A DNA stretch of 64,000 nucleotides, from the NCBI GenBank assembly GCA_040954595.2, contig CM082589.2, forward strand, positions 796,690 to 860,689, given 5' to 3'. The notes below the pieces were generated by a model. That model saw only the letters and a list, made by a program, of their open reading frames with translations. It was not told the DNA's origin and made no database searches. Source of the DNA: Balanoglossus misakiensis (Eukaryota > Animalia > Hemichordata). This document shows positions 1-64,000 of this stretch, piece after piece; the first letter of the stretch is position 1, and each line of letters opens with the position of its first letter. The position numbers and the translations under genes are program-made.

Positions 1-3000
1 CGATTTTTCGACTATGAGAATTTTCAAAATTTCTTCATTTTTGAAAAAATCATGGGTTATACTCAGGAAAATCTTCAAAAATCGACTGATTTTCGACTTT
101 GAGAATTTTCAAAATTTCTTCATTTTTTGAAAAAATCATGGGTTATAGCTCAGGAAAATCTTCAAAAATCGACGATTTTTCGACTTTGAGAATTTTCAAA
201 ATTTCTTCATTTTTTGAAAAAATCATGGGTTATAGCTCAGGAAAATCTTCAAAAATCGACGATTTTTCGACTTTGAGAATTTTCAAAATTTCTTCATTTT
301 TTGAAAAAATCATGGGTTATAGCTCAGGAAAATCGTCAAAAATCGACGATTTTTCGACTTTGAGAATTTTCAAAATTTCTTCATTTTTTGAAAAAATCAT
401 GGGTTATAGCTCAGGAAAATCTTCAAAAATCGACGATTTTTCGACTTTGAGAATTTTCAAAATTTCTTCATTTTTTGAAAAAATCATGGGTTATAGCTCA
501 GGAAAATCTTCAAAAATCGACGATTTTTCGACTTTGAGAATTTTCAAAATTTCTTCATTTTTTGAAAAAATCATGGGTTATAGCTCAGGAAAATCTTCAA
601 AAATCGACGATTTTTCGACTTTGAGAATTTTCAAAATTTCTTCATTTTTTGAAAAAATCATGGGTTATAGCTCAGGAAAATCTTCAAAAATCGACGATTT
701 TCGACTTTGAGAATTTTCAAAATTTCTTCATTTTTTGAAAAAATCATGGGTTATAGCTCAGGAAAATCGTCAAAAATCGACGATTTTTCGACTTTGAGAA
801 TTTTCAAAATTTCTTCATTTTTTGAAAAAATCATGGGTTATAGCTCAGGAAAATCTTCAAAATCGACGATTTTTCGACTTTGAGAATTTTCAAAATTTCT
901 TCATTTTTTGAAAAAATCATGGGTTATAGCTCAGGAAAATCGTCAAAAATCGACGATTTTTCGACTTTGAGAATTTTCAAAATTTCTTCATTTTTTGAAA
1001 AAATCATGGGTTATAGCTCAGGAAAATCTTCAAAAATCGACGATTTTTCGACTTTGAGAATTTTCAAAATTTCTTCATTTTTTGAAAAAATCATGGGTTA
1101 TAGCTCAGGAAAATCGTCAAAAATCGACGATTTTTCGACTTTGAGAATTTTCAAAATTTCTTCATTTTTTGAAAAATCATGGGTTATAGCTCAGGAAAAT
1201 CTTCAAAAATCGACGATTTTTCGACTTTGAGAATTTTCAAAATTTCTTCATTTTTTGAAAAAATCATGGGTTATAGCTCAGGAAAATCGTCAAAAATCGA
1301 CGATTTTTCGACTTTGAGAATTTTCAAAATTTCTTCATTTTTTGAAAAAAATCATGGGTTATAGCTCAGGAAAATCTTCAAAAATCGACGATTTTTCGAC
1401 TTTGAGAATTTTCAAAATTTCTTCATTTTTTGAAAAAATCATGGGTTATAGCTCAGGAAAATCGTCAAAAATCGACGATTTTTCGACTTTGAGAATTTTC
1501 AAAATTTCTTCATTTTTTGAAAAAATCATGGTTATAGCTCAGGAAAATCGTCAAAAATCGACGATTTTTTCGACTTTGAGAATTTTCAAAATTTCTTCAT
1601 TTTTTGAAAAAATCATGGGTTATAGCTCAGGAAAATCGTCAAAAATCGACGATTTTTCGACTTTGAGAATTTTCAAAATTTCTTCATTTTTTGAAAAAAT
1701 CATGGGTTATAGCTCAGGAAAATCGTCAAAAATCGACGATTTTTCGACTTTGAGAATTTTCAAAATTTCTTCATTTTTTGAAAAAATCATGGGTTATAGC
1801 TCAGGAAAATCGTCAAAAATCGACGATTTTTCGACTTTGAGAATTTTCAAAATTTCTTCATTTTTTGAAAAAATCATGGGTTATAGCTCAGGAAAATCGT
1901 CAAAAATCGACGATTTTTCGACTTTGAGAATTTTCAAAATTTCTTCATTTTTTGAAAAAATCATGGGTTATAGCTCAGGAAAATCGTCAAAAATCGACGA
2001 TTTTTCGACTTTGAGAATTTTCAAAATTTCTTCATTTTTTGAAAAAATCATGGGTTATAGCTCAGGAAAATCGTCAAAAATCGACGATTTTTCGACTTTG
2101 AGAATTTTCAAAATTTCTTCATTTTTTGAAAAAATCATGGGTTATAGCTCAGGAAAATCGTCAAAAATCGACGATTTTTCGACTTTGAGAATTTTCAAAA
2201 TTTCTTCATTTTTTGAAAAAATCATGGGTTATAGCTCAGGAAAATCGTCAAAAATCGACGATTTTTCGACTTTGAGAATTTTCAAAAATTTCTTCATTTT
2301 TTGAAAAAATCATGGGTTATAGCTCAGGAAAATCGTCAAAAATCGACGATTTTTCGACTTTGAGAATTTTCAAAATTTCTTCATTTTTTGAAAAAATCAT
2401 GGGTTATAGCTCAGGAAAATCGTCAAAAATCGACGATTTTCGACTTTGAGAATTTTCAAAATTTCTTCATTTTTTGAAAAAATCATGGGTTATAGCTCAG
2501 GAAAATCGTCAAAAATCGACGATTTTTCGACTTTGAGAATTTTCAAAATTTCTTCATTTTTTGAAAAAATCATGGGTTATAGCTCAGGAAAATCGTCAAA
2601 AATCGACGATTTTTCGACTTTGAGAATTTTCAAAATTTCTTCATTTTTTGAAAAAATCATGGGTTATAGCTCAGGAAAATCGTCAAAAATCGACGATTTT
2701 TCGACTTTGAGAATTTTCAAAATTTCTTCATTTTTTGAAAAAATCATGGGTTATAGCTCAGGAAAATCTTCAAAAATCGACGATTTTTCGACTTTGAGAA
2801 TTTTCAAAATTTCTTCATTTTTTGAAAAAATCATGGGTTATAGCTCAGGAAAATCTTCAAAAATCGACGATTTTTCGACTTTGAGAATTTTCAAAATTTC
2901 TTCATTTTTTGAAAAAATCATGGGTTATAGCTCAGGAAAATCTTCAAAAATCGACGATTTTTCGACTTTGAGAATTTTCAAAATTTCTTCATTTTTTGAA

Positions 3001-6000
3001 AAAATCATGGGTTATAGCTCAGGAAAATCGTCAAAAATCGACGATTTTTCGACTTTGAGAATTTTCAAAATTTCTTCATTTTTTGAAAAAATCATGGGTT
3101 ATAGCTCAGGAAAATCTTCAAAAATCGACGATTTTTCGACTTTGAGAATTTTCAAAATTTCTTCATTTTTTGAAAAAATCATGGTTATAGCTCAGGAAAA
3201 TCGTCAAAAATCGACGATTTTTCGACTTTGAGAATTTTCAAAATTTCTTCATTTTTTGAAAAAATCATGGGTTATAGCTCAGGAAAATCGTCAAAAATCG
3301 ACGATTTTTCGACTTTGAGAATTTTCAAAATTTCTTCATTTTTTGAAAAAAATCATGGGTTATAGCTCAGGAAAATCGTCAAAAATCGACGATTTTTCGA
3401 CTTTGAGAATTTTCAAAATTTCTTCATTTTTTGAAAAAATCATGGGTTATAGCTCAGGAAAATCGTCAAAAATCGACGATTTTTCGACTTTGAGAATTTT
3501 CAAAATTTCTTCATTTTTTGAAAAAATCATGGGTTATAGCTCAGGAAAATCGTCAAAAATCGACGATTTTTCGACTTTGAGAATTTTCAAAATTTCTTCA
3601 TTTTTTGAAAAAATCATGGGTTATAGCTCAGGAAAATCGTCAAAAATCGACGATTTTTCGACTTTGAGAATTTTCAAAATTTCTTCATTTTTTGAAAAAA
3701 TCATGGGTTATAGCTCAGGAAAATCGTCAAAAATCGACGATTTTTCGACTTTGAGAATTTTCAAAATTTCTTCATTTTTTGAAAAAATCATGGGTTATAG
3801 CTCAGGAAAATCGTCAAAAATCGACGATTTTTCGACTTTGAGAATTTTCAAAATTTCTTCATTTTTTGAAAAAATCATGGGTTATAGCTCAGGAAAATCG
3901 TCAAAAATCGACGATTTTTCGACTTTGAGAATTTTCAAAATTTCTTCATTTTTTGAAAAAATCATGGGTTATAGCTCAGGAAAATCGTCAAAAATCGACG
4001 ATTTTTCGACTTTGAGAATTTTCAAAATTTCTTCATTTTTTGAAAAAATCATGGGTTATAGCTCAGGAAAATCGTCAAAAATCGACGATTTTTCGACTTT
4101 GAGAATTTTCAAAATTTCTTCATTTTTTGAAAAAATCATGGGTTATAGCTCAGGAAAATCGTCAAAAATCGACGATTTTTCGACTTTGAGAATTTTCAAA
4201 ATTTCTTCATTTTTTGAAAAAATCATGGGTTATAGCTCAGGAAAATCTTCAAAAATCGACGATTTTTCGACTTTGAGAATTTTCAAAATTTCTTCATTTT
4301 TTGAAAAAATCATGGGTTATAGCTCAGGAAAATCGTCAAAAATCGACGATTTTTCGACTTTGAGAATTTTCAAAATTTCTTCATTTTTTGAAAAAATCAT
4401 GGGTTATAGCTCAGGAAAATCGTCAAAAATCGACGATTTTTCGACTTTGAGAATTTTCAAAATTTCTTCATTTTTTGAAAAAATCATGGGTTATAGCTCA
4501 GGAAAATCGTCAAAAATCGACGATTTTTCGACTTTGAGAATTTTCAAAATTTCTTCATTTTTTGAAAAAATCATGGGTTATAGCTCAGGAAAATCGTCAA
4601 AAATCGACGATTTTTCGACTTTGAGAATTTTCAAAATTTCTTCATTTTTTGAAAAAATCATGGGTTATAGCTCAGGAAAATCTTCAAAAATCGACGATTT
4701 TTCGACTTTGAGAATTTTCAAAATTTCTTCATTTTTTGAAAAAATCATGGGTTATAGCTCAGGAAAATCGTCAAAAATCGACGATTTTTCGACTTTGAGA
4801 ATTTTCAAAATTTCTTCATTTTTTGAAAAAATCATGGGTTATAGCTCAGGAAAATCGTCAAAAATCGACGATTTTTCGACTTTGAGAATTTTCAAAATTT
4901 CTTCATTTTTTGAAAAAATCATGGGTTATAGCTCAGGAAAATCGTCAAAAATCGACGATTTTCGACTTTGAGAATTTTCAAAATTTCTTCATTTTTTGAA
5001 AAAATCATGGGTTATAGCTCAGGAAAATCGTCAAAAATCGACGATTTTTCGACTTTGAGAATTTTCAAAATTTCTTCATTTTTTGAAAAAATCATGGGTT
5101 ATAGCTCAGGAAAATCGTCAAAAATCGACGATTTTTCGACTTTGAGAATTTTCAAAATTTCTTCATTTTTTGAAAAAATCATGGGTTATAGCTCAGGAAA
5201 ATCGTCAAAAATCGACGATTTTTCGACTTTGAGAATTTTCAAAATTTCTTCATTTTTTGAAAAAATCATGGGTTATAGCTCAGGAAAATCGTCAAAAATC
5301 GACGATTTTTCGACTTTGAGAATTTTCAAAATTTCTTCATTTTTTGAAAAAATCATGGGTTATAGCTCAGGAAAATCGTCAAAAATCGACGATTTTTCGA
5401 CTTTGAGAATTTTCAAAATTTCTTCATTTTTTGAAAAAATCATGGGTTATAGCTCAGGAAAATCGTCAAAAATCGACGATTTTTCGACTTTGAGAATTTT
5501 CAAAATTTCTTCATTTTTTGAAAAAATCATGGGTTATAGCTCAGGAAAATCGTCAAAAATCGACGATTTTTCGACTTTGAGAATTTTCAAAATTTCTTCA
5601 TTTTTTGAAAAAATCATGGGTTATAGCTCAGGAAAATCGTCAAAAATCGACGATTTTTCGACTTTGAGAATTTTCAAAATTTCTTCATTTTTTGAAAAAA
5701 TCATGGGTTATAGCTCAGGAAAATCGTCAAAAATCGACGATTTTTCGACTTTGAGAATTTTCAAAATTTCTTCATTTTTTGAAAAAATCATGGGTTATAG
5801 CTCAGGAAAATCGTCAAAAATCGACGATTTTTCGACTTTGAGAATTTTCAAAATTTCTTCATTTTTTGAAAAAATCATGGGTTATAGCTCAGGAAAATCG
5901 TCAAAAATCGACGATTTTTCGACTTTGAGAATTTTCAAATTTCTTCATTTTTTGAAAAAATCATGGGTTATAGCTCAGGAAAATCGTCAAAAATCGACGA

Positions 6001-8508
6001 TTTTTCGACTTTGAGAATTTTCAAAATTTCTTCATTTTTTTGAAAAAATCATGGGTTATAGCTCAGGAAAATCTTCAAAAATCGACGATTTTTCGACTTT
6101 GAGAATTTTCAAAATTTCTTCATTTTTTGAAAAAATCATGGGTTATAGCTCAGGAAAATCGTCAAAAATCGACGATTTTTCGACTTTGAGAATTTTCAAA
6201 ATTTCTTCATTTTTTGAAAAAATCATGGGTTATAGCTCAGGAAAATCGTCAAAAATCGACGATTTTTCGACTTTGAGAATTTTCAAAATTTCTTCATTTT
6301 TTGAAAAAATCATGGGTTATAGCTCAGGAAAATCGTCAAAAATCGACGATTTTTCGACTTTGAGAATTTTCAAAATTTCTTCATTTTTTGAAAAAATCAT
6401 GGGTTATAGCTCAGGAAAATCGTCAAAAATCGACGATTTTTCGACTTTGAGAATTTTCAAAATTTCTTCATTTTTTGAAAAAATCATGGGTTATAGCTCA
6501 GGAAAATCGTCAAAAATCGACGATTTTTCGACTTTGAGAATTTTCAAAATTTCTTCATTTTTTGAAAAAATCATGGGTTATAGCTCAGGAAAATCGTCAA
6601 AAATCGACGATTTTTCGACTTTGAGAATTTTCAAAATTTCTTCATTTTTTGAAAAAATCATGGGTTATAGCTCAGGAAAATCGTCAAAAATCGACGATTT
6701 TTCGACTTTGAGAATTTTCAAAATTTCTTCATTTTTTGAAAAAATCATGGGTTATAGCTCAGGAAAATCGTCAAAAATCGACGATTTTTCGACTTTGAGA
6801 ATTTTCAAAATTTCTTCATTTTTTGAAAAAATCATGGGTTATAGCTCAGGAAAATCGTCAAAAATCGACGATTTTTCGACTTTGAGAATTTTCAAAATTT
6901 CTTCATTTTTTGAAAAAATCATGGGTTATAGCTCAGGAAAATCGTCAAAAATCGACGATTTTTCGACTTTGAGAATTTTCAAAATTTCTTCATTTTTTGA
7001 AAAAATCATGGGTTATAGCTCAGGAAAATCGTCAAAAATCGACGATTTTTCGACTTTGAGAATTTTCAAAATTTCTTCATTTTTTGAAAAAATCATGGGT
7101 TATAGCTCAGGAAAATCGTCAAAAATCGACGATTTTTCGACTTTGAGAATTTTCAAAATTTCTTCATTTTTTGAAAAAATCATGGGTTATAGCTCAGGAA
7201 AATCTTCAAAAATCGACGATTTTTCGACTTTGAGAATTTTCAAAATTTCTTCATTTTTTGAAAAAATCATGGGTTATAGCTCAGGAAAATCGTCAAAAAT
7301 CAACGATTTTTCGACTTTGAGAATTTTCAAAATTTCTTCATTTTTTGAAAAAATCATGGGTTATAGCTCAGGAAAATCTTCAAAAATCGACGATTTTTCG
7401 ACTTTGAGAATTTTCAAAATTTCTTCATTTTTTGAAAAAATCATGGGTTATAGCTCAGGAAAATCTTCAAAAATCGACGATTTTTCGACTTTGAGAATTT
7501 TCAAAATTTCTTCATTTTTTGAAAAAATCATGGGTTATAGCTCAGGAAAATCTTCAAAAATCGACGATTTTTCGACTTTGAGAATTTTCAAAATTTCTTC
7601 ATTTTTTGAAAAAATCATGGGTTATAGCTCAGGAAAATCTTCAAAAATCGACGATTTTTCGACTTTGAGAATTTTCAAAATTTCTTCATTTTTTGAAAAA
7701 ATCATGGGTTATAGCTCAGGAAAATCGTCAAAAATCGACGATTTTTCGACTTTGAGAATTTTCAAAATTTCTTCATTTTTTGAAAAAATCATGGGTTATA
7801 GCTCAGGAAAATCTTCAAAAATCGACGATTTTTCGACTTTGAGAATTTTCAAAATTTCTTCATTTTTTGAAAAAATCATGGGTTATAGCTCAGGAAAATC
7901 GTCAAAAATCGACGATTTTTCGACTTTGAGAATTTTCAAAATTTCTTCATTTTTTGAAAAAATCATGGGTTATAGCTCAGGAAAATCGTCAAAAATCGAC
8001 GATTTTTCGACTTTGAGAATTTTCAAAATTTCTTCATTTTTTGAAAAAATCATGGGTTATAGCTCAGGAAAATCGTCAAAAATCGACGATTTTTCGACTT
8101 TGAGAATTTTCAAAATTTCTTCATTTTTTGAAAAAATCATGGGTTATAGCTCAGGAAAATCTTCAAAAATCGACGATTTTTCGACTTTGAGAATTTTCAA
8201 AATTTCTTCATTTTTTGAAAAAATCATGGGTTATAGCTCAGGAAAATCGTCAAAAATCGACGATTTTTCGACTTTGAGAATTTTCAAAATTTCTTCATTT
8301 TTTGAAAAAATCATGGGTTATAGCTCAGGAAAATCGTCAAAAATCGACGATTTTTCGACTTTGAGAATTTTCAAAATTTCTTCATTTTTTGAAAAAATCA
8401 TGGGTTATAGCTCAGGAAAATCGTCAAAATTCGACGATTTTTCGACTTTGAGAATTTTCAAAATTTCTTCATTTTTTGAAAAAATCATGGGTTATAGCTC
8501 AGGAAATA
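1..8508. repeat. 87-bp tandem satellite, variant A (~97 copies; begins at the window edge)
   Basis: Near-perfect monomer ttttcgactttgagaattttcaaaatttcttcattttttgaaaaaatcatgggttatagctcaggaaaatc[g/t]tcaaaaatcgacgat. Variation is mostly one g/t site plus homopolymer-length indels. Confidence 0.99.
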
Positions 8509-9912
8509 TACTCAGGAAAATGTTGAAAAATCGACGATTTTTCGACTTTGCGAATTTTCGAAATTTGGTCATTTTTTGAAAAAACCATGGGTTATAGCTC
8601 AGGAAAATGTTGAAAAATCGACGATTTTTCGACTTTGCGAATTTTCGAAATTTGGTCATTTTTTGAAAAAACCATGGGTTATAGCTCAGGAAAATGTTGA
8701 AAAATCGACGATTTTTCGACTTTGCGAATTTTCGAAATTTGGTCATTTTTTGAAAAAACCATGGGTTATAGCTCAGGAAAATGTTGAAAAATCGACGATT
8801 TTTCGACTTTGCGAATTTTCGAAATTTGGTCATTTTTTTGAAAAAACCATGGGTTATAGCTCAGGAAAATGTTGAAAAATCGACGATTTTTCGACTTTGC
8901 GAATTTTCGAAATTTGGTCATTTTTTGAAAAAACCATGGGTTATAGCTCAGGAAAATGTTGAAAAATCGACGATTTTTCGACTTTGCGAATTTTCGAAAT
9001 TTGGTCATTTTTTGAAAAAACCATGGGTTATAGACTCAGGAAAATGTTGAAAAATCGACGATTTTTCGACTTTGCGAATTTTCGAAATTTGGTCATTTTT
9101 TGAAAAAACCATGGGTTATAGCTCAGGAAAATGTTGAAAAATCGACGATTTTTCGACTTTGCGAATTTTCGAAATTTGGTCATTTTTTGAAAAAAACCAT
9201 GGGTTATAGCTCAGGAAAATGTTGAAAACTCGACGATTTTTCGACTTTGCGAATTTTCGAAATTTGGTCATTTTTTGAAAAAACCATGGGTTATAGCTCA
9301 GGAAAATGTTGAAAAATCGACGATTTTTCGACTTTGCGAATTTTCGAAATTTGGTCATTTTTTGAAAAAAACCATGGGTTATAGCTCAGGAAAATGTTGA
9401 AAAATCGACGATTTTTCGACTTTGCGAATTTTCGAAATTTGGTCATTTTTTGAAAAAACCATGGGTTATAGCTCAGGAAAATGTTGAAAAATCGACGATT
9501 TTTCGACTTTGCGAATTTTCGAAATTTGGTCATTTTTTGAAAAAACCATGGGTTATAGCTCAGGAAAATGTTGAAAAATCGACGATTTTTCGACTTTGCG
9601 AATTTCCGAAATTTGGTCATTTTTTGAAAAAAACCATGGGTTATAGCTCAGGAAAATGTTGAAAAATCGACGTTTTTTCGACTTTGCGAATTTTCGAAAT
9701 TTGGTCATTTTTTGAAAAAAACCATGGGTTATAGCTCAGGAAAATGTTGAAAAATCGACGATTTTTCGACTTTGCGAATTTTCGAAATTTGGTCATTTTT
9801 TGAAAAAACCATGGGTTATAGCTCAGGAAAATGTTGAAAAATCGACGATTTTTCGACTTTGCGAATTTTCGAAATTTGGTCATTTTTTGAAAAAACCATG
9901 GGTTATAGCTCA
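8509..9912. repeat. 87-bp tandem satellite, variant B (~16 copies)
   Basis: Monomer ttttcgactttgcgaattttcgaaatttggtcattttttgaaaaaaccatgggttatagctcaggaaaatgttgaaaaatcgacgat. Same period and register as A, with about 7-8 fixed substitutions. Confidence 0.98.
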
Positions 9913-10250
9913 GTAAAATCTTGAAAAATCGACGATTTTTCGACTTTGAGAATTTTCAAAATTTCTTCATTTTTTGAAAAAATCATGGGTTATAGCTCAG
10001 GAAAATCTTCAAAAATCGACAATTTTTCTACTTTGAGAATTTTCAAAATTTCTTCATTTTTTGAAAAAAATCATGGGTTATAGCTCATGAAAATCATCCA
10101 AAAACGACAAATTCTTGACATTGTAAATTGTGACCATTTTGGCATTTTAACGTTATACGCATGGACTATAACTCATACACACTGAAAAAATGACAAATTC
10201 TTGACTTTGTGAATTTTGACCATTTTAGTCATTTTAATGTCATACGCATG
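9913..10250. repeat. Satellite edge: two variant-A monomers followed by two degenerate monomers
   Basis: A-type sequence resumes at ~9913-10085. Then gacaaattcttgac recurs at ~10106 and ~10192 (86 bp apart), with remnants such as catggactataactca. Confidence 0.85.
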
Positions 10251-10310
10251 TTCAAATATCACTTTACATTACATGGGAGATACTGGTTTTCTTTCTATCA
10301 TTCCACACAG

Positions 10311-13300
10311 AGAGTTACTTTAAGCAAAACGAGAAACAAATAAACCTTAAGACGCAAAGAAGCATGAGTCAGAATGAACTTGGTAGCAGTCTTCAAAAAG
10401 CTATCAGTGAAAACTGGCTTGCTCTTCATACACGTAGATACTCTTGGAGTAAGTTGATCCAGAATGATTGCAATATTCTAGTTTCACAGTCCTTTCTCCT
10501 TCTATGTGTTGTACACTTTCCTGTTGTAGAAATTGTAATTTTAAGGTTAAAAGAGCGTGTGTAAAAATAGATATTACGTGGCAATAATCGGGAATTAATA
10601 AATATATACAGCACAATAGGTAGGATGGCAAATGGTTACTCCTCGAAATATGATAATTATGTAGACACTTTAAATGCACATGCATGTTGCATAGAAATAC
10701 TTACTTCTCTTCCATCTGGGATTCTCACTTCATGTTGCATCTGCTGTCTTCCTTCTTGGATCTGCGTAAATGATAAAACACTAGTGTTAAAATGTGTGAT
10801 GTATATTTTACCCCTATGTAACTGTAATGAGTGAGGCCAGTCTAAAGTGAACACTCTTATGAGGTTTGGTTGTTTGGTTTGCAAGTGTGTGGAAACTCCA
10901 GTGAACTTGCTGGGTTGGACAGTCTTCACTTTGGGCATGGTTTCCTAAATAATCCCTCTATATAGTTAAAAATCCTCACCGTTCTTTTCACATATAATTA
11001 TGTTCGAAAGACGTGACCAAAGAAAATTGACACTCAATAATTTCACAAACCTGATGATTTTGCAGTGAGTCCCGAAGATCGTGCTGCTTGCCGAGGTCGT
11101 CTTCCCAGTTCTTGTAGTCTTGATGACACAAGTGATACAAACAGCATTGCCAGTACTGAACCAGATTCCTATAGGTATGATAGAATGTAAAATTTACATG
11201 AAGAGGGTTTCCATAGCGACATACGCTGTAACTTTTGGCTTTTTATTTCATTATTTTGTTCTGTGTACCATCTGACCTCAAACTCTGCTTGTCAACATCG
11301 ACTTGGTGTTTGTTACGGCCACTGTTATTGTTGACAAATGAATTCTAGTCTGGACTTGAATTCGAATTTTTCATGATAATAATGCTGACTATAGACAGAT
11401 AAATACTGGACATTTTATCTTGCTTCAAGGATTTGAACAAGAACTTGCAGTTGGTACATACACAAAACAAAATGGTGGAAACATGGTCAAAAGTTACAGC
11501 TAATGGAGCTTTAAATACCCCTAGCAGCCTTTTTTTAATGAGTTAAGCTTTACCTGTTTCAAACGATGATAAACAAATTTGCGCCTGAAGAATTCGAGGC
11601 GCGAATTTGACGCGCACTTTTTTTTTTCCTTTTTATTGAAGGCCGGCACCAGAGGGGGATGATGTTGCTTCCGTTCGTTCTGCTAATGAAGTTGGCTCGC
11701 TCGGTCCTGGCCAGTATGATGTTGTATCCTTGATAGGTAATTAAATCTGTTTCTCAAAATACATACAGTGAAATTTGACTACAAACACAAGCATGGTACC
11801 GGTGTATAATTTGGGTTTTGAGAACATACCACCAAATTATTTATAGAATACTCAACACAGAGCAATTCAGTCGCAATGGGCATAAAAGTTCACTGTTTTT
11901 GAATTTTCCTTTTTTTCCACTTTGTTAGACAATGCTGCAAAACCTGTTGGGACGATCAAAATAGGAGTGGTGATGACAAAAGGCCATTTGGAAGTTGAAG
12001 TTATCTCAGCCAAGGGACTCCCTAAACACGAAAATGATCAGTTGCCAGGTTGGTGCTCATGTCTATAATTGAGATCCTCATAAACAAATTGTTGTTGACA
12101 AGTTGCTAGAGAGCTTTAAACTATCAAGTCGGTGAAAAAAGTGGCATTTTCTTACGGACAACAGAGGAGGAAATCTTGATACGCCTCAAGAAACAATCAT
12201 TTGTAAGATATGTCATTCTATGAAATTCAGCTCGACTTGAGACTAGAATGCCTCAAAGATCAAGAAACATGATCATGGAAACTTCAAAACAACATTAAAG
12301 TAATGAGGCTAATTTCACTCAATGAGGAAATGATCGGACATAATGAAAGTGTAATATGGCTAATTTTGAATCCACTTGGGAAAATTGTGAAGATGTTTGT
12401 CTAAGGCAAGTAGTCCAATTAAGTGCAAGTATGGAAGTCATCCAGAAGATACTATTAAGCATCACAATTAGAGTCAGCGATGAGAACAATATTGAACTAA
12501 GCTAAAATGTCATTTAGTCTTTTTAATTTACTGTGAGTTACCCTATAAAATTAATGATTGACATTTTGGGGCTATGAGACGTTTTACACATTTAAAACAA
12601 TTTTCAAAATTAAAGTGCGCTTGCAACTTGACATTGCAAAGAAGTTTCGCAAGGCTTTTCAGCAAAGAGTCAACCAGAATGAGGTCAATACTCTCTCAAT
12701 CATTAATTCATGTTTTCTGGTCAAGAATAAGTTAACATCCTAATGTCAAAGGCAATTTTCCCAAGTGATTTCAAAATTACTTGCTTTGTACCCTCATCAT
12801 ATCTCATTTCTTGGCAATTATTTGAAGTTCACCATTATTACCTTCATCTTGTTATCCACAACTACTATACACTACTCTTTACAGAGCAGGTTTTGATTAG
12901 AGATCTAAAAAAGCAATCAAAATTTTTCTATTCTCTGATTAAGGCTGTCTGGATGGAGTAATATAAAGAAACCATCGAAAAGCTTAAAGTTTTGTGATTT
13001 ATTGAAGTCACTCAGAGGTCCAGAATTCATTTCTTCATAAGAGGGTCTGCAGGCATTGATCAAGCATATTAAATCTCTTTCTGTCTCCTTCATGTGCATT
13101 GAAGTCATCTTCTGAATGTTTTGTTTCAGATACATACGTCAAAACCTATCTGGTCGAAGGTGCACGTCGCATACAGAAAAAGAAAACCAGGGTTGTCAAG
13201 CAATCTCATGATCCTGCATACCGGCAGATGATTCGATATTCTGCTTGTGATGTCTATGGAAGAAACTTGCAAATTATGGTTTGGGAGAGGCTAGGGACAC

Positions 13301-13440
13301 TGCAACACAATCATTGCATCGGAGAAGTACAGATCACCTTGGATGAGTTAGAACTTTGTAAACACACAGTGGGGTGGTATACACTCTTCCCAAGTGATGT
13401 CTACAAATTAGGTTCAAATGACTCCATCAATTCCTTCTAA
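10311..13440 (+). CDS. RIM (RIMS3/4, gamma-RIM-like) C2B-domain protein; possibly 5'-partial
   Basis: In-phase GT-AG exons 10311-10448, 11066-11174, 11642-11736, 11929-12048, 13130-13440. Translation includes LGPGQ, GTIKIGVVMTKGHLEVEVISAKGL, DTYVKTYLVEG..KKKTRVV and LDELELCKHTVGWYTLFP, typical of RIM C2B. The first in-frame ATG (10364) gives 239 aa. AATAAA at 16671 and 16712. Confidence 0.85.
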
Positions 13441-16400
13441 GTTGATGAAGATCTATTGACCACAGCCAATGATAAGTATACCCAACGAAACGACAAAAAA
13501 CCATGGCGATCGAATGACAATGAGGAAGTTTTCCTTTTTCTGTAGTATTTTCACAGAACTCTTCACTTTCCCCAGAAAGAAAAAAAAACACATTCCAGAG
13601 AAAGGGAATCTGCTTTACCTCACCAGACAAGCTCTTCAGAAGAAAAGACTGAAAAATATAGTTTTGTATTTTTTTCTAATACTGAAGCAAAGCCACCCCA
13701 TCCTGTTCATTTTTGAACAGAAGTCACTTAAATTCACCATGCAATAATGTTAATTTTATTTATAAGCTTCAGGACATATCATATAAGTGCTCATGTTCTG
13801 TTTGCCGTGATGCTGTAAATGTTTTTCATAATTCTATCTTTACCGCTGGTAGTTTGGAACCAGTCATTTTATATATTACCTTCATATTCCTCAACTATCA
13901 AAATGAATTAATACACAATCAGTCTCACTGACGCGCGCTGTTAAATTAGAAATACCGAAATTAGAAATGAATAACCTGTAATAAACTAGCTCTACATATT
14001 TTCTGGAGGAAAATATACACTGAAACGAGATTTTACTCTGAAATTGCATGTCTGTGTTTAGCAAGCACACTGTAGACCAATTACTTTTGCAATATTGATT
14101 GCTAATACCTTTTAAATATTTAACAACTCGTAAAATGAAAACTTCAGTAAAGGAAAAACTATTTACACTCTTGCGATTTCATTTCAATTGGTGAGATATA
14201 ATTGCTTGGAGACACAAAAATTCTGCTATCATTGTAACTACACTCATAAATTTTGAGTTCTCTTTTTGTATTAAATACCAGTGTACATACTTTTATGTGT
14301 AATTTATTTAAAGATGTAGATTTGAAGGCTTTCTGCAACTCTGCTGTAATAGTCGTACGCTGTGGTGTTATCGCCAAATCTTTATTAAAGATTCATTGCC
14401 ACGTTGAGGTCACCGAACAAGCTGAGCCATCAGATTACTTGTGCAGGAAAGCTAGTCATTTATTCACCATGTGCGAGTCATTTCAGACACTTAATTTTTA
14501 ATGTTTGGCATTTTGCAGATAAAGTTAGGTTGTCGTGACCAATCAGTTTGTGTCATAAAAAGACTACAGCTATTAAGCCCTCACTCTATAGTCTGTAAAT
14601 AATTTTACATGTTTGCCTTTCATGTTGACAGTTCTAGACTGACAGCTGAAGTCTTCAAACAAGTTAGACAGAAATTATAAGGAACATGCTTTTTGACTTG
14701 AGCACTCTTTACCTATATTGCAGACATTAAATGGTTTTCATAGATACACATAGTTTCACCCTCAGATCACAAATGGTTCCAACTGTTCCAATTCTCTGCA
14801 TTGCACTAGGAAGAGTTATCAAACATGACATCTAGAAACTGTACACATTTAGGATAATTCTACATAACTTTCAAATCTAAACATTATAAAATCTACATAT
14901 TAAAATATTATGATTAATATTAACAGATAGTTGTATATTCTGATGCGAGTGTATATACTAGTAACAAACATTTTAAATTATTTCGATATACCATACAATT
15001 CCGATCCCAATCATGAAAATGTCACCATGCGCACTGAAATGTATTTACTTCAAGTAAAGGTGCTTGTTGATCACTCTATCACTCATCACTTCCCTGTTGT
15101 CTGAAAATGAAATAATCTGATTGTTTTTGTTTGTTTGTTGGTTTGAAATATGGTACTGTACACTGCAGGAAAGGGGTGGCCAGATATATTAGGGACTAAC
15201 TGATATAAAAAGTTTATAAAGGAGTTCTTGAAAGAAAGAGTTAGAATAGATTGCTATGTAAGGTGTTTATGTAAGGTGGCATATTTTGTACACTTTCAGA
15301 AATTTACATATCACAACATTCCTGCCTTTTCTGAAACATTTATATGGCTATTTTATGAGCTTTAAAGGGCGGGAGATATTTCATATCAATATTTTTAACC
15401 TATGATGGACAGCTGAGAATATGTATTTTAAAAAAGCAAGGGATCTGAGATATTGATGTTTAAAATCTGTTTAAATGGCTTAATTCGAGTGCTCTTTTAA
15501 TCACAGGCACAAGATCAGATCAGATTTTATTCTTTGTGTTTTTCTCACATCCGCACGTGGAATAACATATCAATCATGGTATCTGTTGTTTGATATTAAG
15601 GCTGGTCTAATAAGCTGGAAATTTGGACACAGATTTTGTTAATTTTGTATCTTTGTCAGTATATGTAACATGTCATCGTTGCCTTTCTATACAACAGTAG
15701 CTGTACATGCTCTGTCCATGTGTAACATTTACCTAAATACAAGAAATTTCAAATTTATATTTCTGATATTTTTCACACAAAAATTATGTGATTTGCGCAT
15801 AAACGGATCTTCACTTAATTTTATTTTTAGTTTGATATGCGAATATATTGGTCAGTATTTGTAACATGGTCATTGTTTATATCTAGTTCACATTGAGTAT
15901 TAAAGTCATGTATCTGTAACACTTACATATCAGCAACTGATATTAGGGCCAGTAGCAGCAGAATCACAAGCCTGTTGTCGATTCTCCACAGAACAGTATT
16001 GTATTTTCCCACCTACTTCTACATATTTGAAAATTAGCAACATCCATGTAAAGAACGCAATAAACATAAATACCAGCACACGAAGCAATTGCCAGTTGTT
16101 TTCACTTCTGTCTTCATTCACAGTTCATGCAAGAATTACTGAAATGATTCTTTCAGTGTTGGCATCTTTTCTGCAGAAGAGGTCATATATTTCTTACCTC
16201 GTATCAACGAGACATCCGTTTTATTTCATGGCGTGTGATTGTAAATTCACCCTTCCCATCACTAATTCATGTCATCACAACTGATACCTACAGTAGGAAT
16301 AGAATTCAAAGAAACTCAGAAAATATGTTGAGGTCAACAAAACTCAAAGGTAATTAGGCTTTAACCATTCATATAATAAAAAAATTGATGACATTCACAA

Positions 16401-17088
16401 ATTCAATTCAAAGATGATTAGCATGGTGACTAATGTTATTTTACTATCCACCAATTTGACATTTAAATCTCATTCCAATTTCCTAATCTTTCCTACCCTA
16501 ATGTCTGTTTCAGTTCAATGCATAATAATTTACCAAAGTGTTATATTAATTTGACCTTTTTCACCCAATCTGATTCAAAATATCCACTTTTTATAACAGA
16601 ATTGGATGGTAATGGATGGTAAGTAGCAATTTTACTACAAGAGGCTGTGAGTTTCGTAGACAGTATGAAAAATAAAATGTACAAGGGGTAATAATTGCTC
16701 TAGTCTACTAAAATAAAGCCAAGAAATCCATGTTTCTATGATGCACCTATTTTATTTTGCTATGATTTTGAATTCCAACATTGACATCAAATTATAAAAC
16801 ATTCTAACAAACATGATGCGCACGGGCATCTAAAGGCAAGTCTATCAACTGGAAAGTACATCACAAGAAGAGATTTTCACTACACTACATATTTTTCAAC
16901 ATACGGCATCTCACATGGAGCCTGGCAAAGCCAAACAGAATCAGCAACCACAATAAGCAACTCTTATTAATGTCGATGTACTCTACACGGCTGAGTGTTT
17001 TGATATCAAAGTGTTACGTACACCAAACTACGTTGACTTGTCCAGATCTTACACCCCGGAATCCTAGCTGCACTCACAATAGAGCCAA

Positions 17089-20000
17089 TCAACTCACAGC
17101 TATATCTTTAATCCAGTACTCTGATAGATTGACGACAGTCTTCCGTAACTCTGAGAGATTAAAAGAGGGAATCAAAAAGTTAAAATCCATCGGTTAGTGA
17201 TTCATTTAAGCATGCATTGTCCAAATTAAGTCACACGGCAATTTTCAGACACTTCAATCTTCAAACTTTAGAATTCCCCCACAATCCTCTTTGCAAGCTC
17301 AGCTGGCATCCACTTCAAGTCTGTCACAGAATGTTGCAGATCAGATCCAAGAATATCAAGTCAAGGCAGTGCTAATGATGTTTACAATATTGTTGCTATG
17401 GTTGCCATTTTGTGTCAAATCAAGGCAGTTCCTAATTAGTCTCACATGTCAGTAAGACCTTGATGGAGCAAGTGGCTGTGGGTTGCAAGGTCTGTAGTTC
17501 ATTGCTTGCAGTTGCAGCTTTTCTGCTTGTTTTATTCAAGGTACAAGTTAAAGGTTTAGCAAGACAGACTTATGTTAGTGTGACTGACTTAAAGCCCCAT
17601 ATATGTTGACATGGGCATTTCTATAGACAACCAATAGACCTTTGTCTGTGCATACTGTTTTTTTAACACAAAATGTCAGCTGAACATAACATGCCCCTTT
17701 AAAGAAAATGCTGGTTAGATCACAGTGTGTTTCTCAGCTACTGTTCTAACACATCCAGGTTCCAAATTGACTTGGTAATACTTTACAGACTGTGTTCCTT
17801 GTTTAACTGAACCCGAAACACAAACATTGACCTTTGTTTGAAGTCTGGTTTCCATACCGACTGATGAGTACTCTACATTAAGTCTTGGAATTTTGTGTTT
17901 ACATATTTATGACATCATGAGTACGAGATACATCATTCATTTCCAAGCTGGGTGGTTTGAATTACTTGCAGGAAAAAAACTAACACAAAATCATGAATTT
18001 TACATTTCTTGTACAAATCCCACTAACAAGCAGTGCCTAGCAACGCAAACTGTATATATCTCTCCCTCAGGCATTCTACATGCGTGTAATCCATCTGTGA
18101 TATCGCAAAGATTTTCAACAATAGTGAGAGTTGTGCACACAGATCCCTGAAAAGTTCTTGAAATTTTATAGGCACTAACAGGTCGAGGTAAGTATGATGC
18201 AGTTGTCATGCCAACATGTATCATTTGTTATTTTTAGTTCAGAATGTAAAAATACCCTGTATCTTACTGTAAACAATCGCTTTAATAAAACATGTAATCC
18301 TTGTGGCTTTTCATCGTCTTAACCGTTAAGCTGTATTTCAGTAATTTGAGTTTGCAGCTAACTAAAATATTCTGCTGTTGAAAAATGAAAATCACAGTGA
18401 AACCATACTACATAGTATATGATACACATACTTGTGTCATGGTCAATGACTGTGTTGACAATTTAACCCACAAGTTCATTACACCCAAATACAGAATTTT
18501 AATACAGAATTCCCCTCCTGGCCGTGTGATTATTATCTGATGTCGAAAAGTGCATGTTCAGCTCACAACTACACAAATGAACATTCCATCGCACCTCAAC
18601 CTATGTACCTGCATAACAGATCAGCTTCACACCAGTTAATTATTCAAGATTTACAGCTACAAGTTGAGAAGGGTCAATATGTGAGTGGATTCCACAGGTC
18701 TGTGTTGAGACGGAATATGAATATTTCACTCAGCCGTAGGGTACACTTACATAAATCATTGGGTGTATACATAATAAAGATCTATCATCAGTCCTGTTTC
18801 CTATGATTGTTAATTTGATTAAAAACAATGCTTTGGGGAAAACAGATGCGTTCTTTTGATATTTTTTAGTGTGTGAGAGAAGTTATGTTGGTGTGTTCAA
18901 TGAAATATGATGTACTGACTTTGTTTGAGTGCTAACGGTACCTTTAAGAAATGATCAAATCTTTTGATTCATTGTGGTACATGGTCAGAAGACTGCTTGG
19001 TTTTATAATTCTTCATCTTCAGAAAACGAGGACTGACTATAGAGACCCAAGATATTAACTAAAAGGTCTAGAGTCATCAAAGTAGATTTCTTCAACATCG
19101 TGCGTTGTCATGGAAAATGTTTTGATCTCAATTAAAACATACCAAGATAGTCAGCTGAAAGCAAATCACCAAATGCTTGAAGATATATTTTCACAAACAG
19201 TGCATGACATACTTGGGGCATAGTTAACAATTGTGGTTTTATGCAATATTACCTTCTGGTATGGCGACATCACATTCTAAACTTTTCAGTTTCTCTTCAG
19301 CATCTGAGACTGCCTGTAGTGTCAGCGCTTGTTTGACTTCAAGAAGCTTATCCAGAATGTCTTCGCTAAAACGGTCTTCCCTCAAGATAACCATGAATTT
19401 TTCATACCAAGATGTCTTTGCCTGCAGTTCACTCGTATGCATCGTACGTCTGACTGTAATTATAAGAAGAGACATTAATTGAAATGACAAATCAACAATC
19501 TTTTGAAGTAATATTAATGAATTTCATTTCCAGATAAGTTTGACTGACTTATCACAGTATATGATCAAGAGGTTTTTTTACCTTCAGTGAAGTACACGTC
19601 CCACACTGCTTCAAAAAATTCTTGCAAATCCTGAGATTTTTCTTCCTGTCTTTTGAACCTTGAGCTCTCCTCGTCTGGTACGGGTTCAAAGGTAAACTCG
19701 TGCCCTTTGAACTTTGATTCTGTCTTTTCACTACCCTGGTTCTGATATTGTTTCCTTTTTTTCTTCCTGAGTTTTCTCCGTTGGTTCTTTGTCAATGTTG
19801 TTGTCTGTTCACTGCGCTCTGATCTCTGGTTCTGGGGTTTTGTTGATTCAAGAGTGTCAGCTTCATTTCTGTTTCCTCTTTTGTGTCTTCTTTTCCTTTT
19901 CCTCTTCTGTATTGAGACATCTACACAAAAATACCACAAGAGAATACATAACAGACTTTGACAGCTTAAAAAAATTAGAATGGGGTTTTTACAACAACCA

Positions 20001-21499
20001 TTTCTCATCTAACCTCTCCTACACAGAGTAAATTCAGATGTGTATCCAGTCTAAAATCGGCTCTAAAACTTGTACACGAAAAAACAAATGAAACGATTGC
20101 TTCAACAGGCACCAGGTATATTTCAGACACTGTACACTTATGTTCAAAGATCTAAATATTTGACATAAAGAGTGGGAGGTTACAAACCTGTCTCTGAGTC
20201 AGAAGAAGAGGTGTCTTCACTTTCACTTTCTTGTTCCTCCCTGTCAGTCAGAGATTTCATCGAGTCAAGTCCTCCTGGTGGAAGGCTGGCAGTAAACACT
20301 CGCACTTTGTCAGTTGACAGTCGCTTTATTTCATCTGTACTTTTCTCTTCTTTTGTTTCATCATCTTGGTCGTAATCATATCTATACTCATTAGGGAGTA
20401 TTTTTCTCTCGTTCCCTGGCAATGTGGATGACCCAGGTGCCTTCGTCTTGTCTTGCTTTGCAGAAGCATTGTAAAGTCTATGCAGTACACGCTGTGTGAA
20501 TACTGAAATCAGAGAAGAATTTTAATTCTTCTCAGAATCATAGGAAGAATACTGTAATGTCTATTTTGAATTCTTTGTTTAATATTTCTGAAATGAGGTA
20601 CGTATATTTGTGTATGTGTATAGTTTCAAATGGAATGACCAGGTGTTTAATTTTGTCAGATATAAAACCAGACAGTTAGGTCAACGGGAACTGTGGTCTA
20701 CATTGTTTTGAGATGCATGTATCTTTTCAATTCAGTTTAGCAATACAATATCTTTGACAGATGTATACTCTCAGCCATATGATACCTGGATGTAATGTCA
20801 GTTTGAATCTTGCAACATATGCCACTAGATGGCAGTCTTTTACTAACGCTCACTATACATGAACAACTTCTCTGATCAATTACCCTGTTATCTGCAGAGT
20901 GGTATGTTAAAAGATGAATTTTTCGTTAGATCCAGATTGATTCTGATGAACTTTTCAAAAATGTATCACTTGAGTTCATTTCATCACAATATCTCTAATG
21001 GGTTCTGCTATTTAGTTGTTAGCTTGTAGTCTTTTGGCATTATCAGCAATGTAACTTTATATATCAAGATGGCTTACAATTCCATAGATTCATTTTTGTA
21101 TATTGCCATTTAGTATCATGAGTGACATCGACATGATTGATGGAAAGTGGGCGGGGCTGTTATATATCGAGTGCGGTTGAACATACCACACGTGGCCCAG
21201 ATAGTTTAATAATGTACAGGGTCTTGGAATGCCTTGAATGATTCGGTCAGAAAATGTATCGTTTACATTCAATGTTGTGAGCTTGTAAGAGGTAACTTAG
21301 CCCTGGACCCATCGACATGAGTGATAGAAAGTGGGCGGGGCTGTTTTGAAAGTGGGCGGGGCTGTTTTTGAATTCGGCCGTGTCGATCGCTATCAAGTGT
21401 ACCCGCACATTAAAACAGCCCACGCGGACGTCGTGATGCTAACTAAATGGTGTGATCAGGTGAAATGTTGTCCTCACCTTCTTGCCGCCGTTTATTCAT
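17089..21499 (-). CDS. ERICH1: Glutamate-rich protein 1-like (312 aa)
   Basis: Exons 21499-21478, 20502-20188, 19920-19582, 19453-19253, 17150-17089 join in frame (939 nt). Motifs VFTQRVLHRLY, RVFTASLPPGG, LTKNQRRKLRKKK, FFEAVWDVYFTE and the C-terminal LSEYWIKDI match recalled ERICH1 conserved blocks. Minus-strand AATAAA at 16756-16751. Confidence 0.8.
21141..21368. repeat. Three copies of gaaagtgggcggggctgtt (GC-box-containing) in ERICH1-like intron 1
   Basis: Copies at ~21143, ~21327 and ~21348. The first two are preceded by a similar catcgacatga segment. Confidence 0.7.
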
Positions 21500-21558
21500 G
21501 GTGGTGAAAGTGTCTGGCCTCCAATTTGCTGGACATTGGTTGCACAACTCACATGTAG

Positions 21559-21575
21559 GCCGCCATCTTTGTTTT
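21559..21575 (-). promoter_or_regulatory. YY1-type motif upstream of the ERICH1-like start codon
   Basis: AAGATGGCGGC on the minus strand, ~60 nt upstream of the ATG at 21499, in a CpG-richer stretch. Confidence 0.45.
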
Positions 21576-22761
21576 CATCGCCGAGGTGATGACCTCTTCA
21601 TGACCTCAAAGTTGAGCTCACCTTGAAATGTGAGGGCGCTCACGCCGATGTTTTTTTTTTTACGAAATGTACTACAGGCCAACTGATAGCAACGCTCGTA
21701 GCAACCAGAATGGAAATCAGGCACTATAATAAGGCAATTTGTACAATAGATCTAGACTTACCCAAGGAAACGAAAGCTATTCAAGGTAGACCACAACAGT
21801 ACTATGAACAGTTAAACTGTTTATTAACGATTAAACCTTATTTATTATTTACATCAAGAGTGTTAGACAACTTTAAAGAATTACACAAAATGCTATTTAC
21901 AGTGCAAATTATAAGATGTTCGTTTGACACATAAGATAACAAAATTTCAGAACGGCGTGTGGAGCAAAACTGTGCTGATATAAACACAGCAAAACATTCA
22001 AAACGATAAAGCTTGCCCGAAGACTTGTTATGTGATTAGTTCAGGTTGGAGTTGTGCAGGCATCAAGATCATATACGTCTATTGGATTGTCAGAATTTAA
22101 CATAACCGACGGAATAAATTAACGTAAATATCAATGTTATGATAAGCTTTGCACAAATATTAATTTTTCGCCCCATTTAAACTTATCCCCCCCCCTTAAT
22201 TGTGTAACATCAAGTGTAAATGCAAAAAAATGACAAGAATCTGAGCTTTATGTATGTTGCTAACGGAGAGAACTACCTAACGACAGCGCAACCACCTGTT
22301 GAAGGCTACAATGCATTTGGTCCTGGACAGAGAAAATATCTTCTGTGTGTATATCTGTGATTTGGTGCACAAGAAATTCGATTAAAGCAGTGTTTTTCCG
22401 ACATACATCTGGCAATGATCTACCGAACTTCCACGTGACTGAGACATTTTGCTTCGATATTTTGTAATCCATATCTGTAGAAGTTAAAATACTATTTCAC
22501 GTTTCACTGATTGTCTCGAGCTCGCGGCCATCGTCTCTGACAAGGTCACCATGGTTACGTGCAATATTCTTAAAGGCTTCATAAGGATTGAGAATCGATA
22601 TCCTCTGCTCTGCCAACCGTTCTCTGATTGTACAAATACAATAATCTCTAAAGCTTTAAAAAATACTTTGGTTGATTTTATCAGTAGTACTGAACTATAA
22701 AGGTAAATAATCGAACTGTTTCCCACAACACACTCCTCAAATTGAGTTGTTTTCTCAAACA

Positions 22762-25280
22762 TCAAGACCTCTTTTTGTTGGTCGATTTCTTGACCTGCGT
22801 AGGTCCCGTGTGTTTGTGGGAAATAGTTCCTCTTCCAGGTTTCGTTTCGAGTTCATTATTGTTTTGTATTACATTCTTCTCTTTCTTTTCATTTTTATCC
22901 TTTGTTATTTTCGGTCCGTTTCTTTCCTCTTTCCTCGGTTCTTTTTCTTTCCCCTGTTCCTTGTCTTTCGATTTCTTCTTCTCATCACACTTTTCATCAT
23001 TCTTCGTCTTCTTATTTTCCTCTGTCGCCATTTTGTCTCCTCTCTTGTTTTTCTTTTTAGATTTCCCATCCTGTCCACTGAGGGCGTCGTGCTGACCTTT
23101 ACTCTGTTTCCCATGATCCTCCAGATCTTCAGTCTTATCTGAAATTTTGACGGTTTTTGGCGTTCCTTTTGATGTTTTGGTACTACTTTTGTCCGAAGCG
23201 TCGTCTTTGGAAGAAACACCTGAAGCATCGCTTTTCAATGACCTTGAACTTTTTCCCGACCCGGGTCGCTCAGGTTTCAAGTGACTGTCCGATTTGTCCG
23301 GAGAGGGTCTGGTCTGTTTCTCCGATTTCGCCTCCTCTGTTTTGCGTTCTTTCGATTTCTTCCTGTGTCTCTTCGGTGACCCCTTTGGTGTTGGTGACTT
23401 TTCTTCTTCAAGGTCAACTTCTCCGTTCAGTTCCCGTTCCCAATCTGAATCTTCGTCGTGAATCGGATGTCCGGCTCTTATCGCTTTTTGTTTCCTTTCT
23501 TGGTATTCGACTTCGGCTCTGTGTGGAAATTCAAAATAATTGTTTAATTTTTATACTAAAAGGGCAGATCCACTTTAAGTTGTACGAGGAAAAAGAACGA
23601 CGATAAAATTAAAGGTAAAACACTAGAACCCCACATCCGACTTGTAAACAGATAACTATAATTGTAGAGTGTTACGTGTGTTAAGACACCATTTTCCTAT
23701 TAATTTCTGCTGGAAAAGAAATTAGAAAGTTAAACTTTTTAACATCAATAGCATTGAAAATCACAGCGCCTGATCATGCGTCGCCAGGGCAACGATATCA
23801 ATAGAGGATAATAGATAACGAATTTCAATATGAAGATGTTAACATTGATACGTTAAAGGTTTTGACAAAGAATTTTATTTCAATAGGCAATTGCTAACCA
23901 TGGATTCATTGATTGCATTATTCGATTATTATACAACAGCAGATGTAACTGAGATAGGTGACAAATTGATCATGAGATGAATAACACGGACATGTGCAAT
24001 GGATTGTGCATATTACACTCGTGCAATTAAATTACGAGATTTGTAATGAGATGTTCTACAAATAGCGACGAGGTGGACAGTCAAACTTAGAAAATAGTAA
24101 TGAAAATAATTTTGTCTCCAAGTCTAAAGAAAGAGCTGTATACAAAAAGTGATAGAAAATATCACAAACAACGGTGCATTTCTTTAGGTTTACGTAGAAA
24201 TGTGTTGTTAATAAGTAAGATGAATAAAACGTAAATAAGAAAGTGACAATTTTCTGGATCGACGAATAACGAATAATGCAATCAAAACCAGCATGGTTGA
24301 AGGACAGGCCTTCAGAAAATTCTTAATTTTGCGAGGTGTTGACCTTTGACCGTTACTGGTTCAGGTTCAGGTTCGGGTTCAAGTTCAGGAATGAGCACAT
24401 CAAGGTCCTCATCCTCCCAATCATAATCCGAATCACTTTCCTCGACGTCAGACGATGGAATTTCTGCAGTTGTTCCGAATTTTCTGACGATGGATAGTTT
24501 CTTGTAGCTTCTCCTTTGTGCATTTTCCCATTCTGCACTGTGAAGTTGAAGTTGTTTCGCATGTCGTTACCCAGAATTCACTGCAAAGTGCGCATGCCTG
24601 ATCCTTATTTATGCAATTTGTTGCAAATAGGTCTCTGGACGTGTCATTTTTCATATTAGTAAAACAAAACAAAACAAAACAAAACAAAAGAACACAAAAC
24701 AACACATCAGGACTGGAATAGCACCGTCACATCACATTACAAAGCATAACAACAACACTCTTTAACTTACACTTCTAAAAACTTGACGCATTCTTTATGT
24801 CCGTAGACGTCGGCAACTTTCTTCGGCGTATCTCCGTACTTGTCCGGGCGATCCATGGGTGCGTTGAGTTTGTGTAAGACTTTGAGGGCGCTTAGCTTTC
24901 CTCCTTCTGCTGCAAAGTGCGCAGGCGTATAGCCCGTGTCTGTACGAGACCCCGATTTTGAGCCGCTGTCGATCAGGATTCGGATACACTCGGCATGCCC
25001 TGTAATAGTCAATGTTCATGAAATCTAGTATTTATTTTCTTGATGCATACATTTCAATCATGCATTAGCCTATATCCTTAGCCTATATGGTAAACAGAAT
25101 ACTTGTCCAAGTTCGAAGGAAGTTCTTTTCCAACTTACCTTTGATTGCAGCCCAGTGTAACGGGGTCCTGTTATTCCATTCGAGGTCTTTTTGATTGACG
25201 TCATACTTCTGACTGTCAATCAACTCTTCCAGCAAATCGCTGTCACCCATGGACGCAGATTCGTGCAACTCTGACATCAT
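22762..25280 (-). CDS. ANKRD66: Ankyrin repeat protein ANKRD66-like, long isoform with Lys/Glu-rich tail (~374 aa)
   Basis: Exons 25280/25277-25139, 24999-24771, 23518-22762 in phase. MSELHESASMGD..DLEWNNRTPLHWAAIKG, GYTPAHFAAEGG and DKYGDTPKKVADVYGHKECVKFLE closely resemble recalled ANKRD66. Confidence 0.8.
24312..24537 (-). CDS. Putative alternative terminal exon of the ANKRD66-like gene (short acidic isoform, ~197 aa)
   Basis: Acceptor ttcaacttcacag has the correct phase after the 24771 donor. It reads AEWENAQRRSYKK...DSDYDWEDEDLDVLIPELEPEPEPEP...LRIF-stop. Confidence 0.6.
24660..24690. repeat. (AAAAC)n microsatellite
   Basis: aaaacaaaacaaaacaaaacaaaacaaaa, intronic in the ANKRD66-like gene. 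Confidence 0.85.
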
Positions 25281-28200
25281 CACAGCCGGAATATTTACTC
25301 GGCCAAACAAAATGATAATTATAAGATTGTCGTTCCCGTCTATGTCCTATCGATAATGCGGTTACATGTTCAACCTACAAGATAAAAAAAAGAATGAGTA
25401 TCGTTTTATTGATTTGAACAATACTTCTACAACTTCAATTTAAAAACAGCCCTCTAAGATCTATAATATGATCGTTACGACCCAGAGATTGCACACAATA
25501 TAATTTGCGTTAGTTGAAAGACGCTCGTTCATGGACAAGTTTCATTTACAAGGAACTGCAATCAAAAGCTTTTGCACCTGCCATGGCCGCTTCAATTGCA
25601 TCCGGACAGGAACTTACTAAACCACTGGAGAACGTTGAATTCACTTGTTACATGTATAGTGGCCAATATAGAAAGACGAACGAGCAAAAACGACCGATAA
25701 TAAAAATTCTTTCGAACTAAAAAACGGAAATGAAAGCAAACCGCCGCGGATGACCAATAAGAGCCGGGTTTAATCATAATGGACGTTTTGGTTAGCTGGG
25801 GCTACCGAAATAGTGTAATTTCGAGAATTGATTAATGATATGCAAAGAATTCTAACTGTAACCCGTATTATCGTGTCTTCTTTATTACAAGGGGTACTTT
25901 TGATCGATCGATATCTGTAACTTGAATCAAATTGAATTTAAACAACAATATCAATAGTGGTGTGATTATGTTGGTGCTCTTTATAAACATTTCGCTCACA
26001 TTTCACAGGGTCAGAAAGAGGTGAACTCCCTAGAGATTTCCATTTACAGAATTTAAAGCGAAGGGTGCCGACTGGGGTCAACAATAGGCAAGCACACCCT
26101 CGTCGTGTAAAGACTGCTCCCTTGGGGCTATTTCATTGAATCCATAATGGTTCGTCTTTTGTGCTGTGTGTACGTAACGATCGTTTTACTGGGCAAAGAC
26201 GTCTTATGTTCTTCGCTTTTGGCCAGTAGCTTCGGTTGATCTTGCACATTTTACAAGTCCACCATAAACCGTTAGTCCTGGCACAATTGGAAAACTATTT
26301 CTTGATTAAAGCAGAGAGTTTGAAGCGTGACACACCGTGAAGGTACCACAGAACGTTTCATGGTGTCACGCATACACGAACGCCATTTGTTTACACACAC
26401 CTGGTAACCATGCGTAAGTCGCAGGGTTTCATTGTATTAAAGCGTACACGTCGTTCAGACCATAACAGTTCTGTTGGGAAAGCCAAAGAAAGATTTGCTT
26501 CGCAGACCGACTCGTACGTTAGTGCAATTTGATCTGAAGTACCGGACACCAAAGAAGTTGACGTGTTTTGGACTGACACATTCTTTAGACTACGGCACGG
26601 ACAGTCATGAAATAGCGGACTCCCAAGAAATTATGTCAACAGCAGCACAGTAATTCTGAGACCAACTCTTGAAGTACAAGAAAGCTCTTTGCGACAAAGA
26701 CACATACATCCGACGGGATATACAAAACTTGACAGACCTCTGACCAGTCGTACCCAGTCAACTATCCTCAATAAAACCCTGGACGTACCACAGATAAAAC
26801 AGACACATGGAAATAACACGGAGCTCCCATACCTGTCAAACTTCAGCAAAATAACCGACTTGATAAATCCGGATGCAGACATCGAAATAAGTCCATTCTA
26901 ATGCTGTTACAGACCCCAAACAAGGTGGTAGAAACAGAACATTTCTTCGGGGTTACCCCATGGTCTGGTTTGTTATTGATTGTCAGTTTTTTTAATCTCA
27001 CTGTGCACTGTGCACACTCCGACCACTTAGTTATTGACTGGTGCTTCAATGTCTGGACCTTTTTGTTGTTGTGTTGACCCACTCTGCATAATAATAGCCG
27101 GAGTCGGTAAAATCAATGGTCCTGAGCAAACCGTGTCCGCTTAACTTAAATAGGCCCGTAAATGATCGTTATACTTGGTAACCCCTTATTTGCCGACCAA
27201 ATAGGGATCCTCATCCATGCAGCAAATCTCAAACACGCGCAGAACTGTTGCCATGACGCAGCTGTTGCTAAGGAAATTGAAATGTCCAGTATTTCCAGTT
27301 ATTTTACTGGCTTGACAAATAGAAAAAATACCAATTCTTGTACTTTGTTCCATTAAAATTCCCACCAGTCATACTTAACATCTACAGATCAATTAACTGG
27401 CACAGGCACTTGTGTTATTTTTATCACCACGTCCATTATGACCCACTTTTTCGACAATTAGGGTTTTACGCGACTCACTTTATATCTACTTTGTTTGTAC
27501 ACAACTTTTCAGGATTTTATTGACTGTGTGAACATAAAATGGGACATTATCGATTAAACATGTCCAACATGTGGCCGGTTTTACTCATACTGGGACAGGC
27601 ATATCGTTTTCTTATTATTTATTAACAAAATCGGTCAATATTGACATAATTTTCAGAATTATACAATTCAATTTAGGCCTATGGTTATTACCGATTTGTT
27701 TTTCTCTTTGCCCGGAAACGTCCGCCATTACTCAACAGAGAAGGAGCGGGTCTCTTGAACGCCAGAATAAAACTAAGAGCTTGAAAGCCCCATCTGGGCC
27801 TTCGAACTGCAAGGATTGTGAAAATATTGATTATATTGCTTTGGGAAAACGAATGTGAAAACAGCGTAATGGCGACGCTGTGTCGTAGAGATGTTAACAT
27901 TGGATTAATAACTAGTACAACAACCAGGCTGATTTACCACATGCCGTTTCCTTGGAAACGAGAACTTAGTATTCAGTGGAGGCATAAGTTGTCATGATTG
28001 CTAGTATGCACTGTTACAAAAATCAAACCGTCTGATGTTGAAACGAGAATGAAAACGTGTTCGTGCATACGCTCAGACGGTTGCTGTGGCAACCAGTGTC
28101 CGATTTGTTATTAATGCGCTGGTAGCATCTGTAGGCTTTCCTGGCAAAAGGCATATCTCAAAAATCTTGCCATCCACTTTCGCTAAAAGACTTAAAACAA

Positions 28201-31200
28201 ATCTGTTGTCAGAAAATTGCGTGAATTGCCCGTTGGATAATGCAGTAAAATCACCGTGTACAAATATCATGCAATATATAATACAGCTCAAAAGGGTCTT
28301 GACCCGAGCTGACTCACCAATCATGAAATCGTGATAAATGACATACTTTTTGGACTGCAAGATTGTCTCTCTGATAAGACAGGAAAAAAATAGCTGTTTG
28401 TCAGATTTTGATTGAATTTTTGTGATAAGTGCGTAATACCAGTATTTACCGCTAATTGTTTGATTCTATGATGTTATTTTTTTGACACGTGCCAATGCTT
28501 AAAACTGAACCGACACACCTTAGTGTCACTGTGCCCGCATTTGTCGACTGTCATGGCAACGTAATCTGATCGTGTACACACACACACACACGTATCACAG
28601 CTTGATTATTCCCCACGCAGTGCATAACACCACCAGACAATTTCTATATGGTCGTGATTTAAAAAGGAATGCCACGATTTATATTTGAAACAGCTGATAC
28701 TGAAAAGCCAGGTGATATCGATTTCCAAATTTTGGTAAATGAATTCGGCAGAATTTAGAAAAAGATTCACACACACCTGTTCTCCGCACCTAGGGGCCCT
28801 CCGTAAAGACCGACCATATAGCTGCCCGACAGCAATGATTTGCCTACGTACGTTCGAGATTCGTGATCTCGTCTGCATGTCACGTGATTTCGTTCCTGTC
28901 AACGATCACAGGAGTAAATCTTTGGTTGCTAAGCTACCTAAACTTGAAGTTTGCTCTACTAATCTATTTAACCTACCGAAACAAACACAAGTGGATTCTC
29001 GTTGTACAACGCTCATACTTGTCGCTATGGCACAGTGCGCAATATTACTGATATTATGTCAAACACCATGAAATATTCAACGATACAGAACTCAACTTCA
29101 TCTATAATTTCCACTAGTTGGTCATAGCATTGGATGCATAATTACAGATCAAATCAAAGTGTTTGTCATCTCACCAGAAGTCAAAATGGAATGTACGGAC
29201 AACGCGTACATAAATCCGTTATACAAACAAAAAACAAAATAGGTTTAAGAACCAATTTGAGATATCAAGTATCCAGCAAACAAACCAAAACCAATGTCTA
29301 GCCTAGGATTACCTCATACAAACCACAGTCCCTCAAGAAAGACGGTGTGTGAACGAGGGGATTAGCTGAAGGATGCGCATTATGGTCACCTGACCATCTT
29401 AGAGTTGCGCTTTTTCCTTGGAAGCAAGCGACAGTCGCTCTCCTATCTACGATGATTTTCCCGATATGTTAGTTATGTTTCAAGTATATTCCAAAGGTTC
29501 ACCTCCAAAAACAAAATAACATCAAAGAAAAAACCTTGGAAATCTAAAACGCCTTCCCACAACTCCTTGTACGCTGGCACCATATTGTTCAAACCTCTTC
29601 ACTCTCTATTCTTTTCTCTTCTAATGTTTCTCTCGTGAAACTTGAGATTCTCGCCACCGATAGAAATAACCACCTTTAATGAACTGAGGTGACGTCAACA
29701 GCAAGTGAAATTTGTGTTTGTCACGCCAGAAGTTATTCAAATTTCAACAGAATCTTTTCAGCATGATTCTTGAAACCCTTATTGTGGCATGCGTTTGCGA
29801 GTGACGTTAAAGTTGCCCTTTTGAACCACAATTCAACATAAACTGCGAAAAGTCGACGCAAATGACGTATTGTGTCGATCTCACAAGAGTATGAACTGTC
29901 CTCGGGTTGTCGCTACCGCACACACCATTGTCAGAAAACCCCAGACAGTTGTTCTGCGTCCTTCAACAAAAGTCAACTAATCGTTGAACACAATGGAAAC
30001 ATTGCTAGGAGATTGTTCTCAAAAGACAAAAACTCTCGCAGAAAAAAATACTTCTCTGCGGAGTCTAACTTATTTCTATTCTTAATCTGAAGCACAGTAA
30101 AGCTTCGATTCACGATTCTCCCATTTCAATTATCTGGCTATACAATTCACCTGGCTCAAATTGGCCGATTTGCGACTTTGAAACATGATAACAAAAACAA
30201 GAGATCGTTTTCAATAACTTCTCCAGTTTCAGCTTCCACTTCGTTCTGCCACAAGCGTTACGCAACCCCAAGAAACCAACTTTTAATATAACTGTCGCTA
30301 TTTGTACTTGTACTATTCTTTTTTTCACCATTCACACTCGCAGCCCCTCGCGAATTTGCATTCTTTGTTCGTGTTTGCAAACATTCCAAACATAGCGGTA
30401 ACGTTTTATTTGGGTAATGGCTTTTCCCTTCAAATCGGTTCCGATCGATTTGAGAAGGTACAAAACAAACACTACTCTTTTGGATTATGCAAGAATGTAC
30501 CCAGTATAGCATGGCGGAGTTATAAATACTTGTCCAAAACGATCGATAGCGAGCGAAAATAACTCATCTAATACTCATACTGTTAAAAACACGAGTAGCT
30601 AAGCTAATTAGACGCATACTTGTATGTCAAGACAGTACAAGACAAGTGATGAGATAGTGTGAACGTTACGATTTGAAGTTGCCTGAATAAATTGCTATCA
30701 GTTTGAGTGTTACGATTGAAAACATATACACACCGGACAATTGCGTTTGTATATGTGAACATGGATTACTCTTATATGTATCCATGATGTGATATTGCTA
30801 GTATTCGAAAAATTGGCTTCTTCACATTTCTGAGATTCTATACTAAACACCGGACGAGTTTGACCACGACGGTCAATCAGTACGTGGAGCCAGTGCAGTG
30901 TTGTACCTGGTTACCGGGGAACTCTGTACATGTATATTGCTTATATTGCTGGAGGTGTGAAAACGATATGTCAAATTTTCGATTGCAATTCATGCGAAAT
31001 AAAACGTACCAAGGATCCCATTTTGTTGTTAATTTGAATAAGCCAATTAAATCTAGCCTAATGAGTTTCAAGGATCACTTGGAAGAAACTTTGGTTTGGT
31101 AGAACCATATGTACTGAGTTGTGTGATATAAAGTTTAACACAGATATCCAGAACGCGTTGAGTACCTGTGTGGGTGTAGTACATACCTATACTTGGCACC

Positions 31201-32268
31201 GTTACAACCATATAACGGTGTTGGTGGACTTTGAACTGCTTGTCGACAACCTCAGACTGCCTGGAAGCGCTGTAGAGAAATCACCATGAAATCAGACAAA
31301 CCAGAAACAGATCTCCAAAAATCCACACCAAAGTTGAAATGTGTATCAACGGTGTTCACTGTTCTGGTCTTCAAAAGCAGAAAGCCTGAGACGCTATACG
31401 ATGTCAATATATTGTTTGTAGTCAATCGTGTTTGTCGCTATGTGAGGTTTGGGTTTTACGAGTCTACCAATGAATGCGGTGTGAATAATGGACAGCACAC
31501 AAGAGTGTGATCGGCTAGACAATAGCATTCCATGTGAACCGGTCAGCACTGTGCTGGTCACCAAAACAATGTTATCTCGTTGTTGGACAGAAACACACCA
31601 CCTTTTATTTCAAACAATATAGAACTGCTGGTATCAAACCCTAGCTAATAAATAAGGGAGAGGTCGAGACTGGCGCATTCGTAACAGTAACCTATAAATT
31701 GGTTTTTGTAGTTTATCATCCAAAATACACAGAAATGTAATCGATTCTGATTGAACACAGCAAAGGTACAGCAACTCCATAGAATTAAAACGTACCTCAT
31801 TTATACCTTGGTTGGGAACTAGAATGGGAGAGTGTCCTTAACATCACTTGAACCAAACAAGGGCAATTTGGTGTGACCCCTACTTCTAATTCGACTTCTG
31901 TAATGAAACCAAAGATAGTTTTCTAAGTCAACAATCCAAGTTGTCTATTAAATTTACTATACGAATGTCCGCAAGATATCACAAGCCTCAGAATGGACTC
32001 AGAAAAGTTTCAAAAATCAAACAGACCACTCACAAAAATAGAATGAATATACTTTTTTATTTTGGTATATATTTCCCAAGACTAAAGTACCACATAAATT
32101 TTCTCTATTCGAAATGAAGGCACCAAATATACAACATGTACTCTTTCTTTTTCTTGACAATCACCAGCCCCAAAGGTCAAATTGAACAAGTATCTTTACT
32201 AGATCTAATATTTCAATCTTACATCAGGCCATCACCAAGGAATGTGGGTTTCATCATATTCTCTGTTT

Positions 32269-35200
32269 CTATGGAGACTTGAATTTGCCTTCCTTTATCA
32301 GCTGTTGCCAAGCTTTCCCGTTGGGATACTCGTAATCCGACAAAGATTCTGGTTTCATTTCTGTTGAGTATCCTGGAAGCTGAGAGAACATGGATAAGTT
32401 AGCAATACTTATAGACCCACTCCAAGCCTTCTCCAGAATGATATGTTACACATTGCCTAGACTCTCTCACAGCCCATGGTTTGCTTCAAGGTTCTTCACT
32501 GACATGCCTTTTGGTGTTAGCTCACCAGAACCCATGAGGCTTGTAAGATCAACATCAGCTGACTGTGAGGGTGCACTCTACAACACTGAAATCACTCACC
32601 TGTGGTGGCATATAACAGGCCTTCTTGATAACGACTGGATCTTTGAAATGTTCATGAAGGTGATCCACATACTCAATTACCCTGTGTCACAGACAGAACA
32701 TACAATGATTAATATATTTTGGACAAAGTTGAAATCTAGGAAATATCAAAAATTTCATACACTGAAAACAAAAATATGTAAAAGAAATTTTCACCTGTTT
32801 TCTAGAGATCCAGACACACAGATATAATCAAATATACTGAGATGTTGAACCAATTCACAAAGTCCGACACCTCCAGCATGTGGGCACACAGGTACTGCAA
32901 GTAAAGGATATAATGAAAAAGACATTCAATAAAACAACAGTATGGAGTTTTTTTAGTTTGATGGGTGGAGGAGGTAAACATTTAAAAAAAACATGCATAT
33001 TTGAACACAAATTGACTTCTGTTTCAAGATTTGTTAACATGCTTGCAATAGTGTTCCGAACAACTTATACAATATTTACAGATCTCGCCCTCATAAGCTG
33101 AGTCCAGGACCTCTTTCGTTTATAGCTTTGTAAGACACCGCAATGAGGACACTATCACAGAGGGCGCACAATAAAAATCCACAAGCTCATCTATGGACTT
33201 GGTCACATGAAACTAACACAGAATAGAAGCTAATGACACCCAACCATAATGAAGAATAAGAAATAAGAAAGTCAGTGAAGTACAAACTTACTTCCAAATT
33301 TCTTAGCCATCAAGATAACGGCCAAATTTTCATTGACACCACCAAGTCGACAAGAATCAATCTGACAGAATTGTAAGGCTCCAGCCTGCATCAGTTGTTT
33401 GAAGATCACTCGGTTCTGAGCGTGTTCTCCTGTGGCAACCCCAATCCCAAGAGGATTCAATGCCTACAAAAAACAGAACTTCATAATACATGATTCCATC
33501 TACAATACTTTGAAATACATTGGCACAGACCGCTGATGACAGAGTGTAACAGATCGACTGTATAAAACACAAATACATCTTCATTTTGAATTTTGGCATT
33601 TCAATTCCTGACCTTGGCTATAGCTGCATGTCCAAGTACATCATCGGGTGATGTTGGTTCTTCAATCCACCAGAGTTTGAACTCTTCAAGTTCTTTCATG
33701 TAGTCAATGGCTTCATTCACATCCCATCTCTGGTTGGCATCAGTCATCTGCAAAATATGAAAGTAACTGTAGAGTAGGAGTTGGTTTTCATCAATATACA
33801 TCCATGTTCTTATATCTGTCAAATCTTGCTCCAATACAAGTCATTCACTAAGTAAATTCTCATGGAATACTAGTATATGTATACACAGAAAATCACAGTC
33901 ACACACAGACAGACAGACAGACAGACAGACAGACCCCTGATACAGGCAAACAATAACACTAGTAATTTACCATTTTATTCTCCCATCCAATCAGTTGCCT
34001 GATTAACGCACACCTTCTTTTATCGTCTTGCATATCAGCTCCAACTTTGACCTTGAACTTTGTCCAGCCTTCTTCCAGTGCTTTCTTACACAACTGCATC
34101 AATGAAAGAAATGAAGAGATGTCAAAAAGGTCATCAAGACAATATCAGGCAACTTTCATGCTGTCAACTCTAGATTAGAACGTGACCAAGGAGTCTGGTG
34201 TATGCAACATTAAGGCCACCTCTATATAGTGGCCACTTTGTTACATTCCCAGTGCAATTATCATGTACATTAATTGACCTGTCTATAAAGGCCACCTGCC
34301 TATAAAAGCCAGTTTAGGAAAATCCCTTGACTGGCTGCTAAAGATATTTTTGTCTGTACCTGTGTTAAGGTCTCATCACTGTAACCAAGCCAACCAACAG
34401 ATGTAGTGTAAGCAGGGAAACCAGACTTCAACATCATCTGTTCTGGAAGGTCACCAGAAGAAAAAAAAAGTCTTCTATCATCCTGTTCTCTTGTGTAATT
34501 ATGTAACCATGACAACATCAATTTAAGGGTGCGGATGTGTGGATATTTTTGCACCTAATTTGCCAGACCTTGATATGTTTTGTACAATATCAAGTTTCAC
34601 TAAACAAACATGAAACCTTGTTAAATATCAATGACCTATTCAATATAATGGATCAGATCTTACATTAAATTGACTTTCATATACATGTGAAAGTATCGTA
34701 AACTTTTGCTCCTAGTTTATGAAAACATAATCCAATGACCCTATAGTTTCTATGAGGCCTTCAGTTAGTGTTCAGCTGTGACAACAATTGGATAGCTTTG
34801 CAAAAGCAAATAGTACTATACAAAAGACACAGAATATGTAAGTGTTCTTTGGAAATTTTGAAACACAACACCTTATATAAATCATACCATTATGGTGTGT
34901 ATGATAACAGTTATGCAAGACTAACCTCTTTGTTGTTTTGTTGATGAATTTGATCTGAGAATTTCAAGGGCCTCTTCTTTGGTTAAAGCATCTGTTCTGT
35001 AGAGAAATGGTACTCTTCAAAATTAGATATTAAAAAGCAAACAATCTTTAAAATATAGCTTGACAATACAAGAATATCATTTACTTACATATATCTAAAG
35101 TCAATGCACGACACAAGCTTCTCAGGTTCCTGAAAAAGTAACAATTTCAAAATGTTGAGAGAATAAAAATGGTTGAAATGAACTCAAAAACCAATGTTAT

Positions 35201-37122
35201 TAGCGATAATTCTAGAACTTACCATGTCCACAAGAAGTTTCCATACCGGCTGAAAATAAAAAGAAGAAATATTTACATGAACTGATGGAATAACTAAAGA
35301 GACTGCTGTTTTGATCGAGCTCAGCAACTGCCCGACCAATGTGATTTTGGTGATGTAAGTACTTTGTCATGACAACAAAGATGATGTGAAATGGAACGTC
35401 TGTGAAAAGGAAAATCTGGCCTTTGATGTTTTTAAAGTGCTTGAGGTGATATTTCAATGATTGTTATCAGCACAGTGGACATTGACTGATGCAAAAGGCA
35501 TCTGATCCAATTGAGTGACTTTACCTTGTTCTCTAGTTTCCCCCAAAGGTCCCACAATGCATTGATGATTGCTGCAGTAGCAAGGTGCATGACACCCTTT
35601 TCTGGACCAAGCTGGAAGGAAGAGAACAAGAAACACTTGCATGTATGCTATAATGACTTGAAACATGATCTTTAAGGTCTGAGCCAACAATGGTCCAAGT
35701 TACATGTGTGCAATTTGCAAGTTTCATGACAAATGTGAAAGCAAAAATTACCGTACCCATCTCATCTGTGTGTCACTGGTTAATTTTCTCCAAAATCCAG
35801 CAAAGTCGTCGTAGATATCAGACAACTTCTCGCCGATGACAAGAGAGGCAAGAGCAGAGGCTGCATTAGCAACTGAAAGATAAAAGATAGAAATCAACAA
35901 ACTGGATCAGTGGAGTAAACCTTCAAATTGAAATTTGTCATTATCCAAATATCTTCATGTACTATGATTAATAGATGATTGACCAGCATAAATTGCCTGG
36001 TCATAATCAATTTATAACTATTGAACTCAGAGATTTGATATCCAGGAAACTTACCAATTTGATTGCCTTTGCCTATAGTAAAGGTGAAACCATGGCCTTG
36101 TTTTTCATCTTCTGAATCTGTATGGATAATCACATACACACAGGAGTAGTCCGGATCAACATGCTAAAAATAAAATACAAATTGTAGAAATAAATAGGAT
36201 CATTAGTGTTATGGTAAATTTGAGAAAAAAGACAAAAAGAGTATGGTATGCAGGAAATATCCTATTTTTTATCTCTGTTAATGAAGATAGAAAATGAGGG
36301 TTTCACTTCTGAGTGTACATTACACAAGGGTTTTATTTCTGATAGAAAATGACTTCCTGTTTACCGTTTATTTTCTGTTAAAATTCAACAATTCATGCAT
36401 TCTAACTTACAAATAAAACTGAAGAATTTGTATTATTAGTTGACATTTAGTTCAAAATTAAGAGAAACAAAATTTCTAGTTCAAACTTGAAACTTTAGAA
36501 TTTAATTCTGTTCAGGAGTGTCGCGTTTTTCTTTTCCACATTATATAAGATCCTAAGATGTTTACGTGGAATTTTATCAAAGACTAGTGATGGTGACTCC
36601 AATGAATTGACCCTTACAGTCACGTTCGCAGCACAATCATTACCATGAATTCCGTTTAGTATTCCAAGAAAATGATATGTCTAGACTCATTCAAAAATGA
36701 TACCCTCCAGGTTTTTACCTTGACGTTCTTTGAAGTGTACATTATTCTGCGGAAAAAATAACCTGAATGGTCATACATCTATACCCAAAGTCTCAAGGTG
36801 AAAAGGGCATTTTGAGAAAAATATGAAACAGTAGCACTCGACAACTACTACAGTGACAGTTTATATCCATTTTTATAACGAATATATAGAAGACCAGTAA
36901 CGGACCACGCCCCCCTCCCGGACGTGCCACGCCCCCTTTACGTGTCGTTGGTTCGCTCACGATGCGAAGCTCAGACATCGTGATGGATTTCTTGCCATCT
37001 AGAAAAGACATAACTTCCAATTTTAACATTACCATTGCGTCTGATCCGTGGGCTTCCAAGGAAGTCGGGAATCTCACGTCCTTTACGTCCACCCCAGTCA
37101 CGATCGCACTGTACATGGCCAT
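32269..37122 (-). CDS. ENOSF1: Enolase superfamily member 1 / L-fuconate dehydratase (448 aa)
   Basis: 14 exons: 37122-37033, 36163-36055, 35872-35757, 35611-35525, 35249-35223, 35129-35089, 34996-34926, 34442-34360, 34093-33971, 33747-33613, 33463-33292, 32894-32795, 32681-32600, 32379-32269 (1347 nt). Motifs [62 protein letters not shown] and [12 protein letters not shown]. Confidence 0.97.
33906..33934. repeat. (AGAC)n microsatellite
   Basis: cagacagacagacagacagacagacagac in an ENOSF1 intron. Confidence 0.85.
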
Positions 37123-38698
37123 TTTGTTTTGCTATGAATTCTGGGTACTAAGCCAACCCAGCCTAATACGTAGCAACTGCAGACGGGTATATTTTGCTTT
37201 TAAACGAAGGTAACTTGGCTCAGCATTGACCGAATAAACTCGATTGATATGAATGGCACCATGCACTGTGTTAACCAACAAAAGTGACCATGCTTAGTTT
37301 TAATGACGAGACACTTAAGCGGTATAAATGGCATCCCTTGTACGGCTTTTTATGGGTTGAAATTCAAGTGCTACTTACTGCCAAAGTGGTACTAAAATGT
37401 GTACGTAATATGCTTTGACATTTTTAAGTTCTGGAAGAATTAGAGTTTATTGCCGATTCGCATGACATCTGAATATCCGAATAATAAAAATGACAACCCC
37501 GACTGAAGACAAAGAAAGCACGAAAAAAGGGTCGAAAAGTTAGTGTCTCCGAACACAATGAATGCGATCATTTTTTGGAATATCAAATAGGCCTAATGGC
37601 ATTTTGTGCCAAATCTTCCACAAATTCAGACTAATGGTTAAATCATAGTCTGCATAAATCTTGCTAGTGGTACATCCTTTCTGAAGACTTTTCTCCTCAT
37701 CAGCTGAGCTCCTTGGGGCTCCACCCACCGGATCTCGTCACCATGGCTACATCAGTCACAACGTAACAGTTGCGTCCCTCGATCACAGATTCGTGACGTG
37801 GTTCTGTTGTTGGCATGGTGACACCAATGTTCATACTATTCTGGTCGACTCGAAGCCTTGCTGTGACCTAAGGGTCGTTGCATTTTGCGTAGGAAATCTG
37901 TGAGAGAAGCGGCAGTTCATCTCCTCTGGAGAGTACAGCTTTAATTAACGAGTAAGTATGTTTTTATACCACTTTTAATTTGCGATACGTTTTTGAACAA
38001 AGTTCAAATTTCTACAGAGCCTTTCAAGAGCAGAAACACACGGTTACATCTGAAAAACGTCAATTGGTCAGAAAAGAGCAGCGACCAAATGTGGTTGTCA
38101 CAAAATGATTGTCTTTTCTTTTCCTACTGGAAATTGTTGAAAGCAACGACTCGGAGAATCGTGTCTGCTTCAATTGATTAATACATTGAGAAAATGCATA
38201 GTCAGTATACATGTACATGTACTTATTCCATCACGTTAATTAGCTCATACTCTATTCCTTGGTGTAGCTACAGACAATGAGCATCGAGTAGTTCAGCGTG
38301 CAACGCATATCCGGATGTTCAGTATTATAAACCACCCGAGACTAAAGCAAATGATAGAGTCTGATTATATTTTACCCGAGATATTTCATTACCGAGAAAA
38401 ATGTCCACGATGGGCGATCCTGTGTGTTGGTTGTCATGTGTCATATGATGAGAATGTCCTCCCATATAAACTGACTAGCCCCGCGAGATCTCGCAGGGTC
38501 TCGCGGAGATCGGAAAATGGCCAATTACTTGTTATCTTGCTGAATGGCAAGCTTCATAGTTTGCTAGAGTCATTTCGCCTCAGAGCTCTCTGTAGCAAAA
38601 TTTTACTGTTCTTGTAAAGCACAGAGCTCGACACTTTTCCTTGTCTGGTTCATTTACAGAAGCAAGCGGACTATAAATACCAAACCAAATAGAAGAAC

Positions 38699-41600
38699 AT
38701 GAACGACAGTGATTGTTCTGCGGTGACAGATGTCAGAGAAGAGAGTGATGTGACAGGAGGCAGCATTGGTGTGAGACAGGTCGTGGGAGAGACAGAAAAA
38801 CCGGACAAGCAAGAGAAAGGCGTTGCACTGACAGATGATGCACAACACAAGGGATCGTCACCACATCAACACAAATATGTTGATTGTCCTAATGATGGCG
38901 AGCATACAGAAAGAATTGAGACATATTCAACCGACAACCGGGACAACGTTCAAAGCCAGCAATCAGCGGATACCGAAGAAGGGATGCTATCAACTACTGA
39001 TCTACAAGAGGACGGGAACGACAGACCAGAGATGCCTTCTCGTCCAAGAGAAACAGAAATGGTACGTCACACATCTTGGTTGATGTTTGATATTCGTGGA
39101 CCAGAAGAGAGCGATTGTACTGGCCAAAAAGATCTGCCTAGCATGGAAAATGACAGTGCGGCATCTGCGGGTATTGATTATGAAAAAGATGGTGGTAGCG
39201 CAGGTGTGATGGCTGATGTGATACAAGATGGCGAGTATACTACAACCCTGTCTGATAAGCGAGAAGATCGAATTCCTCATGAAGAAGGTGGTGAATCTTC
39301 TATCGACAGAAGAGGTAGATATGATGATAGCGAGACTGAAAGTGATGACGATGTTGGCGGTGGTTCTTTCAATGATGAAGTCACTGCCGAACAAGCCGAG
39401 AATGATGGTGACGTCATATCTGATACTAAGGATGAGGATGTGAAGTACTGTAACAGCCTCTTTGTTGAAATCACTTTACCAGAAGACAAGAAAGAGAATG
39501 CAGAAGCCACGATAGGAACATCAGACAACAAAGAAAAGAGTGAGTTGGACAGTGACAACTCGACAAATGATGCGATATTACATCATGGGGATAATGAGAC
39601 AAGTGGGAATGAAGATGAAGATGGACGCTGCTCAGAATCCGCAGCTTGTTATGGACGTGTTACTAAGGAGATAAACACGGAGACAAATTTGTCATCCCTA
39701 GGGATCCAATTAACAGAGGAACGTGAACAAGCAATGGATGAACAATCTGTCTATGGAAATGCAAAAAACAATGGTCGATCCCAATCTTTGGACACCGTTG
39801 GACAACCAAAAAGTGAAGTTAATTTTACTTCAGAAGAAAATTACACCGGCAAAAGATCAAGAAGCGTTCCCTCTGATAAAGATTCTGTGATTTGTCGAAA
39901 GTTATCTCCCAATACAATGGACATCATTACCAATTCTGTCGTGACGAAACCCAGTCAACAGATCAAAAAAGGAAGTGTTCTTTTAGTCGGTACTTCTGAA
40001 GACGAAACCAAGAGTCAGGCGCGTGCTGATGATAGATTTAACAACAGACAAGCGATGACAGGTGAAGATGGAGCAATAGTCGAAGAATATCAAAAGCACT
40101 GGAAAGAAAGTCGGGTAGTGTTAGAGGAAGGAAATGATGAAGCTCAAAACGCACCAGAATATAACGATCAGCACAATGAACGGCAAAAGAGAAAGATGGA
40201 AAGCGCATCAGCTTCGAATTCAAAGTTCTTACTTAAATCCTTTAGCTTTGACGATACATCTACAAATCCTGGCTCGGATAATTATACAACCAATTCACCG
40301 AGGCATGGTCGAGACAAATTAACGTGTGATCCAAACCAAGACGGTAGACCTAAGTCAGCTCGGGGGAGAATGAGACAAGTGTCAGTGGAGGTCGAGCCTA
40401 GAGAAAATGAGACAAGCCTTATCGGACAGGAGAGGACAGACTTCAAGCGGGTTGATGAAGAGCTTGTTGAACATGTTGCAGCCGACCTTCCAGATGAATC
40501 GCTGGAAATTATGTTGCTGGAAATCGAAGAGAATTTCAACTTTACAGCTGACATCGACGAGGTAGATCGCTATGACAACGCACCTAGTCCACACTCAAAA
40601 GAGACAGGTTATCAGCCAACCGATGATGTAAAAAGTCAGCGTTTAACCAGATCAAATATTAAAAATGAAACAGAGGGTGAGATAGAACTCCCTTTGAAAC
40701 AGAAATCACAAGAAAATGAAACATTGAGAGAACCACCTGGGCAGAATATTGTTCTACAAACTTCTAAAGAGAAAATAACAACTCCTGGACAACACTTGAT
40801 GAAAGGTCTTGCTGAAAATCTATTAGAAGAGGATACTTCTGGCCAATCAGTTGAAAGTAAACGAGATGACATCATCACAGAGGAGATGCACATGGCTGGT
40901 GAGGCTTACTACTCAGGAATAATGAAAACTCCTAATGGCAACAATAGAGTGACACCTGAAGATAACGGAGAGGCATTGGAAGAAGGCGAAACCACTGCCC
41001 TCCAAGAGACTGCCAAGGAAGATTCTGAGGAACCTCCTACCAGTTATCAGAAGGAAGTCTCACAGGAAAACAATGGCAGACCGACTTCAGATCAACAGAC
41101 ATCTGATGCAGACAAAACAGAGTATCGTCAAATCCGTGCACGTGAATCTACTGACAGAATCTCCCCAGATTCGGGTAGCAGAAAACTGGATAATTCCTTG
41201 TCGATGGCCGACCTTCAGTCGAATTTGAAGAAAGAGGGGCTGCAAAAGATTGAATCTATCAGAGAAAGGCAACTGACCGAACCAGTCAGAGACAGTGTTA
41301 ATTCTCAAAGAATCAACGAAGGAAAGACGATCACTTCATCTCTTCTGATGCTGCAAGAGGCACAGGCGCGCCGACTCAGTCCTGAAGGAAGCACAGAACC
41401 CGACACAAATCCTGGAGCCAAAAGCTCTGATTCAAAAGTCACACTGCGAAAGTACAGCAGCGTGGCTGGTTCCGGCACAGACAGTAGAAGTCCGGTCGAC
41501 AACGCAACACGTAAGAGAGACAAGAAGCAAAGTTCTCAACGCAAACATGTCTGTATAGACAGTCAGCCAGGACCATCAGGACATCAACAACAAAGATCAG

Positions 41601-41791
41601 GCAAAGTAAGTCCAAACCCTGGGTTTTTACTTCGTGCTAGGGGGTCAAATTACATTATAATAATTGCATTCTGGGTAAAAGGTCGACAACTCACTGCACT
41701 TATTTTTCTTAATCAACAGAAGCGAGCCAACTCCCAGACTGGATATGGCAATGAACCCATGTGTACTTCAAAACTGTGTGTACTGTTTTGA
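38699..41791 (+). CDS. Uncharacterised ~992-aa acidic, likely disordered protein with C-terminal CaaX motif
   Basis: 3.1-kb ORF rich in D/E/S/T. Probable 114-nt intron at 41606-41719 (aaa|gtaagt...tttttcttaatcaacag|). Ends MCTSKLCVLF-stop. Acceptor at 38658-38659, upstream non-coding donor gtaagt at ~37952, AATAAA at ~42197. Confidence 0.8.
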   Translation: MNDSDCSAVTDVREESDVTGGSIGVRQVVGETEKPDKQEKGVALTDDAQHKGSSPHQHKYVDCPNDGEHTERIETYSTDNRDNVQSQQSADTEEGMLSTTDLQEDGNDRPEMPSRPRETEMVRHTSWLMFDIRGPEESDCTGQKDLPSMENDSAASAGIDYEKDGGSAGVMADVIQDGEYTTTLSDKREDRIPHEEGGESSIDRRGRYDDSETESDDDVGGGSFNDEVTAEQAENDGDVISDTKDEDVKYCNSLFVEITLPEDKKENAEATIGTSDNKEKSELDSDNSTNDAILHHGDNETSGNEDEDGRCSESAACYGRVTKEINTETNLSSLGIQLTEEREQAMDEQSVYGNAKNNGRSQSLDTVGQPKSEVNFTSEENYTGKRSRSVPSDKDSVICRKLSPNTMDIITNSVVTKPSQQIKKGSVLLVGTSEDETKSQARADDRFNNRQAMTGEDGAIVEEYQKHWKESRVVLEEGNDEAQNAPEYNDQHNERQKRKMESASASNSKFLLKSFSFDDTSTNPGSDNYTTNSPRHGRDKLTCDPNQDGRPKSARGRMRQVSVEVEPRENETSLIGQERTDFKRVDEELVEHVAADLPDESLEIMLLEIEENFNFTADIDEVDRYDNAPSPHSKETGYQPTDDVKSQRLTRSNIKNETEGEIELPLKQKSQENETLREPPGQNIVLQTSKEKITTPGQHLMKGLAENLLEEDTSGQSVESKRDDIITEEMHMAGEAYYSGIMKTPNGNNRVTPEDNGEALEEGETTALQETAKEDSEEPPTSYQKEVSQENNGRPTSDQQTSDADKTEYRQIRARESTDRISPDSGSRKLDNSLSMADLQSNLKKEGLQKIESIRERQLTEPVRDSVNSQRINEGKTITSSLLMLQEAQARRLSPEGSTEPDTNPGAKSSDSKVTLRKYSSVAGSGTDSRSPVDNATRKRDKKQSSQRKHVCIDSQPGPSGHQQQRSGKVSPNPGFLLRARGSNYIIIIAFWVKGRQLTALIFLNQQKRANSQTGYGNEPMCTSKLCVLF

Positions 41792-44049
41792 ACACTACTT
41801 TGACATCTTAGATGTAGCTACCACTGGCAGCCTAGGGGGAGAAAAGAAGCAAGAAACCAGACCAGACAACAAATTACAAACCACACCTGCTACCCCCCCC
41901 CCAGAAAATGGAACCAACCAGCACATTCCACCACTATTCAGTACCACCTGTACCATTGATTTACATGTATGCTTATATAAGCGAACTCTCAAAAACAATG
42001 TAAAACTCAACAGAAACTTTAAAAACTTTATATTGATGACTGTATTTATTTGTGACGAGTGAAATAGGTTATCCCAGTCACTTTCCTTCATTATATAACA
42101 CTGCATCGGTTCTTAATTTGGATTTTACAATTCTATATTTGTCACGGTTACTTTGTATCGTACATTTGAGTGTATCATTCTTTTAAGTGAACAGTGAATA
42201 AAAAGTATCTTACGTGGTCGAGCGAGCGTGTCCCTTCACTAACCTGCGTTTTAAGGCGAATTAATAATATGTAAGCATTTTGCCAAGCTGTACCTCAGGC
42301 GTATAGGTATATACTAGACCTAGGCTATACAGCCAGCCTTCTGCATTGTTGTTGTTGAAAGCAAATTATCGCCCCGGACGATCATGAACAGTCAAAACCA
42401 ACAAAGACCGATTTCAAACGGCGGGATATCTAAACGTCACTTCTCATACAGATTTAAATGTCTACTACAATGCACTCCCTAGTGAGACTTTCAAATAGAA
42501 TCAACAAGGGCACTCATTTCTTTTTAATTCGACAGTACAATTGTCCATTTCATTTCTATTTTGACTACAACTCGTTGTGAGGCAACTTCTTGTGTTCGTT
42601 TTACTGCTGTGAACCCTTAGAGGCGCCCAAGCTTCAATTGCAAACAGACGGCAATATTATCGGAAAGGTTCGACTTTCTGTTGATCCTTGATCTCATCCA
42701 CGTCTAGTATTTCAGTCTCTCTCCGAGTGGTTGACGTGTGTGACAGAAACTTCTACATCTCTGTGGTCGAAGCTTACTGTTCACAGTTTTGCGCGTGGAC
42801 AACTTCAGTGGACAAAGCGTCAACAACAAACTGTTGCTTTGTAAGTCAGATATTAACTGACTTGTTAGATATTAACATCGAACAGGTGAGTAGAGTTTAG
42901 CTAAAGGTTATATAGATCGGTGAAGTTGGGACAGATTTGTTGCAAAGCATGCATAATAGAGCGTGAAGTGGGAGCTCTAAACAGAAAACGAAATGAATAG
43001 GTGCTATAGGGGGCTGAACACAATGGTCCGAAAAACGTCTAAGTATTAACTGTTAGGGATGGATCATTTGATGTCTGCAAGGCGGGACTGGTGCAAATTA
43101 CCAACTTTGCCCTTTTCCTCACCACCCCCCCCCCCCCGCCATCACCAAATGCATTCCCCCTTAGAGTCCCAATTTAATGTTGACAGACGGAGGTTAGAAG
43201 CAATGCCAGCAGTCAAGGTTCAACGTTTCTGAGGCGTGTTTTATATTTTATTGAATTTATGTCTCCTTCGCGTTGATTTATGGAGGGTCACAGGGCAGTT
43301 ACGACCCGTCGTAGAAAATGCCAGAGTTGAGTTGAGCTTATAAGCGTTCGTCACAATACTACAGGGACAGAAGCAGGCACTAGTCCGTTTCTCTGTGAGC
43401 ACTGTCCGCAGTTGAACCCAAGGTTAGTGTATTTAACGCCCATCCCCATGATACACTCAACAGGTATCTATGGTCTATACTAGTTTAATACTTGGTTAAT
43501 ATTTGAAAACTTCTCATCGAGCTAGACTGGAATTTAGCCATGGGAATGAATGCACAATAGTGGTGGCCAATTCTGCCGGTGGCCATGAAACTATACAGAA
43601 GCACGATGACACGCACATGGTTTCAGGGTATGTCTGGATTGGTTCTTTAGACCAGTGATGAATGGGGGCTCTTCAAATGGTGAAAGTCAAAAACTGCATT
43701 GTGAACCTTGCCAACGCTGATGCAATTTAGCAGCACACGTGCGCCGCATACTTTGCGAACAGTCATGCATGATGTAAGGTCAAAGTGGATGTTATTTTGT
43801 GCCATCTGGTAAACCTCCTTGTTGACTTGTAGTATTGTGGTCAAATGTTCCTTATTCACATTATAATTGGCATTGAAGTCCCATTCTGAAGTCCTACTCA
43901 AGTCTTGACCTTGTTGGTAATGCTTTGCGAGAAAGCGCCCTCGTCGGTGTAACTATATTTGACTTTGTTTTAACATCTTCATTTTTCTCAACATTCTGAT
44001 CTTCTTCAGAGGAAAATGAACGACAGTGAAGAGAGGTAGAAATGGCAAT

Positions 44050-45768
44050 ATGTCAAACGCGTGTACTTCAAGTGTTGCCGATGGGAAGACGGGATTGTCC
44101 ATCAATTCTGTTGGAAATGTCGCCGGGGAGGAAGAACATTCAATGGAAGAGCTTCTGCTTGCTGCAGTAAGAGATGCAGTCAGTGCGCGTGATCTCTTTA
44201 TCCTCGATTTGACCGACAACTTCTTTGAAATTGGTGGGAATCTAGGTAAGCTAGCTTGCTGACTTATAGCAAGACCTTGCAAAGGTCAGGCAAATAGCCA
44301 AGAATGCAAAATAAGTTTGTTTGTCCCCGTAGATATTCTCTGGGAACCATACTTGCCCCTTTAAAGGAAATTTAACAACAACCATGTAAAAGTCGATCAA
44401 AACACCCGCTAACAATTTCTTATAATTCCACTTTTCAGTGACTGCAGCAATAACAGTCAGAAAGCTTCGGGAAACGGGGTATGAAGTCGATTTGGAGTAT
44501 TTCTGCAACGCCAAACATCTCCGCGATGTCGTTGATGGAATGCACCGCAGAAGTTATACTCCTTATGAACTCGTGTACGGAATCCAAACACTTAAAGACT
44601 GTGACGTGACAAGGACGCAGTGTTTATCACGTGACTATCAGCTGATACCGTTCTCTGAAGCCTCTGAGCTTGAACTTGGTCAGGTTTTCGACTTCGCTCA
44701 CAGAATGCTCGTCCAATTCGACCCATTCCTGCTGACGTCTGACATGAACGACACTGACAAACAAGTCTTCATCGCAGCTGCGCTTCGGGAAATCTTCCAT
44801 AATCACGGATGTCAATCACTCTCGTTTTTCATACGTCACAGGAGAAGGAAGGACATTGGTGGCACTGTGTTGTCAGCTGATTTCTGTTTCCAGTGCCACC
44901 CAAGTCACGAAGGAATTCCCTGTCTTCCACTGAACGCCTATCTTCAGACGTTGTTCTCGTTAGAGAAGAAACAGAGAGAGATCCTTCATGTGACGTCACC
45001 TGGGGAGATTGCATGTCAAGTTGTGTCAATCCTAGATTTCTCTGTAGAACCGCCGACCAATCAACTCTTGCTTCAAAGATTACTCATTGCTGGTATGGCG
45101 TTGTTATCACATCACAAATTTAAAGAAAACACCCAAAATTGATTCTTTTCGTATTTTCAGTTTCAGCGATAATTAATAAACTGACATTTGCCATTAATTT
45201 CCTGCTAAGCTACGATTATCTCGCCATGTTTCCTGAAGAGCACACGATTTCAATTTTGTAATCACGTTCAAACACCTGTGACAAATATAAACAAGGATAT
45301 TCCAACTTGCAATAGATATGGGGAACAGTTCCAATACTCTTGTACACTTTAGTACCCTTCTCGTTCCTACTATCTTTGCTTTTACATGATTTTCACGTCT
45401 CCATCACGTTATGAAGTGGCTTGGTCCAGACTTATTATTTTGCATCGATTTTGCCATGTTTCCGTTGAAAATTTATGGCCATGTTTCATACATTTCTTAC
45501 AGAAAGCGTACGGACTGCTCGTCGCCAAGGTTACAAGAAACTCATTGGTTTCCACGGTAACCCCTTGCTTCAGGAATGCGCAACCGAGGCTGGATTCAAG
45601 ACGATAGATGCATCGGAACAGTTGAAAGGACTACAGTTTAAGAAGACGAAACCTTTCGCCAACATTAGACCTGCAAACTATAGGATCGTAGTCATGGCTA
45701 CGGATCTGGTGTCAAAGGTCAAAGTAGACAATAATGAAAACACCAATGAAGTCGTGGAGGCGAGATAG
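44050..45768 (+). CDS. Ebony-like T (carrier) domain + AANAT/GNAT-fold C-terminal domain, no A domain; carrier Ser replaced by Leu (371 aa)
   Basis: Exons 44050-44245, 44439-45092, 45503-45768 (1116 nt, in phase). DNFFEIGGNLVTAAITVRKLRETGYEVDLEYFCNAKHLRDVV resembles the recalled Ebony T domain (NFYELGGNSLNSIFTVTLLREKGY..FIAAKNLGEII). ESVRTARRQGYKKLIGFHGNPLLQECATEAGFKTI resembles the Ebony/AANAT C-terminus. Confidence 0.8.
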
Positions 45769-47198
45769 GCGCAATGTTGCCATGGACACGCGAAACTGTG
45801 GAGTCAGACGTAGCAGTGACGTCATTCTTCAAATGATTTTGAACAACATGTTTTTACAGTATAAACTCAACTCAAAGTTGACGCACTGTACTGAAACAAA
45901 AATAGGTATAGTGTTAATGATGATAAAACTAGCTAGTTGACATTGACGCAATTTTAAGTGGTTGTTTTTTTGCTCCATGTCTCAGTCTTAACAATGCTTA
46001 TTATACACATACGGCCTGTTGATAAACTAACTTAAAACTAGACTTTTTGCCACACTACTGGAAGTCAAACAAAAACCTGAAGTTGAAACATAAATCAGGA
46101 GCTACAACTATTCTGCAAAATGTTCACACCCAACCCACATACTCATAGTTCCCTCGGCTGTCTGAAATATGATTAATAAAGAAATCAACATTGAATATTT
46201 AATTCAATGTGTATTTATTTGAGTGCTGCATGAGGAACTGAGAATGCCATACCTGCAGGTATAAGTTGGACGTTAAGGTATGCGTCGGTACTTTTCGTTT
46301 ATGACACGCGTGAAATATGGACTTGCCTAATTTGTGTTTGAATATATCAGGGCTGTACCTAGCACGTTATACCATCAGGTCTGACCCTAACTAAATACTC
46401 AATGCCCGCATATGTGCACAGGGCAGAACCCCCGAGGCAAAAGTTCATCATGATCCACGCATAATCACAAAACACTCCGGCCGTTATACATGTACACTGT
46501 CTATACTCACGAACACAAATTAGACTTCCACTGGTCGACGCGAGATCGCCAACATTCTGCTTGACAACAGTGGATGAAGTGGTCGCCAAACACTCTTGGA
46601 TCGTGTTGGTAGCCTTTGATGGTTGCAGTACAACGAACTTTACAGGTCAGTGGGGGATTTGTGAAGTTAATTCTGTTTGTCGATAAACAAAGTTCCGCTA
46701 TTTCCAGCAACATACCAAATTGTACGTCCATACGCAAAGGCCGATTAACACAAACAGCTAGACCGTTTCCCCATAAATATATCCTCGGGGTTAGCAAGTC
46801 TCGTTTGACACACAAACCACTTTCAAAGCAACTTGGGATCTTCTTTGAACACACAAACCAACCCGTTAAATTACTGTGCGATGCAATCAAAAAGTAGACC
46901 ACCTGATTGTGTATAACAAAATAACCAGACGAATGAGCGTAGCACTACCATGAAAAAAGGGGCCAATCGTCCACCGTAATACAAAATTTACGAACTCGGG
47001 TATTCGTAGCTGAAACATTGGTTCTTTTGAAGTAAACAAACGCCCATGTTTTGGACTTTACTCCATTGAAGTGTGAAATCTTGCATAACAGAGTTTGACA
47101 TCTCTTCGTTTTTCAACGCTCATTAAACACCTAGAATGTTGACCACCTGAAGCATCGCAGTGTTTGCTGTTTTCAATTCACGTCACTCCACTCCCTGA

Positions 47199-47271
47199 TA
47201 TAAAAAGCTCGGTAACAATTCGATTACGCTATTCACAAGATAATTACATTAGTCTGTAGTGGACAACACAG
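47199..47271 (+). promoter_or_regulatory. TATA box and probable non-coding first exon of the second Ebony-like gene
   Basis: TATAAAAA at 47199, donor ag|gtaag at 47272, and a pyrimidine-rich acceptor (ctctctctctgtag) at 47758 ahead of ATG 47830. Confidence 0.5.
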
Positions 47272-47829
47272 GTAAGACACACGATTATTATATCGAATTA
47301 AGTTTGGATATACTGTTTGGTTCCTTACAACTTAAAAATTTCATTATTCACTGCATAATTTATAAACTCAGGCGATAATTTTCAAGAGTTTCCAGTTCAA
47401 AGATCACTACAGAGGTTCCTTCTTCAAATTTGTCACATTAATCACCGCAGTGCGTGCGGAACTGTTACATCATTCAAATTCCTTGAATGCGAAATACATG
47501 TAACACATTACACTCAATGAATTTAATTAGCTTGTCCTGTTTTTGGCCCGAAAAACATTTGCGATTACTTGTGTTTTCAAATGTAGAAACCGATCACTTA
47601 TTTCGGGTGTCATTGGCCATGATTACATAGACCTTGTATTGTAAACATCGGACTGGTTTATTGGTTGACATATTGGCACATGTTTGACATATTGATGGTT
47701 GCAAATAGAGTATATACGTGGTATTTTGACAAACTTCATGTTTGCTCTCTCTCTGTAGTTCGGTGTCGAGTCCGGTGTACGAAACCTGTCGCTTGTGAAG
47801 ACTGACACGTATGCGAAGTCGACGTGAAA

Positions 47830-50800
47830 ATGGAAGAAAATGACAATCTCAACGAAACCAGCAGCTGTGTGGGGACAGACTCGACCTACTCACAAGACGA
47901 TCTGACCACCACGAAAGAAAACAGAGAAGGTGACAAGAATGGAGACGAAAAAGTCGACTGCGTCTTAAGGGCCATATCGGACGCAATCGCTCTGCCAGTC
48001 GATGTCATTGACCTCGGAGATGATTTCTTTGAGATTGGCGGAAATTCAGGTAAGAACGAAAGAAGAATCTTCAAGAAACAAACGTCACAGCATTTACTCA
48101 AATATGGATATTTCTATCAGTGTGAGGCAGTGGTTAAATATCAAAACATATATTTCCGTCGTTATTAATTTGATTTTGATGTATTTATGTAGTATTTGAC
48201 AGTCATGTGCGACGATAAGATATGATAGAAAATGTACACGTATTGTAAATATGTTGTTCGTCTTGATTTTTGACATGTGCGTGTCACACGTTTGCTTTCT
48301 CTTAAAAATAACGATAAAATCTCAATTGCTGATTTCGTAGTCTCTACTTTTCAACTTTGAAAACACGAGTTTTGCATATTTTTGTTCCTTTTCAGCAACG
48401 AGCGTTGCAGTGGTACAAAGCCTGATCAAAAGTGGATATGACGTGACACTGAAAGAAATCTACAGCGCAGAATTGATAGAAGATATCGTCAACTTTGCCA
48501 GAAAAGGGACTTTTCCATCAAAAGCATTAGTCGACGGACCCGAAAGACGCCATCTTGATTTCAACGAAGGCTCGTACTGTATGGATGATTATGAAACAAT
48601 TCCCTTGGACGAGGCTACAAGCGAGGAGATACAGTTGGCGATAGAAATCTGTAAAGATTCCATATCGAGGGGTGACTTTCTTGGCGATTGTGTGGAAATG
48701 GACCCAGGTCATAAACTTCTTGTAATCACAGAATTCATTGATTCATTATTTCTTCAAGAAACCTGCGTCAAGTTGTCTTTCTTGCTGAAAAGCAGGCAAG
48801 GCGGGCAAATAGCCGGCATATCAATCAACGTTGATTTTTACAGCGAAGACATTCCAAGGTTCAATGAACTGGATTCTATTCCAAACCTGGAAGCTAAAAT
48901 TGAAGCGTATATGGTGTTAAGATCAGACGCAAAGAAGGCGTTAGGAGTGAACACCCCCGGAGAGTGGCTATTCCAAATAGTATCGTTTGTAAACTTTGAT
49001 GAAGATGAGAGAAACAAGGCTTCTGTTTTAAGATTCATAGAAATTGGTAAGTTGTGAGAGGGAGCTAATTATGATGATGGAACTTTTTGTAAAATTCGGG
49101 GAAAATCAATACTACAACAGGCTTTTCTTGAACTGCTACATACAAGACGATAGCCTATGATAACTTAAAGCCCCAGTAACTGATGCATTAAAGGGGCAAT
49201 TATCAATCCCTGGTTCCCCTTTATGCCACAGAGAAACTGTCCCTGGCGAAGAAACACAAAATGCGGGGCGTGGCTGGACTCTACACCAATGTCTTCTCCC
49301 GATGGATAGCGGAAGAAGTTGGACTTGAAATCGTTCTACAATCGCAAATCTTCAGAGATCAGTATTTCAAGTACATCACTATGTCGGATAAAAACGATTG
49401 GAAGGTCTATTTGATGGTTAAGGAACTTGACCATGCAGGTAGGATGAACAAATGAATGATTTTGAAATGACACTTTTAAATGTCAATTATTTTACCCAAA
49501 ATTTGGTATGACGCGATGTACATGTATGTCTTTTTTTTTGCAGAAAACCAAGAAGGGAGCAGAGTCGGTCGAGCAATGGTGCCGGAAGTGACGGGATTAC
49601 AGATGGACCGAACCTCCTCCGAACCTGCAATCTGTGCTACGACTGGATGTGAAACTACGGAAGGTAAGTTAAAGAGTCGACCTTTCCCTAGGATAAGTCT
49701 AAAGTGCACTGTACCAACCGTTATGACAAATACTATTGAAGGAAGGACTATGGCCCATGACTATAACTGCAGCGCAGTGTAAGGGACAGTTGAAATTGGC
49801 CGCGTACTCGTGACCTAATCGTGACCGAGAAAGCTCGTTTTACGCTTTATGTAAATTAATCATAATTGTCCCACTCGACATTAACATGTCTAGAATCGAT
49901 TTCTTTTTGTTTCCAGTGTTTTTCTTTTGTGAAATGAACAATGAGACAAAACACGTGTTGTTCCACCAACAATACACGGTGTGGATATCTGAACTGTGAA
50001 TGTGTTCAACCTGTTCTATTTTCAGAGAATCTAGTACAGGCGGTGAGACAGCTGCGAAGAAGTGGTCTCGATCTGAGAGTAACCGACGTCGTGGAAAGGT
50101 CTTTGCAGAGCGTTGCTGACTCGTGTGAAGTCATAGAACCATCGCTGGTAACGATAGCAACGGGAATGCGAGCTTGTACCACAGCGACCGAATCAGGCGA
50201 TGTGATGTCGGAGAAACTGTCGGATAGCTACGATGTGGTTCTGCTCTCTGACGCTACGGAGAAGGAGCTATCGGATGCCCTTGAACTCTGCGTCGAACAC
50301 ATGTTGGAAAGCGATCCCGTGGTCTGTTGCCTGAAATTGGAGCTCGATGACAAGCGTACCTTTGCGACGGCGGCGGTCAGAGAAATTCTGTACAACGACA
50401 CCTGTCTGCCGGCGTCTCTTTTGCTCCGCGACAAAAAGACGGGTCGGATTGCAGCGGCCATGTTGTGTGGTGATTTCTTCTACCAGTGCCATGCCAGTTA
50501 CGAGGGACTCGCAAACGTTCCGTGGAAGAGTTATGTTAACACATTGGTTACCATGGAAATGTACTATAAGAATGTTCTACATGTCACCATGCCTGGTGCT
50601 TGGTCATGTCAGGTGATGTCAGCCGTGAGTTCTGAGGCCGATTTGAAGACACGAACCAATATGAGGACATTTCTTGTGACGGGTAGGTGCCAACAAAAAT
50701 TGAGGGGTCTATACCCGTGGCAGATTGGACATTCCTCAATGTGTTACAAAATCCATACCCTTGTTGTACACCCTTCTTTCGCTGAAGTTGGCGAAAGAAA

Positions 50801-51104
50801 TTGGCCAATCAGAAAAAAGTCATGCTAAATCACCTTTGGTCAGTCATAGCCTGACAATAATACGAATTTCATTTTCTTGTATATTTTCATTACAGAGAGC
50901 ATGCGAATGGCAAGAAATAACGGATACCAGCATATGATATGTTTCCATAGCAACCTGATTTGCCAAGAGCTGTCTGCTGAAGCTGGAATGCATATCATCG
51001 GAACGTCCTGTCGAATTCGAAACATCAAATATAAAGAAGAACGCCATTTTGAGAAGATATATCCACAAGACGCACAGATCATGGTGATGGTTAGGGACTT
51101 TTGA
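47830..51104 (+). CDS. Double-module Ebony-like protein: T(GGNS)-GNAT-linker-partial T-GNAT, no A domain (687 aa)
   Basis: Exons 47830-48049, 48396-49046, 49232-49438, 49544-49663, 50026-50682, 50896-51104 (2064 nt, all phase-1 junctions). First module has DDFFEIGGNSATSVAVVQSLIKSGY and LSFLLKSRQGGQIAGISINVDF. Second module starts ENLVQAVRQLRRSGL and ends ESMRMARNNGYQHMICFHSNLICQ. AATAAA at ~51127. Could instead be two genes (stop at 49455 if the 49439 donor is unused). Confidence 0.75.
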
Positions 51105-51757
51105 AAAGAGATATTACAACAACAAAAATAAAAGAAGTTGTCAACTTGGAAGCAAGGTCATGTTCGTGTATATCACTGAGGAGCTACTACTCATTAGAAA
51201 TGCCTGAATATTCGTAAATCATTTAAAATTTCTTACCGTTATTTAGACACACTCGTAACTATGTAAGTTAACTCGCCATTGCTACACTAGTCAATATGTC
51301 ACTTTCATATATTTATTTATTTACTTGAGTTCATTAATATTCACTTTTATACACATTTACTTGTATGAATGTCGACCAAGCCATTTGGCTAAATTTGTTA
51401 TGTATTTATTTATACCTATCTAGTATCGCTTTTGTTTATTAATAATGGCGTTTCAACCAAGACGAGAAGAACCTTGGAAGTGATTTTGTTTTCATCTCTC
51501 TTTGTACTTTTTGTTTCGTGTTTAAGTCTAATTCTGATTAAAAACAACTTTGTCCAAAGCAAACTGGCTGCGCTTGTCGCACTTATTTCACAACTAACTA
51601 TCTATTATGTGGAAAAAATTAAAACGCTCAACTGGGATGACATAAACGCTGGTAAGAAAAAACAGCAGGCTTATTTACTTTGGCCGTTGGTGGAGTTTTC
51701 ACCAAGACCCACAATCCCTTTCGACGTGAATCCATTTCATCATAGACTAAAAACAAA

Positions 51758-53296
51758 ATGGCGTCCATGCAGGTAAGTGACATTGTTGTCATAGGAATTT
51801 TTCCTGCAGATCTTTCTCTCAGGCGATGATCTGAGTGATTTCGACAAGGAAATCGTGGGTTAGTTCTAACCCAGTGGTCATAGAGTAGAAATTTCCCCGT
51901 GACGGCAAGTTGCGCCTCCATTGATGATAAACATCGTTTGCGTACAATACATGATGTACACAACACAAACTTCATAATGATGGGATATACATGTATTTGA
52001 CTCTTATTTTGTTATCCAGAGGCGACTGCAGAAAGAGCTGATGCATCTACAAAAAGACCCTCCTCCGGGAGTTACAGTAAATGTAGAAAGTACATCGTCA
52101 TCAATAAATCAGTAAGTTTCAGGCGAAGTGCATACCCTTTTCTCACTTCCCTAAAGTTAGGTGGCTTATATAGTTGGCAACCCTGTGTTTATTAAAGGGC
52201 TGTATGCCTTATGTAATGAACAAACTGTAAACAAGCCCAACACTTGCTTGATCGCATACGTGAACATTTGTGCGCCTGAACCATAACCTACACGTTGGAG
52301 GGGGGGGGGGATGCCCTGGGTAGTAAATGTCCAGGGGTAACGTCGCGCTACCAGCTAGTGTTCTATATTTAATTATAATGACAAATGTAAAACCAGTTTG
52401 CAAACAACTCTATAAATATAACTTTGATTGATTTGCAATGCACTTACCGTAACGGTAGATGTCCTTTTTTCATTTCAGGTGGCATGTTGATCTAGATGGG
52501 GCACCAGGTTCATTATACGAAGGCGAAAAATATCAATTAAGGTTTAAATTTGGTCCAAGGTATCCCTTTGATTCGCCAGAAGTAAGTACCTCTATCAAAA
52601 TTATGTGATAATTATCAGACCTTTGGAGGAAACAAATGTGATTATGATGAAGACTATGTTCAGTCAAAAGTGTCATGTGATGATATTAGAAGTAATTGTT
52701 TTGTAACATGACCAATGTGTAACACCAAACTTATATCTATTTTGTGATTTCAGGTTATATTTATAGGTAGCAACATTCCAGTTCATCCACACGTCTATAG
52801 CAATGGTCATATATGTCTATCAATACTTACAGAAGACTGGTCACCAGCGCTCTCCGTACAGTCTGTGTGCCTTAGTATAGTTAGTATGCTCAGTAGCTGT
52901 AAAGAAAAGGTAAGACTGAGTTACATTTACGACAAAACACATATACGCATGCACATTTTTGTGACAGTGTGAGCTCATGAACACACACACACCATGGCTC
53001 ATTCAATACTGTACACAGAACCTTCATCACAAAGCCCTAAGTAACTAAAACACTGTCATAAATTGAGTGCTCATTTTCCTCTTTCAGAAACGTCCTCCAG
53101 ATAATACATTTTATGTCAGAACCTGTAGTAAAAGTCCTAAGAAGACGAAATGGTGGTATCATGGTAAGGCATAGTCTTGTTGCTTATAAAAGAATATGTG
53201 GTAGAATTTCTGAGACAGTATCATATACCTCATAGCTTGTATGACTGTTTCTAATGTTGTATACTATGTTTATTCTTTGCAGATGACAAAGTATAG
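51758..53296 (+). CDS. UBE2W: Ubiquitin-conjugating enzyme E2 W (151 aa)
   Basis: Exons 51758-51772, 52020-52111, 52479-52581, 52754-52909, 53088-53163, 53283-53296 (456 nt). Reads [50 protein letters not shown] and KTKWWYHDD. Confidence 0.97.
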
Positions 53297-55001
53297 AGTA
53301 ATCTACAAATGTGACAGATATGCTCACACCACACACCATCAAGACTCCAAGAATCTTCAAAAGTACAGAATGCACAAAACTATATTCAAGAGCTTTTTCT
53401 ACGACGTTGGAACTGTACTGAGAGATGGGTGGATGCAAAGTGTACATTACGGGGGTTGTACCGTGTACGGAGTATGATTTTCCAGAAATAGCTATCACAG
53501 GATCATTTACAATATTATCACAAGCATACATGTACAAGAAAATGTCTGATGTTTGTCAGGGTCGAGAGATGACAAATGTACGCAAAGAATGATTGGTACC
53601 CTGGTGTCACAGCGCCATCTATGGTGGTGTCTATATTGATGGCTACATTTGTCTTTATTGAGGAAGAATTGTTTTTCTCAAACCCTTCTCATGTTTTCTC
53701 TAAAATGACTGTCGTTACAGGAGTACCTTCCAAAGTGTGAATAGACTTTTACTTTAGAGCATAAATTGATGTCAGTAGTGTTGATATTACACGTAAAATA
53801 CTGTGTAGTTTTCTTGTGTTTCAGCCATTTTAAGAAGGCACACTGCCATGTCTGTAATTATAACTCAAACACCTACAAACCGCAATTTCTGGTTAGGATG
53901 GTTTCGCTGTGATCATAATATGTATCATGCAAATCATATAAAGAACTCTGTACCACTGTTTGAAATCCAACTATTGTTTTATTATTTACAATAAAAGATT
54001 TTCCTTATTTGTGCTAAAAGAAGCGAAAACTGACCGTTTAGAGGTTTTCTATACAAGGCAGTATTCAAACTAATTCATGAACTCACAGCATTTTTGTTTG
54101 AAAGAAGTTCATTACTTTTTTCAACTTATTCAGTTTTAAGTCAATACATATGATATTGAATTTTGGCATTTTGCAGAGTATTTGAAACTAGTATGAATCT
54201 GATTGTTTTATTATGTGCTAGACAATAGCATCAAATGTATTAAAGAAAATTATTTTATATCAGTTTGTAGCTTTGCAACATTTCTACAACACTCAATCAT
54301 GTAAATATAGCATTTGTTGAGTGTGGACTTCGTGTGAAATTTAATTATCATTTGTGACTTTGTGATATCTGTTGTTTTTTTTTCTCACTTTTTTTGTCAT
54401 TTTCAAAGCAGCGATGGAGATTTTTAAAGAATCCAGTAACTGAAATAAATGTCAAATTTTACTCAATGACTTGCCCTGGTTATGATTTCTGTACATTACA
54501 TTATAATCCTTCAGTTAAGCTCCACCCATGATTAGGCACCAGACAGATCTGACTTCCTTACATTTGACCCTTTGGATAAGCACCAGAAAAAGACTAGAAA
54601 GTCTTGACAAAATCTGCCAAGAACAGAACAAGAGCTCTGCATGGAGAGTGCTACACATGCTCACCCTTTTGACCATATATGGGAATATGTAAATTAGAGG
54701 TGATTCCATCCCTTTAAATAATGGTAGAACACTTTCTTGCATAATGTATAAGTTAACATCAACACACAAATTAAGATTTTTGTCAAAATGGAAAATGATT
54801 TATTCATCATCATCATCAGAAATATTAACAGCAGATTAATGTACACTTCCAAGTAAGATAAATTACATTAGATAGTGAAGATCTTTTAATTACAACACAG
54901 TTTTTTTCTATCTTTTTATGTTGCTGCAATGACACACACAATGTTTTTTGTATTTTTGTATTCCTTGGACTATACAGTCTGAGAAGGGAATTATATATTA
55001 A

Positions 55002-55195
55002 GGTAGTATGCATCTTAGGGACAGAGTTAACATAGATTGGGGCCGTCTAAATTTCAAATCTTGCTCTGTCGTTCAAAATTTTGCATGGTGACCCCCAATT
55101 TTTTATCCTTTATTTTTAAGAGAGAATAATCTAAAGTTGTCTTGAGTTAAATATGGGGAAAAGTTTAAGACTTGATTTGCGAGGTGCATACTACC
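55002..55195. mobile_element. Non-autonomous DNA transposon (MITE) with TTAA target-site duplication
   Basis: ttaa|GGTAGTATGCATCT ... AGGTGCATACTACC|ttaa: 14-bp terminal inverted repeat with 1 mismatch, TTAA on both sides, no ORF. Confidence 0.7.
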
Positions 55196-57535
55196 TTAAT
55201 AAGAAACTAAACTGATTAGTCAGCTGGTGCAGTGTAAATTTTTTATCTCAGAACTTTCTGAAGAAGCTACAGACACAGCACCTGTAATTGTCGTCAAAGA
55301 TATGATTTTTTTGTCAACAATAATCAACACATGACCTCAACGATGTAAATAATACATTTCTGACATAAAATAAGTCTGAAAAAATGCAAACAACGTAATA
55401 ACAAACAAACTTACATTAAATGCAAAGATACTAACAACTGACCTTTGACCGTATAGAACTACGAATAATTTTATGTTTGACAATAAATGAGAGCGCAATT
55501 AAAGTTTGTACAAAATCCAAGACCAAGGAAGGTAGTTTTAATATAAAATTCTGGAAAAAAATGAAAAAATTTATAAACGAGGTATAAGTTTTTTGGTTTG
55601 AAATGAAATGTAAATTGCCAGTGCCAATCTGGCTAACAAATAAATATATTATCACCGGAATTGACGTTTCTTCGGAAAATTCATTTTCACATACAAGTAC
55701 AAAATAAACAAAAGACTGCACTGTGCGTAAGAAGTTCTGTTCAAAATCACAGATACAGAAAAAAAATGGATTCATCTGAAAACACCATTTGGACATATTG
55801 CACTCTTTAGCACAAACAAGAATACACATATGTCATCTTTTGCCGAGAGCAACAAAACTGGTTTCCATACCAACAAGCACCAACAAACATTGCATTACCA
55901 AAGCAGCAATAACCGGTTATTATTGTAATTTTTAGTTTAAAAAAGGATTAGTAATACACCTACTAGGTTCTTTACAACTAGTGAATAGTAACAATAAATT
56001 AGACACTCAAAATTATGATATTATAACAATTACAAAATTAAAAAAAGGAAATGCATATGGACAAAAGGTGAACGAGATAGAGATGTGGTAATTCAGAAAA
56101 AGACAGAATTTTCTTGAAACCTTTATGCTTTTAAATTTTTACATCTTTAAAAGTACGTTTTCTATTGCTTAGAAGTATATTATACTTGTATAATTGTAGT
56201 TTGAATTAGATTAATAGTTAGAAGTTTACAGTTTATGAAGTTTGAAATTTCGAAGTTGGAATACACTAGCTATATACAGGAAATGCTATGAATATGTGAG
56301 ATATACTGTTAGCTATCTTCCCTATTTGACAATGGAATAATCTATTAAAAGCTAAAGTGAGATTTCTGGCAACTGCGGAGGTGTCCGACATTTTTTTGCT
56401 GGGTTATAAGATTTGTTGGAGAGGATACACTCTTTTCAACAGGGCAAATTTGGTAATATGACATTTTTGTGGTTTGAGCATTACAAAATAATTAAACAAT
56501 TAATTAATTTTATCAAATTCTAGGTTCTAAATTATTTTACAACAGGTACCCTAGCATTCTGTACCTTTCCTTTTTGCTGGAATATGGTATCAACAAATAT
56601 TTAATGGTATTGATGAAGTATACATTTTTCATTTCTAGATTCACTACAACTTGAATTTTTCAAATTCAAATTATTGTCTATACATTCAATGAATTTGCAT
56701 AAGTTTTCATCAAATCTGAGATTAATACGCCAATCTGAAAATACTACAGATTTCAATTTCAAGAAAAAATGACTAAACTTGAATACAGGGGCAATGTGTT
56801 ATCAAAAATATATTTTGAACTTGATGATGTTAATATGCCTAATGAAATGCATACAGAAACAGGATATACTGAGGTTTTTACATTCAACAGAATGGTGTTC
56901 AGCACTGTGATAAATAATTCCAAAATATATTTGGGGTGACAGGATTATTTAAGTTTACACAATACATAAAAGGTGAACTAAATTATACACAATATTTTTA
57001 TGTCCTAAAGCCTTCAACATGAGAATTGGCTTTGCCATAGGACCCAATCAAGCTGCAATATGATTCACACAGATATCCAACATGAACAGCCAGGTACATT
57101 TCAAGATGGCCGCCTCATCAAACCTGCTGGGTCAATTTTCATTTTGAAAACTACAATAAACTGCATCGGTCATAAATTTAATCTACAATGCAATCGATGG
57201 CTTCATTTATTTTGCCAATTATCATTAGTCATTAGTTCATTTGTTGCACTGCAATACTCACTCAATCAATCAGGTATTCATAATTTTTCTAACTTGAAAT
57301 AAAACTGAGTCATATTAATTTAATATTTAGTATTTTACTTCAACATTTGATTACCTATTCATTTGCTTTCACTGCAATATGCAGGATTTTCAACTATAGA
57401 ACCCTGCAAGGGAGTAAACATTTAATTCCTGTCAGAAAATGCATATATAGATGATATCCTCTCAAAAGAAAGGGGAGAGATTTGTGTTGAAGATGAACTT
57501 GTAACGCGTTTCTCCATTTTGAATAAAAGGACACA

Positions 57536-57592
57536 ACTGATTTGATTTGATTTGATTTGATTTGATTTGATTTGATTTGATTTGATTTGATT
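57536..57592. repeat. (TTTGA)n microsatellite
   Basis: About 10-11 perfect tttga units just 3' of the Kv2 stop codon. Confidence 0.92.
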
Positions 57593-57803
57593 CAAAAAGT
57601 GCACACAATACATATCTATAAATCTAGCAAGCGGTGCAAACTTCTGCATTTGAATTCAAGCCTAGAATTTTAAGTAATCAGAAATCTAAAGTTGAAGATA
57701 TCTACACTATATATGGCAAATGTCACACTAAACTGGAAATAATTTGATCTATTGTTTAATCTAGACAGAAAGTTACATGATTACTCTTTCAGAGATCCAC
57801 ATA

Positions 57804-60023
57804 TCAACAGAGAGAATCCGACTGATTCGTTTGTGGCTGGGGATCTGTGGTGTCCCTTGGTTCTGTTACAGTAAGATCATCACCATTTTGGGCCAAAGTG
57901 GCCTCTTTCATATTATTGAGTTCAATCTCATCCCTTGGTGTCTCCGCATTCGTGTCCTCGTCTGGTTCTGGCTCTTTGCTCGGTGATTCTATAAATTTGA
58001 CCGGTTGGGCTTGTGGGTTTGAAGCTGTCTTTGGACTTGTGGCTTTTAAAGGTTCTTGGTTTGTGCTATCTTGTTCTGGAGTTGTAAATTCTTCCTTACC
58101 CTGCTTGTCTTCTGTATCTATGCTGTCTTTCTTTTGTTTTTTCAATCCTTTGTCTCTCTTGGACGTCGGACTCTGCGTTTCAGACGCACTGTCACTAGAC
58201 TGGGAATCTTTTCGTCTCCCTGGTTGGTCTTTAGAGCGAAAGTTTGCAAATCTCTTAACTGCAGCAAGACTGGTGCTTGCTCCTAAGATTGCCGGCAGTT
58301 TGGGTCTCTTGAATCTGCCTTTCAGAAGAGGTTTCTTGACTATTTTTTGTGGCGTTTTGCCTCCATCAGAATCTGTCGATGAAACGCTCAGTTGATCGTC
58401 CTCCACTGGTTTTGTTTCTTCCTCTCCGATGAGAGGATCAAATTCTGCTTCATCTGCAGGGTCGTCCGCATTTTGTCCTTTCTCTTGTGGCGGCGCTCGT
58501 TTCCATTTAGTCGTAAATCCATCGTCTAGTTGCTGTACAATAATATCGTCTTCTTTTCTCTGACCGTTGGGTCCGTTTGTCATTGGAGGGACGTTCTCTC
58601 CATCAGCGGCTGGGTCATCTTCATTCAGTTGTGTTTCCCCGGCAACAGACGAGTTGTGAGGAACTTCATCCTCATCTGTGATTGTAATGTCTGGAGCATC
58701 CACCACTGAACTTGTGGGTTTTTTCTTGGGTTCCTTAAAACCTGCCTCTAATCCACAACTTGCATAGCTGTCAACACTTTTGTGACTTTGAGAATCATCT
58801 CCGGAAAGTGTGCGAGTACGTCCTGCTTGTTTTGCCTGGCCATCTTTGTCTCGTCTGCCAAGACCCGAATGAGTGGCCAATACACCCATTCGACCGATTG
58901 CATGGTGTGTTTTGGGGAGTTCAACTTGATCAAGCGAGTCGAGAAAGACCTCTGATGATAAACTGTTTGTGCTCTGTCGTGTATGGTCTACATACGGTGC
59001 AGATGCGCAGCGATCTCGATGACAGTTTTGAGTGCCCAGACGTTCAGACGATCGGTAGTGTGGGCCACAATCGGTCGGTAGACTGTGGATCCGATTTGCA
59101 TCAGTGTGAGGATTCTCCAAAGATATTGAAGGATTGCTGCCGTGATTCAAAGACAGATTTGACAAACTGTGTCTGTGTACATTCGGCGATTGATTGTTTT
59201 TATCCACCAAAACATCAATCATCTCCAAGCAAGCATCTCGTACATTCATGCTTATTAAACTTCCCTCTTGTTTGGCTTTCTCCAGAAGTTCTCGTCGCTT
59301 CATTGCTTTTTCGTGTCGTTTCTGCTCCCGATAATACTCAGAGAAGTTGTTAACGATGATAGGAATTGGCAGGGCTATCACCAGCACACCGCAAATACAA
59401 CAAACAGCACCAATAAGTTTTCCCAGTAAAGTTTCTGGATAAATATCGCCATAGCCAACTGTCGTCATGGTGATGGCTGCCCACCAGAACGCAACAGGTA
59501 TACTAACAAAGAGAGTATTCGGATCGTCTTTCTCAGCGAAATATGCTAAACTAGAGAATAACATCACTCCTATGGCTATAAACAGTGTCAGTAGACCAAG
59601 CTCTTTGTAACTCCTTTTTAAGGTGTACCCAAGTGCTTGAAGCCCCGTTGAATGTCTTGCAAGTTTTAAAATCCGAAGAATTCTCATGATCCTGAATATC
59701 TGTACCACACGGCGCACATTTTGAAACTGCATATAACTTTCGTTGGATTCCGTCAGGAACAGTGTCACATAGAAAGGTAATATTGCTATGAGGTCTATGA
59801 CGTTGAGAGGAGCTTTGAAAAATTTCCATTTGTTGGGAGCGGATATCAGTCGTAGCACATACTCCAATGTAAACCAGGCTATACAGACCATCTCTACAAG
59901 TTTGAGATCTGCATTATCACCTGGTTGTCCAAATTTATCCTGTTCTTGAAGAGACGGTAAAGTGTTCAGAGATAATGCTATGGTAGACAGTACGATAAAC
60001 AGAATTGAGAGGATCGCTACCAC
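57804..60023 (-). CDS. KCNB1: Voltage-gated K+ channel Kv2/Shab (KCNB-like), last coding exon (S1-S6 and C-terminus); T1-domain exon lies outside the window
   Basis: Acceptor tctgtcttttcag|GTG at 60023. S4 [31 protein letters not shown], pore [12 protein letters not shown] and S6 [16 protein letters not shown] are diagnostic of Kv2. The symbol denotes the family; probably co-orthologous to KCNB1/KCNB2. Confidence 0.95.
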
Positions 60024-63000
60024 CTGAAAAAGACAGAAACGAAACAATGTTAAGTCAGGATAATTACGAACAATTTATGTTCACTGCTCGAACACTACTG
60101 CGCCCTCTGTAGCTGACTTTTCATGCTTCCGCACAATCGAGGGTCTGATTATGTATAGCATGCTTAACAATATGTAAATTAATAATGTATCTCTATTATC
60201 AGCAGATTTCCATGTTAAAATCACGTATAAATTAAACAGTTTTACTAAAATAAAATCAAAATTATCATTAACAGAATCAAGTATTATGTTAAAACGGTAA
60301 CCATACACCGTATATTCCATGAATATTTTTAAAATGAAACTGAGAAAAATCAGCTAGCTGTATAGTGGTTACCATGGTATTAGGTATCAGTGAGATAGAA
60401 TCACGAAGTCGTGATGTTAATATTTTGTGTTTCTGATCTCATTAAAAATTTATTATAGCTGCATTTGAATATTCACAAAGCCACTGATTCTCATTTTACA
60501 AGATTAGGAACAACGAAACGACATCCCAGAATGGGCACAGATCAGCTGAAATAACAGCCAATGAACAGACCAGATGAAATGATTGATCAGAACAGATCAA
60601 ACAGAAATGATACAAAATGAATCTAGCCTAATGAAATGATCACAGGAAATAATAAGCAATGAATAGATCGATATTGAAACGATAGATCAAATGAAATGAT
60701 CCCCAGGGAATATATATACTGTATAGCTCAGCTGCAATGACGATAGTCTTGCTCATAAATGGACAATTTATCTGAGACTTGACAGTTACAAGGTCATGAC
60801 TAAAGTGACCCTCTTTGTATCCACAACTATACACACATGAAGTCAGCATCTGAGTCAGATGCTACCAGATGCTGTTGTGATGAAACTATGAGTAGTGAAT
60901 GTAGATTTTCAAAACATACATTTCTTTGACCCTGTATGAGTGTTCAAAAATTACTTCCATTCACAAATTGTAATGTTTCACACAAAATCCTGCAGGGTAC
61001 AAGGAAGATGCAAGCCAGTTTACAAAAAAATGAAATCAATACCTATCTCTGTATTTATTTTTCAAATGAAGAAAAAAAAACCTTCACAGGACACCATTAC
61101 AGGGTTACTTTGAAATTCAGTCTTTTTTTCTGTCTCTGGGGTAGGTGCAAGCATTTACATTAATGATGAAATGGCAAAGAAATTACCTACATCACCATTA
61201 CCATGGTAATGGTTACCATGGCAACAGAGGATTATTTGCATCATCACTGACCTGTTTCTTTTTTTACAGATCTTGGGAGTAAGACATCTCAAGGAAACGT
61301 GATACTGTTATCTTGAAATCACAGTTCTAGCTTACAGAGTGAAAGGCAGATAGTGATTCATCTTCAAGACGTCTTAAAATTATCATCCTGATCACAAGCT
61401 CACTAAAAATACCGTACTGCTTTTAACTGACAAATTACTAGAAAACTAGAACTGTAATTCCCCTCCTTTTGACCTTGGAATCAACGGTCGCATGAGATAC
61501 ACTTTTTATTAAATATCTGTACAATTTCCATTCCTTTGCTTTGCTTCACAGCACATAATTCACCTCCAGAATAGTGATTTGAAATATTAAAATTATCACA
61601 CTGAGCTCATGAACTGATATTATGAGAGATTTCAATAGAAAAAGACAAGAATTAATGATGGAAAGCATTGAAATATATTTTTCAGCTTTGCTTTTTTATT
61701 ATCTGTTTGATGGCATTTTATGAGCTATGCAATCCATCAAGCTTCTTCAACATAAGACCAATCATAGAATATCAAAACAGCTGTCAATTATCTTTGTTCA
61801 ATCTCTATTTGTCCACAAAATATTTACATATCACTCACTTTTTCATTATGCTAAAAATATCAATTACACAGGTTGTGTGTGCTTAGAGTGAAGTGATTTG
61901 CGGCGCTGAAAATACATCATGCCTGTTTTGAGTTTCTAGATTTGAGTTCTAGGTAATATTGACAGATTTGGTACAAGCTGTAAATTTGTGCAGAATTTGA
62001 ATGACAGATTTAGGAACTACAATGATTCAGAAAATTAAGAGTACAGGGATGTGACCTCGTTTAAGGCCATCAAAATCATTTACTGCAGTTGTTTACGGTA
62101 TGGTTGCTATGACAATCCCCAAGACCGCACAAACATCATGGAATTTAATTTATCTGAGAGCAGTTCACTTGATTAGCTCTCTTCCTATTGCATGCCCATG
62201 GTCCAATTGCACAGACTTGTCTGGTTGACACACTTCTACACAGTGAAGGACAAAAACATGACAGTTCCTTCTGTTGGAACAAATATGGGAGGTCAGTGTA
62301 ACATTGAATGATACCTTCCAAGGAAGTACCAGGCAGAAAGATGTAGTTACTATGGTGTATGCAAATCTGTGTGGTCATTCAAACTGCACTGATCAAATTG
62401 CACAGCAATGGGTGGACAACTTTTCACCCACAATGCAATTTCACATCCTGAGAGCTGATTGTTCTGTCTTCAGTAAACATTCAATGCACAAGTATCATCC
62501 TTTGTTCTAATTTATTTGATCTGACAAATCATTCATTTGTGAAAACTGTAAACAAATCAGGCTTTTAAGGCAGTCTGTATCTGACTACATTTTTCTTTCA
62601 AATGTAGAATGAGACATCTTTTTGCCCTGCAGACTTCAAGTGCTGTTAATTTATCAGTCTTTTTCAGCATGTCAGATGCAATACTAGTTTAACTCTGATC
62701 TTTCCATTCAGCTGGAACTCTCTATTTGAACTATTGCTCTCTCCTCACTGATGGTTATCAACATATTGCATTTAAACTTTTAAGACAACTATCTCGTCAG
62801 AGAGGGTGGCTGTGATCTGAATGTCTGAATGTCAAATATTTGCTTGTTTCAAATGTGACTATACATTCCTCCAGTTACAGGAATTAACCTTTTAAAACAC
62901 TGATTCACACAGCCACTCTTTGCTATCATCTTATATGCTTCATCTTTTCAAGGCTTTTAATAGTGATGTTCTGTTGTAAAACCAAGCTGAAGCTTTCACT

Positions 63001-64000
63001 TATTTGTCTATGACAGACCTGAGTTTAACCATTTCATAAAAAGGGGGTTAAAACAGCGCTTGAGAGATAATGACAGTTCTTCCCTCAAGGCAAACACATA
63101 GTTTGTAGTCACATATTTCAAAGATCCTGGCTGAGATGCCCTGTCGATACATAATGACACTGCCCATGAAGTAAAATTTTATACAACTATTATAATTAAG
63201 TTCTATAAATAAGTCAACACATGGGAGACATGCTGACTCGAAGTGCAGTGAATCAAAATGAATTGTGGGATATATCTCAGGTACCTTGATGTATGTCATA
63301 GAAACCTGACCTAGACACCTGACCTAGGTATAAATCTTTCCCATCATCTAACGTTCATGATGCCATCAGTCTTCGAGGTATATGAATTAATATTCTTCTA
63401 CATTTGAAGGGTTAATGCTGCCTTGTTGCTAATAATATTCAGCAAGTAATGTATTTGTGATGATTGAACAGCTTGGAGACTCAGTGAAGGCCAGCATATA
63501 TTACGTGGGAGGAATAAGGAAATGATATTTATCACTGAGCAAAAGTAGATTTGACATCAAAGAGTTCTCTAGATCATAAATCAGTATTTCCTCAGGCTCT
63601 GGGCTGGTAATGTTATGTGGTCTCTACTTACAGGTCTTGTTAATTAAAGGCATATAGTCGCTCGCATGTATCTATTTATGTGGAGATGATCTGTCTTTTT
63701 ATGTTCAGTAAAACCTATCTAAACCTAGCAATATTGTGTCCCACTCTCAGTCTCAGTGACAACAGTCACATGCCCAGCTTGATGGAAGCTTCACAGAAAT
63801 CACTTCTAATGCAATACATCATAAAAGCCACACTTTAATGTGCTAAACAGACATTACTTTAAACAATTACAGAGTTTATGACATATTATTGGCTCTAAGC
63901 TTGCATTTATTGTATGTTGTGCCGCTAAAATACAAACTGAAATTACATTTCCAGTTTGTAAAATTGCAGACAGCAAAAGTCGATTTCCATATGACCTTCT

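What the first reader, a model, noticed from the sequence alone, without database searches (positions are those of the whole stretch)
44010..51104. Tandem cluster of adenylation-domain-less Ebony-type NRPS modules (stand-alone T + AANAT-fold amine-condensing domain)
Seen: three homologous modules with the same intron positions (one just after GGNx, one before the 'E(S/K)xxxA(R/K)' helix), each a carrier-protein domain or remnant followed by a GNAT-like domain. Both genes have an in-frame stop between the acceptor and the ATG (44017; ~47803), so no A domain can be spliced on through those acceptors, and I found no A-domain motifs in the window. Known: Drosophila Ebony and schistosome NRPS are A-T-CTD enzymes that join beta-alanine to biogenic amines, and the CTD has an AANAT fold. 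Inference: a dissociated animal NRPS-like system in which T-CTD proteins are loaded in trans (by a separate A domain/acyl-CoA ligase, or by a PPTase from acyl-CoA) to make amine conjugates.
Basis: partly seen in the sequence, partly recalled or inferred. Interest (0 to 1): 0.9.

Follow-up and report, generated by a model that had tools for sequence, protein, structure and literature searches.

The report
Acorn-worm Ebony relatives lacking activation domain
Two neighbouring genes, whose only close relatives found are in acorn worms, keep the carrier and amine-joining parts of the animal enzyme Ebony but lack its acid-activating part, and only one of their three carriers keeps an intact attachment site, so they likely form a split, partner-fed system for making still unknown amine conjugates.

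Summary
Real and conserved. The window holds two intact intron-containing genes: gene A (371 aa, carrier + GNAT-fold domain) and gene B (687 aa, two such modules). The only relatives among 1.84 billion representatives were six acorn-worm proteins with the same architecture and no adenylation (A) domain. All three module types occur in 4 of 4 species compared, spanning a split of over 370 Myr. The GNAT-fold domain is Ebony-type. A profile search and models of the Ptychodera orthologues both rank the Ebony C-terminal domain (6DYM) first (E 6e-5; Z 22.6 and 23.3). The acidic amine-binding position is kept in 12 of 12 domains, and the CoA-binding P-loop is absent in all 12. Gene A has Leu there, and B's second carrier is degenerate. 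Best reading: a dissociated Ebony-derived amide ligase whose one working carrier is charged by a separate activating enzyme. Loader, substrates, activity and expression are untested. New variant of a known kind; not found in my literature searches.

The parts
44010..44245 (+). Gene A first coding exon: acceptor at 44009/44010, in-frame stop 44017-44019, two out-of-frame upstream ATGs (44016, 44042), ATG 44050, first half of the carrier (T) domain; Leu codon at 44242-44244 where the phosphopantetheine Ser should be
44439..45092 (+). Gene A exon 2: second half of the T domain and most of the Ebony-type GNAT-fold domain (acidic residue D160; group-invariant C190, C218, C258)
   Evidence: orthologue model matches 6DYM at Z 23.3
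45503..45768 (+). Gene A last coding exon, end of the GNAT-fold domain and stop
46175..46180 (+). AATAAA, probable poly(A) signal of gene A
   Evidence: pattern only
47199..47271 (+). TATA box (47199-47205) and probable non-coding first exon of gene B, ending at a GTAAGA donor at 47272
   Evidence: pattern only
47759..48049 (+). Gene B first coding exon: acceptor 47758/47759, in-frame stop 47803-47805, upstream out-of-frame ATG 47811, ATG 47830, first half of T1 with intact GGNS (Ser73, codon 48046-48048)
   Evidence: (PP-binding E 0.0064 on the half domain, below cut-off)
48396..49046 (+). Gene B exon: second half of T1 and most of GNAT-fold domain 1, the most Ebony-like module (acidic residue D167)
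49232..49438 (+). Gene B exon: end of GNAT-fold domain 1, spliced on to module 2
   Evidence: the orthologues P0004, P0005 and P0008 are also fused two-module proteins
49544..49663 (+). Gene B exon: first half of the degenerate carrier T2 (no GGxS)
50026..50682 (+). Gene B exon: second half of T2 and most of GNAT-fold domain 2 (D496; invariant C526, C554, C594)
50896..51104 (+). Gene B last coding exon and stop
51127..51132 (+). AATAAA, probable poly(A) signal of gene B
   Evidence: pattern only

Best explanation
These two genes encode carrier-plus-Ebony-type domains with no activating domain, and they likely work as a split amide-forming system in which a separate ATP-using enzyme would load an acid onto the one carrier that keeps an intact attachment site (first module of gene B) and the neighbouring Ebony-type domain would join it to an amine. 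Shown: gene structure, absence of an A domain, Ebony-type fold of the orthologues, one intact carrier motif, loss of the CoA P-loop, conservation in four species. Inferred: (1) origin by duplication of the T-CTD half of an Ebony/Sm-NRPS gene before the harrimaniid-ptychoderid split; (2) Ser73 of B is phosphopantetheinylated by the animal PPTase; (3) it is acylated in trans by an Ebony-type A domain or an acyl-CoA-synthetase-like ligase encoded elsewhere; (4) B domain 1 catalyses amide formation; (5) B domain 2 (in cis) and gene A's domain (in trans) serve as further amine-selecting domains fed from that carrier, with their Ser-less carriers kept as docking or structural parts. Steps 3 and 5 are the weakest. 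The product is probably not a standard beta-alanyl-dopamine or -histamine, because two positions on the central strands differ from Ebony.
For: Ebony link by sequence: a profile of the three B orthologues hits 6DYM at E 2.1e-4. A profile of B domain 1 alone gives 2 hits at E<=10, 6DYM (6e-5) and a mosquito AANAT-like protein (1.5), and the Ebony alignment is near gap-free over the last 60 residues. By fold: Foldseek ranks 6DYM first for both orthologue models (E 5.4e-8; 2.3e-8). VIA gives Z 22.6, rmsd 2.7 A over 209 residues (B domain 1) and Z 23.3, rmsd 2.4 A over 213 of 213 (gene A orthologue); the next rows are 21.0 and 21.6. The Atlas structure search puts the Ebony cluster in row 1, aligned over T1 plus domain 1 (residues 41-352; TM 0.34 by the whole query). 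Carrier: GGNS in B-T1 in 4 of 4 species; Pfam PP-binding 40-54 bits in the three B orthologues. Carrier-dependence: no R/Q-x-x-G-x-G/A P-loop after strand 4 in 12 of 12 domains (the single regex match lies near the C-terminus). Loss of this loop marks the carrier-dependent GNATs SbzI and FeeM (PMC11685415, passages). An acidic residue is kept in 12 of 12 domains at the position of the insect AANAT DEPLN Glu (motif role: PMC6070697, passages). Loader candidates exist: a Saccoglossus Sm-NRPS-like protein, XP_006818424.1, is listed with an Ebony-clade A domain (PMC10531068, text and Table S5). C. elegans PKAL-1 shows that an unlinked animal ligase can load a carrier in trans (PMC8363725, passages). 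Conservation: three orthogroups, each with 4 of 4 species, support 91/100/96, across more than 370 Myr (PMC4729200, passages).
Against: No loader gene lies in the window, and the rest of the genome could not be searched. Two of three carriers lack the intact motif. The domains behind those dead carriers are better conserved (mean 52% and 55% identity) than the one behind the live carrier (40.5%), which a simple 'module 1 does the work' model does not predict. The Ser-less T of gene A is as conserved as its partner domain (53% vs 52%), pointing to a non-carrier role. The fold margin of Ebony over free-standing CoA-using AANATs is only 1.6-1.7 Z, and profiles of the A/B2 type did not hit Ebony at E<=10. 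Models were made from Ptychodera orthologues with 8-9 aligned rows (mean pLDDT 73 and 66.5), not from the window's own spliced proteins. No activity data.
Confidence: 0.47

Rival explanations
1. Mostly non-catalytic: the proteins are Ebony-derived pseudoenzymes that bind biogenic amines, or bind and regulate the full-length Ebony-type synthetase or the PPTase. The Ser-less carriers act as decoys or docking domains.
For: Two of three carriers lack the intact motif. Gene A's Ser-less T is strongly conserved (74% window vs Ptychodera). The Ser is absent in two different ways (GGNL in two species, GGTK in Saccoglossus) while the domain persists. The acidic amine-binding position is kept in 12 of 12 domains.
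Against: B-T1 keeps GGNS in 4 of 4 species. B domain 1 keeps Ebony-matching N-x-D and E-x-E residues. A pure binder would not need the Ser.
Confidence: 0.2
2. Self-loading system that needs no A domain: the A/B2-type domain, with its invariant cysteines, takes an acyl group from acyl-CoA or from a fatty-acid/polyketide synthase carrier and passes it to T1, and domain 1 condenses it with the amine.
For: A and B2 share invariant residues that are not invariant in B1: C190, Q217, C218, S221, E223, E241, C258 in gene A numbering, 8 of 8. C258 aligns with a His on Ebony's central strand. These domains are the best conserved. Two different domain types are fused on one chain in 4 of 4 species.
Against: No CoA P-loop in A or B2. 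Gene A has this domain type without a live carrier in 3 of 4 species. The cysteines could be structural; their geometry could not be inspected.
Confidence: 0.15
3. Ordinary acyl-CoA-dependent arylalkylamine or polyamine N-acyltransferases with vestigial carrier domains.
For: CoA-using AANATs and the viral polyamine acetyltransferase 3QB8 are the next-best folds (Z 19-21.6). The A and B2 domains have a D/E-P motif like insect DEPLN in 8 of 8. 3QB8 was the best GNAT hit of the A/B2 profiles (E 0.0066).
Against: P-loop absent in 12 of 12 domains; carriers conserved at 48-53% in A and B1; Ser intact in B-T1.
Confidence: 0.1
4. The exons are the 3' ends of full-length A-T-CTD genes whose A-domain exons lie farther upstream, or are decaying fragments.
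For: No transcript of this organism was seen; the 5' ends are inferred from sequence patterns.
Against: In-frame stops before both ATGs. A separate gene with its own stop and AATAAA (42197) ends about 2 kb upstream of A; B has its own TATA box and leader-exon donor. 0 of 55 upstream stretches hit Pfam. RefSeq models in three other species start at the same place and lack an A domain. The frames are intact across more than 370 Myr.
Confidence: 0.04

Closest known systems
Drosophila Ebony and flatworm Sm-NRPS (A-T-CTD beta-alanyl-amine synthetases; CTD structure 6DYM)
   Same: An NRPS-type carrier directly followed by an AANAT-fold domain. 6DYM is the top hit by profile and by fold. The first aligned residues place the conserved acidic residue opposite Ebony residue 696 if no gap intervenes (its role as the amine-binding Glu is recalled, paper not seen).
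   Different: No A domain; duplicated into three module types; two of three carriers without an intact motif; a two-module fusion; Ebony's His and Asn on the central strands align with Phe/Tyr in B1 and Cys/His in A and B2.
Insect-type arylalkylamine / agmatine / polyamine N-acyltransferases (Dm Dat 3TE4, AgmNAT 5K9N, AANATL5b 4FD4; PBCV-1 A654L 3QB8)
   Same: Same fold (Z 17-21.6) and an acidic residue at the DEPLN position.
   Different: These are free-standing and use acyl-CoA. The window's domains lack the P-loop and are fused to carriers.
Bacterial carrier-dependent GNATs (SbzI/SbzG, FeeM/FeeL) and carrier-GNAT fusions
   Same: An amide is formed from a carrier-tethered acyl group loaded by a separate enzyme, and the P-loop is replaced (PMC11685415, passages). 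The Atlas lists bacterial PP-binding+GNAT clusters as feature neighbours (scores 0.78-0.83, leads only).
   Different: Much weaker structural match (SbzI Z 14.6-14.9, FeeM 14.3). The window's genes are intron-containing animal genes, and no prokaryotic protein was among the 6 hits.
C. elegans nemamide pathway, trans-acting ligase PKAL-1
   Same: An animal carrier domain loaded by an unlinked acyl-CoA-synthetase-like ligase (PMC8363725, passages).
   Different: There the carrier is part of a large PKS/NRPS assembly line, with no Ebony-type GNAT domain.

Membership tests
Ebony / Sm-NRPS single-module synthetases | N-terminal adenylation domain in the same polypeptide | tested here: not met
   In-frame stops, no motifs, 0 of 55 upstream stretches hit Pfam; the 7 distinct full-length orthologue proteins scanned show PP-binding and no AMP-binding
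Ebony / Sm-NRPS single-module synthetases | Carrier domain with the phosphopantetheine Ser (gene B module 1) | tested here: met
   GGNS in 4 of 4 species; PP-binding above cut-off in the three orthologues
Ebony / Sm-NRPS single-module synthetases | Carrier domain with the phosphopantetheine Ser (gene A, and gene B module 2) | tested here: not met
   Gene A: Leu in the window and Ptychodera, Lys in Saccoglossus, Ser only in Glandiceps. B2: no GGxS in 4 of 4; Saccoglossus keeps a DGTS variant
Ebony / Sm-NRPS single-module synthetases | C-terminal AANAT-fold domain closest to the Ebony CTD | tested here: met
   6DYM is the top hit (tested on orthologues; margin 1.6-1.7 Z over free AANAT-type enzymes)
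Ebony / Sm-NRPS single-module synthetases | Acidic amine-binding residue after helix 1 | tested here: met
   D or E in 12 of 12 domains; the register against Ebony is inferred from range starts, not from a residue-level alignment
Ebony / Sm-NRPS single-module synthetases | Nests inside the Ebony clade in a T-CTD phylogeny | not tested
Ebony / Sm-NRPS single-module synthetases | Forms beta-alanyl-amines | not testable with these tools
   Needs an enzyme assay
Insect-type AANAT (acyl-CoA dependent) | AANAT-type GNAT fold | tested here: met
   Z 17-21.6
Insect-type AANAT (acyl-CoA dependent) | CoA diphosphate-binding P-loop R/Q-x-x-G-x-G/A | tested here: not met
   Absent after strand 4 in 12 of 12 domains
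Insect-type AANAT (acyl-CoA dependent) | DEPLN motif | tested here: inconclusive
   Reduced to D/E-P in 8 of 8 A and B2 domains and to the acidic residue alone in 4 of 4 B1 domains
Bacterial carrier-dependent GNATs (SbzI, FeeM) | GNAT without P-loop acting on a carrier-tethered acyl group | tested here: inconclusive
   P-loop loss and a fused carrier are seen; carrier use is untested; the fold match is much weaker than to Ebony

The most novel reading that the evidence does not exclude
Acorn worms run a dissociated, type-II-like nonribosomal amide synthase built from Ebony parts. One holo-carrier serves three differently tuned GNAT-fold domains in cis and in trans. The cysteine-bearing domain type loads the carrier from acyl-thioesters or relays the acyl group, so that no dedicated A domain is needed. 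The products would be a lineage-specific set of acyl-amine signals or defence metabolites.
Probability: 0.2. Interest if true: 0.88.

Novelty: new variant of a known kind. Interest (0 to 1): 0.7.

Why it matters
The characterised animal Ebony-type enzymes I found in the literature are single A-T-CTD chains, and their products act as cuticle precursors, transmitter-recycling forms or reproductive signals. The survey of animal NRPSs that I read (PMC10531068) worked from A domains, so it could not see genes like these. A family that lost the A domain more than 370 Myr ago and was kept in three module types in deuterostomes implies either trans-loading between separate animal proteins or a new non-catalytic role. 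It also gives small, expressible proteins with which to test how Ebony-type domains recognise carriers and to look for undescribed amine conjugates in hemichordates.

Tried and rejected
No RNA holder was listed; this says nothing on expression. Single-exon phmmer against PDB found nothing relevant. Word-indexed homologue searches were insensitive: none for exon B5; only P0005; only P0005 and P0004 among longer proteins. They are weak evidence on range. Pattern scans of prokaryotic genomes and metagenomes found no relative (low sensitivity). An early five-exon model of gene B that skipped 49232-49438 was replaced by the six-exon model, and an off-by-one acceptor was corrected. A three-gene reading (B1 stopping at 49455) was rejected: there is a good donor at 49439, no AATAAA between the modules, and the orthologues are fused in 3 of 3 other species. 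The profile comparison is circular (one exon in both alignments) and is not used. The bacterial promoter scan does not apply to an animal. A complex prediction of A with B was not available. The Ebony CTD paper (Izore 2019) and the Sm-NRPS paper (Chen 2022) are not held; residue roles from them are recalled only. Literature searches that found no description of these genes: plus the text and two supplements of the hemichordate genome paper. Subscription papers and bioRxiv supplements were not covered. The PPTase-from-acyl-CoA route was rejected as single-turnover (recalled chemistry). A link to the halogenated metabolites of acorn worms (recalled) found no support in the listing and is not claimed. 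No earlier scan finding matched by sequence or place.
Full report
Observation. The stretch holds two + strand animal genes. Gene A has coding exons 44050-44245, 44439-45092 and 45503-45768 (371 aa). Gene B has 47830-48049, 48396-49046, 49232-49438, 49544-49663, 50026-50682 and 50896-51104 (687 aa). Both models are open; 7 of 7 coding introns are GT-AG and phase 1. The three modules A, B1 and B2 align at 22-31% identity with shared intron positions. The three long exons stay open in 0 of 2000 shuffles each.

No A domain. In-frame stops precede both ATGs (44017, 47803). Six recalled A-domain motifs are absent from all six frames of the window. None of 55 upstream stop-free stretches hits Pfam. 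The upstream neighbour ends with its own stop and an AATAAA at 42197; gene A has AATAAA at 46175; gene B has a TATA box at 47199, a leader-exon donor at 47272 and AATAAA at 51127. These are sequence patterns, not transcript evidence.

Relatives. An exhaustive phmmer search with gene A exon 2 over 1.84 billion representatives gave 6 hits at E<=0.001. All six are 'uncharacterized' proteins of acorn worms: Ptychodera flava, Glandiceps talaboti and Saccoglossus kowalevskii. Each species has an A-type protein (366-377 aa) and a fused B-type protein (684-708 aa). Among relevant families Pfam finds only PP-binding in them. The window's GNAT-fold domains are 60-71% identical to those of Ptychodera, so the window is likely from an acorn worm (inference). 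In Ptychodera and Glandiceps the A and B records share the same longest-contig length, which suggests linkage. Several accessions encode identical proteins, which suggests transcript-backed isoforms (both inferred). A tree of 12 domains (P0007 left out as a 99% copy of P0001, P0006 as a fragment of P0008) gives three groups of four species each, with support 91 (A), 100 (B1) and 96 (B2), unrooted. Saccoglossus and Ptychodera split over 370 Myr ago (PMC4729200, passages).

Ebony link. A profile of the B orthologues hits NRPS carrier domains (best E 1e-7) and the Ebony CTD 6DYM (E 2.1e-4). A profile of B domain 1 alone hits 6DYM at 6e-5, with one other hit at 1.5. AlphaFold2 models of the Ptychodera orthologues (mean pLDDT 73.1 and 66.5) rank 6DYM first in Foldseek. 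In VIA-align they give Z 22.6, rmsd 2.7 A, 209 residues for B domain 1 and Z 23.3, rmsd 2.4 A, 213 of 213 for A. Free-standing AANAT-type enzymes follow at 21.0 and 21.6. The Atlas's own model matches the Ebony cluster across carrier plus domain 1, at a low whole-chain TM of 0.34. Against: the A/B2 profiles do not reach Ebony by sequence, the fold margin is small, and no tree with Ebony sequences could be built.

The phosphopantetheine motif is intact only in B-T1 (GGNS, 4 of 4). Gene A has Leu in the window and in Ptychodera, Lys in Saccoglossus and Ser only in Glandiceps. B-T2 has no GGxS in 4 of 4, although Pfam still sees a second carrier in Saccoglossus. Mean within-group identity, T versus GNAT-fold domain, is 53/52% for A, 48/40.5% for B1 and 31/55% for B2. 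So B-T2 is diverging fast, A's Ser-less T is kept, and the domains behind dead carriers are the best conserved. All 12 domains keep an acidic residue at the position of the insect AANAT DEPLN Glu (role from PMC6070697, passages). All 12 lack the CoA P-loop after strand 4, as do carrier-dependent GNATs (PMC11685415, passages). B1 keeps Ebony-matching N-x-D and E-x-E residues. A and B2 share their own invariant set, including three cysteines, one of which aligns with an Ebony His on the central strand.

Mechanism. Most likely (0.47): Ser73 of B carries phosphopantetheine, a separate ATP-dependent enzyme acylates it, domain 1 transfers the acyl group to an amine, and the A/B2 domains are further amine-selecting units fed from that carrier. 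A Saccoglossus protein with an Ebony-clade A domain is on record (PMC10531068, parts 1-2 of 5 of the text and Table S5), though I could not see its architecture. Trans-loading of a carrier by an unlinked ligase is known in C. elegans (PMC8363725, passages). Direct loading by a PPTase from acyl-CoA is single-turnover (recalled). Rivals: non-catalytic binders or regulators (0.2); self-loading through the cysteine-bearing domain (0.15); CoA-dependent transferases (0.1); fragments of a longer gene (0.04).

Comparison and novelty. It works like Ebony's second half-reaction but is not a member of the A-T-CTD family, because the A domain test fails. I found no description in searches (listings and abstract starts), nor in the hemichordate genome paper's text or supplements. 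PMC10510592 (passages) describes Ebony as an A-PCP-AANAT tridomain. PMC10723454 (passages) expects further monoamine conjugates in animals. The Ebony structure paper and the Sm-NRPS paper were not seen. Unchecked notes from this scan describe the complementary piece, a carrier-less Ebony-type A enzyme in an annelid, and bacterial carrier-GNAT fusions; these are leads only. Verdict: real, conserved, a new variant of a known kind; interest 0.7.

Noticed in passing
window 1-10108: Satellite array: 87-bp unit, 116 copies, 98% matches; it produces long spurious ORFs.
   Followed up: partly
window 38699-41791 (+): Upstream neighbour: a roughly 970-codon acidic, low-complexity exon with no Pfam hit, apparently spliced (donor 41606, acceptor 41719) to a short last exon ending in a CaaX-like CVLF; possibly a prenylated scaffold protein (inferred).
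   Followed up: partly
window 37033-37119 (-): First exon of a divergently transcribed gene resembling ENOSF1/L-fuconate dehydratase (label recalled; no Pfam hit on this short exon).
   Followed up: no
window 51759-53290 (+): Ubiquitin-conjugating enzyme gene (UQ_con; UBE2W-like is a recalled label) whose ATG lies only about 650 bases after gene B's stop.
   Followed up: partly
window 57804-60074 (-): Voltage-gated potassium channel exon (Ion_trans; Kv2/Shab-like is a recalled label).
   Followed up: no
window 13060-13440 (+): C2-domain exon.
   Followed up: no
window 44016-44170 and 47811-47843 (+): Both genes have out-of-frame upstream ATGs whose frames lie just before or overlap the main start; these may dampen translation.
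   Followed up: no
P0001 and P0007 (Ptychodera flava): Two 99% identical copies of the A-type protein with the same longest-contig length: a recent duplication or an assembly duplicate.
   Followed up: no
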